Below, one piece after another: positions 1-64,000 of a stretch of DNA of 64,000 nt. The notes beneath the pieces were generated by a model. The model worked only from the letters and a program-made list of their open reading frames with translations. It had not been told where the DNA came from and did no database searches. Made by a program: the position numbers and the translations under genes. Origin of the DNA: a bacterium (GTDB taxonomy: Bacteria; Patescibacteriota; Microgenomatia; Levybacterales; UBA12049). How positions within the stretch are numbered: position 1 is the first letter of the stretch; the number at the start of each line of letters is the position of its first letter. The stretch is from assembly GCA_021813145.1 (NCBI GenBank), contig JAKALS010000002.1, forward strand, positions 35,595 to 99,594, in the 5' to 3' direction.

Positions 1-30
1 CAAAGGCCGCAAAAACTTTTTTCAAATGGC

Positions 31-59
31 TTCTAAAAATTTAGATATTATGGTATAAT
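31..59 (+). promoter_or_regulatory. Candidate sigma70-type promoter: -35 TTCTAA (31-36), 17-bp spacer, extended -10 TGGTATAAT (51-59)
   Basis: Seen in sequence directly upstream of the first plus-strand gene. Extended -10 TGn-TATAAT consensus is exact. Confidence 0.3.
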
Positions 60-90
60 TTTGGCCTGTCTCCTTTTCCAGCAAAAAAGC

Positions 91-654
91 ATGGGACTTC
101 GCGATAATAATACACAAAAAGGTATGGATAGCATCGATTTGGATAAACAGTCCTTTCAGAGTATTACTCACGGCGTTTTGAGAATCGAAGAAATTATTCT
201 CCTTATAAAGGAGTTCCTCGAGGAAGATCCTGACGCCGAATACAGCCTTGTTATAGGTACGGATTCGCATGAAAAAAACGGGGAAAAAAGAAAACCTTCC
301 GACGGTAAAACAATAAATGTTGTCACAGCAATTCTCATTCACAGAAAAGGTTTCGGCGGCAAATACTTTTGGATAAGGAAAGACATAAAAAATATTCATA
401 CGTTAAGGCAGAAAATATATGCCGAGACACTTACCTCGCTTAATTTTGCCACATCCTTTGTACCGCTATTAAGGAAAGGCCTTAACGGCCATTCTCCCAA
501 TTATAATCTGGAAATACATGTAGATGTCGGCGAACACGGAGACACAAGGGAAATGATAAAAGAAGTAGTAGGAATGGTAACAGGAAACGGATTTGTCGCA
601 AAAACCAAACCAGAGGCTTATGGAGCTTCTTATGTGGCAGATAAACATACCTAG
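91..654 (+). CDS. DUF458/YkuK-like (predicted RNase H-fold) protein
   Basis: ORF-track frame 61..654 begins with TTG; the first ATG is at 91 (alternative 124). Motifs VIGTDSH, TAILIHRKGFGG and HVDVGEHGDT resemble the YkuK/DUF458 family from memory. Not searched. Confidence 0.4.
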   Translation: MGLRDNNTQKGMDSIDLDKQSFQSITHGVLRIEEIILLIKEFLEEDPDAEYSLVIGTDSHEKNGEKRKPSDGKTINVVTAILIHRKGFGGKYFWIRKDIKNIHTLRQKIYAETLTSLNFATSFVPLLRKGLNGHSPNYNLEIHVDVGEHGDTREMIKEVVGMVTGNGFVAKTKPEAYGASYVADKHT

Positions 655-674
655 ACAAAGTTATAAAGTATAAA

Positions 675-1085
675 GTGAAAATGAAAAAGACAAAAGCTAA
701 AACATTGGAGTGGGAGCAAGCGAAAGAAGTAAAAAGAGACATATTGCATATAATCAAAACGTTAAAACTTGAATATATAGACCCAAAAAGAATCTTCTGT
801 TACAGAACTTTCGGTTCGAAATCCCGTTCATACGCAAGAATTTGGACGTTCCCTAAAATCTTTCAGGATGCTCTGGGTATCGAGCCCTCATACGTGATAG
901 AAGTCCTTTCAAAATACTACGACAAATTGGACGATGACAGAAAAAAACAGGTTCTTATACACGAGCTCCTGCATATTCCAAGAAATTTTTCCGGCGCCCT
1001 TGTCCCCCACAGATCAAGAAACAGAAAACTGGAAACACAGGTGGTAAAATTATTTAAGGAATATAAAAAAATAACCGAGGAATAA
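675..1085 (+). CDS. Small HExxH metal-dependent hydrolase, DUF45/YgjP-like
   Basis: Motif IHELLHIPRNFSG...H resembles the DUF45 HELxHxxxxNHS signature. 136 aa. Confidence 0.35.
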   Translation: MKMKKTKAKTLEWEQAKEVKRDILHIIKTLKLEYIDPKRIFCYRTFGSKSRSYARIWTFPKIFQDALGIEPSYVIEVLSKYYDKLDDDRKKQVLIHELLHIPRNFSGALVPHRSRNRKLETQVVKLFKEYKKITEE

Positions 1086-1775
1086 ATGATTACCATAATT
1101 CACGGAGACGACCTTTCAACGTCGCGAAACCACTATTTATCGGAAAGACAAAAAACAAAAAATCCTGTTATTTTTGAAGGAGGAAAACTTTCTCTTTCCG
1201 AGCTTTTACAAAGCCTGGAGGGAGGTTCACTTTTTAACGAAGAAAAGAATATATTTATAGAAAATTTCTTTTCCTCAAAAAAAGCCAATCCTGAATTTAA
1301 AAAGATAATCGAAATTATCCAAAATAATAAAAGCGCAAATATTGTATTTTGGGAAAACACGGAGCTTTCGAAAACGGACTTGAATTCCGTAAAAAATCCG
1401 GTTGTCCGATTGTTTAAAGTACCTCAAAACCTTTTTAATTTTCTCGACGGAATAAAACCTTCGGACAAAACTTCGATAAAACTTTTTCACCTGCTCTTAC
1501 AAGAAATGGAACCCGAGTTTATATTTTACATGGTTATACGGCAATTCAGGCTACTTCTGGCCGTTTCGGATATCAACTCGAATGAGAAGATAGACGAAGT
1601 AAAAAGACTTGCCCCCTGGCAGATTACAAAACTGAAAAGACAAGTTTCATTATTTGGAGAACAAAAACTCAGAGAAATTTACAATAAACTTTATCTTATA
1701 GACATGGAGCAAAAAACGGGGAAATCTTCATTTAACCTGCCTCAAGCCATTGACTTTTTTCTCCTCGGCTTATAA
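1086..1775 (+). CDS. holA: DNA polymerase III delta subunit (HolA)-like, short form
   Basis: N-terminus MITIIHGDD and overall pattern resemble HolA. Stop of the upstream gene abuts this start. At 229 aa it is shorter than canonical delta. Confidence 0.45.
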   Translation: MITIIHGDDLSTSRNHYLSERQKTKNPVIFEGGKLSLSELLQSLEGGSLFNEEKNIFIENFFSSKKANPEFKKIIEIIQNNKSANIVFWENTELSKTDLNSVKNPVVRLFKVPQNLFNFLDGIKPSDKTSIKLFHLLLQEMEPEFIFYMVIRQFRLLLAVSDINSNEKIDEVKRLAPWQITKLKRQVSLFGEQKLREIYNKLYLIDMEQKTGKSSFNLPQAIDFFLLGL

Positions 1776-1784
1776 GATTAGGGA

Positions 1785-3173
1785 ATGAATATAGACCCTA
1801 AAATCTTCAAATCATATGATATCCGCGGAATATATCCTACTCAAATAAATGAAGAAAACATAGGTCAGATCGTGAAAGCTATCTATAAATTTTTTTATGA
1901 ATCCATAGGCAAATCCCAACCCACAATTCTTCTTGCTTATGACATGAGAATTTCCGGTCCGGCACTCTTTGAAATCGCCAAGAAAACATTGGTGGAAATG
2001 GGCGCGGACGTTATAGATGCAGGTCAGCTTTCCACTCCGTCATTCTATTTTGCCGTATTTCACTACCAATATGATTGTGGAATCCAAATAACCGCTTCCC
2101 ATAATCCTAAAGAGTGGAATGGCCTCAAATTCGTAAAAAGCACGCCTAAAGGACTTATCAAAATAGGAAAACCTACAGGCATGGATGAAGTCCAGAAATT
2201 GGCCCAACAGGAAATTGTATTTACACCCACCCAAAAGGGAAAAGTAACTGCAAAGACGGGTATCCTGGAGGATGAAGTTAAAACAACTCTTGATTTACTC
2301 GGAAATCCCGAGGTGAAAAAGTTTAAAATTGTTGCAGACCCGGGAAATGCAATGGGGGCGCAATATATAGAGGCATTGTTCGAAAAAGTACCTGCCGATT
2401 TAATAAAGATGAACTTCGAACTTGACGGAAATTTTCCCGCGCATGAGCCAAACCCACTCAAATTCGAAACGCTTAGGGACTTGCAAAAAAGGGTAATAGA
2501 TGAAAAAGCGGATCTTGGAATAGCTACCGACGGGGACGGAGACAGATTGTATTTTATAGACGAGAAAGGACAAATAGTCCCTGCGACCAGCATAACTTCC
2601 ATTGTTGCAAGAGAGTTGCTTAAGAAATATCCTGGAGAATTAATTTATTTTGATATCAGGGATATTCTCGGACCGCAAAAAATAGTAGAAGAATACGGCG
2701 GAAAATCGGAAATAGTCAGAGTTGGACATGCATATATCACGGAAGCGATGAATAAAACAGGCGGAATATTTGCGGGCGAGTCCTCGGGACATATGTTTTT
2801 CAGAACAAACGGAAATTCCGAATCAAATATGCCGATAATATTAATAATTCTGCAGGTATTGACCGAAGAAAAGAAAACTTTATCCGAAGTGGTCGAAATG
2901 TTAAGAAGAAGTTACGAGTCGGGAGAATTAAACTTTGAGGTATCAAATTCAAAAGAGATACTGGATGCATTAAAAGAAAAATATAAAGACGGTAAATTCT
3001 GGGATCTGGACGGAGTTTCCGTATCGTACGATAATCCGGTCTGGAGGTTTAATGTCAGAACTTCCAATACGGAGCCGTTATTAAGGCTAAACGTCGAATC
3101 TTACGACAAAGATTTAACCGCTCAGAAATTTAATGAGTTAAAAAATTTCATACAATCAATTGCAAAAAAATGA
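1785..3173 (+). CDS. Phosphomannomutase/phosphoglucomutase (alpha-D-phosphohexomutase)
   Basis: YDIRGIY N-terminal motif, active-site TASHNP, Mg loop DGDGDR and GESSGH motif. Confidence 0.85.
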   Translation: MNIDPKIFKSYDIRGIYPTQINEENIGQIVKAIYKFFYESIGKSQPTILLAYDMRISGPALFEIAKKTLVEMGADVIDAGQLSTPSFYFAVFHYQYDCGIQITASHNPKEWNGLKFVKSTPKGLIKIGKPTGMDEVQKLAQQEIVFTPTQKGKVTAKTGILEDEVKTTLDLLGNPEVKKFKIVADPGNAMGAQYIEALFEKVPADLIKMNFELDGNFPAHEPNPLKFETLRDLQKRVIDEKADLGIATDGDGDRLYFIDEKGQIVPATSITSIVARELLKKYPGELIYFDIRDILGPQKIVEEYGGKSEIVRVGHAYITEAMNKTGGIFAGESSGHMFFRTNGNSESNMPIILIILQVLTEEKKTLSEVVEMLRRSYESGELNFEVSNSKEILDALKEKYKDGKFWDLDGVSVSYDNPVWRFNVRTSNTEPLLRLNVESYDKDLTAQKFNELKNFIQSIAKK

Positions 3174-4204
3174 CGGACTTAAATAATCTCGAAGAAATAA
3201 AAAAACTGGACCCTAAGAATGTTTACGGTTCTACCGAAATGCTAGCAAGTCAATGCGAGCAAGTCTTCGAAGATGTGAACAAACTTCCCCTTCCTACTCT
3301 CGAGCCGGCAAATATCGTCATTTGCGGAATGGGAGGCTCGTCTTATGGCGGACATGTACTTAAGGCACTATTTTCAGATTCTATGAAGGTTCCAGTAACA
3401 GTCGTTAATGACTATCATCTTCCAGCTTTTGCAAATTCTTCAACTCTTGTCTTTCTTACGAGCTATTCGGGGACAACCGAAGAAACACTCTCCTGCGCAA
3501 AAGAGGCGGTTGAGAGAAACTGTGCCATAGCAGGCCTTACAAGCGGAGGAGAATTGGAAACTTTCCTTAAAAATGGAAATTATCCCCATTATATTTTCGG
3601 TCCGAAATTTAATCCCTCGGGACAGCCACGCCTCGGAACGGGTTATATAGCCTTCGGGACGCTTGCGGTATTTGGGAAGATGGGTCTTGTCGAACTTCCC
3701 GAAACCGAAGTGCGGGATGCGATAAATCTGTTAAAAACCGAAACCGACAATATAAAATCGGAAGCCAAACGGATGGCCCCGTTACTGCAAAATAAAATAC
3801 CGTTAATAATTGCCGCGGAGTTTTTGGAAGGAAATGCTCATATTGCAAGAAACCAAATGAACGAAACCGCAAAAAGTTTTTCCGATTTTGCGGTTCTTCC
3901 GGAACTGAATCACCATTTAATGGAAGGGTTAAAATATCCGACAAAAGATATAGTTGCTTTATTTTTCAATTCTGCCCTTTATTCCGAGAAAATTCAAAAG
4001 AGGGTGAGTCTTACGAAGGACGTTATAGAAAAGAATGGCCTTTCGGTTCTTGAATACGATATAAAAGGAGACAGTAAATTGGCACAAATGCTCAATGTTT
4101 TGTCTTTTGGAGGGTATCTCTCCCTTTTTCTTTCATTGCTTTACAAAGAAGATCCAAGCCTTATTCCATGGGTAGATTACTTTAAAGACCAACTGAAAAA
4201 ATAA
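3170..4204 (+). CDS. Bifunctional phosphoglucose/phosphomannose isomerase (SIS-domain, archaeal-type PGI/PMI)
   Basis: SIS motifs ICGMGGSSYGG and FLTSYSGTTEET. ATGA start/stop overlap with the phosphohexomutase gene. Confidence 0.7.
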   Translation: MTDLNNLEEIKKLDPKNVYGSTEMLASQCEQVFEDVNKLPLPTLEPANIVICGMGGSSYGGHVLKALFSDSMKVPVTVVNDYHLPAFANSSTLVFLTSYSGTTEETLSCAKEAVERNCAIAGLTSGGELETFLKNGNYPHYIFGPKFNPSGQPRLGTGYIAFGTLAVFGKMGLVELPETEVRDAINLLKTETDNIKSEAKRMAPLLQNKIPLIIAAEFLEGNAHIARNQMNETAKSFSDFAVLPELNHHLMEGLKYPTKDIVALFFNSALYSEKIQKRVSLTKDVIEKNGLSVLEYDIKGDSKLAQMLNVLSFGGYLSLFLSLLYKEDPSLIPWVDYFKDQLKK

Positions 4205-4251
4205 GAGTACTCCCCTTGCAAAAAAGGCTTAAAAGTTCCAATAATAGTAAT

Positions 4252-6525
4252 ATGACTGCCAAATCCAAGTATGTAGCATGGTTTAATGAGGTTGATAAAG
4301 AAGACGTACAACTGGTAGGAGGAAAAGGCGCAAACTTAGGAGAAATGACACAGGCGGGATTTCCTGTCCCTAACGGATTTATTATAACTGCGCAGGCTTA
4401 TTATAAATACATAAAAGACAACAACCTTTCGGTTAAAATAAGACACCTTTTAGAAACGGCAAACTTTGAGAATCCCGACTCCTTAAATCAGGTTTCCAAA
4501 CATATTAAAAAAGTGATAATCGAGGGAAAAATTCCCGATGAAATAGTGAAAGATATTTTCACTTCCTACAGTAAACTCGGAAATGCTTTTAACGATTCCC
4601 TTGTTGCCGTGAGGTCATCGGCGACCGCAGAAGACCTTGCAAACGCTTCTTTTGCGGGACAGCAGGAAACTTATCTTAATGTACAGGGAGAGGCGGTTCT
4701 TCTTGAGAAAATAAAAGAAGGGTATGCTTCCCTTTTTGATGCCAGGGCTCTTTTCTACAGACATCAACAGCACTATGACCATATGAAAGTAGGAATCGCT
4801 CTTGTGGTACAGAAAATGGTCGAATCGGAACAGTCCGGAATAATGTTTACGATTGACCCTGTAACGAACGATAAGTCTAAAATTATAATAGAAGCTATTT
4901 ATGGACTTGGCGAACTTATTGTGGGGGGAATCGAAAACCCCGACCATTACGAAGTCCGAAAAAGCGATTTATCGATACTTGTAAAAAGGCCTTCTCTGCA
5001 AAAGAAAATGCTGAAGAAATCGGGCAATAAGGATAAGGAAATAAAACTAACCGAATCGCAGGGCAAGAGACAAAAAATAACGGATGGGGAAATTCTTACA
5101 TTAGCAAAACTGGGACTAAGGCTTGAAAAGCACTACTATTTTCCCCAGGACAGCGAGTGGGCCATAGAAAAAGGTAAAGTTTATCTGGTACAGACTAGGG
5201 CGGTAACGACAGTAAATGAAAAAAAACAGTCGAGAAAAGAAACGCAGGAAATAGAAAATACCTCGAGAGTTCCGATATTAAAAGGCGATCCTGCCAGCCC
5301 CGGAATCGCGGCGGGGCCCGTTAAAGTAATAGAAAGCGCAAAAGAAATCGGAAAGATATTGCCGGGAGAAGTTCTTGTCGCTCCCCAGACAAATCCGGAT
5401 TATGTGCCTGCAATGAAAAAGGCCGTTGCCATAGTAACAAACAGCGGAGGAAGGACTTCGCATGCTGCAATCGTCTCAAGAGAGCTCGGTATTCCGGCTG
5501 TTGTGGGAACGGAAAAAGCAACGAAAACCCTTAAAACAGGCGAGGTTGTAACGGTCAACGGAACAAAAGGAGAAATTTATAAAGGAGGACACCTTACGTC
5601 GAATATGAACGTGAATGTCGTTGATCCTTCTAAATTCATTAAAACGGCAACAAAAGTGTACGTTAATCTTGCCGAGCCTGAACTTGCCGAAAAAATATCG
5701 CACGAAAACGTAGACGGCGTAGGGCTTTTAAGGGCGGAATTCATGATGGCGGGAATAGGCATACATCCTAAAAAACTCATAAGAGAAGGTAAAAAACACG
5801 TTTTTGTAGAGAAACTCGCTGAAGACTTGGAGATGTTTTGTAAAGCATTCAACCCCAGACCTGTTGTCTACAGAGCTTCCGATTTTAAGACCAATGAATA
5901 CCGGGCCTTAATAGGAGGACGCGAATTTGAACCGGAAGAGCCTAATCCGATGCTCGGATACAGAGGGGTTTACAGATATATACACGACCCCGAAGTTTTT
6001 GAACTTGAACTCGATGCTATAAAAACAGTAAGAAATAAAATGGGCCTTAAAAATTTATGGCTAATGCTTCCTTTCGTTAGAACGGTAAAGGAACTTGAAG
6101 AAGTAAAAAAATTAATAAATCTTTCGGGATTGCAGCGTACACCCAGTTTTAAATTATGGATGATGGTAGAAATCCCTTCTAATGTAATACTTTTGGACGA
6201 ATTTATAAATGTCGGAATAGACGGTATTTCAATTGGATCCAACGACCTGACAATGCTTCTGATGGGAACCGACAGGGACAATGATGAAGTAGCTCCGGAG
6301 TTTAACGAAACAAATCCCGCAGTTTTATGGGCACTAGAGCACATAATAAAAACTGCTCATAAACACGCAATCACGGCTTCTATATGCGGACAGGCCGCAT
6401 CTACCTATCCTTCCCTTGTTGAAAAACTTGTCGAATGGGGCGTAACAAGTGTATCGGTATCCCCCGATGCGGTCGATCATACAAGAAAACTCATAAGGGA
6501 AGTTGAGAAGAAAATAATAACTTAA
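4252..6525 (+). CDS. ppsA: Phosphoenolpyruvate synthase (pyruvate, water dikinase)
   Basis: ATP-grasp LVGGKGANLGEM, phosphohistidine domain GGRTSHAAIVSRELGIPAVVG, and a C-terminal PEP-utilizing TIM barrel. The track ORF starts at TTG 4216; ATG at 4252 fits homolog N-termini better. Confidence 0.8.
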   Translation: MTAKSKYVAWFNEVDKEDVQLVGGKGANLGEMTQAGFPVPNGFIITAQAYYKYIKDNNLSVKIRHLLETANFENPDSLNQVSKHIKKVIIEGKIPDEIVKDIFTSYSKLGNAFNDSLVAVRSSATAEDLANASFAGQQETYLNVQGEAVLLEKIKEGYASLFDARALFYRHQQHYDHMKVGIALVVQKMVESEQSGIMFTIDPVTNDKSKIIIEAIYGLGELIVGGIENPDHYEVRKSDLSILVKRPSLQKKMLKKSGNKDKEIKLTESQGKRQKITDGEILTLAKLGLRLEKHYYFPQDSEWAIEKGKVYLVQTRAVTTVNEKKQSRKETQEIENTSRVPILKGDPASPGIAAGPVKVIESAKEIGKILPGEVLVAPQTNPDYVPAMKKAVAIVTNSGGRTSHAAIVSRELGIPAVVGTEKATKTLKTGEVVTVNGTKGEIYKGGHLTSNMNVNVVDPSKFIKTATKVYVNLAEPELAEKISHENVDGVGLLRAEFMMAGIGIHPKKLIREGKKHVFVEKLAEDLEMFCKAFNPRPVVYRASDFKTNEYRALIGGREFEPEEPNPMLGYRGVYRYIHDPEVFELELDAIKTVRNKMGLKNLWLMLPFVRTVKELEEVKKLINLSGLQRTPSFKLWMMVEIPSNVILLDEFINVGIDGISIGSNDLTMLLMGTDRDNDEVAPEFNETNPAVLWALEHIIKTAHKHAITASICGQAASTYPSLVEKLVEWGVTSVSVSPDAVDHTRKLIREVEKKIIT

Positions 6526-6526
6526 T

Positions 6527-7786
6527 ATGGCAAAGATAAAACAAATATCGGCAAGAGAAATTTTAAATGCAAAAGGGATTCCGTCCGTAGAAGCAACCGT
6601 AATGCTTAATGACGGGAAAATAGGGACAGCTTCGTGTCCGAGCGGTACGTCGGTTGGAAACTACGAGGCAAGCGAATTAAGGGACCACGACGAAAATCAT
6701 TTCCAAGGTAACGGAGTATTAAAGGCAATAGCAAGTGTCCAGGACGTAATAGCGCCCGCGCTTTTGGGAATGGAAGCTACAAAACAACCCGAAATCGACA
6801 AAAAAATGATAGAAATGGACGGTACGCAAAATAAAGGAAGGCTTGGGGCTAATGCTATACTCTCGGTGTCTATGGCTGTTGCCAAAGCCGCAGCAAAGAG
6901 CTCTCTTTTGCCTACATTTTTATATCTTAGGGAATTTGTTCAAAAAGGAAATACTCCTGTTAAAATCCCTACACCGATTTTTAATGTATTAAACGGCGGA
7001 AAACACGCGGGCGAAAATATAGACTTTCAGGAATTTATGATGATTCCCGCTTCCTCAAAAAGTTACAGCGAATCCTTAAACATGATATATGTTTTATATC
7101 AATCCCTTAAAAAAACTCTGGAACAGAATAACTTAACAACTCTTATAGGAGACGAAGGCGGATTTGCACCGAAGCTTCCCAGCAATAAGGACGGATTAAA
7201 TCTTTTAAAAAGCGCAATTGATACTACATCTTTCCGTTTTGGATTCGACGTTTTCCTCGGCCTTGACGTTGCCGCAACAAACCTTTTTACCGAAGGAAAA
7301 TACCATATTAAAGATAAGACAATGCCTATGTCGGGCAGCGATATGATTTCGTTTTATCAGGATATCAATAAAGAATTTCACCTTTTATATCTTGAAGACC
7401 CTCTCGCGGAGGATGATTGGAGCTCTTGGTCGAACCTTTATTCACAACTTTCACAGCAAACACTTCTTGTGGGAGACGACCTGACCGCAACAAATCCGTA
7501 CAGGCTCCAGATGGCTCTGGACAAGAAGGCTATAACCGGGATAATCATAAAGCCCAATCAGATAGGAACCGTAATCGAAGCTCTTGCGGTAGTTGAGGTG
7601 GCAAGAGAAATGGGACTCAAGATTATCGTTTCTCACAGAAGCGGTGAAACTAACGACGACTTTATAGCAGACTTTGCCGTTGCCGTTTCTTCGGATTATG
7701 TAAAATTCGGCTCTCCAGTAAGAGGAGAAAGAGTCGCAAAATACAACAGGCTTTTGGAGATAGAAAGAGAAATCAAATCACTTTAA
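6527..7786 (+). CDS. eno: Enolase
   Basis: Canonical N-terminus AREILNAKGIPSVEATV, SGTSVGNYEA and IKPNQIGT motifs. Confidence 0.95.
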   Translation: MAKIKQISAREILNAKGIPSVEATVMLNDGKIGTASCPSGTSVGNYEASELRDHDENHFQGNGVLKAIASVQDVIAPALLGMEATKQPEIDKKMIEMDGTQNKGRLGANAILSVSMAVAKAAAKSSLLPTFLYLREFVQKGNTPVKIPTPIFNVLNGGKHAGENIDFQEFMMIPASSKSYSESLNMIYVLYQSLKKTLEQNNLTTLIGDEGGFAPKLPSNKDGLNLLKSAIDTTSFRFGFDVFLGLDVAATNLFTEGKYHIKDKTMPMSGSDMISFYQDINKEFHLLYLEDPLAEDDWSSWSNLYSQLSQQTLLVGDDLTATNPYRLQMALDKKAITGIIIKPNQIGTVIEALAVVEVAREMGLKIIVSHRSGETNDDFIADFAVAVSSDYVKFGSPVRGERVAKYNRLLEIEREIKSL

Positions 7787-8479
7787 ATTAAAAAGGACGA
7801 CAAACTCCCCTTTCGGATTTGTTTTTTCAAAATGCTTTTGTAATTCGGTAATTTTTCCACGCCTTATTTCTTCGTGCATTTTTGTAAGCTCTCTGGCAAG
7901 CACAACTTCTATATCTCCAAAAACTTCCTGTAATTCTTCCATAGTCTGTTTTATTCTAAATGGCGACTCGAACAATATTACCGTCTGCGGAAGAATTTCC
8001 AAAGTCTGTTTCATTTTCTTAAGCGCCTCATTCCTGTGGCCGGGTTTTTTTGGAAGAAAACCTACAAACATGAATTTATCCGTCGGAAGCCCGGATGACG
8101 TAAGCGCCGCAAGCACGGAAGAGGGTCCGGGAATTGATTCCACTTTAATATCCGAATTTACACACTCTCTTATAAGCCTGAATCCGGGGTCGGAGATTGC
8201 CGGAGTGCCTGCATCCGAGATAAGCGCAAAGCTAAAATCTTTTTTTAAAAGATCCAGCACTTCGGGGATCCTCTGCTGTTCATTTTCCTCATAATAAGAG
8301 ACAAGTCTTGCCTTATTTTTAAAATCCGGGAAGTTTTCTTTAAGACTTTTTAACAGAACCGAAGAGGTCCTGGTGTCTTCACAAAGTATAAAATCAACTT
8401 CACCAAGAACGGCAATGGCTCTTAATGTTATATCTTGTAAATTCCCGATCGGTGTTGATACAATGTACAAGGCGCCCAT
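7778..8479 (-). CDS. rsmI: 16S rRNA (cytidine1402-2'-O)-methyltransferase RsmI
   Basis: LYIVSTPIGNLQDITLRA and ILCEDTR tetrapyrrole-methylase-like motifs. 3' end overlaps eno by 9 nt (convergent). Confidence 0.85.
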   Translation of the reverse strand: MGALYIVSTPIGNLQDITLRAIAVLGEVDFILCEDTRTSSVLLKSLKENFPDFKNKARLVSYYEENEQQRIPEVLDLLKKDFSFALISDAGTPAISDPGFRLIRECVNSDIKVESIPGPSSVLAALTSSGLPTDKFMFVGFLPKKPGHRNEALKKMKQTLEILPQTVILFESPFRIKQTMEELQEVFGDIEVVLARELTKMHEEIRRGKITELQKHFEKTNPKGEFVVLFNLK

Positions 8480-8485
8480 AAAAAT

Positions 8486-9112
8486 ATGCTTGGACAGCTT
8501 TCAGGTTTTATTATACATCTAATCCAATCCTCAGGCTATTTTGGAGTATTTTTTCTGATGATACTCAATGCCGCTGCAATTCCTTTTCCTTCCGAAGTAA
8601 CGCTTCCATTCGCCGGATTTTTATCCAATCAGGGACATTTATCCTTAACCTTTGTGATAATTGTGGGAATATTGGGTGATTTGGTTGGTTCGGCGATAGG
8701 TTATGGAGTCGGATATTTTTTGGAAGAGGCATTAATTCTTAATCTGATTAAAAAATACGGAAAATTTATCCTTCTGACAGAGCACGATTATCAAAAAGCA
8801 ACAGGCTGGATTAAAAAATGGGGAGCGCCTTTTGTTTTCGTAGGCAAAATGACTCCCGGAATAAAATCATTTATTTCCGTTGCCGCAGGTATAACCGAAA
8901 TAAATTTTGTAAAATTCATAATCGCAAACCTTCTGAGCGCAATCGTATATGTAACAGCCGTTTCGTCCGTAGGATATTACCTCGGAAGCAAATGGAATAT
9001 TTTAGGGGGATATTTTAGAAGATTCGAACTTGTAATAGTAATTTTAATTTTGATAGCGGCAGCTTTGTATGTTAATTATAAACTCAAGATTGTAAAACTG
9101 CGAAGAAAATAA
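8486..9112 (+). CDS. DedA/SNARE-associated family membrane protein
   Basis: Polytopic. DedA signature VGKMTPGIKSFISVAAGI. Confidence 0.7.
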   Translation: MLGQLSGFIIHLIQSSGYFGVFFLMILNAAAIPFPSEVTLPFAGFLSNQGHLSLTFVIIVGILGDLVGSAIGYGVGYFLEEALILNLIKKYGKFILLTEHDYQKATGWIKKWGAPFVFVGKMTPGIKSFISVAAGITEINFVKFIIANLLSAIVYVTAVSSVGYYLGSKWNILGGYFRRFELVIVILILIAAALYVNYKLKIVKLRRK

Positions 9113-9742
9113 CTACTGGAATCTTCTTACAAGCCCTACTACTTTCCCCTGGATTATTAAAGAGTTTGGATAAATAGGCTCCATTTCCGAGTTAGCGGGC
9201 TTTAGAACGACTCTGCCGTCTTCCCTGTAAAACTTCTTAAGCGTCGCCAGATTATCGTCGACAATGGCAACCACAATATCTCCGTTATCGGCAACATTTA
9301 CTCTTTCTATTACCACATAGTCTCCGTCAAAAATACCTTCTTCTATCATTGAATTTCCTTTTACCTGAAGTGCGTAAGCGGTCTTTCCCCCTGAAATCAT
9401 ATTAGCGGCAACATAAATAGACGCGTTGGGATCCGTATGCGGCTCCAAAGGCTGTCCGGCGGCAATAAAACCCATTAAAGGAAGCTCTATCGCGGGTTCG
9501 CTGCCAAGCATCGATAAGGTTACTTTTTCGTCTATTATCTTAAGGACTCTTGTATTTCCGTCTACTTTTTGTACATATCCTTTTTCGACAAGAGAGCGTA
9601 TAAGTGTATGAACCGTGGAATTGCTTTTGTGTCCCGTTGCTTTTGCTATTTCAGCCAGTGTAGGAGAATATCCGTATTGCCTTTGAAATTGGGCAAGGAA
9701 TTCCAAAACTTCTCTTTCTTTTCGATACAAGACACCGGCCAT
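9113..9742 (-). CDS. lexA: LexA repressor (S24 peptidase)
   Basis: N-terminal wHTH (GYSPTLAEIAKATGHKSNSTVHTLIRSLVEKGY). C-terminal S24 catalytic region (GNSM...GDYVVIER...K). Divergent from uvrB. Confidence 0.85.
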   Translation of the reverse strand: MAGVLYRKEREVLEFLAQFQRQYGYSPTLAEIAKATGHKSNSTVHTLIRSLVEKGYVQKVDGNTRVLKIIDEKVTLSMLGSEPAIELPLMGFIAAGQPLEPHTDPNASIYVAANMISGGKTAYALQVKGNSMIEEGIFDGDYVVIERVNVADNGDIVVAIVDDNLATLKKFYREDGRVVLKPANSEMEPIYPNSLIIQGKVVGLVRRFQ

Positions 9743-9772
9743 ACTATTATTTTATACGAAAATTATTAGAAC

Positions 9773-9789
9773 TTTGTCAAGAAGACAAA
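9773..9789. promoter_or_regulatory. Perfect palindrome TTTGTC-AAGAA-GACAAA in the lexA/uvrB divergent intergenic region; candidate LexA (SOS) operator
   Basis: Seen in sequence. 6-bp arms are exact reverse complements. Located between divergently transcribed lexA and uvrB. A -10-like GATAAAAT follows toward uvrB. Confidence 0.35.
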
Positions 9790-9869
9790 CTGACTCAGAC
9801 ATAATCATCCGGGTTTTAATGATACCCAGCTTATGATAAAATATAGAGTCAATTTAAGTACAATTTATT

Positions 9870-11858
9870 ATGAAATTTAAACTAAAATCGGATTTTAAAC
9901 CGACGGGGGATCAGCCCCAGGCTATCGAAAAACTTACCCAAAGCATAGAAAAAGGAAACGGAAACCAGGTTCTTTTAGGCGTTACGGGGAGCGGAAAAAC
10001 CTTTACCATGGCCAATGTTATACAAAATATTCAAAAGCCTACTCTTATTATTTCCCACAACAAAACTCTTGCGGGACAGCTATACCAGGAATTCAGGGAC
10101 TTCTTCCCCAATAACGCCGTCTGCTATTTTGTATCATATTACGATTTCTACCAGCCGGAGGCGTACATTCCACAAAGCGATACTTACATAGAAAAAGAAG
10201 TGGAAATTAACGAAGAAATAGATAAACTCAGGCTTTCTGCAACGACAAATCTTTTAACGAGAAAAGACGTAATAGTCGTCGCATCTGTTTCCTGTATTTA
10301 CAATCTTGGCTCCCCTCTTGAATACGGAAAATTTGTTATGGAACTGCAAAGGGGAGTTAAAATCGACCAGAAAAGTATCCTTTTAAGGCTGGCAGACCTG
10401 CAATACGAAAGAAATGATTACGGTTTTAAAAGAGGTACATTTAGGGTAAGAGGAGAAAACATAGACCTCTTCCCCGCGTATCTGGACAACGGACTTAGAA
10501 TTGAAATCTCGAACAATTTTATAAAAAAACTTTACGAATTCAATCCTCTTACGGGAGATATCACAAACGTAATTGAAGGGACGGTAATCTATCCGGCAAA
10601 ACATTATATGACAAACCCCGATACCTACAAAGATGTTTTTCCAAAAATAAGAAACGATTTAGATAAAAGAGTTTATGAACTGCGAAAGCAAAACAAACTT
10701 CTTGAAGCCCAAAGACTCCTGCAGCGGACAAACTATGACCTTGAGATGATACAGGAAGTAGGATATGTAAACGGGATAGAAAATTATTCAAGATATTTCG
10801 ACGGGAGAAAACCCGGCGAAGCTCCCTACACGCTCTTGAATTTTTTTAAAGAATGCTCCGCCGATTTTTTAACAATAATCGACGAATCGCATATGACAGT
10901 ACCGCAAATACGAGGAATGTACAACGGAGACAGGGCAAGAAAAGAAACCTTAATCGAATACGGATTCCGTCTTCCGTCCGCTCTAGACAACAGGCCTTTA
11001 AAATACGAAGAATTTGTGCACAGAGTCAACCAGATAACCTACGTAAGCGCTACGCCCGACGAATATGAAATATCACTGGCAAAAGAAACAGACGGCATTG
11101 TAGAGCAGCTCATAAGGCCTACGGGGCTTGTAGATCCTAAAGTTACGGTAAAACCGACAAAGGGACAGATAGAAGACTTAATAAGCGAAATTACAAAAAG
11201 GGTAAACAAAAAACAAAGGGTCCTTGTAACTACCCTTACAAAAAGAATGGCCGAAGAACTCTCTTCTTATCTTGAAGAAAGAGATATAAAAGTTTCTTAT
11301 CTTCATTCCGATATTGAAACACTGGAAAGACAGGACGTTTTGGATAGATTAAGGCTGGGAGAATACGACGTACTCGTAGGAATCAACCTTTTAAGAGAGG
11401 GCCTGGACCTTCCGGAAGTATCACTTGTTGCGATACTGGATGCCGATAAAGAAGGATTTCTAAGGAGCAGGACATCTTTAATTCAAACTATGGGAAGAGC
11501 TGCAAGACACTTGGAAGCGGAGGTAATAATGTATGCCGACGACATGACCGGCTCTATGGAAGCTGCAATAAAGGAAGTAGAAAGAAGAAGAGAAATTCAG
11601 CTTAGCTATAACAAAAAACACCATATAACTCCCAGGGGAATAGAAAAATCCGTACGGGCAAAGCTGGTAGAAGAGCAAAAAGAAAAAGAGGAAATGAATT
11701 ACCTTTTAACGCTAAGCAAAAAAGAAGTGATACTTCCCGACGAAAAAGAAAAACTGATTAAAAATCTTACAAAGGAAATGAAAAAAGCGGCCGCTGAATT
11801 GGACTTTGAAACCGCAACAATATTAAGGGACCAAATAAGAAATCTTAAAACAGTGTAA
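9870..11858 (+). CDS. uvrB: Excinuclease ABC subunit B
   Basis: Walker A GVTGSGKT and helicase motifs. C-terminal UVR domain [18 protein letters not shown]. Confidence 0.95.
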
Positions 11859-11974
11859 TATTTTCCACATGTTCGATATCGGTATTATCCTCTACAATAA
11901 GAAAGCTATTCCTAGACTTTTAGAAATCCCGGGAGGAATCATGCGAGGTATTCACCTTTTCGGACAATCCCCAT

Positions 11975-12256
11975 TTATTTTTTCTTTCGAAGGTAATAAA
12001 GTTTAGATCTTCTTACTTTATCTTTAAGATGACTTTTAACCTCTACCTTTTCAACATTAGGCGTGTTTACGGGAAAAATTCTTTCAATCCCCACATCGCC
12101 TACCATTTTTCTTACCGTGAAAGATTTATTCCCTTCTCTGCCTTTGATTTTTAAGACCACTCCTTCAAATATCTGAATCCTTGTTTTTTCGCCTTCTTTT
12201 ATTTTTTGGTGAACTCTTATAATATCTCCGGGAACAAAATTAACCGCGTTTAACAT
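11975..12256 (-). CDS. rplS: 50S ribosomal protein L19
   Basis: [21 protein letters not shown]...RRSKLYYLR matches the L19 signature. Confidence 0.9.
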
Positions 12257-12292
12257 AAAGCATATTATATCTTAAAAAACCCGCCTTGACAA

Positions 12293-14020
12293 TCATTTTG
12301 TTTTAGAGGACGCCTTAAGAAATTCTACAAAAACAGGATGAGGAGACAAAGGTCTGCTTTTGTATTCGGGGTGCCCTTGAGTTCCAAAGTAAAACGGGTG
12401 GGCACTTTTTGGTAATTCTATTATTTCTGCCAGGTTTTCTATTACCGAACGCGCGCTTATAGTCATCCCCTTATCTTCGAATTGTTTTGCAAATTTATCA
12501 TTAAATTCATATCTATGTCTATGTCTTTCGCTGATTATTGATTTATCCCTATTTTTAAAAGCATTATATTTTTGATATATTTCATAAGCTCTAGTACCTT
12601 TCTTGACTTTTGCATCCCAGGCTCCTAGCCTCATTGTTCCTCCGTAAGCTCTTCTTTCCATAAGTTCTTTTTGACTCGGAATAAAATGAATTACGTCATG
12701 TTTTGACTTAGGATTGTTTTCTACTGTGTTCGCGTCTTTAAATCCCAGAATATCCCTTGCAAAAGCCACAGCAGCTAGCTGCATTCCGTAGCAGAGTCCA
12801 AGATACGGAATTTTATTTTTTCTTGCATAACTTGCGGCTTCTATCATCCCTTCCGCTCCTCTTTCGCCCCAACCTATCGGAACGATTATCCCATCGGGTT
12901 CACCCAATACTTCACGGACCCCCTGATCAGCATCTTTTTTGTCTTTCAAAGCTTTAGCTACAAAGGATTCTATTTTTTCCGCATCAATCCAGAAGGTTTT
13001 AACTTTTAAACCGGTTTCCCAGGCTGCGTGGTCTATGGCATCGAAAAGCGCCGCGTAAGAATCCCTTAATTGATACTCGCCTGTTCCGAAGTATTTTCCG
13101 ACAATTGCTATATTGATTTCTTTTTTTGATTTTCTCATTCTACTTATAAGTTGATTCCATTCCTTAAGGTCCTTCGTTTTTACTCTAAGCCCCAGCTTCT
13201 TGATTATCTTTTTATCCAAATCTTGTTTCTTAAGAACCAAAGGTATTTCGTAGACCGAGTTCATATCGGGACTGGAGATTACATCCTCTTTATGCATATT
13301 ACAAAAAAGGGCAAGTCTGTCTTTTCTCCTGTCATCCAAAAATCTTAAAGAACGGGTAATTATAAAATCAGGTTGTATCCCCATGGAATTGAGCGTTCTT
13401 ACGGAGAGCTGAGTGGGTTTAGTTTTCGGCTCGCCTAAATGACCGGGCGTGGGAACATAGCTTACGTGTATATGGATTACGTCTCCCGGATTTTTTAACG
13501 TCATCATTCTTGACGCTTCATAATAAAATACGTTCTGATATTCTCCGGCTGTCCCACCGAGTTCGATTATTACAATATCGGCTTTTTTTACTTTGCCTAC
13601 ATTTTCTATTCTTCCTATTATCTCATTAGTTATATAAGGAATAGCCTCTACGTCTTCTCCTTCGTATTCGAACCTTCTTTCTTTGTCTATAACCGTTTTA
13701 TAAATCTGTCCCATTGTAACGAAGTTGTCCCTTCCCATGTTTTCTCCGAGATATTTTTCATAGCTTCCTATATCCATGTCTGCCTCTGTTCCGTCTTCGC
13801 ACAGAAATGGATCACCGTGTTCTATCGGATTTATTGTCCCGGCGTCAAGATTCAGATAATTTTCGAATTTAATGGGGGTTACTTTATAGCCCGCAGATTT
13901 GAGAAGAAGAGCTATGGATGCAGCGGTAGTTCCTTTACCTATTCCGGATATCACCCCTCCGGAAACAAATATGTATTTTAACTTTTTAATATTACTAGAG
14001 GGCACGATTAATGATACCAA
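12293..14020 (-). CDS. pyrG: CTP synthase
   Basis: YIFVSGGVISGIGKG N-terminus and glutamine amidotransferase GLCYGMQ. The track start at 14020 is a TTG; a GTG five codons downstream is an alternative. Confidence 0.9.
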   Translation of the reverse strand: MVSLIVPSSNIKKLKYIFVSGGVISGIGKGTTAASIALLLKSAGYKVTPIKFENYLNLDAGTINPIEHGDPFLCEDGTEADMDIGSYEKYLGENMGRDNFVTMGQIYKTVIDKERRFEYEGEDVEAIPYITNEIIGRIENVGKVKKADIVIIELGGTAGEYQNVFYYEASRMMTLKNPGDVIHIHVSYVPTPGHLGEPKTKPTQLSVRTLNSMGIQPDFIITRSLRFLDDRRKDRLALFCNMHKEDVISSPDMNSVYEIPLVLKKQDLDKKIIKKLGLRVKTKDLKEWNQLISRMRKSKKEINIAIVGKYFGTGEYQLRDSYAALFDAIDHAAWETGLKVKTFWIDAEKIESFVAKALKDKKDADQGVREVLGEPDGIIVPIGWGERGAEGMIEAASYARKNKIPYLGLCYGMQLAAVAFARDILGFKDANTVENNPKSKHDVIHFIPSQKELMERRAYGGTMRLGAWDAKVKKGTRAYEIYQKYNAFKNRDKSIISERHRHRYEFNDKFAKQFEDKGMTISARSVIENLAEIIELPKSAHPFYFGTQGHPEYKSRPLSPHPVFVEFLKASSKTK

Positions 14021-14054
14021 ATAGCAAATTGAACGTCAATAAGAAAACTTTATG

Positions 14055-14125
14055 AGCGGGATACGAGAATTGAACTCGCTTCTCTACCTTGGGAAGGTAG
14101 CATACTACCGGTGTACTAATCCCGC
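14055..14125 (-). tRNA. tRNA-Gly (anticodon CCC)
   Basis: Manual fold of the reverse complement. Acceptor GCGGGAT/ATCCCGC, anticodon stem CTACC/GGTAG with loop TTCCCAA, T-arm CGAGTTCAATTCTCG. CCA is not encoded. Confidence 0.7.
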
Positions 14126-14223
14126 GCACGTGAATAGATTCTACCATTTCTGTTAGAATAATTCACTACAATACTGCGGCAGTTCTAAGCTGCCCGTATT
14201 AAACTTTAAAAGGGAAATTAAAC

Positions 14224-14856
14224 TTAACGGGGGATCTTTAATACATTTCCTGAATGTATTATGTCCGGATTCGCAAGGCTGTTTGCTTTTGCAATATCAA
14301 CCCATTTGTATCCGTCTCCGTAAGCTCTTAATGCAATTTCCCAAAGATAATCTCCTTTTTGTACGGTATAAGTTACTCCTGTTATGGAAGGCTGGGTCAC
14401 AGTTGTAGGCACAGTGCTTGTAACGACCCTTGTTTTAACATTGGGAACAATAAGATTGGTTCCCGAAAATAGAACATTGGGATCGCTAAGTTTGTTTGCG
14501 TTTGCAAGATCTACCCAGTTATAACCGGAACCGTATATTTTTTCGGCAATACTCCAAAGATCGTCTCCCGCTTTTACCGAATAGGTCTTTGGAAGCATTT
14601 TTGTTCCCCCTACTTGTCTTTGCGTAGGAACAGGTGTTGCCGTTGCCGTTGCCGTTGAAGTCGATTGTGTTGACGTAGTAAGGTTCCTTCCTTTAATAAA
14701 AGAGAAAACCAAAATAGCCGCAACAACGACTACCACAATTCCGAGAAATAAACTTGTATAGGACTCTCCCCATTTAACTTCAGGGAAAATATTGCTTTTA
14801 GCTTTAGCCGATTTGGGGGCAGAACTTTTTCTGACTGTTTTTTTTGCTCTAGGCAT
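14224..14856 (-). CDS. Membrane-anchored protein with two LysM domains
   Basis: Start MPRAKK (ATG at 14856) is preceded by GGAGG. The longer track ORF to 14961 would overlap tRNA-Asp. It has an N-terminal TM helix, a Thr-rich linker, and two LysM repeats (DDLWSIAEKIYGSGYNWVDLANAN and GDYLWEIALRAYGDGYKWVDIAKAN). Confidence 0.75.
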   Translation of the reverse strand: MPRAKKTVRKSSAPKSAKAKSNIFPEVKWGESYTSLFLGIVVVVVAAILVFSFIKGRNLTTSTQSTSTATATATPVPTQRQVGGTKMLPKTYSVKAGDDLWSIAEKIYGSGYNWVDLANANKLSDPNVLFSGTNLIVPNVKTRVVTSTVPTTVTQPSITGVTYTVQKGDYLWEIALRAYGDGYKWVDIAKANSLANPDIIHSGNVLKIPR

Positions 14857-14902
14857 CTTTGTCCTCCTTTCCGGACAGGGGTAAAGGAACTTTAGTATGG
14901 TG

Positions 14903-14977
14903 CGGGGTGAACGGGGCTCGAACCCGCGACCTCTTCCGTGACAGGGAAGCGCTCTAACCAAACTGAGCTACCACCCC
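14903..14977 (-). tRNA. tRNA-Asp (anticodon GTC)
   Basis: Reverse complement folds as GGGGTGG-TA-GCTCAGTTTGGTTAGAGC, anticodon loop CTGTCAC, T-arm GCGGGTTCGAGCCCCGT, acceptor TCACCCC. Confidence 0.75.
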
Positions 14978-15084
14978 AGACTTACTGAGATTGCATTATC
15001 CTAACAAATTGCTCAGATATAGTCAATCCTGATTACGGTTTTTTGCTTGTGCCCCAAAGACCGAAGTGCTATGATTTTTTTGCC

Positions 15085-16848
15085 ATGAGCAACAAAGAAA
15101 TCGCAAAATTATTAAGGAACGTAGCAGCTGCCTATACTATTAAGGACGAAAAAAAGTTTTACTTCCAAATAGTCGCCTACCAAAAAGCCGCGGAAGCAAT
15201 AGAAGGACTTACTTCGGAACTAAAGGACTATTATGCGGAAGACAAGCTTGATGAGGTTCCGGGTATAGGGGTAACCTTGAAGTCGAGACTTGAGGAACTC
15301 TTTAAAAAAGGCAAAGTAGCTCATTACGAATGGGCACTTTCCGGAATTCCTCAGGCCATGTTCCCCCTCTTGGACATTCCTTCATTCGGTCCGAAAAAAG
15401 CATATAAACTGGTAAAGGAATTTAATCTTAAAAACCCCGACACCGTGATAGATGACATAGAAAAAATTGCAAAAGAAGGACGCATAGCTTCTCTTTCGGG
15501 TTTCGGAGAAAAATCCCAGAGTGATATTTTAAGGGCCATAGCGGAATTTAGAAAAGGCTCGGGTAAAACAACCAGAATGACTCTTCCCTTTGCGTCGGAG
15601 GTAGCCGAAAAAATGCTTGATTATTTAAGAAAATCTCCCGATGTTATAAGGGCCGAGCCTCTCGGAAGCCTAAGAAGAAGTTCTCCCACTGTCGGCGACA
15701 TAGATATTGCGGTAGCTTCAAAAAATCCTAAAGCAGTTCTTAATTATTTTATTAAATATCCTTACCTTGACAGGATTATCGAAAAAGGGTCAGTATCTTC
15801 TTCGATTTTAGCTTCAGGGGGAAAGCAGATTGATCTTCTTATCCAACCGCCGGAGGGATTCGGAGCATTGCTTCAACACTTTACGGGCAGCAAAAATCAT
15901 AATGTTCATTTAAGGGAATTTGCCCTGAAAAAAAGCCTGTCTTTGTCTGAATACGGAATAAAAAATACAAAGACAGGTAAATCAACGCAATACTCAAGCG
16001 AAGAAGAATTTTATAAAGCTATCGGACTTGAATGGATTCCTCCCGAAATGAGGGAAGACACGGGGGAAATTGAGTCGGCAGCAGAAGGAAATTTACCTAA
16101 AATTATAGAACTCTCGGATATAAAAGGAGATTTACACCTTCATTCAAGTTTTCCGATAGAACCAAGCCATGACCTTGGAGTAAATAATTTCAAGGAAATG
16201 CTTGCAGTAGCAAAGGATCTTAACTACGAATACGTAGGCTTTGCGGAGCACAATCCGAGCGTTTCGAAGCATACTCCAGAAAAAATTTACGGATTGGTTT
16301 CAAGAAGGAATGAAGCTATTGAACATATTTTATCGGACAATAAAAGTATTCGTATATTTAAATTACTCGAAACAGATATTCTACCTAACGGACAACTTGC
16401 AATTGATAATAAAACCCTTGAAACCCTGGATGGGACAATTGTTTCCATTCACAGTGTTTTTAATATGAGAAAAGACGAGATGACAAAAAGGGTAATCGAG
16501 GGACTGTCACATAAAAAAGCGAAAATACTTGCCCACCCGACCGGAAGAATGTTAAATGAAAGACCCGGTTACGAACTTGATTGGGAAAAGATATTCGAAT
16601 TCTGCATAAAGAATAACAAGGCGCTCGAAATTAACAGCTGGCCAACAAGACTAGATTTACCGGATTCCCTTATCCGAGAAGCGGTAAACAGAAAAATTAA
16701 AATGGTAATAGACACCGACAGCCACGCAAAAGACCAAATGTATCTTCAAAAATATGGCGTGGAAATGGCAAGAAGAGGCTGGGCTACTAAAAGTGACATA
16801 GTAAATACTTTGTCGTATAATGAATTCAGGGAATGGCTAAAAATCTGA
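15085..16848 (+). CDS. polX: DNA polymerase X family protein with C-terminal PHP phosphoesterase domain
   Basis: N-terminal HhH/Pol-beta-like region ([28 protein letters not shown]) and nucleotidyltransferase [16 protein letters not shown]-terminal PHP (DLHLHSSF). The track ORF starts at TTG 15043; ATG 15085 is preferred. Confidence 0.8.
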
Positions 16849-16861
16849 AGGAGGTGAGTTT

Positions 16862-17413
16862 GTGAGTATTACAATTACTTTGATTATCGTTGTTGCTGTT
16901 ATTATCGGACTTGTCTGGTATCTCTATAACAGCTTTATAGTAACCAAAATGAGGGTTTCAGAAGCATTCTCGCAGATAGACGTACAGCTTAAGCGAAGAA
17001 CTGATTTAATCCCGAACCTTGTAGAAACAGTAAAGGGCTATGCCAAACATGAAAGGGAGCTTTTTGAAAAGGTAACAAAAGAAAGAGCCAGTCTTGTCTC
17101 CGCAAAAAGTGCCGGAGAAAAAGCCGAAGCAAATAATCAGCTTTCTCAAACCCTAAAATCTATATTCGCGGTTGCCGAAAACTATCCCGAACTTAAAGCA
17201 AGCCAAAATTTTATGGAGCTGCAGGATGAACTTTCCGATACGGAAAATAAAATTGCGTATGCGAGACAGTTCTATAACAGCACTGTTATGGACTACAATA
17301 CAAAACTCCAGGTATTTCCGAATGTTTTTCTGGCAAGGATATTGAATTTTAAACCTGCGGAATTTTTCGGCGCAACGGAAGAAGAAAAAAAACCCGTAAA
17401 AGTAAGTTTCTAA
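16862..17413 (+). CDS. lemA: LemA family protein
   Basis: N-terminal TM plus LemA core. GTG start sits 7 nt after GGAGG (16850-16854). Upstream of htpX as in many genomes. Confidence 0.8.
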
Positions 17414-17417
17414 GACC

Positions 17418-18320
17418 ATGAAGGTATATTCGTCTATTTCAGGAAATAAGACAAAAACATGGCTGATAATGCTGTTTTTTGTCGTTTTCATTACGACCAT
17501 CGTCTATGTATTCTCAAAGGCAATGGGTTACGGGCTTTCTTTGGCAGGAATAGCGCTTATTCTTGCGGGAATTACGAGTATTGGAAGTTATTATTATTCC
17601 GACAAGCTCGTACTTGCCACGTCCGGGGCAAAAGAAATAAAAAAATCGGATAACCCCGAACTTTTCAGAACTGTCGAAAATCTTTGTATCGGTGACGGTT
17701 TACCGATGCCGAAAATATATATAATAAATGACACTTCCCCAAACGCTTTTGCTACGGGAAGAGACCCCAAGCATGCCGTGGTATGTGTGACGTCCGGACT
17801 GTTAAACAAACTTGATGATGTCGAACTCGAAGGAGTTATAGCTCACGAGCTGTCGCATGTAAAAAATTACGACATTAGACTTATGGGTGTTGTAGCAATT
17901 CTGGTAGGTTTTGTTGCTATTTTGGCAAATTTGTTTATGAACCAGCTCTGGTGGGGAGGTTTTGGGAGAGACAGAGAAGACAGAGGAAGCAATATCCAGG
18001 CATTATTTCTTGTTATCGGAATAATTCTCGCAATACTTTCCCCTATTGCAGCAACCCTTATACAACTTGCAGTTTCAAGAAAAAGAGAATTTCTTGCCGA
18101 TGCTTCCGGAGCTCTTCTTACAAGATATCCGGAAGGACTTGCCAGCGCCCTTGAAAAAATCTCAAAAGACCCTGCGGTTCTTAAAACCGCCAATAACGCA
18201 ACGGCACACCTTTTTATAGTCAACCCCTTTAAAGGAAAATCGGCAAAATCCTGGTTTGCATCCCTTTTCGACACACACCCGCCTATCGAAGAACGCATTA
18301 AGGCTCTTCGGGAAATGTAA
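17418..18320 (+). CDS. htpX: Zinc metalloprotease HtpX (M48)
   Basis: HELSHVKNYD HExxH motif, 4 TM segments, and C-terminal FDTHPPIEERI. Confidence 0.85.
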   Translation: MKVYSSISGNKTKTWLIMLFFVVFITTIVYVFSKAMGYGLSLAGIALILAGITSIGSYYYSDKLVLATSGAKEIKKSDNPELFRTVENLCIGDGLPMPKIYIINDTSPNAFATGRDPKHAVVCVTSGLLNKLDDVELEGVIAHELSHVKNYDIRLMGVVAILVGFVAILANLFMNQLWWGGFGRDREDRGSNIQALFLVIGIILAILSPIAATLIQLAVSRKREFLADASGALLTRYPEGLASALEKISKDPAVLKTANNATAHLFIVNPFKGKSAKSWFASLFDTHPPIEERIKALREM

Positions 18321-19606
18321 TGCTAAATCTTATCCTTATTCTTACAGGAAAATTATTGTCTTTTATAAGCGTTTATCTAAATCTTGGAAACGGTTCAACT
18401 TGGCCGGGCCATATTGCCCTTAATATTAATCCTGATTTTGCGGGAGAAATTCTTAAAAAATCTAAAACAAAGATAATTCTGATAACAGGTACAAACGGCA
18501 AAACGACAACGGCAAAAATACTTGAGTCAATTCTTGAAAAAGACGGAAAAAGAGTTTTAACAAATAAATCCGGAGCAAACCTCTTAAACGGAATTGCTTC
18601 CTCCCTTATTATGGAAGCAGGAGCTAACGGAAAAGTGAATAAGGATTATGCAATTTTTGAAACTGATGAAAGCGCCCTTTCCGAAGTAGCCTCAAGATTA
18701 ACTCCCGATTTTCTTATTGCCCTCGACTTATTCAGAGACCAGCTCGACAGATACGGAGAGGTGGATACAATATATAAAAACTGGAAAAGCATATATTCGG
18801 ACTTAAAAGGAAAAACAAAATTTATTCTTAACGGAGACGATCCGAGAATTGCTTATCTCGGAATGGAAACCGACGTAGATGCAAAATATTTCGGGCTCGA
18901 TGAACCCGCCTTTAAAACAAATATTCCACAATACGCCGCCGACTCTAGTATTTGCCCCAGGTGTTCTCATACTCTTGAGTTTAAACCGCTTTATTTTTCG
19001 CATATCGGAGTTTGGGAATGTCCCTCGTGCGGTCTTAAAAGACCTCGAATTTCTCTGAATAAAAGTCCCTCGTACCCTCTTGAGGGAATTTATAACATCT
19101 ATAACACTCTCGCATCCGTCCTCACCGCTCAAGAACTCGGAGTAGAAAAAGAAGCAATAGAAAAAGGTCTGATAGACTTTAAGCCTGCTTTTGGAAGGCA
19201 GGAAGAACTTAACATAGATAATCGTAAAGTCAAACTTTTCCTTTCAAAAAATCCGACCGGTTTTAATGAATCACTAAGGACAATTAATAGCCTGAAAGCA
19301 GGATATCTGCTTATAGTTTTAAATGACAGAATCCCAGACGGGAGAGACATATCATGGATATGGGATATAGATTTTGAAAACCTCTTAAAAACAAAAACGA
19401 CGATTAATTTAGCAGGAGACAGAGTTTATGATATGGCATTAAGGCTTAAATATGCGGGGTTAAAAACTCTAAATTTTGAAGATCTGGATGAGGCAATAAA
19501 TAATGTACTTGAAAAAGTTTCCGAAGGAGAAACTTTATATATCCTTCCTACTTATTCGGCAATGCTTGAAGTAAGAAAGATTCTAACAGGAAAGAAAATA
19601 TTATGA
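18320..19606 (+). CDS. murT: Lipid II isoglutaminyl synthase subunit MurT (Mur ligase family)
   Basis: Mur-ligase P-loop ITGTNGKTTT, Cys4 ribbon CPRCSH...CPSCG, and a C-terminal DUF1727-like region. 1-nt overlap with the htpX stop. Confidence 0.8.
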   Translation: MLNLILILTGKLLSFISVYLNLGNGSTWPGHIALNINPDFAGEILKKSKTKIILITGTNGKTTTAKILESILEKDGKRVLTNKSGANLLNGIASSLIMEAGANGKVNKDYAIFETDESALSEVASRLTPDFLIALDLFRDQLDRYGEVDTIYKNWKSIYSDLKGKTKFILNGDDPRIAYLGMETDVDAKYFGLDEPAFKTNIPQYAADSSICPRCSHTLEFKPLYFSHIGVWECPSCGLKRPRISLNKSPSYPLEGIYNIYNTLASVLTAQELGVEKEAIEKGLIDFKPAFGRQEELNIDNRKVKLFLSKNPTGFNESLRTINSLKAGYLLIVLNDRIPDGRDISWIWDIDFENLLKTKTTINLAGDRVYDMALRLKYAGLKTLNFEDLDEAINNVLEKVSEGETLYILPTYSAMLEVRKILTGKKIL

Positions 19607-20370
19607 AATCGGCAATCAGCAATCAAAAATCTTTAATCATCGGATGGCTTTATCCTGACCTTATGAATACGTACGGAGACACGGGAAATATTACCGTTAT
19701 AAAAAAAAGGTGCTTATGGAGAGGGATAAATGCCGAAATTAAAAGCATAGGTCTTAATTCAAATGAAAAAGACCTTTTATCCTGCGACTTACTTCTTATG
19801 GGAGGGGCCCAGGACACGCAGCAGGAAATTGTAGCCAAAGACCTAAAAAGAAAAAAAGATGCGCTAAAAGAAACGATAGAAAAGGGAATTCCGGGCCTTT
19901 ATATCTGCGGAGGATTTCAGTATTTGGGCAATTACTATAAAACGGCTGACGGACATAAACTGGAACAGCTTGGAGTACTTGATATGTATACGGAAAATCC
20001 GGGGAGGAAAAGACTTATCGGGAATATAGCGGTAGAGACAGAAATTTTCGGGGGAAAGAAAATTTTACTCGGTTTTGAAAACCACGGAGGAAGAACTGTC
20101 TTAGGCAAAACAATAGTACCTCTTGGAAAAGTGTTAAAAGGATTCGGAAGCAACGACAAAGATAAAGAAGAAGGAGCAGTTTATAAAAATACTATTGGAA
20201 CATATTTTCACGGCCCTATTCTTCCCAAGAACCCGTTTCTCGCAGATTACCTCATAAAAAAAGCTCTCGAAATAAAATACGGGGAAGAAATAAGTCTTGA
20301 AAAACTGAATGACGAATTAGCCGAAAAAGCAAGAAAAACGATTGCTAAAAGGCTCTCTATTGCCATATAA
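19603..20370 (+). CDS. gatD: Lipid II isoglutaminyl synthase glutaminase subunit GatD (CobQ/CobB-type GATase)
   Basis: Catalytic Cys in YICGGFQYLG and His in YFHGPIL. ATGA overlap with murT. Confidence 0.8.
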   Translation: MKSAISNQKSLIIGWLYPDLMNTYGDTGNITVIKKRCLWRGINAEIKSIGLNSNEKDLLSCDLLLMGGAQDTQQEIVAKDLKRKKDALKETIEKGIPGLYICGGFQYLGNYYKTADGHKLEQLGVLDMYTENPGRKRLIGNIAVETEIFGGKKILLGFENHGGRTVLGKTIVPLGKVLKGFGSNDKDKEEGAVYKNTIGTYFHGPILPKNPFLADYLIKKALEIKYGEEISLEKLNDELAEKARKTIAKRLSIAI

Positions 20371-20378
20371 TAAAGCTA

Positions 20379-20666
20379 ATGAAAATTAACGTGCCCCATA
20401 TAGCAAAACTGGCAAATTTCCCCCTGTCTACGGAAGAACTGAAAAAATTTGAAATTCAGCTTGAAGAAACCGTAAAGCATGTAGAGAGTCTTAGTACCGT
20501 AAAGACAAATGGAATAGAACCGACGAGTCAGGTAACAGGACTTGAAAATGTAACACGTGAAGACGTTGCAAAACCCTCTCTGACCCAGGAAGAAGCATTA
20601 TCGAATACAAAATCAAAACACAACGGGATGTTTATGGTAAAAGGAATTTTCGAAAATGAAGCTTAA
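20379..20666 (+). CDS. gatC: Glu/Asp-tRNA amidotransferase subunit C
   Basis: Typical GatC. Length 95 aa. Precedes gatA and gatB. Confidence 0.85.
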   Translation: MKINVPHIAKLANFPLSTEELKKFEIQLEETVKHVESLSTVKTNGIEPTSQVTGLENVTREDVAKPSLTQEEALSNTKSKHNGMFMVKGIFENEA

Positions 20667-22077
20667 CCAACTGACTTTAAAACAGGCAAAGGAAGGATTA
20701 AGAAAGAAAGAATTCAGCTCGCTTGAGCTTACAAATGCATGTCTTGAGGAGATTAAAAGATTAGAACCCAAGTTAAATTCTTTTGTTACGGTCACGGAAG
20801 AAACAGCGATTGAAGATGCCAAAAAAGCAGATAAGGCGATTGCGGACGGAGTTGATTTGCCTCTTTTGGGCATTCCCCTATCGGTAAAGGATAATTTTTC
20901 AACAAAAGACGTAAGAACGACAGCCTCGAGCAAAGTTTTAAATGAATATATTCCTCCTTTCGATTCCACTGTTGTAGAAAGGCTTAAAAATGCGGGTATG
21001 GTGCTATTGGGAAAAACAAATATGGACGCATGGGCTCATGGTTCGTCTACCGAAACTTCCGATTTTGGACCCAGTAAGAACCCTTGGGACACAAAACGCT
21101 TAACAGGTGGCTCTTCGGGGGGTTCAGCGGGCAGCGTAGCAGCCGACCAGACAATCGCTGCAATAGGCTCCGAAACAGCAGGCTCCATAAGGCAGCCTGC
21201 TTCCTGGTGCGGAGTAGTTGGATTAAAGCCTACTTATGGAAGAGTTTCAAGATACGGTGTAATAGCAATGGGTTCTTCCCTGGATTCGCCCGGGCCGATT
21301 ACAAAAACCGTAGAAGACAGCGCAGTAATCCTGGAGGTATTGGCGGGGAAAGACGAACTGGACGCAACAACTTCCCCAAAGCCGGTAACAGATTATTCTA
21401 AACAACTAAAAAGAGACATAAAAACACTAAGGATCGGAATTTCCAACGAATATTTTATAACGGGCATAGATAAAGAGGTAGAAGAAAAAGTTAAAGAAGC
21501 TATAAAAAAACTTGAAGAAGCGGGGGCAAAAATAGAAAATATAAAACTTTTCGACCCCAAATATGCAATAGACGTCTACACAATAATCCAACGCTCGGAG
21601 GTTTCCTCGAACCTTGCCAGATATGACGGTATAAGATACGGAAACACAAGGGAGTATTTCGGGGAAGAAGCAAAAAGAAGAATAATGTTCGGCACCTATG
21701 CCCTATCTTCGGGCTACTATGACCAGTACTATAACAAAGCTCAGCAGGTAAGAACCGTAATAATCGATGACTTCAAAAAAGCATTCGAAAAAGTAGACGT
21801 AATAATAGCCCCCACAAGCCCTTCGCTTGCTTTGCCCGTCGGGTCAACAAAAGACACTTCGATGTTTGGAGAAATAGCAGACGTGTTAGTAGAACCTTCT
21901 TCTATAGCAGGCCTTTCGGGAATAAATATACCCGTAGGCTTATCGAAATCGGGACTGCCCATCGGAATGCAGATAATTGCTCCGCAGTTTGGCGAAGAAG
22001 TAGTTCTATCAACAGCATTTGAATTCGAGAGTATTACCAAAGGCGAGGATTGGAGAAGGCTAAAACCGCAATTATGA
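20656..22077 (+). CDS. gatA: Glu/Asp-tRNA amidotransferase subunit A (amidase)
   Basis: Amidase signature GGSSGGSAGSVAA...GSDTAGSIRQPAS. Confidence 0.95.
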   Translation: MKLNQLTLKQAKEGLRKKEFSSLELTNACLEEIKRLEPKLNSFVTVTEETAIEDAKKADKAIADGVDLPLLGIPLSVKDNFSTKDVRTTASSKVLNEYIPPFDSTVVERLKNAGMVLLGKTNMDAWAHGSSTETSDFGPSKNPWDTKRLTGGSSGGSAGSVAADQTIAAIGSETAGSIRQPASWCGVVGLKPTYGRVSRYGVIAMGSSLDSPGPITKTVEDSAVILEVLAGKDELDATTSPKPVTDYSKQLKRDIKTLRIGISNEYFITGIDKEVEEKVKEAIKKLEEAGAKIENIKLFDPKYAIDVYTIIQRSEVSSNLARYDGIRYGNTREYFGEEAKRRIMFGTYALSSGYYDQYYNKAQQVRTVIIDDFKKAFEKVDVIIAPTSPSLALPVGSTKDTSMFGEIADVLVEPSSIAGLSGINIPVGLSKSGLPIGMQIIAPQFGEEVVLSTAFEFESITKGEDWRRLKPQL

Positions 22078-23393
22078 AATATAAAGCCATAATAGGACTT
22101 GAAGTCCACGTCGAACTAAAAACAAATTCAAAAATGTTTTGCTCCTGCAGCGCCGATTATTTCGGGCAGGAACCAAACACCCATACCTGTCCTGTTTGCC
22201 TCGGATTACCTGGTGCCCTTCCCGTCCCGAATAAAAAGGCTATAGAATGGTGTGTAAAAATAGGCATGGCATTAAACTGCGATACTCCCCTATTTTCCAA
22301 ATTTGACAGGAAAAACTATTTTTACCCCGATTTGGCAAAAGGATATCAGATTTCGCAATACGACAAACCTTTCTGTATAAACGGGCATATGACGCTTTCA
22401 AACGGGAAAAAAATAGGAATAAGAAGGGTACATATGGAAGAAGACACGGGAAAGCTTATACATGAAACTGTTGACGGAATAAAAGTGACACTAATAGATT
22501 TTAACCGCTCAGGCGTTCCACTCGTAGAAATAGTAACAGAGCCGGATTTTGAAACAGCCGAAGAAGTAAAAGAATATCTCCAAAAACTCCAGCAAATAGT
22601 AAGGTATCTTGGCGTTTCAAATGCCGATATGGAGAAAGGGAATATGAGGCTGGAGCCAAATATATCCCTAAGAAAAGAGGGTCAAGATGGACTTCCAAAC
22701 TACAAGGTAGAGGTTAAAAACATTAATTCATTTTCTTTTGTAGGAAAAGCTATAGACTATGAAATAAAAAGGCATGAAGAAATTCTTGAGAGCGGAAAAA
22801 CCCCCACCCAGGAAACAAGAGGCTTTGTAGAAAAAAACTCCTCTACCGTATCGCAGAGAATAAAAGAAGAGGCATCGGATTATAGATATTTTCCCGAACC
22901 CGATATTCCCCCGATCCGATGGGCAGATCGGGAAATATCAAAGCTTAAATCCCAAATTCCCGAATTACCGGATGAAAAGCTTAAGAGATTTATAAAAGAT
23001 TATGCGGTAACGGAATACGACGCTTCTATATTAACCAAAGCTATAGAAATGGCGGATTATTTTGAAGAAGCCGTGAAAATAGGAAAATCTAATAATCTAA
23101 ACGCGAAACAAATAGCAAATTTTATAATTAACAGAAAACAGGATATTAACAATATTCTTCCGGCCAAACTTATAGAAAATATATTGGAAGCGACAAAAAC
23201 AGAAAAAGTAAGCGAAACCGAACTGGAAAAAATAGCAAACGAAGTGCTTTCAAAAAATCCCCAGGCAATTTTAGACTATAAAAACGGTAAGGAAAACGCT
23301 ATAATGTTTTTGATAGGTCAGGTTATGCGTCAAATCGGAAAGAAAATTGACGCGGAACAAATTAAGGCGGTTTTAACCGCGAAATTAAAATAA
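22074..23393 (+). CDS. gatB: Glu/Asp-tRNA amidotransferase subunit B
   Basis: IIGLEVHVEL N-terminus. ATG at 22074 overlaps the gatA TGA (ATGA). The track start at 22050 is a TTG. Confidence 0.9.
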   Translation: MKYKAIIGLEVHVELKTNSKMFCSCSADYFGQEPNTHTCPVCLGLPGALPVPNKKAIEWCVKIGMALNCDTPLFSKFDRKNYFYPDLAKGYQISQYDKPFCINGHMTLSNGKKIGIRRVHMEEDTGKLIHETVDGIKVTLIDFNRSGVPLVEIVTEPDFETAEEVKEYLQKLQQIVRYLGVSNADMEKGNMRLEPNISLRKEGQDGLPNYKVEVKNINSFSFVGKAIDYEIKRHEEILESGKTPTQETRGFVEKNSSTVSQRIKEEASDYRYFPEPDIPPIRWADREISKLKSQIPELPDEKLKRFIKDYAVTEYDASILTKAIEMADYFEEAVKIGKSNNLNAKQIANFIINRKQDINNILPAKLIENILEATKTEKVSETELEKIANEVLSKNPQAILDYKNGKENAIMFLIGQVMRQIGKKIDAEQIKAVLTAKLK

Positions 23394-24193
23394 TGCCAGA
23401 AGCAGGAACACCAATTGAAATAACAGAAAGCGCTTCCCCACCACCTTTAAGAGCTCAAGGCTTAAGGGAGGTTATCCAAACCACAAAAGAAATAGAAACG
23501 AATAAGCCAAAAATATCGCGAATTCATGCTATAGCCAAAGCCTTACTTCAAATTCAGGGGAAAAAACTTGAGCAAGCGGAAAAACAACTGAGCGTAGATC
23601 CCTTAACCGGACTTATGTCAAAAAAGTTATTCGAAGAAACAATTCAAAGGGAAACAGAATTGGCTAAACGTGACCCTTCAAGAAAATTGGGATTCGCTTT
23701 CTTGGACATTGATGATTTCGGAAAATTTAACAAACAATACGGACAGGCAACGGGAGATAAAGTTTTATCGGAAGTAGGAAAAACACTGCAGGAGAACATC
23801 AGGAAAACCGATATAGCGGGAAGAGAAGGAGGAGAAGAGATGGGTATAATAATGCCCTACACGGGCACAGAAGAGAGGTCTCCGGAAAGTAATCCTTCTG
23901 AAAGAGTAAGGCAAGCAATAATGGGAATAGACTTAAAAGAATTAAGACAAATAACCGTTAGTATAGGCACTACCGAATTCATCAACAACGAAAGCTATGA
24001 AAGTTTTTACAATAGGGCTGATTTGGCAATGAGAGCCGCAAAGCAATTAGGAAAAAACAGAACAGTTGTTGCAAACCCCGATCCGCAAAAAGGAATAATC
24101 TTCACCGATTTAACGGATAACAAAAAATATACAGCCGAAGTTACCATTGAAGGAGCGGAAAAGAAATTAAAAATGACAGAGGTAATTAATTAA
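23393..24193 (+). CDS. Stand-alone GGDEF-domain protein (putative diguanylate cyclase; motif variant GGEEM, I-site RKTD)
   Basis: DPLTGL start of the GGDEF fold, FLDIDDFGKFNKQYGQATGD and REGGEEMGIIMP. No sensor domain. Translationally coupled between gatB and dnaE. Confidence 0.7.
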   Translation: MPEAGTPIEITESASPPPLRAQGLREVIQTTKEIETNKPKISRIHAIAKALLQIQGKKLEQAEKQLSVDPLTGLMSKKLFEETIQRETELAKRDPSRKLGFAFLDIDDFGKFNKQYGQATGDKVLSEVGKTLQENIRKTDIAGREGGEEMGIIMPYTGTEERSPESNPSERVRQAIMGIDLKELRQITVSIGTTEFINNESYESFYNRADLAMRAAKQLGKNRTVVANPDPQKGIIFTDLTDNKKYTAEVTIEGAEKKLKMTEVIN

Positions 24194-24194
24194 C

Positions 24195-27100
24195 ATGGCA
24201 GAATTTGTTCACCTTCATAACCACAGCGAATTTTCCCTGTTGGACGGCCTTTCAAAAATAAAGGATATGGTAGCCCGGGCAAAAGAGCTCAACATGAAAG
24301 CATTGGCCATAACCGACCACGGCAATATGTACGGAGCGATCTCCTTTTATAAAACATGCATCGAGGCGGGAATTAAACCTATAATCGGGTGTGAAATATA
24401 CGTAAGCAAAAGGACAAGGCACGATAAGGAAGCCGGGGTAGACGGAGATTCGAATCACCTGGTCCTTTTGGCAAAAAATCAAACAGGGTACAAAAATTTA
24501 ATGAAAATAATATCCGTGGCAAATCTTGAGGGGTATTATTACAAACCCAGAACCGACATGGAGCTCTTGCGGGAACACCATGAAGGGATTATCTGTTTAA
24601 GCGCCTGTATTAATGGGTATGTTTCAGAACCTCTTTTAAACAACCAGGAAGAGACCGCGGAAAAAAGAGCCCAAACTCTTTACGAAATTTTCGGTAAGGA
24701 CCACTTCTACCTCGAAATACAGAAACACCTTGATGTAAAAGACCAGGACAGACTGAATGAAAAAATAATAGCGCTTTCGGCAAAGCTTGGGATACCTCTT
24801 ATAGCAACAAACGATAATCACTATGTGAGAAATACCGACGCGCAGGGACAGGAGGTTTTGCTATGCATACAAACACAAACAACTCTGGATACACCCGACA
24901 GAAAACTTTCCATGATTTCTTCCCCGGATTTTTATCTAAAAAGCCAGGAAGAAATGACGGGGTTATTTATCCAGACTCCCCAAGCAATAGAAAACTCCGT
25001 AAAAATTGCAGACATGTGCAATCTGGAAATAACTCTGGGAAAATGGATAATGCCCCAATTTGAAGTGCCCGATGGCAAAATTCCCGCAGAATATATGACT
25101 GAAAAAGTCGAAGAAGGGTTAAAAAGAAGATACGGAACAATAACAAAAGAAATAAAGGAAAGGACCGATTATGAGCTTTCGATTATCCTTAAAAAGGGAT
25201 ACGAAACCTATATTCTAATCGTTGCCGATTTTGTAAACTGGGCAAAATCTCAGGGTATAACAGTAGGTCCGGGTAGAGGCTCAAATGCAGGATCTATTGT
25301 TTCTTATGCCCTTAATATATCCGATATTGACCCCTTATTTTTTAAGCTGCCCTTCGAAAGATTCCTAAATCCTATGCGCCCTTCCCCGCCCGATATCGAT
25401 CTGGATTTTGCAGACGACAGAAGAGACGAAGTAATTGCATACGTAACGGAAAAATACGGAAAAGATAAAGTCGCGCAAATAATTACATTCGGAACGATCG
25501 AGGCAAGAGGCTCGGTAAGAGACACCGGAAGGGTTATGGGATTCCCCTACTCTTTTACCGACCGTATTTCAAAAATGATACCTATGGGCTGGCAGGGACA
25601 CGCGATGACAATAGAAAAAGCGCTTGAGCAAAACCCGGAACTTAAAAACGCATATCAAACCGAAACCGATACGAAAAGAGTTCTCGATCTCGCACAAAAG
25701 ATAGAGGGCGTTGCAAGGCATGCATCGGTACATGCAGCCGGAGTCGTAATAGCTGATAAGGACCTAACGGAATATACGCCGCTTCAAAGAGAGACAAACG
25801 GCGACAAAATAGTTACCCAATATGACATGTATAGTATAGGAGAAGACGGAGTAGGGCTTTTAAAAATAGACTTTCTGGGTCTTAGAAACTTAACAATTAT
25901 TCAGGAAGCGCTTAAGTTTATAAAAGCAAACCAGGGTAAGAATATAGATTTTTCAAATATCTCTTTCGAAGACGCAAAAACCTACCAACTTTTATCCTCG
26001 GGAGAAACCACCGGAATATTCCAACTGGAGTCGTCGGGAATGAGAAGATACATAAAAGAACTCAAACCTACTTCGATTTTTGACCTTCAGGCTATGGTTG
26101 CTCTTTACAGACCCGGTCCTATGGCAAATATCCCCGAATTCATAAGAAGAAAAAATAATCCGCAGCTTATAAAATACCCCGACCCGAGACTCAAAGACGT
26201 CTTAAAAGAATCTTACGGAATAATAACTTTTCAGGATGATCTGCTTTTAACGGCCATAAACGTAGCCGGTTATTCATGGCTAGAAGCAGACAAATTAAGA
26301 AAAGCAGTCGGAAAGAAAATCCCTGCAGAAATGAAAAAACAGCACGATAAATTTGTCGAGGGTTGTGTCGCAAACGGCATGACCAAGAAAAACGCGGAAG
26401 AGCTTTGGATATTATTCGAACCTTTTGCGGGCTACGGGTTCGGAAAAGCACATGCTGCATGCTACGCAACAATAGCTTTCAGGACTGCATATCTTAAAGC
26501 CCATTACCCCGTTGAATTTATGACGGCGCTTCTTACGGCAGAATCTCGCGGAAGTTCGGGCCCGGTTAAAAACGAAAAAATATCACAGGCAGTTGCAGAA
26601 TGCAAAAGACTTAAAGTAAATGTCCTCCCTCCTGACATAAATAAATCGGGAAGTGAATTTACCATAGAAGACCACATAAACATAAGATTCGGACTGTCGG
26701 CAATTAAAAACGTCGGAGAAGCCGCCATCCAAACTATACTTGAACAAAGAGAAAAGGGTGAATTCAAAAGCCTTGAAGATTTCTGTTCAAGAGTAGATCT
26801 TGGGGCGGTCAACAAAAAAACAATGGAGAGTCTTATAAAAGCAGGCGCAATGGACAGATTCGGAGAAAGGGCCAACCTATTGATTAGATATCCCGAGATA
26901 ATCGAGAAATCCCATAAAAAATCAAAGGAAATTAAATCCGGCCAGACGAGTTTATTCGGAGATACGGAAGAGCCCGAGGAATTATCAAAGGGGCCGAACA
27001 AAGTTGCCGAATTTACGCCAAACGAAAAACTGGCTTTCGAAAAGGAATTTCTTGGTTTTTATCTGACTTCCCATCCGCAGATGGACAGCCTTATTAAAAT

Positions 27101-27416
27101 AAGAAACTATGTTTCCCATAATATGGAACTTTTAACCGAAGAAACAGAAGGCACTCAGGTAACCGTAGGAGGCCTAATCGAGAATATAAGAAGAATTTTT
27201 ACAAAGAGAAACGGAAGCGAGATGGCATTTATAACCATAAGCGATGAAAACGGAATCATGGCAGAATGCATTGTGTTTCCCAGGGTTTTCGAAATGTATA
27301 AAACCGTATTGTTAAAGGATACTGTAATCGTAGTTAAGGGGAAAATAGATACAAAAAACGATAAACCGATAATAATTGCTGAGAAAATATCCGCATTTAG
27401 CCATTTTTCTTCTTGA
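24195..27416 (+). CDS. dnaE: DNA polymerase III alpha subunit
   Basis: PHP N-terminus HLHNHSEFSLLDG, polymerase core, OB fold. 1073 aa. Confidence 0.95.
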   Translation: MAEFVHLHNHSEFSLLDGLSKIKDMVARAKELNMKALAITDHGNMYGAISFYKTCIEAGIKPIIGCEIYVSKRTRHDKEAGVDGDSNHLVLLAKNQTGYKNLMKIISVANLEGYYYKPRTDMELLREHHEGIICLSACINGYVSEPLLNNQEETAEKRAQTLYEIFGKDHFYLEIQKHLDVKDQDRLNEKIIALSAKLGIPLIATNDNHYVRNTDAQGQEVLLCIQTQTTLDTPDRKLSMISSPDFYLKSQEEMTGLFIQTPQAIENSVKIADMCNLEITLGKWIMPQFEVPDGKIPAEYMTEKVEEGLKRRYGTITKEIKERTDYELSIILKKGYETYILIVADFVNWAKSQGITVGPGRGSNAGSIVSYALNISDIDPLFFKLPFERFLNPMRPSPPDIDLDFADDRRDEVIAYVTEKYGKDKVAQIITFGTIEARGSVRDTGRVMGFPYSFTDRISKMIPMGWQGHAMTIEKALEQNPELKNAYQTETDTKRVLDLAQKIEGVARHASVHAAGVVIADKDLTEYTPLQRETNGDKIVTQYDMYSIGEDGVGLLKIDFLGLRNLTIIQEALKFIKANQGKNIDFSNISFEDAKTYQLLSSGETTGIFQLESSGMRRYIKELKPTSIFDLQAMVALYRPGPMANIPEFIRRKNNPQLIKYPDPRLKDVLKESYGIITFQDDLLLTAINVAGYSWLEADKLRKAVGKKIPAEMKKQHDKFVEGCVANGMTKKNAEELWILFEPFAGYGFGKAHAACYATIAFRTAYLKAHYPVEFMTALLTAESRGSSGPVKNEKISQAVAECKRLKVNVLPPDINKSGSEFTIEDHINIRFGLSAIKNVGEAAIQTILEQREKGEFKSLEDFCSRVDLGAVNKKTMESLIKAGAMDRFGERANLLIRYPEIIEKSHKKSKEIKSGQTSLFGDTEEPEELSKGPNKVAEFTPNEKLAFEKEFLGFYLTSHPQMDSLIKIRNYVSHNMELLTEETEGTQVTVGGLIENIRRIFTKRNGSEMAFITISDENGIMAECIVFPRVFEMYKTVLLKDTVIVVKGKIDTKNDKPIIIAEKISAFSHFSS

Positions 27417-27441
27417 CTTGAGGCTAATTTCTATATAAAAT
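27413..27441 (+). promoter_or_regulatory. Candidate atp operon promoter: TTGACT (27413-27418), 17-bp spacer, TAAAAT (27436-27441)
   Basis: Seen in sequence. Overlaps the last codons of dnaE, immediately upstream of atpB. Confidence 0.35.
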
Positions 27442-27448
27442 AGGGTAC

Positions 27449-28198
27449 GTGGTTTCATTCGCAGCAGAACCTATATTTCGTTTGGGTTTTTTTCCGGTGA
27501 CAAACACGGTTTTAGACACATTAATCGTCGACGGTGTTTTAGTCGGAGCAGCCTACTATATTAAAAAAAATCTTAAATTAATCCCCGGTTTTTTTCAAAA
27601 TCTTTCGGAATTTGCAATAGACACTATGTATAATCTGACCGAATCCGTCGCTCCGGGGAGAGCCGCAAAAATATTTCCTTATTTTGCAACTTTCCTGCTT
27701 TTTATACTTCTAGCCAATTGGTCCGGACTTGTGCCCGGTTTTGGAACAATCGGGTTTTTTGAAGGAGAAGGTGCAAATCGGACTCTTGTGCCTCTTCTAA
27801 GAAGTACGACGACGGATTTAAATACAACCCTTGGGCTTGCAATTTTTTCAGCTGTTGCTACACACATTTTAAGCATCAGAATCATCGGAATTAAGCAGTA
27901 TTTAGGACGATATTTTTCCCTAAACCCTATAAATCAATTTATAGGGTTTTTGGAAATGATCTCCGAAATTACTAAAGTAATATCACTCTCTTTCCGTCTT
28001 TTCGGAAATATATATGCCGGAGAAATAGTTTTGGGAACAATATCTACCCTTTTTGCCATAGCCTTACCATTACCGTTTTTACTCCTGGAATTTATTGTAG
28101 GATTTGTCCAGGCCCTGGTTTTCGCAATGTTGACAATGGCTTTTATGGCAATACTTTCAACGCCTCATCATGAGGCCAAGGAGGTGAGTCACGCATGA
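27449..28198 (+). CDS. atpB: F0F1 ATP synthase subunit a
   Basis: FRLFGNIYAGE with the conserved Arg helix. GTG start. Confidence 0.85.
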   Translation: MVSFAAEPIFRLGFFPVTNTVLDTLIVDGVLVGAAYYIKKNLKLIPGFFQNLSEFAIDTMYNLTESVAPGRAAKIFPYFATFLLFILLANWSGLVPGFGTIGFFEGEGANRTLVPLLRSTTTDLNTTLGLAIFSAVATHILSIRIIGIKQYLGRYFSLNPINQFIGFLEMISEITKVISLSFRLFGNIYAGEIVLGTISTLFAIALPLPFLLLEFIVGFVQALVFAMLTMAFMAILSTPHHEAKEVSHA

Positions 28199-28404
28199 CA
28201 TTTAGTGTATCGGGAGGATTAATTATCGCAATAGGAGGACAGAGTGCTGCTTTAGCTATCGGCTTTATAGGCATGAAAGCAATGGAAGCTATCGGAAGAA
28301 ACCCCGAAGCATCCGGAAGAATACTTCCTGCAATGCTTTTGGGAATGGCTTTCGCAGAAGCTATCGCGATTTATTCTTTAATTTTTGCCTTTATAGGAAA
28401 ATAA
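28195..28404 (+). CDS. atpE: F0F1 ATP synthase subunit c
   Basis: Hairpin proteolipid with conserved carboxylate in MAFAEAIAIYSL. Confidence 0.9.
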   Translation: MTFSVSGGLIIAIGGQSAALAIGFIGMKAMEAIGRNPEASGRILPAMLLGMAFAEAIAIYSLIFAFIGK

Positions 28405-28410
28405 AAATAT

Positions 28411-28914
28411 ATGGAAATTCTTAAAACTTTTGGAGTCGATCCTATTTTATTGGTCGCCCAGATAATAAATTTCATAGTTATTCTATATATCTTGAAAAAG
28501 CTTCTTTATAAGCCTGTTATGGACATGCTTAAAAAGAGAGAGGATGTTATAAAAGAGGGGCTTAAACAGGCAGAGGAAGGAAAACTTACTCTTGAGAAAG
28601 CCCTAGAAGAAGAAAAAAAGATTCTTAAAAAAGCTCAGGACCAGTCTAAAAAAATTGTGGATAATGCTAATGAGCAGGCTAGTGCAGTGTCCAAGGAAAT
28701 AGAAGAAAATGCGCGTAAACAAGCCGATAAAATATTGGAAGAGGCAAAAAGACAAATAGAGCAGGAAGCAAAAGATACCGAAAAAAGGCTTTCGGAAAAC
28801 GTGACAAACCTTTCCATTGACATATTAAGAAAATCCATAAGCGAGCTATTCGGAGAAAAAGAGCAAAAAGCTTTAGTAGAAAAAGCAATAAGAAATATCA
28901 CTAAAAAGAAATAA
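28411..28914 (+). CDS. atpF: F0F1 ATP synthase subunit b
   Basis: N-terminal TM plus a long charged coiled coil. Confidence 0.8.
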   Translation: MEILKTFGVDPILLVAQIINFIVILYILKKLLYKPVMDMLKKREDVIKEGLKQAEEGKLTLEKALEEEKKILKKAQDQSKKIVDNANEQASAVSKEIEENARKQADKILEEAKRQIEQEAKDTEKRLSENVTNLSIDILRKSISELFGEKEQKALVEKAIRNITKKK

Positions 28915-28916
28915 AT

Positions 28917-29267
28917 ATGACAAAAAAACAGATAAGAAGACTTGCCTTTGCAAGCTATACGAAAGAGCAACTAGATGCAAAGAAAGTAAAAAGGGTCGCA
29001 AAAATCCTATCTAGACAAGACCTTAAGGAATATATTAAAATCCTGAGGGAACTGGAAAAAAGTAAACAGGTAACAGTTTTTGTACCCCGCTTGTATAAGA
29101 GTAAAGAGATAGAGAAAAAAATTTCGGACTCTTTCCCGGGCAAGAAAATAATTTTTCAGCAAGACCCTTCTCTTATGGCGGGGTTAAGAGTGGAAAACAA
29201 CGACTTGGTATATGAATTAAGCTTGAATAACACTTTTGAAAATCTAAAAAATTATATTAACGGATAA
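28917..29267 (+). CDS. atpH: F0F1 ATP synthase subunit delta (OSCP), truncated 116-aa form
   Basis: Sits between atpF and atpA. C-terminal GLRVENNDLVYELS resembles the delta C-terminal region. The N-terminal domain is largely absent. Confidence 0.6.
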   Translation: MTKKQIRRLAFASYTKEQLDAKKVKRVAKILSRQDLKEYIKILRELEKSKQVTVFVPRLYKSKEIEKKISDSFPGKKIIFQQDPSLMAGLRVENNDLVYELSLNNTFENLKNYING

Positions 29268-29273
29268 TAAATT

Positions 29274-30802
29274 ATGGTAAATAGCGAAGAAATAATTAAG
29301 CAGCTGGAAAAGGGACTCACATCTTTCAATTTTGATCCAAAACTTCAAAATGTAGGAATAGTACAATCAAACACCGACGGAGTAATTACGGCAAGCGGAC
29401 TTTCAAAAGCAATGATGGGAGAATTGGTAGCTTTTGAAAACGGAACAATCGGAATGATACTCAACCTCGACGAAGATTCCGTATCAATTATTCTTTTGGG
29501 GGAAGGAGAAAACATAAAAGAAGGAGACAAAGTAAAAGCAACAGGAAGAATGCTTTCCATAAATGTTTCCGACGATCTAATAGGAAGAGTAATTAATCCC
29601 CTAGGAGAACCTTTGGACGGAAAAGCCAAATCCAAAAAATCCGGGAAAGAAATGCCTCTTGAAAAAATTGCCGCAGGCGTAGTCGAAAGAGAACCCGTAA
29701 ATACTCCGCTTAAAACGGGAATAAAATCAATAGATGCTATGTTTCCCATCGGACGCGGACAAAGAGAATTAATTATCGGAGACAGAGGTCTCGGAAAAAC
29801 CGCAATTGCAATAGATACGATAATAAACCAAAAAAATAACGCTAAAAACGGCGGATTAAGGCCCGTAACCTGCATATACGTAGCGATAGGGCAAAAACAG
29901 AGCCGAATAGCCCAGGTAATAGATAAACTTAAGGAAACAGGGGCAATGGATTATACGATAGTTGTCGTAGCTTCCGCTTCCGACCCGGCTTCCCTGCAAT
30001 ATTTGGCACCTTATGCCGGAAGTGCAATAGCGGAATACTTTATGGAGAAGGGCGAAGATGCCCTTATAGTCTACGATGATCTGACAAAACATGCCTGGGC
30101 TTACAGGCAGATTTCGCTGGTACTTAAAAGACCGGCAGGAAGAGAAGCATATCCCGGTGACATCTTCTATCTCCACTCAAGGCTTTTGGAAAGAGCGATA
30201 AGACTTTCTAAAGAATTGGGAGGAGGTTCTATAACCGCCCTTCCTATAATAGAGACTCAAGGAAACGATGTTTCCGCGTATATTCCGACCAACGTCATTT
30301 CTATTACAGACGGACAGATCTATCTTGAGGGCGACCTTTTCTACAGCGGAATAAGGCCTGCAATAAACGTTGGCACTTCTGTATCCAGAGTGGGAGGAGC
30401 AGCGCAAACTTCGGGAATGAAATCTGTTTCCGGGAAAATGAAACTTGAACTTGCCCAGTATAGAGAAATGGCATCTTTTGCACAGTTTGGAAGCGAATTA
30501 GACCCTGCAACCGCGGCACAACTCGACAGAGGAAGAAGAACAACCGAAATACTTAAACAGCCACAATACGATTCGCTTATTGAGGCGTTAGAATATCTGA
30601 GCATTTGGGCAGTAACAAACGGATTTATTGATGATATCCCGGTAGAAGAGGCATCAAGGTTTGAAAAAGAATATCATAATTTTATGAAGGCTTCCTATCC
30701 CAAGCTTATTACGGCACTTTCCAAGGGTGACAAACCGGACGAAGAACTTATAAAACAATTGCAAAAAGCGACATCCGAATTTAAGAAAGGATTTTCAGTC
30801 TA

Positions 30803-30803
<1 letters not shown>
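29274..30803 (+). CDS. atpA: F0F1 ATP synthase subunit alpha
   Basis: GDRGLGKT P-loop. Confidence 0.95.
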
Positions 30804-33035
<2,232 letters not shown>

Positions 33036-33036
33036 T

Positions 33037-33450
33037 ATGAAACTTCATCTGGAAGTCATAACACCGGAGAAAGTAATTCTTGAAGAGGATGTCGACGAAA
33101 TAACCCTGACAACGGCAACAGGGGAAATAAGCATACTCCCCAACCATGAAAATCTTCTTACAAAACTTATGCCCGGAGAAATGACGATAAAAAATAATGG
33201 AAAAGAAGAACATTTTGCCGTAACCGGGGGTTTTTTGGAAGTATCCGAAAACCGAATCAGTCTTCTGGCGGAATACGCTGTCAGAGCTTCCGATATAGAG
33301 GTCGGAAAAGCCGAAGAAGCTCATGAAAGGGCTAAAAGAAAAATGGCGGAACACAAAAACGATAATGAATTCAGGATTGCCGAATCGGAACTTAGAAAAG
33401 CAATACTGGAACTAAAAGTGGCCCGAAGGAATAAAATACGAACTTCATAA
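33037..33450 (+). CDS. atpC: F0F1 ATP synthase subunit epsilon
   Basis: Beta-sandwich plus C-terminal helices. Last gene of the operon. Confidence 0.85.
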   Translation: MKLHLEVITPEKVILEEDVDEITLTTATGEISILPNHENLLTKLMPGEMTIKNNGKEEHFAVTGGFLEVSENRISLLAEYAVRASDIEVGKAEEAHERAKRKMAEHKNDNEFRIAESELRKAILELKVARRNKIRTS

Positions 33451-33492
33451 ATTTGCCTTCTCCCGTAAAATTTCATAAAATAAGTTGGATTT

Positions 33493-33564
33493 GCCGGAGT
33501 AACTCAGTGGTAGAGTAGCTCTTTCGTAAAGAGCAAGTCGTGGGTTCAAGTCCCACCTCCGGCT
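33493..33564 (+). tRNA. tRNA-Thr (anticodon CGT)
   Basis: GCCGGAG-TA-ACTCAGTGGTAGAGT, anticodon stem GCTCT/AGAGC with loop TTCGTAA, T-arm GTGGGTTCAAGTCCCAC, acceptor CTCCGGC. Confidence 0.75.
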
Positions 33565-33578
33565 CACATAAGAATAGT

Positions 33579-33604
33579 TAGCACTTAAATATATTAAAGT
33601 GCTA
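33579..33604. other. 8-bp inverted repeat TAGCACTT-(10 nt)-AAGTGCTA just 3' of tRNA-Thr; possible terminator or processing hairpin
   Basis: Seen in sequence. There is no U-tract, so it is not a canonical intrinsic terminator. Confidence 0.2.
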
Positions 33605-33660
33605 TACCGGCGGGAAGACAAAATTTAAGACAAGGAGTATAATAAACTAATTAAATTTCT

Positions 33661-34371
33661 ATGAGAAGGTCAAGGCTTGCTCTCAAAACGGAGAAGAAGT
33701 CCAAGCAAACAATAATTCTTGCAGGTATAGGAATACTAATCATACTATTTTTGCTTGTCAAATTCGGAACAAGTGTACTTATAGGATTTAGTGTTTTTTT
33801 GGGGGGAACCAAGGCACAAACCGTTGACACTAATTCAAATTCTTCTGTGACTTTTATTCCTGCTCCCGTTTTAAATCCCCTTCCAAATGCAACAAACAGC
33901 GCTCAGGTTGTTGTTACAGGTAAAGCCCAAGCAGGTAAAACAGTTTATCTCTACATAAATAGCAGCCAACAGGATAGCACCCAAAGCGACAGCAACGGAA
34001 ATTTTAAATTTGTCGAGGCCCTGTCGGCCGGAAGCAACAATGTAGAGGCAAAAACAGTAGATGGCAGCAAAACCAGTGATTTTTCAAATTCGTATACAGT
34101 AAATTATATTAGCAAGGCTCCTTCCCTTACAGTCCTTACTCCTTCAGACGGGCAATCTTTTTCTAAAGACCAAAATACCGCAACAGTTACCGGAACAACC
34201 GATCCGGGTGTAAGCGTAACCGTTAACGGTTATTGGGCTGTTCTGGACGAAAACAATAATTTTTCTTATACTCTCCCTCTTCAAAATGGGGATAACCAGA
34301 TAAAAGTTATCGCAACCGACCAGGCAGGAAACAAAACGGAAAAAGACTTAAAGGTTACCTACTCTCAGTAA
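33661..34371 (+). CDS. Membrane-anchored protein with two bacterial Ig-like (Big) domains
   Basis: N-terminal TM (IILAGIGILIILFLLV) followed by two Ig-like repeats (VVVTGKAQAGKTVYLY... and ATVTGTTDPGVSVTVNGY...). Confidence 0.55.
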   Translation: MRRSRLALKTEKKSKQTIILAGIGILIILFLLVKFGTSVLIGFSVFLGGTKAQTVDTNSNSSVTFIPAPVLNPLPNATNSAQVVVTGKAQAGKTVYLYINSSQQDSTQSDSNGNFKFVEALSAGSNNVEAKTVDGSKTSDFSNSYTVNYISKAPSLTVLTPSDGQSFSKDQNTATVTGTTDPGVSVTVNGYWAVLDENNNFSYTLPLQNGDNQIKVIATDQAGNKTEKDLKVTYSQ

Positions 34372-35554
34372 CTGCGGCAATTATCCAAACCCATTCGAGT
34401 ATATATACATAAAACAGGCTGTTTAAAAACAGACTGTCTACCAAAAGCCCGAAGAGCGAGGAAAAAAGTACAAGTGAATAAATATTATTCTTTTTATTGT
34501 TTTCGGCAAGCTTAAATATGGAATAAAGTAAATAAACATAAAAGACAAAACCTATTATTCCTGTTGTAGCCAGAACAAAAACAAAACTATTATCTGTTCC
34601 AGCTCCCGAATGTGTAATCATCCACTCCTTGTTATTAAGCCCGTATTTGTTTTGTGCGTATCTGTATGCATCAAAACCTACTCCGTAAACAGGATTTTTC
34701 TGGAATATCCTTAACGCCACATCCAGAGAGTTAATCCTCGCCTCACCCGAAGCCGTTCTCAAAAAATTTGTTCCTTCGGTCTTAAACGATTTAGGTAGAA
34801 AAAAAATAATTAAAATAAGAGCTAAAACAGAGACAAATATAAGCTTCTTTTTTCCTATTAAAAAAAGGAAAACTGCAACAGAAATAATAAGCATCAACAG
34901 TGCACTTCTGGAATAAGTAAGATATACGCCTAAAAGAATCGGCAAATCAAGAAAAATAAAGCCCAAGAATAAAAATTTCTTATTTTCTTTAAAAAACTTA
35001 AACCCAATACCAAGAACAAGAATAAAAAGAAGTACTAGGAAAGCTCCTAAAAAATCCGGATCAAGAAAACTGGAAAACATTCTGTAAAGATGTTCGTCCC
35101 AACCTAAATAATAGAGATTTCTAAGGCTAGGATATAAAAAGTATTGTATATATCCGCCGGCCAAAACAATAATTCCATCTAAAATCAGAAGATAGGGAAT
35201 TTTTTTTATAAACTTCGGGTCAAAGTCACCGATTATATAAAAAATCGAAAGATAAGCAACCCATCTTAATAAATAAAGGGAGGAAACAAAAAACTCGTTA
35301 AGTTTAAGGTTAAAAAAATTCAAAAGAAGAGCGATTAAGGCAAAACCGGTAAAAAAGACTGAAGGTTTTAAAAGATTTGTCCTTTTTATATTTCTGTCTC
35401 TAAATATTTTAAAAATTAGCCAGGATAATATCAAAAAGGCAAGCAGGAGTTCATTTGGGGTAAAAGCTATTCCGTTGGAAAACTGTATTCTTCCTAACTC
35501 GGCAAGCGGCAGGCTAAGCAGAAAAATAATAAATATAATCTTTAATAGACCCAT
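34355..35554 (-). CDS. O-antigen ligase/polymerase (Wzy_C)-like polytopic membrane protein
   Basis: About 10 TM segments. YSRSALLML and ITHSGAGTDNSF motifs resemble the Wzy_C loop. Confidence 0.5.
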   Translation of the reverse strand: MGLLKIIFIIFLLSLPLAELGRIQFSNGIAFTPNELLLAFLILSWLIFKIFRDRNIKRTNLLKPSVFFTGFALIALLLNFFNLKLNEFFVSSLYLLRWVAYLSIFYIIGDFDPKFIKKIPYLLILDGIIVLAGGYIQYFLYPSLRNLYYLGWDEHLYRMFSSFLDPDFLGAFLVLLFILVLGIGFKFFKENKKFLFLGFIFLDLPILLGVYLTYSRSALLMLIISVAVFLFLIGKKKLIFVSVLALILIIFFLPKSFKTEGTNFLRTASGEARINSLDVALRIFQKNPVYGVGFDAYRYAQNKYGLNNKEWMITHSGAGTDNSFVFVLATTGIIGFVFYVYLLYSIFKLAENNKKNNIYSLVLFSSLFGLLVDSLFLNSLFYVYILEWVWIIAAVTESR

Positions 35555-37164
35555 TCTTTTCCTCCGTCTTTGTATAGTTTAACATGTGTGACAGGGTTTA
35601 CATAAACCAAAACCCAAGAATTAAATTTGGAAGGCAGTACTGTATTTTGAGTAGCTATGTAATTGAACTTGTCCCCTTTTCTAACCCAGGTCGAGTCCGT
35701 AAACGGAAAGTCCACGTAATAAAGATTATGGAATCCGTATAAAAGGACATTATCGGATTTTTTTATATGGGAAGCAAAATAACCGTCCGTATCATAGAAA
35801 TCTCCATAGGAAAAGTTTAGGTGTGCTGTAAGATATGATGATTTACTTTCTTTTCCTAAAATTACCGGGATAAATCTTTTATTAGCCATAAACCTGTATC
35901 CGACAGAAGAAAAAAATATGATAAAGATAACAAAAACAAGAAACCATTTTAAATTTTTATTTTTGATAAAAAAGACCGCATAAACTGAAATAAACGAGAA
36001 AGCAGGAAGATATGGAAGGATAAATCTTCCTCCTCCGACTCTTGGTGTAATGTACCAGAAAAAAAGAGCAAGAAGCGAATAGGCAAAAATTATCTTTATA
36101 CGTTTTCCCGTTTTAAAAATAATTAGAAGGACCAAAGGAACCGAAATCAAATAAAATGGAGAAATCGGATCACTCGAGAATAAAAAAAGATTAATAATAT
36201 CCTTTGGAAAATTCAGAACATCCGGAATAGAAAAGTTTGTGCCTGTATTAACACTGTTGTCAAAAAAGGGGTAGAGAGGATTTCCCGTATTAATAAAAGA
36301 AAATATAAACCATGGAAGAGGCACGGCAAGCGAGAAAAAAATAAACAGGAAAGAATTCTTTAAGAAAATAAACAGCCTTATCTTTTCTTTTAAGGCTATT
36401 ATAAAAAGTAGTATTAAGAATATTAAAAGAGATTCGAGGGCAAGGACTTTGGCAGAAACGGCAAAACCAAGCATCAAGGCAGATAAAATAAGTTTCTTCG
36501 AATTTTTTTGCTCCAACCACTCTATAAAGCCGAAAAGAGCGGTTAACTCAAAAAAAGTCCTTGATAAATCGATGTAGGCAGATATCGTTTCCCATCCGAC
36601 CACCAAGTTTGAATAAAATACTAAAAGAACAAGTAACGAAAAATTCCGTGGGAGGAATTTTCTTGATAATCTATAAAGAACAAAAAGTACAAGGATTCCG
36701 AATATAAAATGGGTAAATTTAGCCAGGGTTGAATTTCCAAACATCAAAGCAGGGACATAAATCATTTCCGTTAGTTTTGGCATATCGGAGTAGTAAAGAA
36801 GATTTCCCGGAATATTAAATATAGAATGGTATGTTATGTAAATTTTAGGAAGAGTAAGATGATACCATAAAGCGTCAAATCCTATTTCTGGACCCAAAAC
36901 GCCGATAAAATTTACAATAATCTGGACAATAAGAAAAAAAATTAAAATCAGAGAAAATTTATCTCTTAAATAGAATGTTTTTTTAAGATTTTTTAAAAAA
37001 ACGGTCAGCTTATCTCTAAAAAGAATAACTCCGATAATAAAATATAAAGAAGAAAGTGCGAAAACAACATTTTTATATAATAATCCGGATATCCCGAGAA
37101 AGAAAATAAGATACGAATATAAACCTATCAAAATTGCCAATGCAAACATATACCTCCCCTGCAA
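35542..37164 (-). CDS. Large polytopic membrane protein, putative GT-C-type glycosyltransferase
   Basis: More than 10 predicted TM helices and a C-terminal soluble tail. Located in the glycosylation locus. No diagnostic motif recognised. Confidence 0.3.
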   Translation of the reverse strand: MQGRYMFALAILIGLYSYLIFFLGISGLLYKNVVFALSSLYFIIGVILFRDKLTVFLKNLKKTFYLRDKFSLILIFFLIVQIIVNFIGVLGPEIGFDALWYHLTLPKIYITYHSIFNIPGNLLYYSDMPKLTEMIYVPALMFGNSTLAKFTHFIFGILVLFVLYRLSRKFLPRNFSLLVLLVFYSNLVVGWETISAYIDLSRTFFELTALFGFIEWLEQKNSKKLILSALMLGFAVSAKVLALESLLIFLILLFIIALKEKIRLFIFLKNSFLFIFFSLAVPLPWFIFSFINTGNPLYPFFDNSVNTGTNFSIPDVLNFPKDIINLFLFSSDPISPFYLISVPLVLLIIFKTGKRIKIIFAYSLLALFFWYITPRVGGGRFILPYLPAFSFISVYAVFFIKNKNLKWFLVFVIFIIFFSSVGYRFMANKRFIPVILGKESKSSYLTAHLNFSYGDFYDTDGYFASHIKKSDNVLLYGFHNLYYVDFPFTDSTWVRKGDKFNYIATQNTVLPSKFNSWVLVYVNPVTHVKLYKDGGKEWVY

Positions 37165-37225
37165 AGAATATAATTAAGATAAAAAGCCAATATAACTAAA
37201 GACCAGATAATAAAGATAAAAGCAG

Positions 37226-37978
37226 CTATTTTTTTTGCCATAGGAGCCAAAGTTTTCCCCTTACGAGAAAGGAATGAAGACTCATCATAATTGCAAAGAC
37301 CAATCCTTCCACTCCGTCGAGAAAGCCAAGTTTAAGTATAAAATTAAGCTTAAATTTCGCAAGAGGATATACAACTATTTGCCAGGGCTTAACGGTTACC
37401 CCTTTTTCATGAAGTTCCCGTGCCCTTAAGTCGGTATATCCGTTTATTTCTCTTAAAAATTCCTCTATTGTAGGATGCGGGTAATGATAAAGAAAATTTT
37501 TTAAATTTCCCTTACCCCCTTCCATATTCCATACTTCATGAACTTTACCGCTCCACTTTCCCTTATTTTTTCTTCCGAGCCTTAATAGCCTTATGTTTCC
37601 GGTTTCTCCATGCTTTAAATTTTTTCCCCAAATAACATCTTCCCTTTTTATATAAAACCCGTTCTCTTTTATGTTTTTGTCCTCCAAAAGATCCTGAATC
37701 TCTCCTTTTAAAGAATTACTTAATCTCTCATCCGCATCTATAAACAGTACCCAGTCATTTCTTGATTTTGTAAGTCCGAAATTTCTTTGGGAGGAAAAAT
37801 CATTTTCAAGTCTTCTTTGAAAAACTTTAACTCTGGGGCCATAGTTTCTTACCACCTCAAGTGTCCTGTCTGTAGAAAAATCATCCACTATTAGTATCTC
37901 ATCGCACCACGAAACACTATCAAGGCAATCCACAATATTGTTTTCTTCGTTTTTTGTAAGAATAACTGCGCTTATCAT
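37226..37978 (-). CDS. Glycosyltransferase family 2
   Basis: ISAVILTKNEE, VDDFSTDRT and DADE (DxD) motifs. Confidence 0.8.
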   Translation of the reverse strand: MISAVILTKNEENNIVDCLDSVSWCDEILIVDDFSTDRTLEVVRNYGPRVKVFQRRLENDFSSQRNFGLTKSRNDWVLFIDADERLSNSLKGEIQDLLEDKNIKENGFYIKREDVIWGKNLKHGETGNIRLLRLGRKNKGKWSGKVHEVWNMEGGKGNLKNFLYHYPHPTIEEFLREINGYTDLRARELHEKGVTVKPWQIVVYPLAKFKLNFILKLGFLDGVEGLVFAIMMSLHSFLVRGKLWLLWQKK

Positions 37979-40155
37979 GGCTTATAAACTCTTATTCCGT
38001 TTTTTGTCTCCCAAACTACTATCTTTGTGTTTGCATCTTTCCGGGAGGGAGGGTGTCCTCCATACCAGAGTAGATATTCGTAGTTCATTGTAAAACTTAC
38101 GAATTGGCTCCCCTCTCCCCTTCCGATTAGATTGTACTCCTTATTTCCGGCCAAGGAAATTATCTTATTGACGGCTTGTTGTCTTTTTTCAAGGTCCGGA
38201 ACTTTATCGTTATTATAGGAAGAATAAATATTTAAAATAGCAATAATAATTAGTGCTGCCAAAACCGGATATTTTAGATTATTGAATTTTAATATAAATT
38301 CAAAAAGTAAAGAGACCGAATAAATAATCAGGGGAAAAAGTATAAAAAGATAGGCGTCAGAAGGAGTCTGATTTGCAAGTATACCCGCAAAAGAAAATAA
38401 CAGAAGTATAAACAATACAAATTTTGCTTCTTCTATCTTAAAATTATTTTTAGCATTCAGATAAATTAAATACGCAGAGGAAAGGATAAACAATAGCAAA
38501 GAAATCAAAAAGTTGGATTGTAATACGAGTTTTTGAATATTCTGACCCAAGAAAACTAAAACACGGTATAAGTTCCCGGTAAAACTTCCGGAACTATGTT
38601 TAATTAAAAAGCTGAAAGGTTTATATACTGTCCATCCCAAAAATATTATGGTCTGGGTAAAACCGTGTGTCGAATCATAAACAATAATCGGGAACATCGG
38701 GACAATAACCGCAAGCGCGGAATAAATCAAAATTCTTGAGTTTTTTAATCCCGTCAACCATTGTTTCTTTTTTATTAAACCATATAGAAAAATTAGCAGA
38801 AACGGGAAAAACAGAATGAATGTGGAGAGTTCAAGATTATATAATACGGCTATTAAAAATAGTATTAATGGAAAATATTTAATATTACCTTTAATCCATT
38901 TATAAATAGCAAGGATGTACAAAATTGTGAAAAGAGGAATCGGAGTCGGATCAAAAGGCATTCTGTCGTAAAAAACAATCAGAGGGGAAAATGCATAAAG
39001 AAAAGCGCTTATTAATCCAACTTTTTTAGAAAATATATTTGCTCCGACAAGGTATATGGCTAAAATTGAAAGTAATCCTGTAAATATCGTAATATAAGCT
39101 CCCGAAAGAGGATTAAACTTAAAAATCAGAAATCCTAATGCAAGCATGTAAGTCCACAAAGGCCCCTGATGAAGCCATGTGTGACTGGAAGTAATACCGA
39201 CAAGGGGGATAATTCCCTTTATTAATAAATCTCTTGCCGATAAATAAAACCACCCCTGGTCGCCTATAAAAATCATTCCGTTTGAAAGGTTATAAAGCCT
39301 TAAGGCCAAAGCCGAAACCAAAAGAGCCAAAATAAAGAGCGATGTTTTATTAATTTTTAAAATGAGTTCCAGGCTTAATGCCTGCAGTATTCCAAAATAT
39401 TTTTTAAAATAAAGATATCTGCTTTTCTCAAAATACTTATCCCTTTCCTTAAGCTGATTTGTGCTTTGGGCAACCCGGTGGATAATTTTTGAGGCCGAGT
39501 CTATATAGAGTTTGTATCCAATTTTTCTGACCCGTTTTGATAAGTCATTCTCTTCAAAGTATAAAAAGAACTCTTCGTCAAATCTCCCAACTTCATGAAA
39601 AATTCCCGAAGGAATCATTAATGCGGCACCGTAAACAGTTTCCACTTCTTTAACCGGTTGTTTTTTCCAATCATCCAGGGAATAATATTCTGCAACACTG
39701 AACTTTCTAAAACTTTTCCTCAGAAAAGAAAAGGTAAAAAAAGCATTTATAAAGTTAAGCTCCTTATATCCCTGTCTGTCTAAAGGTTTGTTATCAGATC
39801 CAACAATAAGTGGAGAAACTATTCCCGCCTCTTTATGCTGTTTTAAAAAATCATATAATTCGTCAATAGCACCGTTTGTAACTTGAGTATCCGGATTAAG
39901 GAAAAACAAAATTTCTCCCTTTGCGTTTTTTGCACCCAGGTTGTTTCCCCCACCGTATCCTAAATTCTTTGTGCTTTTTATATAACTTAACTTAGGAAAT
40001 TGTTTCTTTAGGTCTTTTCCTATTGTTTTTACTTCATCGTTATCAACGACTATTATTTCAAACGGGGTCTTGGGTTTTGACGCATAAATAGATTTTAAAC
40101 ACTCAAATAGTTTTTCCTTTACTTTATAATGGACAATAATTATAGAGATCTTCAT
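37975..40155 (-). CDS. Fusion protein: N-terminal GT2 catalytic domain + C-terminal polytopic (GT-C/ArnT-PMT-like) membrane domain
   Basis: N-terminus KISIIIVHYKV...FLNPDTQV is GT2. The C-terminal roughly 450 aa carries about 12 TM helices. Confidence 0.65.
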   Translation of the reverse strand: MKISIIIVHYKVKEKLFECLKSIYASKPKTPFEIIVVDNDEVKTIGKDLKKQFPKLSYIKSTKNLGYGGGNNLGAKNAKGEILFFLNPDTQVTNGAIDELYDFLKQHKEAGIVSPLIVGSDNKPLDRQGYKELNFINAFFTFSFLRKSFRKFSVAEYYSLDDWKKQPVKEVETVYGAALMIPSGIFHEVGRFDEEFFLYFEENDLSKRVRKIGYKLYIDSASKIIHRVAQSTNQLKERDKYFEKSRYLYFKKYFGILQALSLELILKINKTSLFILALLVSALALRLYNLSNGMIFIGDQGWFYLSARDLLIKGIIPLVGITSSHTWLHQGPLWTYMLALGFLIFKFNPLSGAYITIFTGLLSILAIYLVGANIFSKKVGLISAFLYAFSPLIVFYDRMPFDPTPIPLFTILYILAIYKWIKGNIKYFPLILFLIAVLYNLELSTFILFFPFLLIFLYGLIKKKQWLTGLKNSRILIYSALAVIVPMFPIIVYDSTHGFTQTIIFLGWTVYKPFSFLIKHSSGSFTGNLYRVLVFLGQNIQKLVLQSNFLISLLLFILSSAYLIYLNAKNNFKIEEAKFVLFILLLFSFAGILANQTPSDAYLFILFPLIIYSVSLLFEFILKFNNLKYPVLAALIIIAILNIYSSYNNDKVPDLEKRQQAVNKIISLAGNKEYNLIGRGEGSQFVSFTMNYEYLLWYGGHPPSRKDANTKIVVWETKNGIRVYKP

Positions 40156-41249
40156 TTTAATTTGCCTAAAATAAAATCTTCCAGCTCTTTACCCCTTTTT
40201 TCCCAGCTCCAGTTGTCTTGAACATATATTGAGGCATTTTTACCCATTTTTCTAAGAGTATCTGGATTATTTAAAAGTTCATCTAGGTTTCTTGCAAAAA
40301 GCTTTGGGTCTCTTTTTAGAACGTATCCAGTTTTATTATTGATAACTGTCTCCGGGTGCGCCCCTTCGTTTACTGCAATAACGGCAGCACCGCAAGCCAT
40401 TGCCTCAAGTGGAACTAATCCGAGCGGCTCTCTGTAAGCTGGCGCTACTAAAACTTTTGTTCTTTGATAAACATCCAAAAGTTGTTTATCGTTTAACCAT
40501 TCATTTTCAAAAATAATAATTCTTGTTTTCGGTTTAGACTTCATGTTCTTTATAACTTCCTCAAAAAATGGATAACCATCCAGAAAATCATAAGAGCCTA
40601 TAAATAATAAATCTATGTTTTTATCTGTATAACGAGGCACAAAAAATTTTGTATCAACTCCATAATATACAACATCTCCTTTTCTTCCGTATGCTCGGTA
40701 AAATTCTCTCTCGCAAAAACTAGAAATTGAAATAATATAACTTGCTTTACTTATATTCCATTTGTCCAAATATTTTCTAACAAATCTATTAACGCCCTCG
40801 TACTTCACTTTATACCATTCAAGGCCATCTCGCTTAAATAAATCCGGCTCATAAATAATCCTGTAATATGGATCATTACAATAAAAAAATGTGGGAAGTT
40901 TTAAAAATTGCAATACAAAAGGAGATTCAATAAAAAAAGATGCAGCTATGTAAGCAGCGTTATACTTTCTTTTTTCTATGTCTGCAGCTATTTTCTTGTC
41001 TAATAAATATAACCTAAAAAGCTCTATGCTATCTTTATACAGTCTTGTTTTCCAATCATGTCCCTTCCATTTTTTTGGTTTAAATTTATATAAAAATATA
41101 TTGCTATAAATTTTTTTTTCTTCCTCTTGCAATTTCCCAATAGTATATAAATCCACCTCATGACCTCTCATTTTGAGCTGCCTTGCAAATTCATTCGTAC
41201 CTCTTCTTGCACCACCTTTATGAAGCTGATGATAAAAAGCTATTCTCAT
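40152..41249 (-). CDS. Glycosyltransferase family 4 (GT-B)
   Basis: EPLGLVPLEAMACGAAVIA, the E-x7-E region. Confidence 0.75.
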   Translation of the reverse strand: MRIAFYHQLHKGGARRGTNEFARQLKMRGHEVDLYTIGKLQEEEKKIYSNIFLYKFKPKKWKGHDWKTRLYKDSIELFRLYLLDKKIAADIEKRKYNAAYIAASFFIESPFVLQFLKLPTFFYCNDPYYRIIYEPDLFKRDGLEWYKVKYEGVNRFVRKYLDKWNISKASYIISISSFCEREFYRAYGRKGDVVYYGVDTKFFVPRYTDKNIDLLFIGSYDFLDGYPFFEEVIKNMKSKPKTRIIIFENEWLNDKQLLDVYQRTKVLVAPAYREPLGLVPLEAMACGAAVIAVNEGAHPETVINNKTGYVLKRDPKLFARNLDELLNNPDTLRKMGKNASIYVQDNWSWEKRGKELEDFILGKLK

Positions 41250-41251
41250 AA

Positions 41252-42517
41252 TTATCTCCCCTTGCTTATCTTGTAAATAAAATAGAGAATTATCGGAAAT
41301 TCCGTCAAAGATGATAGCAGGGCGGAATATCCTGCTCCTACCATCCCAAAATAGATAACCAATGGATAAATTGTAATAATTAGGGTTATAAATCTTACAA
41401 AAATCATAAAAGTAACATATCTTTGTTTTTCTAGTGCCAAAAACATGGCAGAAGATGGACCCATTGCCGCTCTTATTATTCCATATATAGAAAGAACTCT
41501 TAAGACAGGAGCTGCACTAACCCATTGTTGGCCCAAAATTACAGTTATTACTTCTTTTGGGAACAAAAATATAATCCCGCCTGCAATTATTGTTAGGAAC
41601 GATATTACCCCGGTACTCTTCCAGAATGCAGAAATAAGCCGTTTTTTATCTTGATCTATTTTTGAAAAAACCGGAAAAATAACAATATTAGCTACATCCG
41701 AGATCTCTGAAATAGGGATATAAGAGACTTTATAAGCCATCTGGTAAAGACCCAAGGTTGTAGCACCAAGAACTTTTCCGACAACAATGTTGTCTCCATT
41801 CTCGCTAAAGTAATTGAAAATACCGTAGGCAGTAACCCATTTACCCTTATGGAATATCTCCTTAAGATAATTGTTATTGAATTTTAATTTAGGCAAGGGT
41901 TTTACGACTGTAAAGGACAATATTACTTCTAAAATTGAACCTGCAAGAAGGCCAAAGGCTAAACTATAAACGGAATGTGTAATTAAAGCTGCTATTATTG
42001 CAACTGCCGCATCTGTAAAATAAAGTGTGGTTCTAAACAAAAATTCGTAATTAAATGTCAAATTTTTTTGAAATCTTACTTCGGCAGGATTAATAAAACC
42101 TTTTATCAATGGCGACAATCCGATCAGCAAAATTATATTCAAGGATGCAGGAGTGTTAAAAAAAGAAGCTACAAAAGGCGCCGAAAGCAATATTATCAGG
42201 AAAATAAAAGCTCCTCTCAGAATCGAAAGTATCCACGCCGAATCTAGATATTCCTCTATTTGTTTCTGACTTTGTATTAAAACAACATTAAGACCTGTTT
42301 CTGTTAGAATCTGCAAAAAAGAAAGTAATAAAGTTGCTATTCCGAAGATACCGAATTCCGCTGGAGTGAGTAACCGTGCTAAAACCGCTATCTTTACAAA
42401 TGTTAAAGCCCTATTGGTCATACGCAAACCTGACATCCAGGAAACACCTTTTATAGCGCTTTTCGTATAACCCATATTTAGTATTGAAATTATACCAGTT
42501 TTACCCATATAATACAC
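41252..42517 (-). CDS. Polysaccharide/oligosaccharide flippase (Wzx/MOP superfamily)
   Basis: About 12 TM. MOP-like organisation within the glycosylation locus. Confidence 0.55.
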   Translation of the reverse strand: MYYMGKTGIISILNMGYTKSAIKGVSWMSGLRMTNRALTFVKIAVLARLLTPAEFGIFGIATLLLSFLQILTETGLNVVLIQSQKQIEEYLDSAWILSILRGAFIFLIILLSAPFVASFFNTPASLNIILLIGLSPLIKGFINPAEVRFQKNLTFNYEFLFRTTLYFTDAAVAIIAALITHSVYSLAFGLLAGSILEVILSFTVVKPLPKLKFNNNYLKEIFHKGKWVTAYGIFNYFSENGDNIVVGKVLGATTLGLYQMAYKVSYIPISEISDVANIVIFPVFSKIDQDKKRLISAFWKSTGVISFLTIIAGGIIFLFPKEVITVILGQQWVSAAPVLRVLSIYGIIRAAMGPSSAMFLALEKQRYVTFMIFVRFITLIITIYPLVIYFGMVGAGYSALLSSLTEFPIILYFIYKISKGR

Positions 42518-42534
42518 TAAATTCTGCCCTCTGT

Positions 42535-43749
42535 ATGAAAATTAAAAAGTGCAGGTCTTGCGGCTCCAAGAACCTTATAAATATTCTGTCTTTAGGCAAT
42601 CAATATCTTTCGGATTTTGTAAAAATCAATAGAAAACCAAAATCTTTTCCTCTTAACATGATTCTTTGCAAAGATTGTTTTCTGGTCCAGCTCGACTACT
42701 CGGCTCCTCAAAAATATTTGTATACCGAAAGATACGGCTATAAATCAGGAATTAACCAAACAATGCAGAATGAGCTAAAAGAAATTGCCCAAAAATCCTT
42801 AAAACTTGCGGGAAAATCAAAAGATAAAATAATCGCAGTAGATATTGGCGCTAACGATGGAACTCTTTTAAAAAATTATCCGTTGAGTGTCTACAGAATT
42901 GCCGTAGAACCCATAAGAAAATTTGCAAAAGAAGCAAAAAAATCTTCCGATAAAGTTGTCAACGATTTTTTCACCTACGAATCTTTCAACAAAAATATAA
43001 AGAATAAAAAAGCAGACATTGTTACCGTTATTTCTTGTTTTTACGATATGGAAGAACCGAATAAATTTATCTCGGATGTAAAAAAAATTATGAAAGAAGA
43101 CGGAATATGCGTAATACAGCAAAACTATCTGGTAAGTATGTTAAAACAGAATGCCTTCGATAACATAGTACATGAACATCTGGAATACTACACCCTTCTT
43201 TCCCTTAATAATCTTTTAGAAAAACACGGGCTTGAAGTTTTTGACGTAGAAGAAAGAGAATTAAACGGGGGAAGCTTCAGGACATATATTGCTGTTAAGG
43301 GGAATAGAAAAATTTCCAAAAGTGTTTTAAAAATGCAAAAAGTAGAGGAAAAATTAGGCCTGAACAAAAAAGCTGTTTACCTGGAGTTTGCCAAAAGAAT
43401 TAAAGATAACAAGAAAAAGATTTATGAATTTATCAAAAAACAAAATGAAAAAGGAAAAACTGTTTATCTTTACGGTGCCTCAACGAGAGGCAATACTCTC
43501 TTACAGTATTTCGGCCTAGATAGACAATTTATAAAAAAAGCGGTGGAAAGAAATCCTGAGAAATGGGGAAAGATAATAGCCTCTGTCGGAATTCCTATAA
43601 TTTCCGAAGAGGAAGCAAGAAAAGACAAACCAGATTATATGCTGGTGTTGCCCTGGTTTTTTAAAGAGGAATTCTTAAAAAGGGAAAAGAAATATCTGGA
43701 CAACGGAGGACATTTCATATTCCCCCTTCCTAAACTTAAGGTAGTTTAA
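42535..43749 (+). CDS. SAM-dependent C-methyltransferase (TylCIII/NDP-hexose C-methyltransferase-like) with N-terminal Zn-ribbon
   Basis: CRSCGS...CKDC zinc ribbon, SAM motif VDIGANDGTLL, and a C-terminal C-methyltransferase-like domain. ATG at 42535 is preferred over the overlapping upstream start at 42484. Confidence 0.55.
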   Translation: MKIKKCRSCGSKNLINILSLGNQYLSDFVKINRKPKSFPLNMILCKDCFLVQLDYSAPQKYLYTERYGYKSGINQTMQNELKEIAQKSLKLAGKSKDKIIAVDIGANDGTLLKNYPLSVYRIAVEPIRKFAKEAKKSSDKVVNDFFTYESFNKNIKNKKADIVTVISCFYDMEEPNKFISDVKKIMKEDGICVIQQNYLVSMLKQNAFDNIVHEHLEYYTLLSLNNLLEKHGLEVFDVEERELNGGSFRTYIAVKGNRKISKSVLKMQKVEEKLGLNKKAVYLEFAKRIKDNKKKIYEFIKKQNEKGKTVYLYGASTRGNTLLQYFGLDRQFIKKAVERNPEKWGKIIASVGIPIISEEEARKDKPDYMLVLPWFFKEEFLKREKKYLDNGGHFIFPLPKLKVV

Positions 43750-44468
43750 ATAATCCTCATCTTTATCACACAAAATAGGGAATTTAAGAGTTCTTTCGTA
43801 TTTACATTAGACTTACCGTACACTCTGTAATTCCATGTTATCGGAACTTCTCCTATCGAATAACCTTTAAGATATATTTTATATGCACTTTCCGAAAGAG
43901 TTATAAAACCTTTTGAATACATCCTTGTTTTTGTTAGATAATTGACCGAGCGCCGGCTGTAAAGTCTAAACCCGCTCGTATGGTCGCTTAAATGAATTCC
44001 CAGCCAATAGTATAAAAATCTGTTTATCATTCTACTCATTATTGTTCTGTCTGGAGCAATATTTATTATTTTTCCTCCGGGCAGATACCTGGATCCTATT
44101 ACAAGATCAAATTTTTTTTCCTTAATTTTTTCCATAAATCTTTTCATTTCTTTGGGATCGTGTGCCAAATCCGAATCCATCTCGAAAACATAGTTTATTT
44201 CTCTATCTTTTAAAGCCTCTTTAAAACCTTCTATTACCGCACTTCCCCTCCCGCCTTTTTTAAATCTTGATATAAGCATTGTATTTCTTTTCCCTTTAAG
44301 TATGGCCTTGAGTTTTTTATTTTCTTTAGGCAAAGAATCGTCTACTATAATTATTTTTGCCGAAGGAAACAGTTTTCTTATACCCTTCATCAAGATAGAT
44401 ATATTCTTTACCTCGTTATACGAAGGAATCACTATTGCAAAATTATTTTTCATAAATAGTAACTGCAA
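43746..44468 (-). CDS. GT2 polyprenol-phosphate sugar synthase (dolichol-P-mannose synthase-like)
   Basis: [21 protein letters not shown] and DSDLAHDP are typical of DPM1/GtrB-like enzymes. Confidence 0.7.
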
Positions 44469-47007
44469 CGGGGATAGTTAATATATTTTCCAAAATAAAT
44501 AATCTTTTTTCCGCAAATAAAGAATAATATTTAAGATTCGGAGAAAACTCTTTTATTTTTTTGTAATGCTTGCTGTTAAGTTTGGCTACAAGTTCCTTTT
44601 TGGGGGAATTTATTATGTAATCCATATTATCGAAATTATTAGTAATAATGACATATGTAGGAAAAGTGGAATTCTGAGCCGAAATAACCGAATACTGGTA
44701 TCTTGTTTGTATATCGGAATTATGTTGCTTAAAGTAAAATTCTTTTAACACAAAATCGGGCAACATCTGGTAGATAGGAATATTTTCTATACCGACTGAG
44801 GCGTTTTCGGGAATATTTGCCAATATCCACTCCGAGGAAGTTTGTCTTGGATCCGGAAAAAACTTTACCGAAAGCCATGAAGCAGACTGAATCACTTGAA
44901 ATGATAATCCCAAAAATAAAATCACAATAAACAACTTTTTATATTTGATAATAAAAAGTTGTTTTATAAAAAGTGCGGATAAAAGAATAATAAACGGCGT
45001 CAAGATCAAAGCCCTATTTCCTCCCCCGTCAACGCTAAATGATATTACTCCAAGCAGGTATAATACCGAGCCAAATAATATCAGAATTTCCGCTTTATAC
45101 CCGTTTATCTTCTTCCCCAAAAATGCAATAGTTAAAAATATTGCCCAGTAAATTATGCTTATATAGAATAACGAAATTAAAAAGATACCGAATATCGATG
45201 GAAACTCTTTAAGTAAAAGGAATATTTGTGATGGATATCCTAAATTAAATTGTGTGCTCGATTCAGGCCCCTGTATCAAAGTTGAATATAAAAGTTGAAA
45301 ATAATTTCCTTTGCCCAAAAGTAAATCGGGTATTCCAACAAAAGCAAACACAAGCCCCACGACTCCGATCCCCAATAGCAGTTCTTTATAGCTTCTATTT
45401 TTGTAAAATAGAAAGTATCCTAAGATATATACGCAAATCAGCGGTATCGCAGTAAATTTCGTGGACATTGCCAAACCTAAAGCAATTCCGGAAAATATAA
45501 ATTTATATATGTTTTGTGTTTTTAATAAATCGATTAAAAAATATAAAAAGACAATTACCCAAAATGTAAGAGTAACATCGTATTTATAGTAGTTTGTCAA
45601 AGATAACCAGATAGGATTAAAAACAAATAGAGCGGTAAAGATGGATGGGAAAATACCTATAAATTTTTTAAGTATCGTATAGATAAACAATGCCGAAAGT
45701 ATCCCGTAAAAAAGCGTATGAAGTCTTAATATTTCAAATAGTATATGCTGCATGGGTAAATTGTCCAAGGTATACTTAATGGCAAACGGGTTTACTATAT
45801 GCAAAAGATAAAAAGGGATAAGAAAAACTATCGAAGAAACTATATGATACAAGGGAATACTTGCTGCTCCGCTTACCGAACCCGTTCCATCTTTTATAAA
45901 TGTTCTCAATGCCTGGGAAAAATGCCACTCATCCATTGCATAAGTAAAAGGATGCGAAGGGCCGGGTATTCCCCAACTTATTAAATAAAATATTAAAGCA
46001 GAATAAATTATCAGGATTAAAAATAAAAATTTATTTTTGAATACGGCTTTGATAAAATTTTTAACTGAAAGACTTTGAAGAAAGCCAAATGATGTACCCG
46101 TAATTACAGCAATATCCGAAGAAAATTGTAGCAATGGAAGATAAAGAAAAGCTTTACTGTCTTTTATATATCTGTAATTTTTATTTATTGACCAGAACAT
46201 GTATGATACAAGTCCCAATGCTATAAATGAGTCAAGGACATAAGACTTCATTACAACTGCAAGGGCAAGAATATAGACTGCAAAAATATATCTTAAAAAT
46301 AAAAATGGTGTATTTTGCCTGAAGTATCTTGCAAACCCGTCTCCTCTTGCATACCCGAAAAACTGTTTAATTGCTTGTAATAAATTTTTTCTTTGCGGCC
46401 AATATACAGTTGCATCTTTAACAAACTTAAATTTATATCCATTATCTTTTAACCTTTTATCGAAAATTAGGTCCTCGCATGTGTTTAATTTCTCAGGATA
46501 TCCGCCCACCCTTTTCCAGGCAGTCTTTCTAAATGCAACTGACCTTGAAGAGGGAAGAAAATTATCCGCATCTATTCTATCTGGCATTACACTTGTATAA
46601 GTAGCAAGACACTTCTGGAATACTGTTTTTGCAACAGGTGAATAATAACCGGAAGAAACATTTATTTTTTTGTCCGAAAAAGGTTTAATAATATTTTTAA
46701 TCCAGTCTTTATCCAAAATGCATCCTGCATCAGATATTAGAATAATCTCGTTTACAGCCTTTTTAATACCCTCATTTCTCCCTACGGACCTGTTACCTTT
46801 TTTAAATATTAATTTAATGTTGGGAATATATTTTTTATGGGGAATTCTGAATTCCGAAATTTTTTCAACGGTATTGTCCGTTGAACCTGCATCTACTATT
46901 ATTATTTCGTCGGGAAGAACACTTTGATTAAAAATAGACTCCAAAAAATTTGTTATGGAGTCTTCTTCGTTAAAAACCGTCGTAATAAACGATGTTTTAA
47001 TTCTCAT
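44443..47007 (-). CDS. Fusion protein: N-terminal GT2 domain + large C-terminal polytopic membrane (GT-C-like) domain
   Basis: N-terminus [10 protein letters not shown]...[10 protein letters not shown] and ISDAGC are GT2. More than 12 TM helices follow. Confidence 0.65.
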
Positions 47008-47054
47008 TAAAAACTTGTTGAAATTATAGCATTTTCTGTTTTAAAATACATTAA

Positions 47055-48896
47055 ATGTGGCTTCATTTATTTACAACCCTGCCTTCAAATATTCTCACGA
47101 ACTTTGAATATCTTAAAGCGGATTTTACGGGTTTTCATATCTCTTTAAATTTCTTCCTCAACTTTGTTCTGGGAAATTTTATATCGGCTGTTTTTCTCAC
47201 ATTAGCACTATTAATCGGTAAAAATATAAAAAAATTATTATTCATGAATAATAATTTAAATTATCTGACTGATTTTGCATTAGGTTCTATATTTATAGGC
47301 ACCGGAGTAGCTATACTTGGTTTTTTCTCTTTAATAAACCGCCTGTCTCTTAGTGTTTATATTTTGTTTTTATTCCTAATTTCTTTTTATCAAGTAGACC
47401 TTAATTACTTTAGAAATGTCAAAAAAGATTTTTTTGCCGACATAAATATTTTAAAAAGGAAAAAATTAGTTTTCATTTGGGTTTTACTTTTTATTTTGTT
47501 AGCGACCGTAAATCTTATAAATCCCGAAATACGGGAAGACCAGTATCATGTGGATTTACCCAAGATGTATCTGGCCCAAAAGACAATAATGATACCCTCC
47601 AAAGAACAAATCCATGTCTCCGCAAGTCCTCTTTTATCGGAAATGACTTATATGCTGGGTATTTTTGTATGGTCCGAAGAATCGACAAGATACATCCATT
47701 TTTTATTTTATCTGTTTGTTCTTTTAACCTTACTGCAATTTTCTAAAATTAAAGGTTATGAATTTTCAATATTTACCCCGCTTCTATTTGTCAGCGCACC
47801 GGTTGTTTTACATGAAACATCGTCTATGTATGTAGACTTTCAGTGGATTTTTTATTTCTTGCTGGCAATTCTATCAGTAATAAAACAAAAAGATATTTTA
47901 ACATCTAATATTTTTCTTACAGGAATCCTGCTTGGAGCTATGGTTTCCTCAAAGCTTTGGACAATAGTTTTTATTCCTGTAATTGTAGTTTTTCTGTTTA
48001 TAGCTGAAAGAGACAGCGGTATAAAGAAAATTTTAAAATATTTTATTATATTAGCTGCAGGAACCTTACTAATATCTTTTATATGGTTTTTAAGAGCATA
48101 TATCCTAATGGGTAATCCGTTCTACCCTGCTTTTGCCAATCAGCAGGTTTTAGGAGAACCGGCATTTAAAGTACCTATTACAAGACTTATTACGCTTAAT
48201 ACTTTCCTTATAAACCCTTTTAACAGTCTGAATATCGTTAGCCCGTTATTTTTTGCTGGAATCTTTCTATTTCTTTACAAATTTGAAAACAATTTAAAGA
48301 TGATAAAAAATAGAATGTTTCTTCTGCTTGGACTAACTTTGTTGTTATATCTTTCGATAAATTACCCTTACGGAAGATATCTTTTAGGTCTTTATGTTTT
48401 GTTTATTTTCTTTTCTTCTGTAGGAATTGCCAATACCTACAAATTTTTATCTGTCAGATTGCTTTTAAATACGGTTTTATTTTTAATATTCGGTTACTAC
48501 TTTATTAATTCCGTAATGGTTTTACCTTATGCTATCGGAATAGATAACAAAAATAACTACCTTACCAGAATTTTATCCAGAGACAACTCGAGCTATTATA
48601 ATTTCGACAACAAATTTAATAAATTTATCAACAAAAAAGATTACGTGGCGACATATGGAATATTCGGCTATTATTATGCGGATTTTAAATATACCGATGT
48701 TGATTATGTTTTTAATGAAGAAGGAGAATCTTTTAATCTATTAAAAGAAAAAGGGGTAACAAAACTTTTTATAAAAGGAGGGGACATAAACTATTTTTGC
48801 TCTGTTTTAAAATTAAAAAACTGTACACCCGATAAATATACTTACCTTTCCGGTTTTATGGGAACCCAACCCTATTATCTTTATGGTATAAAATAG
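47055..48896 (+). CDS. Polytopic membrane protein, putative GT-C glycosyltransferase
   Basis: 613 aa with many TM helices. No signature recognised. The call rests on context. Confidence 0.3.
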   Translation: MWLHLFTTLPSNILTNFEYLKADFTGFHISLNFFLNFVLGNFISAVFLTLALLIGKNIKKLLFMNNNLNYLTDFALGSIFIGTGVAILGFFSLINRLSLSVYILFLFLISFYQVDLNYFRNVKKDFFADINILKRKKLVFIWVLLFILLATVNLINPEIREDQYHVDLPKMYLAQKTIMIPSKEQIHVSASPLLSEMTYMLGIFVWSEESTRYIHFLFYLFVLLTLLQFSKIKGYEFSIFTPLLFVSAPVVLHETSSMYVDFQWIFYFLLAILSVIKQKDILTSNIFLTGILLGAMVSSKLWTIVFIPVIVVFLFIAERDSGIKKILKYFIILAAGTLLISFIWFLRAYILMGNPFYPAFANQQVLGEPAFKVPITRLITLNTFLINPFNSLNIVSPLFFAGIFLFLYKFENNLKMIKNRMFLLLGLTLLLYLSINYPYGRYLLGLYVLFIFFSSVGIANTYKFLSVRLLLNTVLFLIFGYYFINSVMVLPYAIGIDNKNNYLTRILSRDNSSYYNFDNKFNKFINKKDYVATYGIFGYYYADFKYTDVDYVFNEEGESFNLLKEKGVTKLFIKGGDINYFCSVLKLKNCTPDKYTYLSGFMGTQPYYLYGIK

Positions 48897-48914
48897 CTTT
48901 ATGGCTCTTATAAA

Positions 48915-50651
48915 ATGGTTTTTGTAAACATTATCGCTTCCCTTATTTTAGGAGCAGGGCTTTTTGTCTACCGCTTTGTTTATCCTAAGAAAAAAATAAA
49001 TGTATTCGCACTTCTGTTGCTTATTCTGATTCTACCCGTTATAAGCATTACCAGAACGGGAGCATATCAATCGGGAGATTTTGATATTCATATTTACCGC
49101 ACAATGGCCTTTTACGGCTCTTTAAGCGAAGGGCACTTTATGCCTTCCTGGGCGGAAAATTTAAATGCCACATACGGATATCCGTTATTTATTTTCAACT
49201 ATGTTCTTCCTTATTACATTATTTCCTTATTCCATTTTATTGGGCTTAGTTATATTTCAAGCATGAAGCTATTTCTGGCATTAAGTCTTTATCTTTCAGG
49301 AATATTTATGTATATAATGGCAAAAGAAAAATTTAAAGATAATCTATCCGCCTTTACTTCCGCAATATTTTATACCTTTGTTCCCTATCATCTTATATCA
49401 GTACACTTCAAGATTACCATCGGGGAAGTACTGTCTTTTACGATTATTCCCGTTCTTTTTATATTTATTAACCGCTTATTAAAAAATAAAGATAAATTTT
49501 CCCTCATTCTTAGCGGATTTTTCTTAGGACTCTTGGGCCTAAGCCATATTTTTATTGCTATTATTATGGTCCCTATCCTTTTTGTTTATATTCTCTTCTA
49601 TGTTAAGCCCAAAACCGGCATCCTCTATTTTCTCTCAATCTTTGGAATAGGTGCGCTTATTACCTTTTATCAGTGGCTTCCTCCTATTCTTTATAACAAA
49701 TATCTTTTTATACATAAGTATCCTATTGATACCTCTGCTCTTTATTACCCGACGATAAAGGATTTATTGTATGCTCCTTGGAGATTCGGACTGCTTTTCC
49801 AGGGTCCTAAAGGGCAAATCTCCGACTTGATCGGTTATGCTCAATTATTCGTAATAGGTATCTTTGTATACCTACTTTTTAAGAAGAAAATCCCAAGGGT
49901 ATACACAAAAGAAATAATTGCCTGGCTTTTACTGTTTTTAGTGCTGATATTCTTTATTACTCCTTATTCAAAGATAATATGGATACACCTGCCGCTTATA
50001 AGTGATGCGGGAACCCAAAGATTACTTATACCTGTAGCCTTATCTACATCAATTCTTGCAGGCTTTCTTACCTACCTTAATCGAAAAAGAATTTTTCCAA
50101 TAACTCTGCTTATACTTTTTGCAATATTTTCTACAATTCTTAATTGGGGACAAAGAACTGTAATTCCCCAGATAAATGACTCTGTTCTTTCAAAAAATTT
50201 GCCTTATAGCACTTCCCAGGGAGAAGGACACTTCTATGCAAACACCGGGTGGGCAAACCCCAATCATCCCTGGTTTTCGGTGATTCCCTTAAATCATTTG
50301 GAAATTCTAAAAGGTATCGCGAAGTTTACGGAACTAAAAAGAATATCCGTTGAACATGAGTATATTATTAATTCCGTTACGCCTATAAGCGTAAACGAAA
50401 ACACCTTATACTTTCCCGGTTGGTCGGCAACAGATAACAAAAAACCGTTAGGAATAAGGCCAGACAAAAACGGAGTTATAACTTTCACCCTGCCTAAAGG
50501 GAAAAATCTTGTTATACTAAGATATAACGATTTATATTGGTTTAGTATAAGTAAGATTGTTAGCGGAGGATTAATTCTAATAATTATTCTTTTTTCAGGG
50601 TTTTACCTAACTAAGAAGATTTTATACCCCAAAGTTTTAAGTAAACATTAA
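48915..50651 (+). CDS. Polytopic membrane protein, YfhO/GT-C-like
   Basis: 578 aa with many TM helices and a C-terminal extracytoplasmic domain. The call rests on context. Confidence 0.3.
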   Translation: MVFVNIIASLILGAGLFVYRFVYPKKKINVFALLLLILILPVISITRTGAYQSGDFDIHIYRTMAFYGSLSEGHFMPSWAENLNATYGYPLFIFNYVLPYYIISLFHFIGLSYISSMKLFLALSLYLSGIFMYIMAKEKFKDNLSAFTSAIFYTFVPYHLISVHFKITIGEVLSFTIIPVLFIFINRLLKNKDKFSLILSGFFLGLLGLSHIFIAIIMVPILFVYILFYVKPKTGILYFLSIFGIGALITFYQWLPPILYNKYLFIHKYPIDTSALYYPTIKDLLYAPWRFGLLFQGPKGQISDLIGYAQLFVIGIFVYLLFKKKIPRVYTKEIIAWLLLFLVLIFFITPYSKIIWIHLPLISDAGTQRLLIPVALSTSILAGFLTYLNRKRIFPITLLILFAIFSTILNWGQRTVIPQINDSVLSKNLPYSTSQGEGHFYANTGWANPNHPWFSVIPLNHLEILKGIAKFTELKRISVEHEYIINSVTPISVNENTLYFPGWSATDNKKPLGIRPDKNGVITFTLPKGKNLVILRYNDLYWFSISKIVSGGLILIIILFSGFYLTKKILYPKVLSKH

Positions 50652-51681
50652 CCAAATTTTCCCAGGTTTGATTTTTAACCCAATTATACGCGTCATTAAT
50701 TTCCAGTTCGCTGTTTTTATTTAAAACTTTAATTAATTTTTCCGCAATTTCTTCTCCGTTTTTTGCAATAATTATATCTTTTGCAAAAGGCGCCATTTGC
50801 AAATAATCTCTCTTAATTGCATTGTTATATTCTGCAATAACTAACTTTTTTGCCGCCATTGCTTCCAGTATCCCTAGGTATCTGGAAACAAATACATAAT
50901 TTGCAGAATTGATATATTTTTCAACATTATTTATAAAACCTTTAAATTCTACGTTAAGATCGTTTTCTTTTACGTACTTTTTAGCAGCATTTTCGAGGCT
51001 ACCTTCACCTAGAACTGTTAGCTTTAAATCCTTTCCTTTATTTCTTAATATACTTAATGCTTTCAAGTACTCTAATATTCCTGTTTCTTCTTCCAGTCTC
51101 CCGACAAAGACAGCCTCGTTTTTTGATTTTTCGCCCTTAAATTCATTTAAGTCTACCGCCCCGTATGTTACAAATGCAGGTTTTGTTCCATACCATTTTT
51201 TTAAAAAATCCCCTACGCATATATTTCCGTTGGAAAGTTTTTCAGCCAGCTTATGCATGTAAATCGCCTTTCTTCCCGGAATATTATTGCCTTCATATCC
51301 ATGGAAAGTAGTAAATATTTTTTTTCGAGGATATAAAAATCTAAAAAGCAAATACCAAAAGAATACGTCATGGCAATGCACTATATCTGCTTCTTTTATT
51401 AATTCACGTTTGCCCCAAAGCTCTTTCCATATCCTAAACTTCTTCCAACGGTTGTCTTTACCCGCTTCTATCTTAACCGAAGCTATCCCGAATACCTTTC
51501 CCGTGGCTTTAGCGCTTGAAGAATTTGAGTGCTTATCTAAACTATGAGTTTTTTCAAAATTTTCGGAAATAACCGTTACCCGATAACCATTTTCTGCTAA
51601 AATTTTTCCAATTTCTAAAACATGCCTCTCTACTCCCCCAATTTCCGGATAAAATCTCCTCGCTAAAAATAAAACCTTCAT
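50611..51681 (-). CDS. Glycosyltransferase family 4 (GT-B)
   Basis: MKVLFLARRFYPEIGGVERHV N-terminus. Confidence 0.7.
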   Translation of the reverse strand: MKVLFLARRFYPEIGGVERHVLEIGKILAENGYRVTVISENFEKTHSLDKHSNSSSAKATGKVFGIASVKIEAGKDNRWKKFRIWKELWGKRELIKEADIVHCHDVFFWYLLFRFLYPRKKIFTTFHGYEGNNIPGRKAIYMHKLAEKLSNGNICVGDFLKKWYGTKPAFVTYGAVDLNEFKGEKSKNEAVFVGRLEEETGILEYLKALSILRNKGKDLKLTVLGEGSLENAAKKYVKENDLNVEFKGFINNVEKYINSANYVFVSRYLGILEAMAAKKLVIAEYNNAIKRDYLQMAPFAKDIIIAKNGEEIAEKLIKVLNKNSELEINDAYNWVKNQTWENLVNVYLKLWGIKSS

Positions 51682-51763
51682 CTATGAAATTCTAGCATTT
51701 GAGGCTACAATAAACAACCTGCCAATTGCTCTTTAAATATATGAGGTAGCTATTCCGGATTAT

Positions 51764-52756
51764 TTACTTATTTGTGGATTGTTTGACAAAATACCTCTTC
51801 CAGCCGAAGGAAATCACCAGGTAAACAAGAAGGTCTATAAGCCAGAACCACTTGCAGAAGATGCTTGCGGAGTCTACTACAAACCACCAGACACCCTGCC
51901 CCAGGCAGCCTTTATTAATAAGAATAAATATTATGTAGGCCAGAATCGGAATTACCAGCCCCCATACCAGCTTTCTTTTTATATACTTCTTTCCTATCCC
52001 CTTGTTAAACACAAAGTACAAGTAAAGTATAAGTACAATGATTTCCCCTAAAATAATAGGCCACCAGATACACTGTCCGCATGCGCTTACCTTAACCTCT
52101 TCGTTGGTTGACTTGCCCAGTACCTCTTTTTTTGGGGCGGGAGTCGGCGAAACTGCAACTCCTAGGACTTCCTGCCCTCCCCCTATTCCCGTAACGGTTA
52201 CAGGGCCTGCAGGGTCTCCGGGCATACAGCCGTTAACCGCTTTTACCCAGAAAAAATACTGGTTAACCGCAAGACCCGAAATGGTATAGCTTGTAACGTT
52301 GCCCGTATCGGGAACTCCCCATTTTTGAGTATCGGGATTGTCGGAATAAGATATCTGAAACGTTGTAAAAGGCCCCTGCGGGGGGATCCAGGAAAGGGTT
52401 ACCTCCCCCGGCCCCGGCCCTGCAACTGCAACTAAGCTAATCGGTGTACCTACCGGTTTTGTATCGGAACATGTAGACGAAGAGCTTCCCCCTCCTCCTC
52501 CCCCTCCGCCATTATTATTGTTTCCGTTGGGGGACGTAGTAGGAGAAGGTGTAGAAGAAGGATTAGGGTTATTAGCTACCGAACAGGGGTTACCGGATGA
52601 ATTAACAGAATTAATATTCACGCAATTAGAAACAACCGTTCCGCTGAATGCGCTACCCGTATTTACCTCCTGCGCGTACACAGAAAACATGCCGGCCATA
52701 AGGAAAAAGCCGATAATCAAAATAAACCCTAATAAAAATTTATTTAGTTTTTTCAT
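51764..52756 (-). CDS. Secreted/membrane protein: signal peptide, poly-Asn/Gly linker, FN3-like domain, two EVLG motifs, C-terminal multi-TM region
   Basis: Seen in sequence. NNNNGGGGGGGGSSSS linker. FN3-like block is about 65% identical to the 56897..58117 protein. Motifs GQEVLGV and KKEVLGK. Confidence 0.6.
   Translation of the reverse strand: MKKLNKFLLGFILIIGFFLMAGMFSVYAQEVNTGSAFSGTVVSNCVNINSVNSSGNPCSVANNPNPSSTPSPTTSPNGNNNNGGGGGGGGSSSSTCSDTKPVGTPISLVAVAGPGPGEVTLSWIPPQGPFTTFQISYSDNPDTQKWGVPDTGNVTSYTISGLAVNQYFFWVKAVNGCMPGDPAGPVTVTGIGGGQEVLGVAVSPTPAPKKEVLGKSTNEEVKVSACGQCIWWPIILGEIIVLILYLYFVFNKGIGKKYIKRKLVWGLVIPILAYIIFILINKGCLGQGVWWFVVDSASIFCKWFWLIDLLVYLVISFGWKRYFVKQSTNK
52130..52510. repeat. 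Paralogous DNA segment (poly-Gly/FN3 module), copy 1; copy 2 at about 57000-57400
   Basis: Roughly 85% nucleotide identity by eye across about 110 bp (compare 52215-52325 with 57092-57200). Confidence 0.5.
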
Positions 52757-54933
52757 AGAAGAAAGATTTTTAACGCCTTCATTCTTTCCTCAAGGGAAAT
52801 TCTTTTTCCGAATATTGTCACAAACTTATCTTTTTGCCTGAAGCTCTTTAAAGCTATATATGCCATTATTACCGTAATCAAAGCATACAAAGGTCCGTAA
52901 TCGTTACCGGCTGTACCATTTTTAATTGCCGTAGGATAATGAGCTCCCAATACTTCGGATTTAGGATTATTAGGAGTTTGGAAAATAACGGAGTTACTTA
53001 CAAATCCTCCTCCCAAAACCGTAAAGTAAGAATCTCCAAATGCCGTTACTGTTGCGTCATTCGGCCCCACATTTCCATACGCAAAGGCCCGAGCAGTGTA
53101 TATTCCCGAAGGGGTATTGTCCGACAAAACAAGACCCGTTGAGACCTTAACCCCCTGCCCTGCAGGAATATTTCCCAGGTTGTATCCTGCTCCTCCCGCT
53201 GGAACACCGTTTCTCATTAAATAAAGCATCAGTTTTGCGTTATAAACAGTTCCCGTTCCCGTATTTTTTACATTAATAAAGAAGGTAACCGTATCACCGG
53301 GCTTAACATAACTTCCCGTGTTATTAGTGTTTTCCACGGAAAGCATTCCTCCAGATTCCATAGTCGAAGTCGTAGTAGAGGTCACCGTATTGGTATTGGT
53401 ATTTGTATTTGTATTTGTATTGCTTTGGATGCTTGGAAAATTGCTCGCTCCGCCTATATCTCCGTTCCAGTCTCCGAAAATATTAATAAATCCGAAAAAT
53501 CCTACGGAGTTTATAAAGGTGCTGTTTATAAAATTTATTAGAGATATAACACTATATGCATTGCCTGTAGTTATATAACCGCCACCCGAAAGATTATTTT
53601 CTCCCGTATTTGCAAACGAGGAAATATTATTGTTTATTACGGCATTATTATTAATATTAGTATTGGCCGAACAGGAGGCACAATTACTCGTATTCGGACC
53701 GAGGCTATAAAATACAAGAGTCGCTCCTCCCGACTGGGGATCCAAAGCTCCCCACCCTACAAAATTACCGTTCCAGTTGCCGTAATCGTTAATATACAAA
53801 ACTTTAGCATTTACCCCCACAAGATTTGTATTTACAAGATTTATTGTATTTATATCACTTGTAGAATTTCCTGTATTAAAGGTGGCGCTGCCCGAAGCCG
53901 TATTTTGTCCCGTATTTGCACCGGAATTTAGATTATTATTGACATCTGCATTGTTGTTTGTATTAAGATTGACTCCGCAAGTGGAACTTGAACAGTTTGT
54001 TGATGAATTCAAGTCGGGAAGAATTATATTTCCGTTCAGTTTCCCAAAAAGGTTTATTGTAATTACATGAATTTCGGAATTAACAACGGTAAAATTAACC
54101 TTATTAAGAAGCGACACCACCGAGTATGCATTTCCCGTATTAATAACTGCCGAATCTGTTGCCCCATTCACCTGATTGCTTCCCGTATTTGCAAAAGACA
54201 CAAGGTCATTGGAAAGATATGAATAGTTATTAATCGTTGTGGCAGAAATATTAATTGTGGGTTCATTTGGATAGGATTGAACGGCGTTAGCCGCAAGAGT
54301 AAAAGGATCGGAAAGGTTAATATCTCCGTTTTGTGTTACAAAAATATTTATTGTCTGGTAAACAACCTGTGAGTTAACGTTTGTACTATTTACCGTATTA
54401 TCCGCCGAAATTACGGAAGCGGCATCCCCCGTGTTAACAGCAGTGTTTGATGAAACAGTTGAACCGTTATTCGTAGCAGCCGAACCCGTTGCATCAACAG
54501 TATTGTCTCCCGTTATAGCCGAGGATGATGCGGAATTTGTAACATCCGCCGAGTTTGAAGCATTAAGTATTGTATCAACAGGAGAAGGAGTGGGTGTAGG
54601 CGAAGTGCTTGGATCGGGTGTTGTACTAGGATCGGGTGCTGGAGAAGACGTTGTATTAACTGTATCTGTGGTAACCGTAGTGCCCGATGGCGAAGGAGAA
54701 GGGCTTGGGCTTGAACTTGGGTCAGGTGTAGAACTTGGAGCGGGAGTTGAACCTACCGAATTATTTCCGGTATTTGTGATAGTCGTTGAAGTATTATCGA
54801 CCGTAGTAGGGCTGGAAGAAGGACTCGGAGAAGGAGATGCATCATCGGCAAAAGCAGGAGCGGGCACAGAATATAGAAGCACTATTGTTAATGCTAAAAA
54901 TACTGCGAAAATTTTTTTTATTTTTAATAACAT
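52753..54933 (-). CDS. Large secreted Pro/Thr/Ser- and Asn-rich surface protein with C-terminal SEVLGA motif + hydrophobic helix + basic segment
   Basis: Signal peptide, SPSPSP...TPTPSP linker, Asn/Thr-rich repeats, a (NT)n tract, and C-terminal ...KSEVLGAHYPTAIKNGTAGNDYGPLYALITVIMAYIALKSFRQKDK... Confidence 0.6.
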   Translation of the reverse strand: MLLKIKKIFAVFLALTIVLLYSVPAPAFADDASPSPSPSSSPTTVDNTSTTITNTGNNSVGSTPAPSSTPDPSSSPSPSPSPSGTTVTTDTVNTTSSPAPDPSTTPDPSTSPTPTPSPVDTILNASNSADVTNSASSSAITGDNTVDATGSAATNNGSTVSSNTAVNTGDAASVISADNTVNSTNVNSQVVYQTINIFVTQNGDINLSDPFTLAANAVQSYPNEPTINISATTINNYSYLSNDLVSFANTGSNQVNGATDSAVINTGNAYSVVSLLNKVNFTVVNSEIHVITINLFGKLNGNIILPDLNSSTNCSSSTCGVNLNTNNNADVNNNLNSGANTGQNTASGSATFNTGNSTSDINTINLVNTNLVGVNAKVLYINDYGNWNGNFVGWGALDPQSGGATLVFYSLGPNTSNCASCSANTNINNNAVINNNISSFANTGENNLSGGGYITTGNAYSVISLINFINSTFINSVGFFGFINIFGDWNGDIGGASNFPSIQSNTNTNTNTNTNTVTSTTTSTMESGGMLSVENTNNTGSYVKPGDTVTFFINVKNTGTGTVYNAKLMLYLMRNGVPAGGAGYNLGNIPAGQGVKVSTGLVLSDNTPSGIYTARAFAYGNVGPNDATVTAFGDSYFTVLGGGFVSNSVIFQTPNNPKSEVLGAHYPTAIKNGTAGNDYGPLYALITVIMAYIALKSFRQKDKFVTIFGKRISLEERMKALKIFLL
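53387..53422. repeat. In-frame hexanucleotide tandem repeat (GTATTK)x6 encoding (Asn-Thr)n
   Basis: Seen in sequence: gtattggtattggtatttgtatttgtatttgtattg. Confidence 0.7.
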
Positions 54934-55061
54934 AACTGCTCCTTTTTCCTGTTGTTTTCGTACCTATTTTATGCTTAACGCGGTAGGCACTTTATAGGCT
55001 TAATCCTATATTTTTTCTGTATTAAATATCACAGCGATAAGTTCAATTAATTCTTCCGTCC

Positions 55062-55094
55062 CGGGGAGAGCCCTGAAACATTTTGCTCTCCCCG
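55062..55094. other. GC-rich 10-bp inverted repeat CGGGGAGAGC-(13 nt)-GCTCTCCCCG downstream of the 55117..55623 gene
   Basis: Seen in sequence. A strong stem in an AT-rich background. No adjacent U-tract. Confidence 0.3.
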
Positions 55095-55116
55095 CGGACC
55101 GGAAAAGAATTACCTA

Positions 55117-55623
55117 TTAAGGAGTAGGCACGTTGAACATATTGGTGTTAACAACATTGCTTACAACCGAATAGGATGTAGCGGAACCGGTATGAACTGG
55201 AGACTGATAAATAGACGCTCCATAGTGTCCGGTTACCCCGTTATAGCCCGTATTGGACGATGTATTAACATTATTGGACACTGTACCCGAATTTGACAGG
55301 TCAAAATCCAAGAAGTGTACACCGCTGAGGCTTAAACTGCCGGTCGATTGATTCCAGTTAAGCTGGGTTTGAACATTGGCGCTCGAAAGAGCATTGCCGG
55401 ACGTAAGAGAACTGTTCGTTACTCCTCCGTCTTCGCCCCATGCAGTTAAACCGTTATATCCAGTATTAGAGCTTGTATTTACAGAATTACTGACCGTTCC
55501 TGAATTTGAAATATTGACGAAAGCTTTTGGACCTTCATACCACGCAAAAGCCGGAACCGATGTTGCTAAAAGTAATGCTGCTGCTGCTCCTGTTGCTGCT
55601 AATTTTTTGAACATTTTATTCAC
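55117..55623 (-). CDS. Small secreted protein with an internal tandem duplication
   Basis: Signal peptide ending ...VPAFA. About 24-aa block SNSGTVSN(S/N)VNTSSNTGYNG(L/V)T occurs twice. Confidence 0.55.
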   Translation of the reverse strand: MNKMFKKLAATGAAAALLLATSVPAFAWYEGPKAFVNISNSGTVSNSVNTSSNTGYNGLTAWGEDGGVTNSSLTSGNALSSANVQTQLNWNQSTGSLSLSGVHFLDFDLSNSGTVSNNVNTSSNTGYNGVTGHYGASIYQSPVHTGSATSYSVVSNVVNTNMFNVPTP

Positions 55624-55750
55624 CTCCTTCCCTACGTTGGATAGTTTGATATAGTTAATACTATATTCATTATCCGAGTGGAATTAATACTAAATTTATT
55701 TCATGATTAAAAAATAAAAGAATTGTAAGAAGTCTGTAAGAGACCGAAGA

Positions 55751-56158
55751 CTAAGCGTTACTCAAGGTAAAGAAGCTTAAAACTTTATCGAAGAAACCAA
55801 GCACCATGCTTTTGAATGCCGATACTATATTAAAATTTCTTGTTTCCGAAACGGTTATAGTTTTATTAGAAGGGATAGGAAGCTGAGGAGTAACTGTGGC
55901 CGAAGGAGTCGCTATTATTTTTGAACTTGTCGAACTTCCGTTTGATTTTACTTCTACTTTATAGGTCCCCGGACCGGTAGCATCAAGAGTTTTTGTTACC
56001 CTGTTTGCCGTAGTTTCTATATGGGTTTGCACATTCCCGCTTCCCTGTATTTCGGTTTGAACACTGGACCGAGCAGCCGAATTGCCGTTTGTTACTTCGG
56101 CCGAGGAAATTTGGGGGAATAAAAATACCATCACTGCCGTAAGTAAAAGATATTTCAT
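55751..56158 (-). CDS. Small secreted protein (signal peptide) with C-terminal MVLGFF segment
   Basis: Signal peptide FLFPQISSA. No homology recognised. Confidence 0.45.
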   Translation of the reverse strand: MKYLLLTAVMVFLFPQISSAEVTNGNSAARSSVQTEIQGSGNVQTHIETTANRVTKTLDATGPGTYKVEVKSNGSSTSSKIIATPSATVTPQLPIPSNKTITVSETRNFNIVSAFKSMVLGFFDKVLSFFTLSNA

Positions 56159-56304
56159 AAGCTCCTTTTACTTCTAAACAATAAATTTGTCAAGTTTTAC
56201 AAAAGGACCGAACCCAAAAATAAAACCGAAAGCACAATAATAATTATCAACATAGAAAACAGTTTCATCTTTCTTTTTTACTCTTATTAAAAACTTTTGT
56301 CAAA

Positions 56305-56922
56305 TTACTTTTGGGGAATTGCAGTAACAATAAGACGTTTTTCATCGTAAAATCCGGTACATGTATAAAGGGTAAGGGTGTCTGTTCTTGTCGGAGCAAT
56401 TACATCTGTCTGGTTTGGGTAGACTGCTGTAATTTTATTCACTTTATATCTGTACCATTTGTTTTTTGTAAAAATATAAATAATATCTCCTGTTTTTACG
56501 TCTTTAAGGTTGTAGAAAAGCCCCTGTCTTGCATGGGCAAAAATTACAGTGTTCCCCGCAGTCCCGGGATGGCCGCTCCCCAGCCCGTAAGAAGCCGTAT
56601 TATCCGAAAGTTCCCAATATCCGTTAACTACTTTTGCGTCAACTACGGGAAGGTCGATTTCTACCGAAGGAATTAAAATTCTTACCGGATCGCTTTGAAC
56701 AGACTGCTCTGCCAAAAGCTTCGGAGAAATTTTAATGGGATTAGTCGTATTGCTTTGGCTAGTAGTGTAATAAGAAGACCCAACAAGAATTGCAAGCGCT
56801 GCAATAAGAAAAACGAGACTTAAAATTTTGTATTTTAAGGGGTTTTGCTGTTTGGTTCTTTTCCCGGATTTTTTAGGAGTTTTTTTAACTTTTTTCTTAG
56901 GCATTCTTTTTAAATAAGGCAA
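56305..56922 (-). CDS. Sortase (membrane-anchored transpeptidase)
   Basis: Basic N-terminus plus a TM helix. Catalytic His region TVIFAHARQG. Catalytic Cys/Arg in DTLTLYTCTGFYDEKRLIV (TLxTC...R). Overlaps the upstream 56897..58117 gene by 26 nt. Confidence 0.8.
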   Translation of the reverse strand: MPYLKRMPKKKVKKTPKKSGKRTKQQNPLKYKILSLVFLIAALAILVGSSYYTTSQSNTTNPIKISPKLLAEQSVQSDPVRILIPSVEIDLPVVDAKVVNGYWELSDNTASYGLGSGHPGTAGNTVIFAHARQGLFYNLKDVKTGDIIYIFTKNKWYRYKVNKITAVYPNQTDVIAPTRTDTLTLYTCTGFYDEKRLIVTAIPQK

Positions 56923-58117
56923 ATCCCGTAATGCTTAAGATTAAAGAAGCGAATATCTGCAACGCAAAAAGATTATTTGTATCCCCTGCCGTATAGGAAA
57001 GGCCTAAAACACCGGGCCCAGTCGAAGCTCCCAGGACCGCCTGGGTAGGGCCTCCTGTTCCCCCCACTGTTACAGGTCCAACAGCATCTCCGGGCATACA
57101 TCCGTTAACCGCATTTACCCAGAAATAATATTTAGTGACCGAAAGACCCGAAATTGTATAGCTTGTTACATTTCCCGTACTTGATACTCCCCATTTCTTT
57201 GTTCCTGGATCATCGGAATAAGATATGGAATAATCTGTTACAGGCCCCGAAGGAGCCGCCCATGTTAATGTTACCTGACCTGCGCCCGGCCCCGATACTG
57301 CCGTTACATTAGTAGGGGCTCCGGGTTTTTGATCTGAGCATACAGGAGGATTCGAGCTTCCTCCCCCGCCTCCCCCATTACTTCCCCCACCTCCGGGTGT
57401 AGAAGTAGGAACGGGCGTAGGCGTTGAAGTTGGTATGGGTGAAGTTGTTTCCTCGGGCTGGCAATCCTGGTTAGTTTCACAATTACTCTCTCCCACACCG
57501 GGGAATTTCACGCATTGGTAATCATTATTGCAAGAATCGTAATAAGCTTCCGTCTGGCAATCCTGATCGACCTCACAATTACTTTGTTTTATACCCTCAT
57601 GCTTTATGCATTGCCTATCTTCATTGCATGTATAGTAGTAATGAGGTGTCGGAGTTGAAGTCGGTGAGCAGGTCGGGGAAGAACTCGGGCTAGGATTCGG
57701 ACATTCTACCCAGAACTCCTTGTGTTTAACATTTTGCTCGTTACTGCCTTCCCAATTAAGGCGGTAGTGTCCGTTAGACAATGAATAATCTTGTGTCTTA
57801 TAGAACCCGGATGGACTTGTGTTATATGTTCCTGACTCAACTTGTGACCCGTTTCCGGTAGGCTGCCAGGAAAGGATTTCCCATGTGCCTGATTGAGAAG
57901 GATCAGCAAAATAAAAGGCTATATAGAAAGTGCAAACGTGCGGATCGTTATCGGGGAGATCAATTCCTGCGCTAACATCATGAATTTTAACCGTCCCATT
58001 ATTTCCATTATCAGCTTTTGCGATTAGAGGATTTAAAGCCAGAATAAATAATGCCAAAGTAAAAAAAGCAGTTAGTAGAATCAATCCCTGTGCTTTCATA
58101 AAATTCTTGATTTTCAT
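56897..58117 (-). CDS. Secreted surface protein: Cys-rich tandem repeats, poly-Gly linker, FN3-like domain, AVLGA/GVLGL motifs, TM helix, KKNA tail
   Basis: Signal peptide. Two roughly 32-aa CxxxxQC...NCExxQDC repeats. GGGGSNGGGGGGSS linker. C-terminal ...TQAVLGASTGPGVLGLSYTAGDTNNLFALQIFASLILSITGFALFKKNA. Confidence 0.65.
   Translation of the reverse strand: MKIKNFMKAQGLILLTAFFTLALFILALNPLIAKADNGNNGTVKIHDVSAGIDLPDNDPHVCTFYIAFYFADPSQSGTWEILSWQPTGNGSQVESGTYNTSPSGFYKTQDYSLSNGHYRLNWEGSNEQNVKHKEFWVECPNPSPSSSPTCSPTSTPTPHYYYTCNEDRQCIKHEGIKQSNCEVDQDCQTEAYYDSCNNDYQCVKFPGVGESNCETNQDCQPEETTSPIPTSTPTPVPTSTPGGGGSNGGGGGGSSNPPVCSDQKPGAPTNVTAVSGPGAGQVTLTWAAPSGPVTDYSISYSDDPGTKKWGVSSTGNVTSYTISGLSVTKYYFWVNAVNGCMPGDAVGPVTVGGTGGPTQAVLGASTGPGVLGLSYTAGDTNNLFALQIFASLILSITGFALFKKNA
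57450..57660. repeat. Tandem duplication of about 95 bp (Cys-rich module) inside the 56897..58117 gene
   Basis: ctggcaatcctg recurs at 57458 and 57553. The encoded repeats are YYTCNEDRQC... and YYDSCNNDYQC... Confidence 0.55.
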
Positions 58118-58147
58118 ATTTAGGGGACAGTTAGAGGCAGCTAAGTT

Positions 58148-61100
58148 CTACTGCCTTCTTAGATACTTTCTTAATAAAATTCCGCTTAGTAATACAAATA
58201 GAAGTACTACAAATGCCCAGCCTATCGAAGCCATGCTAATACCCTTTGTCAGCAATGCAGGTTTTTGCGAAGGAGTTGGCGTAGATGAAGGTTTAGCACT
58301 TTCTGTTGCCGCACCCAAAACTTCCTGTCCGGGTGCAGTTTCTTGAAGAGTCGGTTCTGCATTTTCGGAAGTATTGGCTCCTAAAACTCCCTGTATTGTA
58401 TTTGCAGCCAAAACCGATGGACCTGCCGAAGGCGCTCCTCCGCCTCCTGATGAGCCTCCGTCGGATCTCCCGTCTCCGGGAAGTCCAAAAATATAATAAG
58501 TAGAAAAAGCTGTTTCGTTTCCAACCGCTTCGGGAGATCCCGCCGAAATAGTTCTGTAATAATAATCCTGATTTACGGTTAAACCGTTTACTGTTACAGA
58601 ATGACTAGTAACTTTATTAGTATCTTCTACCGTTGAATAGGCATAACCGTAATTCGGAGCGCTTCCCAATGTGGGATGGGAAACTGTATCGTAGACTACC
58701 CTGCTTGTTGCAGGGAAATTAGTTGCCCATGTTATTAATACCGAGTTATCTCCTGTACGTACAATCTTTTGGTCGGAAATAATAGGAGGAACATTGTAAA
58801 CTCCACTAAAGGTTGTGCTGTTGCCGGCATTATCGTATGCAATTGCATTTATCGTAAGGTCGCGGTCAACAACAATGGGCGAAGAATATAAAACTTTTGT
58901 TGCGGAAGTTGCAGGATTTGTTCCGTCGGTTGTATAGTAGACATCTTTTACTCCGCTTAAATTATCGGTAGCAATTAGAGCAACATTTGTCGGATTATCC
59001 GGCTGATCTCCAGGCAACGGATTCGCAGTCAAGGCGGGAGCAGTTGCATCATATACATAATGCACAGGAGCGCTCCATGCCCCGACATTACCTGCGTTGT
59101 CAACGGCCCTTACATAAATCGTAACTCCGCCTTGTTCATTTAATCCGGGAACATGTCCTCTAGAGGTTACATTTCCGGCTACATCACGGCATCCGCCATT
59201 TGGTAAGTCCGAGCATGTACTCCCGGAAAAAGTGTGATGGTCATCGTAGACGTATCCTACTTGATACTTAGCAATTCCGCTGGTATCCGTAACCGCTGTC
59301 CAATTGGCAGTAATTGGTATTGAATTAAAGTAGTCTCCATTACTTGGAGACGTGATTGTAGGCGCTGATGGAGCTGTCCAATCAACTGTATATGTACAAC
59401 TGTTATTAATACCCTCGCTGCCACCAAACCAAGCTGATTTATTTCCTGCTTTATCAACTGCCCTTACTTGAACTCCATAGGTTCCTTGCACAGGCACCGT
59501 CCACCAGGAAGCATTGAAGTATGGAGTCGTAAAAGTTCGAATAGGACCAACGCTTCCATCAGCATTAAAAGAGACATATTCATAATGATCGAAATCCGCC
59601 TCGGTATTAGCATTCCAATACACATCAAAATTCCTTGCAGATGTTATTCCTCCACAAGCAACATCTTTATTATTTACAGTATCTTTGAAATAAATTCCTG
59701 TTGGAACAGCCGGAGCCGTGCTATCTATATTTACCGCCCATGGACCTGACCAATTACTGCAGTTTCCAACACTATCACAAGCTCTAACTTGCCAATAATA
59801 CAAATGGTCACTGGAGCCGGAAGCATCAATTTGAGACGCTGTTCCCGTATTTTTATTATATATAGGTGAAACGAAACCATTACCAGCACCTACCGCAGAA
59901 CTATAAGAAGACTGATAGTAGTAAGTAACGGGTAAGCTGGGATCAGTGACATCCGACCAATCCAAAATCAAACCTCCCGGTTTTACAAAAGCGCCGTTTG
60001 CGGGACTTACTAGTGTCGGAACATTTGGAGCAGTTTTATCAATTGTAAATTTATATTCTGTCGAATTCCCAGCCTTGTCTACTACTACCATTCGATAACT
60101 ATCATCGGCTAGCCAAAAAAGACCAAACCACTCACCTGTATAAATCTTAAATGGACTGGATTCACCTTCTCTATATAATTCAGTTTGTAAATAATTAGTG
60201 TCAATTGCATGAACATTAATGTTTGTACTGCCGTTATATAGGGCTTTTGGAGCAACGCCGTCTATAGTGGCTGTTGGAGCTGTTCGGTCGACATAGATTG
60301 TGCGAATAGCATTTACACTCCAATTCAAAGCCATATCTTGGGCACCTACTTGGACATAGTATTTTCCATCCGACAAATTACTAGGCAAGTGCACTTTGCA
60401 AATTCCGGAATCACTCGTACCACTTTCATTTGAATTGTTATAACATGTGGCAACCCAATGGTTTGAATGCGAAGAATCAGTATCATAAAAGCTAACATTG
60501 ACGCTTTTTAGCGCTACATTATCACTTGCTGTGTAACCAACATCGAAGTTACTGTTAACATATGCATTGTTGGCTGGTGTGGGCAAAGTAAAGGACACCG
60601 TGGGTTTGGTGGTATCTGGTCCATTACAGAGTCCATTAAGATCCGGAGTAGTCAACCAGGTTGAGAAATCAACATTAGTACTAACCTTATCTCCAGAACC
60701 AGGCCCCACCGGTCCTGGACCCGTTGCGCTTCCCCACCAATTGCAGGTTGCTTTGACTAATGGGTTAGAGTTGTCATTCTGAACACCGATTGGATTTCCG
60801 GTAATTTGATTACGGTTAACAACAACCTGATCAGATATAGTATTCACAGGTACTAGAATTCCCGCATTCGCCATATTTGTAATTATATTGTTGAGCACTT
60901 GAATATTTTGGTTTAATCCAGTACCGAAGTCATTAGATAGACGAACCCCTCTATAGCCATTATCAAGATTGTTATTTTGAATAGTAACGCCATTATTACC
61001 AAGTCCTACGAAAATTGTCGAACTTTGATTAAAACCCGATCCTGTGTTGGTGGAGGTATTTTCACTTACATTTACGGTAGTGTTATTAACTAGAACTACG

Positions 61101-63937
61101 AAACTCCCATCATTATGGCTAGTGTTATTTGTGATCGTCAGATTTGTTGAATTGTCAATATTTATTGCTGCATAGTCTCCACCATCTCCATGGTCATGAC
61201 CAAAGAAGCTATTGTCCTTAATGGTTAAATCATTACTTACGGCCGAGGCCATCCAGATACCCGCATCTTGTTTATAAACATCGCCCGATTCATCAAAAAA
61301 TTCATTTTTATCTACTGTCATTCCGCTGGATACATTTGTACTTGGCCCCTGAACATGTAAACCCTCATATAGGTTTTTAAAAATTGTGTTTGTAATATGA
61401 ACCCCTGAAGTTGCCACCCCAGCTGCAGCATTTATCCCCCAGGTTTGATTGCCGGGTGTCCCTGCGCCTTGAATATAAAATCCATCGATTGTTACATTAT
61501 TTGCTTTAATTGAAATAGCCGAATTTCCAACTCCACCGCTTTGTGCCGGAATTATTGACTCAGAAGAACTATTTCGTCCCCTTGCATCTATGCCTTCCTG
61601 AGCACCATTAAGAGTAAGCGATTTGTTAATAGTTATCGATTCCGTATAAGTTCCGGGTGCTACATCAACTGTTCCATCTGCAGAAACTCCATTTACACCA
61701 TCCTGAATTTTTGAAAACGCATTGATGCCGTAATATCGGTAAGTTCCATCAGAAGCCAGTACTTCCGGATAAGTATTAGAACCGGAACTAAGCGTGCTCC
61801 AGCTACCATCAACCGAGACGGTCGATGTGGCAAGCGAAAGCGGTTTGCCATTGAAAGTATTACCGGTTAACGTTACTGTCGATGCGCTTGGATTAGATTC
61901 GAGTCTAAGAGCCATGGAATCTGTACCGAGCTTGTGGTCAGTAAGCCCAGTGACAGTGTTGCCCGTTATGACCGCACCGGGAGTGTTGCTTTCAAGCCCA
62001 ATGGCATGTGCCCAAAGACCTTTAAGAGTTCCAATTGTATTATTAGCAATATTAAGGCCGGTTGTCTTGTGGTTAACAAGAACACCATATGCACCTGCTC
62101 CTCCTCCGTAAGACGACCCTCCAATCCAGCCTGCTGTTGAGGCATAAATGTTATTCATGGTATTATCTGAAATAGCCACATTTGATATCGTATTTGAACC
62201 GGTGGAATTACCGAGATAAACTCCTTTCGCACTACTTCCGGCGGATCCTGCATGCAACATACCGGTATTGCCAATATCAGAAATTGTATTGCCATTAATA
62301 GTTATATTAGTTACATCTGCAGAATTACTTATAATGCCAATAGCCTGGGCCGAACCACTTTTGAGTGATGTGCCAATATCATGAATTGTGTTATTTGTGA
62401 TGTGAAGATTACTATGATCGGTTGAAATGATACCAGATCCTGAATCCTGATTCTTAATATTCATGCCGTCTACCGTCACATTATCGCTTGAAATGGTGAT
62501 CTGACCGGTAAGATTAGCTCCGCTTACTCCCTGAAGAGTAATATTTTTTGAAATATTTGGATTTTCGGCATAATTTCCCGCGGCTACATTTACTGTCCCA
62601 CCGGAAGAAACAGCATTGATTCCATCTTGAATAGTAGCAAAGGCGTTAATCCCAAAAATCTTTCCTCCGCCCAAATCTGCCCCTGTAATATCTCCTGCCC
62701 AACTTGCATCAACATAAATTTCACTCATTCCCACAAATGCAATTGCATCGGCTGCAAGGTTACCGCTTGTTGAAGCCTCAACGGATAATGTAATTGTGTT
62801 GCCGGAAACTAAATTATATCTGCCTGAGTTTGGAAACCAACCCGACCAGGTTCCATTTGTCATGTCTGTAACACTTGCATTAGCGGGTTCCTTTTGATTT
62901 ACTCCCGTCAGATCAAACCCGATAATATTAGAGGAAGTGTAATGCGCATTTGTTGCATGATCATCCCAAATAACCCAACTTGGTAAAATAGCATATACTC
63001 CCGAATCACCGTTAAAAGTCCATGTTGCAACTTTTCCTGTTTGAGACGGGGATACCCAATGATGGTCTCCATCATAACCGGCACTTGTATAAACATTCCA
63101 TCCGTTATCACTATAACCCGCTCCCCCGTCATCTACTACGATAAAGATTGTAAAGTGGTTAAGTCCCGTTATTGTTACAACATTTCCCGTTGTCTGGTTT
63201 GCCTGGTTAACCCCTGAGGTTTTTAATCCGTCTACCGTTTCCGATGACTTTATTCCGAGGGTTTTACCTTGGGCGGTATCGGGTACGGGTAACGTTAGAT
63301 TATACTGGAATGTTCCGTCCGTCATATCGGATGATATGTTATAAGCGGTATCCGAAAGAGAACCCGTTGCTTTTTGTTGATCTGCAGTTAATTTAACTTC
63401 TGTAATTGTTAATTTTCCGGGGTTATCTGGTAGTTTTGTAAATGTTACCGTAACTTTGCTGTTTTGGGGAGCTTTATAAACCTGGTTTAAAGAAACTGTA
63501 CCTGTTGTTGTTTGTGAGCCATCGGGATTTTCCTGCCATTGAGGAGAATTTAAAGTAGCGCTTGGCTGAACATCTTTTGAAGGAGGAGAGAGATTGCCTG
63601 CGGGCGTAGGCGATGGGGTTATTGTATCAACCGGAGAAGCTATTGGTGTTGACTCAGGAGTAGCGGTAGGAACAGGTGTGTCGGTAGGCACGGGTGTAGA
63701 AATATCGGACGGACTTGCAGACGGTAAAACGGTAGGAGCCGGTGTTTGGCTAACTGCAGACGAAGAAGAAGGTGCGGGTGTCGGAGCGTCTGTCGGAGAA
63801 GGGCTTGCCGAAACTTGAGCAGTTTCTTGGGCGAATGCTTTTTGAGTGTTTATAAGCGCTAGAGGACTAAGCGCTTGGACAAGGAGTGCGTATAGAGCAA
63901 TCAGGGAAATGAGCTTTTTCCCAATTTTTTTGAGCAT
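58148..63937 (-). CDS. Giant (1929 aa) secreted surface protein: signal peptide, PT-rich linker, right-handed beta-helix (pectate-lyase-like) repeats, FN3/Ig-like domains, C-terminal GVLGA...QEVLGA motifs + TM helix + RKYLRRQ tail
   Basis: Recurrent beta-helix motifs ITNNTIHDIG, INGNTISDIGN and IANNTIGTL. C-terminal ...QEVLGAATESAKPSSTPTPSQKPALLTKGISMASIGWAFVVLLFVLLSGILLRKYLRRQ. Confidence 0.7.
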   Translation of the reverse strand: MLKKIGKKLISLIALYALLVQALSPLALINTQKAFAQETAQVSASPSPTDAPTPAPSSSSAVSQTPAPTVLPSASPSDISTPVPTDTPVPTATPESTPIASPVDTITPSPTPAGNLSPPSKDVQPSATLNSPQWQENPDGSQTTTGTVSLNQVYKAPQNSKVTVTFTKLPDNPGKLTITEVKLTADQQKATGSLSDTAYNISSDMTDGTFQYNLTLPVPDTAQGKTLGIKSSETVDGLKTSGVNQANQTTGNVVTITGLNHFTIFIVVDDGGAGYSDNGWNVYTSAGYDGDHHWVSPSQTGKVATWTFNGDSGVYAILPSWVIWDDHATNAHYTSSNIIGFDLTGVNQKEPANASVTDMTNGTWSGWFPNSGRYNLVSGNTITLSVEASTSGNLAADAIAFVGMSEIYVDASWAGDITGADLGGGKIFGINAFATIQDGINAVSSGGTVNVAAGNYAENPNISKNITLQGVSGANLTGQITISSDNVTVDGMNIKNQDSGSGIISTDHSNLHITNNTIHDIGTSLKSGSAQAIGIISNSADVTNITINGNTISDIGNTGMLHAGSAGSSAKGVYLGNSTGSNTISNVAISDNTMNNIYASTAGWIGGSSYGGGAGAYGVLVNHKTTGLNIANNTIGTLKGLWAHAIGLESNTPGAVITGNTVTGLTDHKLGTDSMALRLESNPSASTVTLTGNTFNGKPLSLATSTVSVDGSWSTLSSGSNTYPEVLASDGTYRYYGINAFSKIQDGVNGVSADGTVDVAPGTYTESITINKSLTLNGAQEGIDARGRNSSSESIIPAQSGGVGNSAISIKANNVTIDGFYIQGAGTPGNQTWGINAAAGVATSGVHITNTIFKNLYEGLHVQGPSTNVSSGMTVDKNEFFDESGDVYKQDAGIWMASAVSNDLTIKDNSFFGHDHGDGGDYAAINIDNSTNLTITNNTSHNDGSFVVLVNNTTVNVSENTSTNTGSGFNQSSTIFVGLGNNGVTIQNNNLDNGYRGVRLSNDFGTGLNQNIQVLNNIITNMANAGILVPVNTISDQVVVNRNQITGNPIGVQNDNSNPLVKATCNWWGSATGPGPVGPGSGDKVSTNVDFSTWLTTPDLNGLCNGPDTTKPTVSFTLPTPANNAYVNSNFDVGYTASDNVALKSVNVSFYDTDSSHSNHWVATCYNNSNESGTSDSGICKVHLPSNLSDGKYYVQVGAQDMALNWSVNAIRTIYVDRTAPTATIDGVAPKALYNGSTNINVHAIDTNYLQTELYREGESSPFKIYTGEWFGLFWLADDSYRMVVVDKAGNSTEYKFTIDKTAPNVPTLVSPANGAFVKPGGLILDWSDVTDPSLPVTYYYQSSYSSAVGAGNGFVSPIYNKNTGTASQIDASGSSDHLYYWQVRACDSVGNCSNWSGPWAVNIDSTAPAVPTGIYFKDTVNNKDVACGGITSARNFDVYWNANTEADFDHYEYVSFNADGSVGPIRTFTTPYFNASWWTVPVQGTYGVQVRAVDKAGNKSAWFGGSEGINNSCTYTVDWTAPSAPTITSPSNGDYFNSIPITANWTAVTDTSGIAKYQVGYVYDDHHTFSGSTCSDLPNGGCRDVAGNVTSRGHVPGLNEQGGVTIYVRAVDNAGNVGAWSAPVHYVYDATAPALTANPLPGDQPDNPTNVALIATDNLSGVKDVYYTTDGTNPATSATKVLYSSPIVVDRDLTINAIAYDNAGNSTTFSGVYNVPPIISDQKIVRTGDNSVLITWATNFPATSRVVYDTVSHPTLGSAPNYGYAYSTVEDTNKVTSHSVTVNGLTVNQDYYYRTISAGSPEAVGNETAFSTYYIFGLPGDGRSDGGSSGGGGAPSAGPSVLAANTIQGVLGANTSENAEPTLQETAPGQEVLGAATESAKPSSTPTPSQKPALLTKGISMASIGWAFVVLLFVLLSGILLRKYLRRQ

Positions 63938-64000
63938 AAATTAACTCTGCAAAATCACAAAAGCAATTTTGATTAGCCCGATAGTAATACTTTATGTTAA

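Follow-up and report, generated by a model that had tools for sequence, protein, structure and literature searches.

The window, that is the whole stretch of 64,000 nucleotides that was analysed, carries a row of seven genes on its minus strand, where a sortase had been proposed to lie within a cluster of surface proteins. The open reading frames and motif positions of this original prediction were all confirmed. The genes, in the direction of transcription, are the following:

58148..63937, minus strand: giant surface protein, 1929 aa, with beta-helix, Ig/fn3-like, CHB_HEX_C and Pur_ac_phosph_N-like domains (Pfam)
56897..58117, minus strand: predicted cognate sortase substrate, 406 aa, directly upstream of the sortase gene
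56305..56904, minus strand: sortase, 199 aa, from a conserved ATG at 56904 (start placed from the sequence); an alternative TTG at 56922, upstream of the ATG, would give 205 aa
55751..56158, minus strand: secreted protein, 135 aa, directly downstream of the sortase gene
55117..55623, minus strand: secreted repeat protein, 168 aa, without VLG or anchor (from the ORF list, in the same-strand gene row)
52753..54933, minus strand: secreted repeat protein, 726 aa
51764..52756, minus strand: protein of 330 aa with a signal peptide, a Gly/PT linker, an fn3 domain and a multi-pass membrane domain

The stop codon of the 56897 gene and the sortase ATG overlap by 8 nt in the sequence (ATGCCTAA), and the substrate-sortase pair is, as read from the gene arrangement, translationally coupled. 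A scan for promoters and terminators gave nothing above shuffled expectation. Elsewhere in the window, MurT/GatD homologues were found at 18320-20370 as predicted (E 3.5e-81 and 5.3e-69, below the equivalog cut-offs), and the expected monoderm-type context was supported for what is a Levybacteria-like organism.

The 56305-56904 protein is a genuine sortase, as established by family match, catalytic triad, structural model and fold search. The sequence matched PF04203 (peptidase C60) in Pfam with 85.8 bits against a cut-off of 26.6 (E 2.6e-24) and exceeded the cut-off of TIGR01076 (55.3 vs 39.35). The chain starts with a basic segment and a single TM helix, from which a linker of about 25 aa leads to the catalytic domain, at about residues 64-199 of the 199-aa form; the triad is encoded at these positions:

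56533-56535, minus strand: sortase His130 (205-aa numbering)
56359-56361, minus strand: sortase Cys188 (205-aa numbering)
56335-56337, minus strand: sortase Arg196 (205-aa numbering)

H130, C188 (within TLxTC) and R196 were invariant in alignments of 19 and 101 homologues. The AF2 model calculated from the 101-sequence alignment returned a mean pLDDT of 78, which rises to about 90 for the catalytic domain and drops to 54-61 in the region before beta-1, and it shows residues 22-46 as a helix; an earlier model built on the 19-sequence alignment (pLDDT 51) was unusable. When the model was submitted to Foldseek, solved class C and class A sortases were retrieved with E about 1e-10 and probability 1.00, the two classes being undiscriminated as the class A matches were almost equal. 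The nearest solved structures and sequences were those of pilus-specific class C enzymes (2xwg, 5k9a/6bwe), and the class E structure 5utt was a weak match (E 2.8e-4). All the class models that matched the sortase scored far below their cut-offs: class C (NF033745), the best of them, reached 55.8 bits vs 160, SrtD 51 vs 140, class E (NF033747) 49.9 vs 160, class D 45.7 vs 165, class F 38.6 vs 166 and class GN 33.3 vs 158; the class B model was absent from these matches. The sortase family is widespread in CPR and unclassified.

The protein encoded directly upstream, at 56897..58117, contains an fn3 domain (Pfam, E 6.9e-11) and ends in the following elements:

57002..57037, minus strand: two VLG boxes, AVLGASTGPGVLG
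57029-57037, minus strand: first box, VLG361-363
57002-57010, minus strand: second box, VLG370-372
56984..57001, minus strand: predicted recognition core L373-S-Y-T-A-G378
56912-56971, minus strand: hydrophobic helix of 20 aa, LFALQIFASLILSITGFALF (from the sequence)
56900-56911, minus strand: basic tail KKNA (from the sequence)

The C-terminus thus runs VLG-LSYTAG-DTNN-TM-KKNA, in the tripartite order of motif, helix and basic tail, and its ...FKKNA ending is kept in homologues. A VLG motif near the C-termini had been pointed out in the original prediction and proved to be real and conserved, but its fusion to L-S-Y-T-A-G in this protein had been missed. The poly-Gly/PT linkers, described as preceding the motif, in most cases precede the fn3 domain instead in the 56897 and 51764 proteins. 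Among 1.84e9 representative proteins, the tandem VLGASTGPxVLG was present in all 29 genuine matches to the C-terminal 60 aa of the 56897 protein; three further matches (P0122, P0134 and P0147) were discarded as spurious, being repeat proteins without VLG.

A literal L-P-x-T-G pentapeptide is absent from the 56897 protein, the equivalent being LSYTA, and neither LPXTG, LAXTG nor LPXTA was found near any C-terminal anchor in the window, in agreement with the original observation. The LPXTG_anchor model TIGR01167 scored below threshold on this protein (11.4 bits vs a cut-off of 15.9), while its relatives ranged from 13.3 up to 15.9, the cut-off itself. The local alignment of the model starts at G378 and would speak for SYTAG as the register; since TIGR01167 is unable to fix the register, this was set by the conservation pattern. 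By analogy with LPXT|G, and from conservation and homology only, cleavage is predicted to occur after T376. Among the five neighbours that had been proposed to share one signal, the 56897 protein is the only one with a complete predicted signal.

A survey of related loci was carried out on 79 sortases of the same family, taking 20 kb around each gene. An upstream same-strand ORF occurred beside 68 of the 79 sortases and its product ended in a core plus a hydrophobic segment at 62 of these 68 loci. The C-termini of the upstream genes presented a box, the core, a TM helix and a basic tail, with a V/I-x-G box located within 11 aa upstream of the core at 60 of the 68 loci and a strict VLG at 46. 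Reverse look-ups starting from the substrate found the sortase directly downstream in all three informative cases. When 16 paired substrates were compared, the passenger parts were unalignable and the C-terminal cassette was conserved. At the level of sequence, the survey showed both the box, core, TM helix and basic tail architecture and the family-wide gene pairing. The VLG element is conserved in orthologous clusters, as the original prediction expected.

The sequence logo of 41 sortase-adjacent C-termini returned a core of L (40), S (37), any residue, T (34), then S, G or A (23, 10 and 7) and G or S (22 and 15), preceded by a box with V in 35, L in 28 and G in 38 of the 41. Conserved L, S and T around a variable middle position mirror the L-P-x-T-G pattern. 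Close relatives carry the signal VLG-L-S-x-T-[S/G/A]-[G/S], in which the conservation of VLG almost equals that of the core, as would fit a direct recognition role. In distant relatives the signal becomes VLG(A-S/T-T)-[L/Y]AxTG and the core position is occupied by LAxTG, YAETG, LGATG or LPGTG, with literal LAxTG appearing as LADTG, LAATG and LAFTG; [LYF]AxTG or LGATG was found in 21 of the 25 members of the distant clade, and in 16 the gap to VLG measures 0 or 3. The comparison showed the predicted core to be positionally equivalent to LAxTG/LPxTG. In a Woesebacteria-type clade VLG decays to IIG, IVG, ISG or VKG and G-L-S-x-T is retained. The box is retained across sortases 32-100% identical to the window enzyme.

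The other surface proteins of the row were then compared with their homologues. Their relevant elements are located as follows:

58379-58387 and 58313-58321, minus strand: VLG boxes of the giant protein, within a C-terminal stalk of LPGDGRSDGG and VLG/VLA boxes that leads to a TM helix and RKYLRRQ
58226-58243, minus strand: weak core-like GISMAS of the giant protein, abutting the TM helix
52945-52953, minus strand: VLG of the 52753 protein, 18 aa before the TM helix
52906-52914, minus strand: TAG of the 52753 protein, whose TM helix is followed by a 31-aa basic cytoplasmic tail ending MKALKIFLL
52160-52168 and 52115-52123, minus strand: VLG boxes of the 51764 protein

The stalk cassette of the giant protein is common to sortase substrates and its VLG boxes are kept in three homologues (L004, L005 and L006), in none of which GISMAS is conserved. 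This hexapeptide fits G[LIV][SA]x[TA][SGA], a pattern with a background of 0.088 per 1000 aa and about 0.003 expected per protein, and the giant protein could be a second substrate through it. Nine homologues retaining the 52753-type C-terminus have (V/T)LG 10-25 aa before the TM helix, and the closest ones keep the L..L+MFLL of the cytoplasmic tail. The 52753 family also retains T-[A/G]-[G/S/R] 3-7 aa before the helix, the P4 position before T[AG]G being neither Leu nor Tyr; the TAG(D/N) element reported for two proteins of the cluster was indeed found in 56897 and 52753. Both the giant and the 52753 protein are most likely membrane-anchored surface proteins with a common stalk module, a conserved VLG and no conserved core.

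The 51764 protein is a polytopic paralogue, a multi-pass membrane protein, whose fn3 domain (Pfam, E 9.5e-10) is paralogous to that of the 56897 substrate. It shows 58% identity to the fn3-VLG segment of the substrate at a related locus (L002), and VLG is absent from its sole full-length homologue (L005). The 55751 protein is syntenic in Levybacteria-type loci (L001, L002, L006, L010, L011 and L083); its MVLGFF sits in a C-terminal amphipathic segment and VLG is absent from six of six homologues, by comparison with which the VLG of this protein is a chance occurrence. No family matches were obtained for the 55117 protein with Pfam and the class models, and a similar-sized protein occupies its position in L083.

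The distribution of VLG was evaluated within and beyond the window. Nine copies occur in the 3,899 aa of the cluster vs 11 in the 16,824 aa outside it, and seven of the nine sit in the linker just N-terminal of a membrane segment. In a sample of 45 secreted, C-terminally anchored, non-sortase-adjacent proteins of related loci, the density of VLG per 1000 aa was 12.2 within the 60 aa that precede the TM helix vs 0.15 in the remaining ectodomain (Fisher P 3e-27), an 80-fold and hence non-random enrichment, and at least half of the members carried it in 8 of the 13 families to which these proteins belong. The VLG-to-TM distance varied from 6 to 57 aa overall and from 12 to 57 in the non-sortase-adjacent proteins. 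The box was also found in 36 of 51 anchored Patescibacteria homologues of the C-terminus of the giant protein. Its usual form is (Q/E)VLG, often VLGAST, and it belongs to a stalk cassette (PGDG(R/K)SDG, a Cys pair, VLGAST, then core, TM helix and KK) that is grafted onto passenger domains of unrelated kinds. In many C-terminally anchored proteins of Patescibacteria the box stands without an LPXTG-like core; the core-less peptides TIQGVLGANTSE, PGQEVLGAATES, KSEVLGAHYPTA and LLTKGISMASIG may be set against the core-bearing signal of the 56897 protein, GPGVLGLSYTAGDTN. In other Patescibacteria, VLGAST precedes a canonical LPKTG/LPRTG beside a sortase 25% identical to that of the window. Proteins of Saccharibacteria combine VLGAST with LPGTG (L071). 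Since the box occurs both with canonical motifs and in core-less proteins, VLG would not be the specificity code of the sortase, and it appears to be neither the specificity determinant nor the scissile motif of the window enzyme. We take the box for an element of the stalk, or of presentation, that is common to the lineage.

On these data, we consider it probable that the locus encodes a coupled substrate-sortase pair in which the LPXTG-type core LSYTA(G) is recognised and VLG acts as a stalk element. The 56897 protein would leave the cytoplasm through Sec and stay anchored in the membrane through its C-terminal helix and the KKNA tail. Its core L-S-Y-T-A(G), placed after the VLG box, would be recognised by the membrane-tethered sortase, which would cleave after Thr376 with formation of a thioester on Cys188. 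The protein would then be transferred to an amine of a peptidoglycan precursor, which we infer as the acceptor.

The original proposal, in which xVLG(A) takes the place of LPXTG as a novel motif for sortase cleavage or sorting, with all five neighbours as substrates, can draw on the lack of a literal LPXTG, the strong enrichment of VLG before C-terminal anchors, its near-invariance in the close clade and its retention in the giant and 52753 families. We regard it as very improbable, because an LPXTG-type core lies between VLG and the TM helix in sortase-adjacent substrates (62/68), LSYTAG in the case of the 56897 protein, and because one clade loses VLG and retains the core. VLG is also found together with canonical LPKTG/LPRTG in the form VLGAST, and its distance of 12-57 aa from the TM helix in non-sortase-adjacent proteins is far from constant. 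As to the substrates, the 55751 VLG is unconserved, the 51764 protein is polytopic, and sorting would discard the conserved cytoplasmic tail of the 52753 family. Alternatively, the clustering of VLG might be an artefact of composition or chance in low-complexity linkers. VLG does occur at a normal rate in the cytoplasmic enzymes of the window (the 11 copies mentioned above) and the 55751 copy is due to chance, but this reading has a negligible probability and is refuted by the logo, by the fixed register to the core and by the 80-fold enrichment inside the same proteins, which extends over 8 of 13 families, the box being conserved across Patescibacteria as well as across the 32-100% range of sortase identity. 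The VLG motif is real, but in the sequences compared it is an add-on to a classical LPXTG-type signal and not a replacement.

A role of VLG as a docking (exosite) element, needed beside a relaxed core and implying that the giant and 52753 proteins are also processed, is somewhat less implausible, though still unlikely. VLG keeps a fixed register to the core, with a gap of 0 or 3, it stands before the cores of two distant sortase subfamilies, and both GISMAS in the giant protein and T[AG]G in the 52753 family are near the TM helix; furthermore, a report on Bacillus anthracis sortase B refers in its title to a substrate recognition that extends past the pentapeptide (PMC11987632), a precedent for a role of residues outside it. 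Yet two spacings are hard to fit to a rigid subsite, GISMAS is unconserved in the giant homologues, and a box common to 25%-identical sortases and to many core-less proteins argues against enzyme-specific docking. More broadly, (Q/E)VLG[A/x][S/T]T might constitute an undescribed Patescibacteria signal, either a sortase docking element or a separate maturation or shedding site, in which case the giant and 52753 proteins would be processed too; we hold this possible, if rather doubtful. If true, the VLG box would mark the stalk of most C-terminally anchored proteins, with or without an LPXTG-type core. We judge very unlikely a minimal sortase-dependent pilus, in which the upstream protein would be the pilin and the sortase its class C-like polymerase: the nearest matches of the sortase, in solved structures as in sequence, are pilus-specific class C enzymes, substrate-sortase pairing resembles that of pilus islands and a paired substrate has a SpaA_2 domain in other Patescibacteria, but the class C score is about a third of its cut-off (55.8 vs 160 bits) and class A sortases match almost equally well. 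The passenger domains of paired substrates are moreover non-homologous, a Lys-containing pilin motif is not conserved among the 16 compared, and the window holds one sortase and one full-signal substrate.

Other candidate functions of VLG were discarded. An exosortase, archaeosortase or rhombosortase signal was rejected on the variable TM distance and the absence of a cognate enzyme, as the models of these signals and enzymes gave no matches in the seven cluster proteins and three C-termini. A signal-peptidase site would have the wrong topology for a C-terminal anchor. VLGARR...TGD anchors of Clostridia, which we took to be a possible parallel, were unsupported, a synthetic-query search having returned a single match with E 3.2 (a weak negative). 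In the full-text literature, VLG-type motif strings turned up in unrelated papers only.

The predicted signal was compared with those of known sortase systems. Class E sortases recognise LAXTG. As in that class, the Pro of LPXTG is replaced here by a small residue (Ser/Ala, compared with Ala in class E), literal LAxTG occurs in distant substrates of the family, where the window substrate has LSYTAG and the close clade LSxT[SGA], and a TM helix with a basic tail comes after the motif. Unlike class E, with its G, the family has S, A or G next to Thr, a conserved VLG box lies upstream of the core, a single dedicated substrate is paired with each window-type sortase, and both the class E model score and the 5utt match are weak. 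The class E enzymes taken for comparison, Streptomyces SrtE1/E2, are actinobacterial housekeeping sortases (PMC5148588). With class C (Actinomyces oris SrtC1 2xwg, Corynebacterium diphtheriae SrtA 5k9a) the locus shares its best sequence and fold matches and a substrate gene adjoining the sortase, whereas the score is far below the cut-off and a pilin domain or motif was not found conserved in the substrates. The class D signal is LPNTA, and the predicted scissile bond in the window would likewise be Thr-Ala; however, the class D and SrtD models stayed well below their cut-offs and the residue after Thr follows S > G > A across the family instead of being a fixed Ala. A dedicated sortase-substrate pair with a non-canonical signal is described for AbpA-SrtB of oral streptococci (PMC4974636), where, as in the window, one sortase is encoded beside one substrate with a distinctive C-terminal signal. 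The window sortase differs in class from both this enzyme and B. anthracis SrtB, and VLG is present here also in core-less proteins.

A large part of bacterial diversity belongs to the Patescibacteria (CPR), which live in attachment to other cells. Their surface-protein display is almost unstudied, and the papers found on CPR/Patescibacteria sortases mention the presence of sortase genes only. The present analysis offers a testable sorting signal for a CPR sortase family, VLG-LSxT[S/G/A]G grading into VLGAST-LAxTG, together with a dedicated pairing of one upstream substrate per enzyme in which the passenger domain is freely exchanged. Annotation pipelines miss such anchors because the LPXTG_anchor model remains sub-threshold, and the signal could improve the prediction of surface proteomes in CPR genomes. 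Finally, the system may provide ligation chemistry with a sortase of altered specificity (Ser at P3 and a relaxed P1').

The open reading frame list placed seven genes, all on the minus strand, within 51764-63937 of the window, in the following order of transcription.

Genes of the surface-protein cluster
Gene 1: minus strand, giant surface protein of 1929 aa
Gene 2: 56897-58117, minus strand, fn3 protein of 406 aa (56897 protein)
Gene 3: 56305-56904, minus strand, sortase, directly after the 56897 gene
Gene 4: 55751-56158, minus strand, small secreted protein of 135 aa
Gene 5: 55117-55623, minus strand, small secreted protein of 168 aa
Gene 6: 52753-54933, minus strand, repeat protein of 726 aa
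Gene 7: from 51764, minus strand, fn3 and multi-pass membrane protein of 330 aa

The best-supported reading is that genes 2 and 3 form a translationally coupled substrate-sortase pair; on this reading the signal, LSxT[S/G/A], comes directly after a conserved VLG box and adds a new form to the LAXTG/LPXTG type. The conserved sortase start is an ATG at 56904, with an 8-nt overlap with the stop codon of the upstream gene (ATGCCTAA). The protein matched Pfam Sortase (E 2.6e-24), His130, Cys188 and Arg196 were invariant in two homologue sets (n=19 and n=101), and the AF2 model (pLDDT 78 on average and about 90 over the catalytic domain) showed an N-terminal helix and a beta-barrel. Foldseek and phmmer returned class C pilus sortases as nearest, with class A nearly equal (E ~1e-10 to 1e-12). 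As none of the NCBIfam class cut-offs was reached (class C, 55.8 vs 160; class E, 49.9 vs 160; class D, 45.7 vs 165; class F, 38.6 vs 166), the enzyme belongs to an unclassified sortase clade, with at least 338 homologues in the protein collection.

The upstream genes of 79 family sortases, 32-100% identical to that of the window, were then surveyed. The related loci belong to Levybacteria, Gottesmanbacteria, Woesebacteria and other Microgenomates, which makes the source of the window a Levybacteria-like CPR bacterium. A same-strand upstream gene was present for 68 of the 79, mostly overlapping the sortase gene, and in 62 of these 68 loci its product ended with an LPXTG-type core and, after it, a hydrophobic segment. 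Sixty carried a V/I-x-G box at most 11 residues upstream of the core, the strict VLG form occurring in 46. The logo of the close clade (n=41 C-termini) read G-P-x-V(35)-L(28)-G(38)-L(40)-S(37)-x-T(34)-[S23 G10 A7]-[G22 S15]-[E/D]; a conserved L is followed by a conserved small residue, a variable position and a conserved T, as in L-P-x-T-G. At the equivalent position the distant clade showed LADTG, LAATG, LAFTG, YAETG, LGATG or FAPTG, and VLG stood at a constant distance from the core, with 0 or 3 residues between them (for example VLG-A-[S/T]-T-LAxTG). A Saccharimonadales locus had VLGASTSLPGTG. In the Woesebacteria-type clade VL has decayed to IIG, IVG, ISG, IDG or VKG while G-L-S-x-T is retained, which indicates that it is the core that stays constant, VLG being an accessory. 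The original prediction of xVLGA as a new signal replacing LPXTG was not supported. Literal LPXTG, LAXTG and LPXTA were indeed absent near the anchors.

The C-terminus of the 56897 protein reads ...AVLGASTGPGVLG-LSYTAG-DTNN-LFALQIFASLILSITGFALF-KKNA, so that the TAG(D/N) noticed earlier as a secondary element is present as part of the core itself. The curated LPXTG_anchor model gave a local, sub-threshold match (11.4 bits vs 15.9) beginning at the Gly after Thr-Ala, with scores of relatives from 13.3 up to the cut-off of 15.9; the core register thus rests on the logo and the orthologues. The sortase is predicted to cleave the 56897 protein after Thr376 and would transfer it to peptidoglycan.

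A phmmer search of 1.84 billion representative proteins with the last 60 aa of the 56897 protein returned 29 genuine matches of 140-406 aa, all terminating in ...VLGASTGPxVLGLS[T/Y]TSG[E/D]...FKKNA, and reverse look-ups from the substrate found it directly upstream of a sortase in 3/3 cases. When 16 paired substrates were aligned, the passenger parts were unalignable and the C-terminal cassette alone was conserved (NPGGPGDG(R/K)SDG ... Cys pair ... QVLGASTGPxVLGLSTTSGE, TM helix, FKKNA), as a transferable sorting cassette would behave.

The first reading had extended the signal to all five neighbouring proteins at VLG positions that were all borne out; box and core occur together in the 56897 protein, while the giant and 52753 proteins have the box without a conserved core. 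The giant shares the cassette start LPGDGRSDGG with sortase substrates, and its VLG/VLA boxes are conserved in its homologues at three related loci (L004, L005, L006). The last box lies 29 aa from the helix with no conserved core after it; a core-like GISMAS abuts the helix (~0.003 matches expected by chance) and is not conserved in those three homologues. The 52753 family carries (V/T)LG 10-25 aa and T-[A/G]-[G/S/R] 3-7 aa before the helix, lacks a hydrophobic P4 residue and conserves a cytoplasmic tail of 30-40 aa (L..L+MFLL), which sorting would discard. The remaining two proteins do not share the signal: the 51764 protein joins a paralogous fn3-VLG module to a multi-pass domain, and its sole full-length homologue lacks VLG; MVLGFF of the 55751 protein is absent in 6 homologues.

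The VLG box is non-random. The cluster holds 9 VLG in 3,899 aa vs 11 in the other 16,824 aa of the window, and 7/9 sit in the segment directly before a membrane helix. Across 81 sequence sources VLG was densest 40-60 aa from the C-terminus (2.47 per 1000 aa, vs roughly 0.2-1.0 beyond 100 aa). Among 45 secreted, C-terminally anchored proteins, none sortase-adjacent, its rate over the 60 aa preceding the helix was 12.2 per 1000 aa, vs 0.15 in the remaining ectodomain (P 3e-27), and in 8/13 families half or more of the members had it. The C-terminal 400 aa of the giant had 77 Patescibacteria homologues (Roizman-, Gottesman-, Wolfe-, Kaiser- and Azambacteria among others); a [V/I][L/I]G box lay at most 80 aa upstream of the helix in 36 of the 51 that are C-terminally anchored. 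Three carried VLGAST(T)-LPKTG or -LPRTG, two of them directly upstream of a 198-aa sortase, one of which, compared with that of the window, was only 25% identical. Since the box is found with both canonical and degenerate cores, belonging to different sortase subfamilies, and also without a core, its distribution marks it as a lineage-wide stalk element. No description of it was found in the literature searched, and what novelty the finding retains lies in the role of this box.

Several side observations concern the substrates. A Cys pair, SSCP(E/S)CTQ(A/P)P or GC(G/S/A)xHDCSGN, is conserved 10-20 aa upstream of the box in many of them (the 16-substrate alignment A2; loci L001, L006, L022, L061, L068), preceded by (G)PGDG(R/K/L)SDG repeats; the window substrate lacks the pair and the giant has the PGDGRSDG part. 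Two Woesebacteria-type substrates upstream of sortases (L048, ORF end ~9867; L049, ORF end ~9896) terminate directly after the core, ...PAILGLSATSSK and ...PAILGLSATSSE, without hydrophobic helix or basic tail, which could reflect a frameshift, misassembly or a form that genuinely has no tail. A literal LAATG within the predicted signal peptide of the 168-aa protein (MNKMFKKLAATGAAAALLL..., 55117-55140) is, from its position, almost certainly due to chance. The motif TG(D/N)(A/S)x(A/S)xxxx(V/I)xNxxN..., matching no Pfam or NCBIfam model, is repeated in the 726-aa protein, looser in the 168-aa protein, and present once, at the mature N-terminus, in homologues of the 135-aa protein and in several relatives' sortase substrates (search matches P0135, P0140, P0149-P0151).

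A glycan/glycosylation cluster of low GC (0.31-0.35 vs ~0.40 elsewhere) occupies 34355-51681, encoding a Wzy_C O-antigen-ligase-like protein, GT2, two GT2-PMT_2 fusions, GT4/GT1, a Polysacc_synt flippase and several large polytopic proteins. As this block directly adjoins the Ser/Thr/Pro-rich surface-protein cluster, protein O-glycosylation of the stalks is conceivable. Homologues of MurT and GatD are encoded at 18.3-20.4 kb of the window.

Elsewhere, a second sortase, again preceded by a substrate of its own, occurs at L015 (2578-3961) and L048 (2647-3709), both family members ~36-39% identical to that of the window, and at L016 (2593-4108) and L023 (5625-7267), only 26-29% identical, with signals including AVLGTASFAPTG, QVLGLAFTG and KSFLSSKTG; the one-substrate, one-sortase module thus appears to have been duplicated within genomes. 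In Gottesman/Woese-type loci a TKGDAN-motif protein that ends in a TM helix, presumably resembling SipW/archaeal-type signal peptidase I, recurs a few kb from the sortase (L020 12767-13315, L021 2995-3555, L022 11540-12070, L036 11147-11725, L074 956-1627) and is absent near the window sortase. Also absent from the window cluster is a conserved pair downstream of the sortase in many such loci (e.g. L026 10567-11850, L030 10814-11940, L035 10504-11724), consisting of a ~310-aa protein ending ...RR..R.GGRT-FAH.AFLGMI and an 86-aa membrane protein with the motif W-G-x-x-H-H-x-x-H-x-D-L-H. Finally, among other Patescibacteria the substrate-sortase pair adjoins a candidate diversity-generating retroelement (bAvd and RVT_1) at L088 (9059-10347) and a type IV pilus gene set (T2SSE, T2SSF, N_methyl pilins) at L086 (976-6957).

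Follow-up and report, generated by a model that had tools for sequence, protein, structure and literature searches.

The Microgenomates locus described here raises the question of why two otherwise different surface proteins, encoded in the same neighbourhood as a sortase, carry the same Gly-rich fibronectin type III (FN3) module, and what this module has to do with the enzyme. CPR/Microgenomates bacteria are uncultured epibionts, with surface proteins presumably mediating host contact. The window (the whole stretch of DNA that was analysed, 64,000 nucleotides) contains the two genes, designated A (330 aa; 51764..52756, minus strand) and B (406 aa; 56897..58117, minus strand). Both were identified from Pfam fn3 matches and from orthologs, those of B (which is also in the ORF list) always lying directly upstream of a sortase gene, and those of A (P0012-P0018) occupying the same operon position in two related loci (L038 and L040). 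B is identical to P0022, a protein encoded on a public contig of 219 kb.

The genes belong to a conserved Levybacteria/Microgenomates sortase operon with the order B, sortase, P6, P5, P4 and A, all read from the minus strand. This order is kept across Levybacteria, being identical in L038 and L040 and partially present in L001. The start of A lies on the stop of P4 (ATGA, a 4-nt overlap). An earlier note on this DNA, made from sequence alone, described A and B as flanking the sortase, which is accurate for B, overlapping the sortase start by 8 nt (as seen in public gene calls), but not for A, located four genes downstream with P6, P5 and P4 in between. A scan of 51-64 kb for promoters and terminators gave counts not above shuffled expectation. 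The sortase family is reported to be near-ubiquitous in Microgenomates (PMC6744442), and literature searches yielded no description of the substrates or the sorting signal of a Microgenomates sortase. We consider it likely that A and B are ancient paralogs, of which B is the dedicated substrate of the adjacent sortase and A is the membrane-anchored counterpart.

The shared FN3 module and its age

The module occupies 52139..52477 in A (minus strand, aa 94-206; placed by BLASTP, codon and DNA alignments and a 27-sequence alignment) and 57002..57346 in B (minus strand, aa 258-372; PVCSDQKP...NGCMPGD...GGTGG..QAVLGAST). A and B each carry an FN3 domain, with Pfam fn3 (PF00041, gathering score 25 bits) scores of 39 bits in A (aa 110-188, E = 9.5e-10) and 42.6 bits in B (aa 267-341, E = 6.9e-11). 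BLASTP aligns the two proteins with 64/110 identical residues (58%, E = 5e-37), and the amino acid identity of about 65% given in the earlier note was reproduced both with the flanking Gly-rich linker (78/120) and in the core (71/109). DNA comparison gives an ungapped diagonal of 251 nt (52179-52429 against 57051-57301, 73% identity); the similarity is therefore not merely one of low-complexity poly-Gly runs, and the shared module is real. Sequence comparison also bore out that the N-terminal regions of A and B are unrelated, and the module is anchor-proximal in both proteins.

The module layout can be read as a Gly-rich linker, a single FN3 domain and a short GGxGG-VLG segment. Positions C3, P8, P11, W29, G58 and C83 are invariant in the 27-sequence alignment, including both Cys residues, which bracket the FN3 domain and would form a disulfide. 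A search of 1.84 billion representatives with a profile of the module alignment gave 67,857 matches at E <= 1e-3, the best 150 of which were all giant multi-FN3 proteins because scores add up over repeats; this bias makes the search uninformative on the distribution of the single Cys-bracketed module.

The earlier note took the pair as a recent duplication, citing a nucleotide identity of about 85%. The measured value is 68-73%, with 68-69% in codon alignments (245/360 and 227/327) and the upper value along the DNA diagonal. The longest exact word common to the two copies is 14 nt, and third codon positions are only ~49% identical. Nei-Gojobori analysis gave pS = 0.56, dS ~1.0 (near saturation), dN = 0.28 and omega ~0.27, and the module copies are thus under purifying selection, with a synonymous divergence that argues against recency. 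Comparison with related genomes leads to the same result. The A module is 85-86% identical to those of P0012 and P0013 (62-86% across the A family) and the B module is 82-84% identical to those of P0019-P0021 (61-84% across the B family), whereas A and B within this genome are 68% identical, a value inside the between-genome A-B range of 50-72%. In a neighbor-joining tree of the ~100-aa modules, A and B were sisters in 0/500 bootstraps; individual ortholog clades received 55-64% over ~100 columns, and the tree is read together with the identity matrix and synteny. Because each copy is nearer to foreign orthologs (82-86%) than to its partner (68%), with which it never pairs, the gene conversion proposed earlier is excluded, and the two genes are paralogs of ancient origin instead of products of a recent duplication. 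The suggestion of domain shuffling holds in one respect, since in related genomes the genes at the B position combine this C-terminal part with at least six head domains unrelated to one another, but not as conversion between A and B. The duplication event as such is an ordinary finding.

The sortase and the predicted sorting signal of gene B

The sortase (199 aa from the ATG at 56904; 56305..56904, minus strand; the longest ORF starts at TTG 56922) contains an N-terminal TM helix and the catalytic His (IFAHA), Cys (TLYTC) and Arg (EKRL), with H130, C188 and R196 invariant in four orthologs. The enzyme belongs to the sortase superfamily, matching Pfam Sortase (PF04203, E = 2.6e-24) with 85.8 bits against a cutoff of 26.6, and TIGR01076 with 55.3 bits against 39.35. 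Its NCBIfam class scores (class C 55.8, SrtD 51.0, class E 49.9, class D 45.7, class F 38.6, GN 33.3) are all far below the cutoffs for classes A-F and GN (140-166 bits), and no class A model is among its NCBIfam matches, so that its specificity is not readable from class.

B consists of a signal peptide, a unique head, two Cys-rich repeats of ~32 aa, a PT linker, poly-Gly, the Cys-bracketed FN3 domain, GGTGG, VLG and the sorting signal. The head has no meaningful Pfam or NCBIfam match (Pfam down to E = 10). The predicted tripartite sorting signal (56900..57010, minus strand, aa 370-406; defined by the tail consensus) has the layout VLG-LSYTA-GDTNN, a 20-aa hydrophobic stretch and KKNA, the C-terminus reading ...VLGLSYTAGDTNN, 20 hydrophobic residues, KKNA. 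The motif is LAXTG-like, not LPXTG, and LPXTG-anchor HMMs (PF00746/TIGR01167; Pfam, NCBIfam) gave no match to the B tail at E <= 0.01. The pattern is kept in 31 usable, non-identical tails, with the consensus V29 L27 G32 L31 [S23/A8] x T28 [S23/A4/G4] [G19/S9] (counts out of 32 rows, one of them mis-anchored).

The signal is linked to the sortase across genomes. For 26 of ~33 sortase orthologs, from 30 genome loci, the gene directly upstream encodes a protein ending in [VI][LMKQ]G[LI][SA]x[TA][SGA][SG], a TM helix and a basic end. The paralogous sortases of L019 and L025 come after FN3-module proteins whose tails read AVLGTASFAPTGN and SVLGLATTGN, respectively, the latter an exact LAxTG, and in L020 two sortase types each lie beside their own signal type, LPATG versus VLGLSAAAG. 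A few B-type orthologs (in L015, L020, L021 and L030) have Ala in place of Thr, and V-L-G is more invariant than the "pentapeptide" that follows, so the true recognition determinant could be VLG itself.

The presence of the FN3 domain is variable. It is absent from the B-position proteins of L038 (the closest syntenic relative), L012, L014, L015, L018 and L026, which keep both the tail and the sortase, suggesting that the sortase recognises something other than FN3, which would serve as a spacer. The earlier view of the module as the sortase-recognised stalk is not supported by these observations, the conserved sortase-linked element being the tail after FN3, and by A, which shares the module and has a three-helix domain instead of the tail. 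Most likely, the FN3 domain acts as a rigid, protease-resistant spacer keeping the variable N-terminal part off the envelope.

In the tail of B the LPXTG position is taken by L-[S/A]-x-T-[S/A/G], here LSYTA, always directly preceded by V-L-G. If B follows the usual course of sortase substrates, its precursor would be held in the membrane by the TM helix and the KKNA end; the sortase Cys would then attack after Thr and transfer B to a peptidoglycan precursor, leading to its putative attachment to the wall. The combination of VLGL[S/A]xT[S/A/G][G/S], a TM helix and KKNA provides a testable signal, from which the set of wall-anchored surface proteins in these organisms could be predicted.

Gene A, its operon partners and alternative readings

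A consists of a signal peptide, an N-terminal VNTGSAFSG..VN motif, a PT linker, poly-Gly, the Cys-bracketed FN3 domain, two VLG motifs and a three-helix membrane domain, and is 41-74% identical to its full-length orthologs P0012-P0018. Its residues 1-217, comprising the whole ectodomain, align with a short B-type protein (P0001; 47% identity, E = 2e-48). The two VLG motifs (52115..52168, minus strand; QEVLGVA and KEVLGKST) are followed by the C-terminal membrane domain (51767..52117, minus strand, aa 214-330; family alignment and AF2). The second motif lines up with the VLGLST(TSG) signal found in B-type proteins, KEVLGKST lying opposite QVLGLST of P0001. The membrane domain contains CGQCIWWP followed by TM1 (with a conserved Glu), TM2, an outer loop with C..C, and TM3; C16, W18, E25, Y32, S83 and C88 are near-invariant in the family alignment, and AF2 gives three helices with a pLDDT of 65.7. 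A has the same ectodomain as the B-type proteins, with the conserved three-helix domain in place of the sorting signal, and would therefore be the non-covalently, membrane-anchored version. A and B thus form a natural pair with the same ectodomain, one predicted to be wall-anchored and the other membrane-anchored. A DsbB/VKOR-like membrane thiol oxidoreductase, expected to show a conserved CxxC, a Cys pair in a loop and a four-helix bundle, was considered for the C-terminal domain of A and rejected, since distant members keep only one Cys of CxxC and there was no HMM signal.

The genes between the sortase and A yield a conserved operon of proteins without assigned folds, P4, P5 and P6 having no meaningful Pfam or NCBIfam match (Pfam down to E = 10). 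P6 (135 aa; 55751..56158, minus strand; ORF list, with orthologs of 136-142 aa at the same position) is a small secreted protein and conserved operon member, carrying an xxTNGNSA motif at the N-terminal end and an amphipathic helix at the C-terminal end. P5 (165-168 aa; 55117..55623, minus strand), also secreted and conserved in the operon, contains two repeats (TSSNTGxN ... ITTGxAxS..V..NxVNTN) and is predicted to be elongated and all-beta, with no PDB neighbour. P4 (726 aa; 52753..54933, minus strand; ORF list, repeat families D2 and D3, repeat HMM) contains four ~100-aa repeats with xNTGNAxS...VNxxxVNS, an Ig-like domain, EVLGA, a TM helix and a conserved cytoplasmic tail (...LKIFLL), and has orthologs in L001, L012, L015, L017, L038 and L040. 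Upstream of B lies P7 (1929 aa; 58148..63937, minus strand; ORF list, Pfam/NCBIfam scans), a large beta-helix/Ig-rich surface protein ending in an FN3-like domain, GDGRSDG, poly-Gly, two VLG motifs, a TM helix and RKYLRRQ, with no L[S/A]xT[S/A/G] after VLG.

These partners suggest a function that is compatible with the paralog explanation and adds to it. It is possible, if unlikely, that P4, P5 and P6 make up a surface fibre or sheet for which A and the short B-type proteins serve as anchor subunits, their N-terminal xxTG[N/D]A..V.N.VN strand docking into the polymer, with one anchor wall-linked by sortase and the other membrane-embedded, similar to the long chaplins anchored by class E sortases, or to PamR in the CPR Pam pili. 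The P4-repeat HMM matches the A N-terminus (aa 30-55, E = 1e-5), the heads of A and of short B proteins are homologous, P5 contains the motif twice and is predicted to be elongated and all-beta, the gene order is strictly conserved, and there are published analogies in PamR (bioRxiv 10.64898/2026.03.03.709456) and chaplins (PMC5148588). However, the B protein of the window has lost the N-terminal motif, P5 and P6 resemble the P4 repeat by eye only, neither having reached E <= 10 with the HMM, and the parallel with Pam proteins and chaplins is one of published descriptions. That the operon as a whole is an undescribed Microgenomates surface-polymer system, with A and B stalks tethering a P4/P5/P6 fibre or sheet, one wall-linked and the other held by three helices, is unlikely. 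In such a system P5, P6 and the four-repeat P4 would share a beta-rich xxTG[N/D]AxS..VNxN repeat of a fold without known match, the two paralogous stalks would present one and the same N-terminal strand, and a dedicated, class-less sortase would link one of them to the wall through the new VLG-L[S/A]xT[S/A/G][G/S] signal.

In a different reading, the sortase or another envelope protease would recognise V-L-G instead of L[S/A]xT[S/A/G], and A, P4 and P7 would also be processed, their TM segments being removed or acting as pro-regions. Among the secreted proteins of 36 sequence sources (the window and 35 non-redundant loci), the 60 aa that precede the last TM helix show a 19-fold enrichment of VLG (9.7 versus 0.50 per 1000 aa, in at least four unrelated families), with a nominal p = 5e-45 that overstates independence, the loci being phylogenetically related. 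The motif is frequently doubled, Gly is present in 32/32 B-type tails, and V and L were reported to be more conserved there than Thr. We nevertheless regard this reading as quite unlikely. The distance from VLG to the TM helix ranges from 8 to ~40 aa; the conserved Cys, Glu and Trp in the membrane domain of A argue for this domain staying attached and functional; and L020 and L040 have VLGAST ahead of a canonical LPATG, suggesting that VLG comes in addition to the signal and does not replace it. The lineage-wide VLG could be a new short envelope-targeting or processing signal. Literature searches yielded no description of VLG/EVLGA-type motifs or of CPR sortase signals, the only related paper being the Pam pilus preprint.

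It is very improbable that the locus is a sortase-dependent pilus cluster in which a class C-like sortase polymerises B as a pilin. Among solved structures, the enzyme comes closest to SrtA of C. diphtheriae, which is pilus-specific (5k9a/6bwe, E = 2.4e-10 in the PDB), its top partial NCBIfam match is class C, and the substrate gene adjoins the sortase gene; but the class C score of 55.8 bits is far under the cutoff of 160, the only TM helix of the sortase is N-terminal and the protein stops 9 aa past the catalytic Arg, leaving no C-terminal anchor, its DP[W/F/Y] lid motif is lacking (DPV only), B has no YPK pilin motif, and each locus has one small signal-bearing gene. Finally, that a recent duplication or ongoing gene conversion copied the module between two otherwise different genes is extremely improbable: the copies do lie 4.9 kb apart on one strand with 65% amino acid identity and unrelated heads, but their synonymous divergence and failure to pair are accompanied by A and B orthologs at the same operon positions elsewhere.

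Comparison with known systems

The preferred explanation, of B as a sortase substrate and A as its membrane-anchored paralog, can be compared with several known systems. Like proteins with the canonical LPXTG signal of class A sortases, B has an N-terminal signal peptide and a tripartite C-terminal layout of motif, ~20 hydrophobic residues and basic end, and the enzyme has the catalytic His, Cys and Arg. By contrast, B-type tails lack Pro at P3 and seldom have Gly at P1', the B tail goes unscored by the LPXTG-anchor HMMs, and the enzyme fits no class.

The class E/LAXTG system of Streptomyces, in which chaplins are anchored via LAXTG by SrtE (PMC5148588), provides another parallel. As with SrtE1/E2 and the long chaplins ChpA-C, the signal has a non-proline P3 in L-[S/A]-x-T-[G/S/A] (an exact LAxTG in L025), the sortase has an N-terminal membrane anchor, and the substrate gene is linked to small secreted beta-rich proteins. 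Two marks of class E sortases are a Tyr conserved in the beta3/beta4 loop (S3 subsite) and a ~21-aa beta6/beta7 insertion (PMC5148588). The enzyme here has an invariant Tyr (ASYGLGS) 18 aa ahead of the catalytic His, in the loop leading to the His strand, as a candidate counterpart of the class E Tyr, whereas its beta6/beta7 segment, as read from the sequence, is ~14 aa, and the class E insertion is absent. Further differences are the NCBIfam class E score of 49.9 against a cutoff of 160, the absence of SrtE1 from the PDB matches at E <= 1e-3, and a signal with mostly Ser at P3 and P1', fused to the invariant V-L-G prefix.

As in bacterial FN3 stalks and spacers (PF00041), both module copies are anchor-proximal, follow a flexible linker and score above the Pfam threshold; unlike these, the module is single-copy, with two invariant Cys (CxDxKP ... 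NGCMPGD) and a following GGxGG-VLG. In the CPR Pam pilus, PamR consists of an N-terminal strand, two FnIII domains and one TM helix, and is a proposed fibre tether (bioRxiv 10.64898/2026.03.03.709456). By published description, the likeness is that PamR too is a CPR protein combining an additional beta-strand at the N-terminus with FnIII domain(s) and a membrane anchor at the C-terminus, and that its operon also codes for small secreted beta-rich proteins. PamR differs in its two FnIII domains, its one TM helix and the lack of a sortase, and the Pam pilins differ in that P4, P5 and P6 have no detected relation to them.

Operon layout and the shared module

Every gene between 51.7 and 64 kb of the window lies on the minus strand, in the order P7 (58148-63937, 1929 aa), surface protein B (56897-58117, 406 aa), sortase (56305-56904/56922, 199/205 aa), P6 (55751-56158, 135 aa), P5 (55117-55623, 168 aa), P4 (52753-54933, 726 aa) and surface protein A (51764-52756, 330 aa). 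With the ATG at 56904, the start chosen in the public gene calls for an identical 219-kb contig, B runs 8 nt into the sortase gene; the Pfam Sortase domain was found in the 205-aa ORF. The P4 stop overlaps the ATG of A (ATGA). Directly adjoining this operon, at 34000-51700, are glycosyltransferase and GT-C/PMT_2-like polytopic membrane genes (Pfam labels from the syntenic locus L038), with a G+C content of 0.31-0.35, clearly below the flanks at 0.38-0.43; the block may function in glycosylation of Ser/Thr/Pro-rich linkers, or may be an acquired island. Two related loci carry a Peptidase_S26 (signal-peptidase-I-like) gene a few kb from the sortase operon (L003:8212-9282, L038:3817-4377).

A and B contain one Pfam fn3 domain each (A aa 110-188, B aa 267-341), and BLASTP aligns A 96-204 with B 260-368 (58% identity, E = 5e-37), with no second significant block outside these spans. 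The earlier note described this module as a recent duplication, with about 65% amino acid and 85% nucleotide identity. The module is real and the dating wrong. An ungapped 251-nt DNA diagonal (52179-52429 against 57051-57301, 73% identity) places the homology beyond low-complexity Gly runs, and the amino acid figure is reproduced over 120 codons once the Gly-rich linker is counted in. In the codon alignment, 68-69% of nucleotides agree, third positions agree at about 49%, and no identical word exceeds 14 nt. With pS = 0.56 (dS ~1.0), dN = 0.28 and omega ~0.27, both copies are ancient, and purifying selection acts on them.

A and B as two old families

Searching with the B module recovered ten relatives, including one whose source label is Levybacteria, and on every contig long enough to tell, the B-type gene lies directly upstream of a sortase with the same 8-nt overlap. 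Full-length A retrieved itself, B (P0022) and seven full-length orthologs with the architecture of A (41-74% identity, 327-343 aa). The order B-position gene (directly upstream of the sortase), sortase, P6, P5, P4, A is kept in L038 (GCA_027348085.1) and L040/L041 (GCA_021785915.1). An A-like gene also directly follows the sortase in L026 and lies 6 kb from it in L012.

Recent duplication and gene conversion, the latter also proposed in the earlier note, would have drawn the two window modules together. Their identity (68%) lies inside the cross-genome A-type versus B-type range (50-72%), with the A module 62-86% identical to those of A orthologs and the B module 61-84% to those of B orthologs, and the two are sisters in 0/500 neighbor-joining bootstrap replicates. 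Both events are thus excluded. In the same replicates, the A module groups with P0012 and P0013 (64%), the B module with P0019-21 (55%), and the poly-TM-type modules all together (61%). The duplication event in itself is ordinary.

The paralogy extends over the whole ectodomain of A and the short B-type proteins. A residues 1-217 align with P0001 (47% identity, E = 2e-48), a short B-type protein of 253 aa, sortase-adjacent in L006, across the signal peptide, the N-terminal xxTG[N/D]A..V.N motif, PT linker, poly-Gly, FN3 and both VLG motifs, the second of which (KEVLGKST in A) stands opposite QVLGLST(TSG). By BLAST, the heads of A-type and short B-type proteins match each other; window B, P0020 and P0021 have a different head plus Cys-rich repeats instead, and at least six mutually unrelated heads occur among the other B-position genes. 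FN3 is wholly missing, and a GDGRSDG-type linker present, in the B-position genes of L038, L012, L014, L015, L018 and L026. The domain shuffling previously suggested is therefore real yet old, and touches the head and FN3 of B, not its tail.

The Cys-rich region of B (aa ~158-222; 57440-57640) comprises two tandem repeats of ~32 aa (YYxCNxDxxCxKxxGxxxSNCExxQDCQ), shared only by P0019-P0021 and underlain by the DNA repeat D8 (57453-57487/57549-57583). A GDG[R/K]SDG repeat linker just upstream of VLG is also seen at the P7 C-terminus (58200-58330), and recurs in many FN3-less B-position proteins (L014, L015, L016, L018, L026 and L038).

Membrane anchors and operon repeats

In A, the second VLG is followed by CGxCIWWP and three predicted helices, with a near-invariant Cys at the start of each of TM1 and TM3, a near-invariant Trp, and a near-invariant Glu within TM1; this conservation argues that the membrane domain is functional and stays attached. 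By the positive-inside rule, the basic TM1-TM2 loop would be cytoplasmic and the Cys residues on the outer face. The idea of a DsbB/VKOR-like role was weighed and dismissed.

In P4, an NTG[N/D]AxS...VNxxxVNS repeat is present four times, and an HMM made from it matches the N-terminus of A (E = 1e-5). Similar xxTG[N/D][A/S]xS..V..N.VNxN repeats number four in P4, two in P5, one in P6 and one in A (52590-52680), the likeness in P5 and P6 being visual. P5, a conserved, unannotated two-repeat protein, gave a confident all-beta model with strands of ~20 residues and no PDB neighbour. These repeats and the P5 model allow a possible fibre-anchor function, by analogy with PamR, which combines an N-terminal strand, FnIII and TM anchor (bioRxiv 10.64898/2026.03.03.709456), and with the chaplin/SrtE precedent (PMC5148588).

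P4 orthologs share a conserved ~30-aa cytoplasmic tail beyond the TM helix (52753-52870), ending ...F/L-K/R-x-R-L-x-x-L-[K/R]-[I/M]-F-L-[L/F], which a simple type I anchor would not usually have. P6 ends in an amphipathic helix in place of a TM segment (55751-55830), as do the distant FN3-VLG proteins P0009 and P0037 (for example NIVSAFKSMVLGFFDKVLSFF); this helix may be a membrane-surface anchor.

The predicted sorting signal and the adjacent sortase

In 36 sequence sources (the window and 35 non-redundant loci), VLG occurs 49 times in the 5,040 residues that come before the final TM helix in proteins with a signal peptide, against 0.50 per 1000 residues elsewhere, a 19-fold enrichment (nominal binomial p = 5e-45, indicative only since the loci are akin). 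Usually [E/Q/S/A]VLG[A/K/S/T/E/L], often doubled, it stands 8-40 aa ahead of the C-terminal membrane anchor of unrelated secreted proteins (window positions 51764-63937 and loci L001-L043), among them families B, A, P4 and P7, large adhesin-like proteins and SpaA-type giants. No mention of the motif was found in the literature.

Scanning a four-sequence sortase alignment against one genome per species identified 30 loci in Levy-, Ames-, Gottesman-, Woesebacteria and relatives. Of ~33 orthologous sortases, 26 are preceded by a gene that ends where the sortase begins and whose product has the tail [VI][LMKQ]G[LI][SA]x[TA][SGA][SG], followed by 6-10 residues, a hydrophobic stretch of ~20 and a basic end. 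The 31 usable non-identical tails give the consensus [A/Q/E]-V29-L27-G32-L31-[S23/A8]-x-T28-[S23/A4/G4]-[G19/S9]-[D/E] (counts out of 32 rows, one mis-anchored). The earlier note was right that the module is anchor-proximal and mistaken in making it what the sortase recognises: the coupled element is the tail, and FN3 is dispensed with in several B-position genes.

Two-sortase Microgenomates loci (L020:3497-4108 and 9812-10471; L019:3419-3961; L025:3548-4105) offer a natural specificity experiment, in which each sortase neighbours a protein bearing a signal of a particular kind: LPATG, LAxTG/APTG or VLGL[S/A]xT. In L025, a second, paralogous sortase comes after an FN3-module protein with the ending SVLG-LATTG-N, which is an exact LAXTG; the equivalent protein of L019 ends in AVLGTASFAPTGN. 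In L020, the window-type sortase adjoins a protein ending GEVLG-LSAAAG, and a different type, related to that of L040, one ending EVLGASTE-LPATG; the large neighbouring SpaA-domain protein of L040 has the ending EVLGASTY-LPATG. Thus, signal type follows sortase type.

B combines a signal peptide and conserved tripartite tail with genetic coupling to a sortase of intact catalytic residues. By the established sortase pathway, the TM helix together with the KKNA end would hold its precursor, which would be cut after Thr (LSYT↓A) and passed to lipid II and peptidoglycan. In this proposed scheme, A is the membrane-anchored paralog. The two invariant Cys of the FN3 module probably pair as a disulfide, and FN3 with the Gly-rich linker is probably a spacer, present or absent, rather than the recognition element. 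The value of the system lies in its LAXTG-like, VLG-prefixed signal, dual-anchor paralog pair and conserved operon.

The L-[S/A]-x-T-[S/A/G] positions match those of LPXTG or LAXTG. The window sortase has invariant catalytic His, Cys and Arg and an invariant Tyr ahead of the His strand; it passes the general sortase model and none of the class models, and lacks the long beta6/beta7 insertion of class E. Its kinship to any solved sortase is only distant, the closest being the C. diphtheriae pilus SrtA (E = 2.4e-10).

Follow-up and report, generated by a model that had tools for sequence, protein, structure and literature searches.

Adhesins of the Gram-positive MSCRAMM/SD-repeat type are built from a head, a stalk, a wall-spanning region, and a sorting signal. 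PfbA from Streptococcus pneumoniae (3zpp, 4mr0), whose annotation is that of a cell-wall surface anchor protein, is a surface adhesin with a beta-helix; it binds host proteins, carries a canonical LPXTG signal, and contains one helix, the solved chains being 420–445 residues long. Patescibacteria presumably live attached to other cells, and, to our knowledge, the molecules responsible for this attachment are largely unknown outside the cultivated Saccharibacteria. These need adhesins to grow as epibionts (Wang et al. 2023, PMC10633639).

The locus analyzed here lies in a stretch of 64,000 nucleotides (the window), and its main product is a genuine 1929-residue surface protein of a Microgenomates-type (Patescibacteria) bacterium, referred to below as the giant protein; the coordinates of its parts and of two neighboring genes are collected in Table 1. 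Like the MSCRAMM/SD-repeat adhesins, it has a signal peptide, a head, an Ig-like stalk, a low-complexity segment, a hydrophobic segment, a basic tail, and a sortase nearby. Unlike them, it lacks an LPXTG-type motif before the transmembrane (TM) helix, showing VLG[AET]xT motifs 8–65 residues upstream instead, and the nearby sortase falls short of the cut-off set for each defined class. Compared with the far smaller PfbA, the giant protein contains two helices, a CBM-like domain, an additional N-terminal domain, and seven Ig/FN3 modules, but is devoid of any LPXTG-like motif. The Saccharibacteria adhesins (PMC10633639) are also patescibacterial surface proteins, proposed or shown to act in host attachment; the giant protein comes from another lineage (Microgenomates). 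As developed below, we favor, with a probability of roughly 55% and on the basis of domain matches and structural models, its being a membrane-anchored, glycan-binding adhesin that would be exported by Sec and displayed at the surface.

Table 1. Features of the giant protein gene and of the two genes downstream of it (positions in the window).
Feature	Position	Strand	Basis
Giant 1929-aa surface protein gene (P0001), complete	58148..63937	(-)	ORF list and translation; identical product in public assemblies
Sec signal peptide, aa 1-36, MLKKIGKK + hydrophobic core + AFA/QE	63830..63937	(-)	Read from sequence; cleavage site inferred
P/S/T/A-rich N-terminal linker, aa 37-124	63566..63829	(-)	Composition
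Family-defining N-terminal beta-sandwich, aa 125-270	63128..63565	(-)	Homologs, AlphaFold
Golvesin_C/CBM35-like jelly roll, aa 271-408	62714..63127	(-)	Pfam sub-threshold, Foldseek, AlphaFold
Right-handed beta-helix module 1, aa 420-700	61838..62680	(-)	Sub-threshold NCBIfam NosD-like match, AlphaFold
Right-handed beta-helix module 2, aa 735-1104	60626..61735	(-)	Pfam Beta_helix, homologs, AlphaFold
Seven Ig/FN3-like modules, aa 1107-1816, D-x-T-A-P at each boundary	58490..60619	(-)	Pfam; boundaries of modules 2-4 inferred
G/S/P/T/A-rich juxtamembrane linker, aa 1817-1899, 83 residues, including GDGRSDG (aa 1821-1827)	58241..58489	(-)	Composition
Three VLG-type motifs: VLAANT aa 1842-1847, VLGANT aa 1851-1856, VLGAAT aa 1873-1878	58304..58414	(-)	Motif positions
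Transmembrane helix aa 1900-1922 and basic tail RKYLRRQ aa 1923-1929	58151..58240	(-)	Read from sequence
406-aa FN3 protein gene, downstream, ending in QAVLGASTGPGVLGLSYTAGDTNN + TM + KKNA; presumed cognate sortase substrate	56897..58117	(-)	Pfam fn3
Sortase, 199 aa as called, Microgenomates-type family	56305..56904	(-)	Pfam Sortase 2.6e-24

The original prediction, made on this DNA before our analysis, had described a single 5.8-kb ORF, the largest gene of the window, in a Patescibacteria-type genome. All of this was recovered: the frame runs from ATG to stop over 1929 codons with 0 internal stops, the second largest ORF encodes 1073 aa, and the genome is Microgenomates/Levybacteria-like. The same product was called identically on five public contigs, which come from two or more distinct ENA assemblies (219 kb and 17.6 kb), the protein having thus been assembled in at least two independent metagenomes. 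In addition, self-BLAST of the protein revealed no internal repeats and Tandem Repeats Finder no tandem repeats inside the gene, and both internal repeats and an assembly collapse were rejected. Because the ORF is intact, identical copies exist in public assemblies, and repeats are absent, a collapsed or frameshifted assembly, a concern raised beforehand, is unlikely. A promoter and terminator scan gave counts without a clear difference from shuffled controls, and one TTGACT-17-TACTAT site was observed about 45 nt upstream of the ATG, beyond the window.

The N-terminus shows the predicted signal peptide and Pro/Thr/Ser/Ala linker, the latter expected at roughly 90 aa and found at 87 aa (P 24%, S 20%, T 16%, A 11%; 71% in all over aa 38–124). 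The A-x-A/QE ending of the signal peptide is conserved in the giant-family N-termini inspected, and a similar linker precedes the N-terminal domain of the relatives, which starts at a median position of aa 111. This domain, modeled by AlphaFold as a beta-sandwich with one helix, is the most conserved part of the family. It is common to about 70 of the 88 homologs and matched 693 representative clusters among 1.84 billion proteins, in every case close to the N-terminus and directly behind the signal peptide and P/S/T/A linker. Neither this domain nor the C-terminal signal was matched by any model of Pfam or NCBIfam, even at E<=10; the domain is uncatalogued in curated libraries and is one of the fresher points of this work, together with the conserved VLG motif beside the membrane anchor described below.

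The following region, modeled with a pLDDT above 90, matched the Pfam family Golvesin_C (PF25275) along positions 17–131 of the 132 of the profile, with an E-value of 5.5e-5 and 23.7 bits, below the 31.6-bit cut-off; precomputed PF25275 matches exist in several relatives. With Foldseek, CBM35 structures 2w46 and 2w1w and the MiXBM 7ehg were retrieved with probability 1.00 and target-normalised TM values of 0.53–0.69. As modeled, this region has a beta-jelly-roll fold superposable on CBM35.

The parallel beta-helix blocks expected from the sequence were confirmed, as Pfam Beta_helix (PF13229) matched three stretches with 47.2 bits, against a cut-off of 25.9, the best of them at aa 924–1058. Structure prediction, suggested beforehand as a check, returned the fold in two AlphaFold models (mean pLDDT 82 and 88), organized in two separate modules and superposable on solved members of the right-handed parallel beta-helix fold. 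Helix 1 (pLDDT of about 90–98) carries the N-terminal cap motif FATIQDGINAV..GGTVNVAAGNY, and helix 2 (pLDDT 82, pTM 0.85), for which 419 homologs were found, including stand-alone proteins of about 400 aa, has the C-terminal cap CNWWG...GPG...WL...C. These features recall the NosD/CASH (PbH1) proteins, with their xFxTIQxAI..A..GdTI.V..GtY.E N-cap, Asn ladder, and NWWG C-cap, and NosD 7o0y was the best PDB sequence match of the helix 2 profile (E 1.4e-9). Membership in NosD was nevertheless rejected, given that TIGR04247 matched helix 1 partially, with 44.5 bits against a cut-off of 300, and that neither the scanned ORFs of the window nor the Pfam matches precomputed for the L081 locus included a nos gene family. 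Unlike NosD, the helix modules of the giant protein are embedded in a 1929-aa surface protein. A phage origin as a tailspike was likewise rejected, as tblastn of aa 420–1104 against 50,697 phage records gave no match at E<=1e-3 and the neighboring genes are housekeeping ones (IleRS, FtsW, L21, L27, ParB, and signal peptidase).

The structural neighbors of both helices are nearly all carbohydrate-active enzymes or the adhesin PfbA. This bears on the earlier suggestion that the beta-helix could be an active lyase or hydrolase. In a rival reading along these lines, the protein would act as a surface polysaccharide lyase, hydrolase, or epimerase, with one catalytic helix, likeliest helix 1, and with the CBM35-like domain targeting its substrate, for example a polysaccharide of the host envelope. 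The top neighbors are indeed lyases, glycosidases, epimerases, and phage depolymerases almost without exception, and the CBM plus beta-helix layout of the whole model resembles that of the GH87 alpha-1,3-glucanases (Foldseek E 7e-9), but PfbA scores as high as the enzymes. At the sequence level, generic Beta_helix is the only Pfam match bearing on the helices, with no catalytic family: no PL1/3/6/9, GH28, GH87, or mannuronan C5-epimerase family matched the whole protein at E<=0.1, helix 1 alone matched no PDB sequence at E<=1, and there is no family-level match to beta-helix enzymes such as AlgE4 (2pyg), PL6 (7o7a/7o84), GH87 (7c7d), RbmB (9ozd), and GH28 (1bhe), or to tailspike depolymerases. 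The alignments of the helix 2 profile to NosD, PL6, and PfbA are of a generic kind, and those to the PL6 chains are interrupted by gaps over the middle rungs, so that a relation to PL6 lyases was rejected.

The search for family-specific catalytic constellations yielded no identifiable one. In helix 2, the polar residues R865, D892, Q895, N897, Y918, N919, and E928, conserved in the stand-alone relatives, are replaced in the giant protein, and a catalytic site there was discarded. In helix 1, a patch comprising SAxG, GAYG, W642, H644, IGLE, D673, and E680 is kept over 24 modules from several lineages, its conserved residues being Y617, W642, H644, E649, D673, and E680, with the last five invariant or near-invariant. 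Such a dense acidic, aromatic, and histidine patch is equally typical of an active site, and peptidoglycan-binding domains (PF01471) occur in the relatives P0014, P0030, and P0210. Because of this conserved Y/W/H/E/D patch, an enzymatic activity keeps some probability, although we consider it unlikely. In contrast, the claim of host attachment or carbohydrate binding appears plausible from the modeled CBM35-like jelly roll and from neighbors that are carbohydrate-active or PfbA; the CBM-like domain and the conserved groove patch point to ligand binding. In the adhesin that we favor, the head would bind a polysaccharide or glycoconjugate on another cell or substrate, in an adhesin or lectin role, and helix 1 would be its most likely ligand groove.

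The Ig/FN3-like modules had also been anticipated, and four curated models exceed their thresholds in this part of the protein (score/cut-off): CHB_HEX_C_1 (49.3/22), Fn3_assoc (48.4/23), Pur_ac_phosph_N (32.4/30), and DUF4625 (27.6/27), with weaker matches to Big_7, Big_13, and fn3. Module 1 corresponds to DUF4625/Big_7/Big_13, module 5 to a weak fn3, module 6 to CHB_HEX_C_1 (4.8e-13), and module 7 to Pur_ac_phosph_N (1.5e-7), while modules 2–4 gave weak Ig-like matches or none. Surface-layer and envelope proteins of prokaryotes often contain NosD/PbH1-type beta-helices with a CNWWG cap and Ig-like arrays, and the giant protein is very large, T/S/G/N-rich, and Cys-poor, as would suit a structural part of the envelope, S-layer-like or sheath, in which helices and Ig domains were building blocks and not ligand binders. 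We regard this as very improbable: a mosaic family that is hypervariable between syntenic genomes suits the recognition of a host or ligand more than it suits a conserved lattice, the cluster brings together several paralogous families whose anchors differ, and the CBM-like domain and the groove patch also argue against it.

The Pfam domains and the two AlphaFold models agree with a secreted, C-terminally anchored, modular surface protein, as had been proposed. Its C-terminus reads ...SVLAANTIQGVLGANTSE...QEVLGAATES..., followed after about 22 aa by the hydrophobic segment ISMASIGWAFVVLLFVLLSGILL and RKYLRRQ. The TM and basic-tail layout is found in most of the 89 family members, and two other proteins of the cluster, of 406 and 726 aa, also combine VLGA with a TM helix and basic residues, in keeping with the shared signal claimed before. 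Throughout the family, the frequency of VLG per 1000 aa is 9.3 within the final 120 residues and 0.37 elsewhere, a 25-fold enrichment, with the consensus GFxx[EGQ]VLG[AET]xT. In addition, a D[GN][RKL]SD[GN] motif was detected in 9 of the 89 family proteins, only within the last 200 aa, and also in sortase-adjacent proteins.

The sortase, which the original prediction had not mentioned, is encoded two genes downstream of the giant gene, on the same strand, and its start overlaps the stop of the 406-aa gene. It scores under the cut-off of every NCBIfam sortase class; its His, Cys, and Arg residues are invariant in 29 relatives. The records of the 80 related sortase loci bear names of the CPR type (Levy-, Gottesman-, Woese-, and Roizmanbacteria) or apparently mislabelled titles, and in related loci an equivalent of the 406-aa protein is encoded directly upstream of the sortase. 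Immediately before the hydrophobic segment, 65 of 74 such sortase-adjacent proteins carry a sortase-type motif, sought as L[SA]xT[SGA]G or [LY][AG]xTG, against 1 of the 89 giant-family proteins; ahead of the TM helix, the giant protein itself reads KPALLTKG, without such a motif. Its anchor signal is real, yet it is not a canonical sortase signal.

The VLG element is shared by both groups. It is present in 54 of the 74 sortase-adjacent proteins, where it precedes or overlaps the sortase motif (VLGLSxTxG, VLGASTLAATG, VLGATG), as illustrated by the peptide GPGVLGLSYTAGDTNN against the VLGAxT-type IQGVLGANTSEN and GQEVLGAATESA, and while the type of signal covaries with the sortase clade, VLG remains constant. 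The giant protein might then be cut at VLG[A]xT by the neighboring sortase or by another envelope protease and, instead of staying anchored in the membrane, be linked to the wall, set free, or coupled to the 406-aa FN3 protein. Such processing would fit the C-terminal enrichment, the fixed Thr of position +5 (70 of 99 copies), the occurrence of the motif in three proteins of the cluster, and the gene order, since giant, small substrate, and sortase follow each other again in close relatives: in L004, probably in L083, whose contig ends before any sortase could be seen, and more loosely in L006. However, Gly rarely follows Thr in the giant-family motifs (+6 is mostly E, T, or S), the motif is separated from the TM helix by 8–65 residues, and where a protein has both elements, the real L[AG]xTG site comes after VLGAxT, which would remain on the mature protein. 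Moreover, of the 80 sortase loci, just three (L004, L005, and L006) include a giant-like gene, and among five other family members, four have no sortase within 10 kb and the contig of the fifth stops too early to tell; a general link of the family to sortases was rejected on these counts. As true substrates have the motif too and this gene order is seen again in close relatives, processing retains a small probability, but we judge it distinctly unlikely. The wider proposal that [EGQ]-V-L-G-[AET]-x-T is a Patescibacteria-specific sorting or processing signal, directing cleavage, wall linkage, or release of giant mosaic proteins, is doubtful, if a little less so; the VLG element is invariant both in [EGQ]VLG[AET]xT and in VLG-L[SA]xT[SG]G, the extended signal of the Microgenomates sortase. 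If it were true, the N-terminal domain, with its 693 clusters, would be a host-recognition tip.

The 88 relatives of the giant protein are all mosaic proteins of Patescibacteria, each covering at most 40% of the query. In the L085 locus, the same flanking genes (IleRS-FtsW-L21-L27-ParB-signal peptidase) enclose a different giant, with 34% identity over 35% of the query. The cluster also encodes further secreted, anchored proteins in addition to the sortase, comprises several paralogous families with different anchors, and adjoins a glycan-synthesis island; GT2-PMT_2 genes are adjacent as well. The family would evolve by domain shuffling, with the giant gene filling a variable "surface-protein slot" of the genome. 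Surface proteins of this type are fairly common in Patescibacteria, and the giant protein is in itself unsurprising for the group.

In the membrane-anchored adhesin that we favor, Sec export and signal-peptide cleavage would be followed by retention in the membrane through the C-terminal TM helix and its positive cytoplasmic tail. By analogy with wall-spanning regions, the 83-residue VLG-bearing, G/S/P/T-rich segment would cross the cell envelope, and the seven Ig/FN3-like modules would form the stalk of a distal head composed of the two beta-helices, the jelly roll, and the N-terminal beta-sandwich, with the P/S/T/A tail at the N-terminus. The order of these parts is seen in the protein, and their arrangement from the membrane outward is the likely topology.

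In conclusion, the giant protein exemplifies a sizeable family of mosaic surface proteins. For annotation, VLG-L[SA]xT[SG]G, the signal cognate to the near-ubiquitous sortase of the Microgenomates, may be the more reusable result, and the N-terminal domain, the sugar-binding-type head with its helix 1 groove, and the VLG motif offer targets with which metagenomes can be searched for host-contact proteins.

The gene of the giant surface protein (58148-63937, minus strand) is, at exactly these coordinates, one ATG-to-stop ORF of 1929 codons, as seen in the ORF list and its translation, and it is the longest of the window, as originally predicted, the runner-up encoding 1073 amino acids. A 100% identical protein (P0001) was present in the public protein collection, called on five contigs that stem from no fewer than two distinct ENA assemblies (ERZ27237538 with 219 kb; ERZ27237587 with 17.6 kb). 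No tandem repeats were found inside the gene, and self-comparison by BLAST revealed no internal ones. Given the intact ORF, the identical copies in separate assemblies and this lack of repeats, a frameshift, a chimera or the collapsed assembly for which a check had been advised is unlikely.

The architecture of the protein is collected in the table below.

Architecture of the 1929-aa giant protein, from N- to C-terminus
Feature	Position (aa)	Evidence or remark
Classical Sec signal peptide	1-36	Ends in AFA|QE; 'FAQE'/'YAQE' ending kept across the family N-termini inspected
P/S/T/A linker	37-124	P+S+T+A = 71% over aa 38-124
N-terminal beta-sandwich plus one helix (N-domain)	125-270	AlphaFold model; commonest shared part of the family
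Jelly roll	271-408	Weak yet full-length Golvesin_C match; Foldseek matches to CBM35 and MiXBM
Two separate right-handed beta-helices (helix 1, helix 2)	420-700, 735-1104	Usual cap motif opens each
Seven Ig/FN3-like modules	1107-1816	D-x-T-A-P at module bounds; Pfam
G/S/P/T-rich linker	1817-1899	Contains GDGRSDG plus VLAANT, VLGANT and VLGAAT
Transmembrane helix and RKYLRRQ tail	1900-1929	Sequence reading

The signal peptide and Pro/Thr/Ser/Ala linker of the original prediction were confirmed by the predicted cleavage ending and the composition, and its beta-helix blocks resolved into two modules, with Pfam Beta_helix above threshold and pLDDT of 82 and 88 in the AlphaFold models covering them; helix 2 is closed C-terminally by a CNWWG...GPG...WL...C cap. 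The predicted Ig/FN3-like modules were likewise recovered, DUF4625, CHB_HEX_C_1/Fn3_assoc and Pur_ac_phosph_N reaching Pfam thresholds in this stalk. For the jelly roll, Foldseek TM scores against CBM35 and MiXBM were 0.53-0.69, on the target. The N-domain was common to about 70 of the 88 relatives of the protein, and an exhaustive HMMER search found it in 693 representative clusters, always near the N-terminus, the proteins being between 270 and about 3000 aa long. Directly after the last FN3 domain, a GDG[RK]SDG motif (58457-58477, minus strand; aa 1821-1827) was observed; in sortase-adjacent proteins (loci L012, L014, L057) it is expanded to (SDG[RK])n, often followed by CPxCTQ, and it recalls wall-spanning SD repeats.

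All 88 relatives of the full-length protein were mosaic, each covering at most 40% of the query, and those named belonged to Patescibacteria or Moranbacteria, annotated as 'Ig-like domain' or 'right-handed parallel beta-helix repeat' proteins. Stand-alone relatives of helix 2, of about 400 aa, occur in Actinomycetota, Chloroflexota and Acidobacteriota. In one public locus (L085), the flanks were those of the window locus (IleRS, FtsW, L21, L27, ParB and a divergent signal peptidase I), but the slot between them held a different mosaic giant of 1497 aa, with 34% identity over 35% of the query; thus, the locus behaves as a variable surface-protein slot. The signal peptidase I gene (Peptidase_S26), divergent from the giant gene, lies just past the window end (9219-9776 in L081, the public contig carrying the locus) and is arranged likewise in L085 (8642-9205). 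Signal peptides of the giant family (the giant and its 88 relatives) show an unusually uniform A-x-A|QE ending.

With respect to function, no catalytic family was matched by sequence, either in Pfam for the whole protein or among PDB sequences for helix 1. The helix-2 profile matched NosD (1.4e-9), PL6 alginate lyases (about 3e-6) and PfbA (7e-5) in the PDB, through generic repeat features only. In the search for catalytic constellations that had been advised, the PL6 alignment showed gaps over the central rungs of the lyase, and the polar patch of the stand-alone helix-2 family (R865, D892, Q895, N897, Y918, N919, E928, giant numbering) was replaced in the giant and its two closest Patescibacteria relatives. 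Helix 1 keeps SAxG, GAYG, W642, H644, IGLE, D673 and E680 across 24 modules, distant ones included. These elements recur about every 25 residues, which hints at a patch along successive rungs that may either hold a ligand or act in catalysis. While the fold and a carbohydrate-related theme are settled by these data, they fit a lectin as well as an enzyme. Of the predicted roles, surface display and a carbohydrate-related function found support, whereas lyase or hydrolase activity is unproven. We favour a binder because of the head-on-stalk-on-anchor architecture, the CBM-like domain and the hypervariability of the family. NosD was ruled out by NCBIfam profile comparison, a known catalytic beta-helix family by the lack of such a Pfam match, and a phage tailspike by a search of phage records.

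A sortase gene lies two genes downstream of the giant on the same strand, its start overlapping the stop of a gene for a 406-aa FN3 protein that ends in QAVLGASTGPGVLGLSYTAGDTNN, a TM helix and KKNA. The sortase matched Pfam at E 2.6e-24 and scored under the threshold of each sortase class in NCBIfam; His, Cys and Arg are invariant among its relatives. The closest of these (58-70% identity) were mostly from Levybacteria MAGs, followed by Gottesman-, Woese- and Roizmanbacteria, which assigns the window to the Microgenomates. Many MAG records of such loci (L006, L007, L009, L011, L016 and others, with CAZ.../CAY... accessions) are titled 'uncultured Gammaproteobacteria' or 'Pseudomonadales'; these titles look mislabelled, as their CPR-type sortases share 50-70% identity with sortases from Levybacteria MAGs. 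A published description has this sortase family as near-ubiquitous among Microgenomates and gives no motif for it (PMC6744442).

In the window (56305-58117, minus strand) and the 80 related loci (L001-L080), the gene of such a sortase nearly always follows one for a small secreted protein, in many cases FN3-bearing, and in those 80 loci the gene directly upstream nearly always carries a comparable C-terminal signal. A sortase-type motif stood just before the TM helix in 65 of 74 sortase-adjacent proteins, its type covarying with the sortase clade: xLG-L[SA]xT[SGA] at 40/46 loci with a sortase at least 39% identical, and [LY][AG]xTG at 19/28 more distant ones. VLG preceded or overlapped this motif in 54/74, giving the extended signal VLG-L[SA]xT[SGA]G, TM helix and KKNA-like tail or, with more distant sortases, VLGAxT-[LY][AG]xTG.

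In the giant family, VLG was present in 61/89 proteins (VLG[AETVIS]xT in 49/89), with a 25-fold enrichment over the final 120 residues and a distance of 8-65 residues to the TM helix, with the consensus GFxx[EGQ]VLG[AET]xT, Thr at +5 in 70 of 99 copies and Gly at +6 rare. The shared VLGA, TM and basic-tail signal of the original prediction is therefore real and related to the sortase signal, but only 1/89 proteins had a sortase-type motif and, by this local definition, the giant is not a canonical sortase substrate. Where both elements coexist, VLGAxT precedes the L[AG]xTG site on the N-terminal side and would stay on the mature protein. Processing of the giant at VLG is possible. The gene order of the window (giant, small substrate, sortase) is found again in L004 and probably in L083, beside the closest giant homolog, where the contig ends just past the small substrate gene; elsewhere, the linkage is absent or not assessable. 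The simplest reading is that the giant keeps its membrane anchor. An alternative anchor, a multi-pass membrane domain with conserved Cys replacing VLG and the single TM helix, was observed in a window FN3 protein (51764-52756, minus strand), in the giant-family proteins P0013 and P0021, and in L084, a locus around another giant homolog (14903-17140, minus strand).

Other secreted proteins are encoded nearby. One of 726 aa (52753-54933, minus strand), in which no Pfam domain was found, has a P/S-rich N-terminal linker and SEVLGAHYPT plus a TM helix near its C-terminus, and has a distant relative (28% identity) of 745 aa, which adjoins the giant homolog of L084. Two small ones of 135 and 168 aa (55117-56158, minus strand) are repetitive and N/S/T/V-rich, with no known domain found; the former has a homolog (41% identity) in L083 (9525-9908), directly upstream of the giant homolog. 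This surface-protein cluster adjoins a low-GC island (34000-52000; 0.31-0.35 versus about 0.40 elsewhere) of polysaccharide or glycoprotein synthesis genes (Wzy_C, GT2, two GT2-PMT_2 fusions, GT4, a Polysacc_synt_3 flippase and a C-methyltransferase), whose products could glycosylate the P/S/T-rich linkers.

In conclusion, the giant is a modular surface protein of a kind already known, combining beta-helix, CBM-like and Ig/FN3 modules, closest in concept to PfbA and other beta-helix adhesins as well as to adhesins of the wall-anchored head-stalk type. Epibiotic Patescibacteria have been reported to need adhesins (PMC10633639), and the giant is consistent with this. The N-domain, the VLG[AET]xT motif and the signal cognate to the Microgenomates sortase have no model in Pfam or NCBIfam and are new to these curated libraries, and the question of the anchor motif is somewhat more interesting than the giant protein itself.
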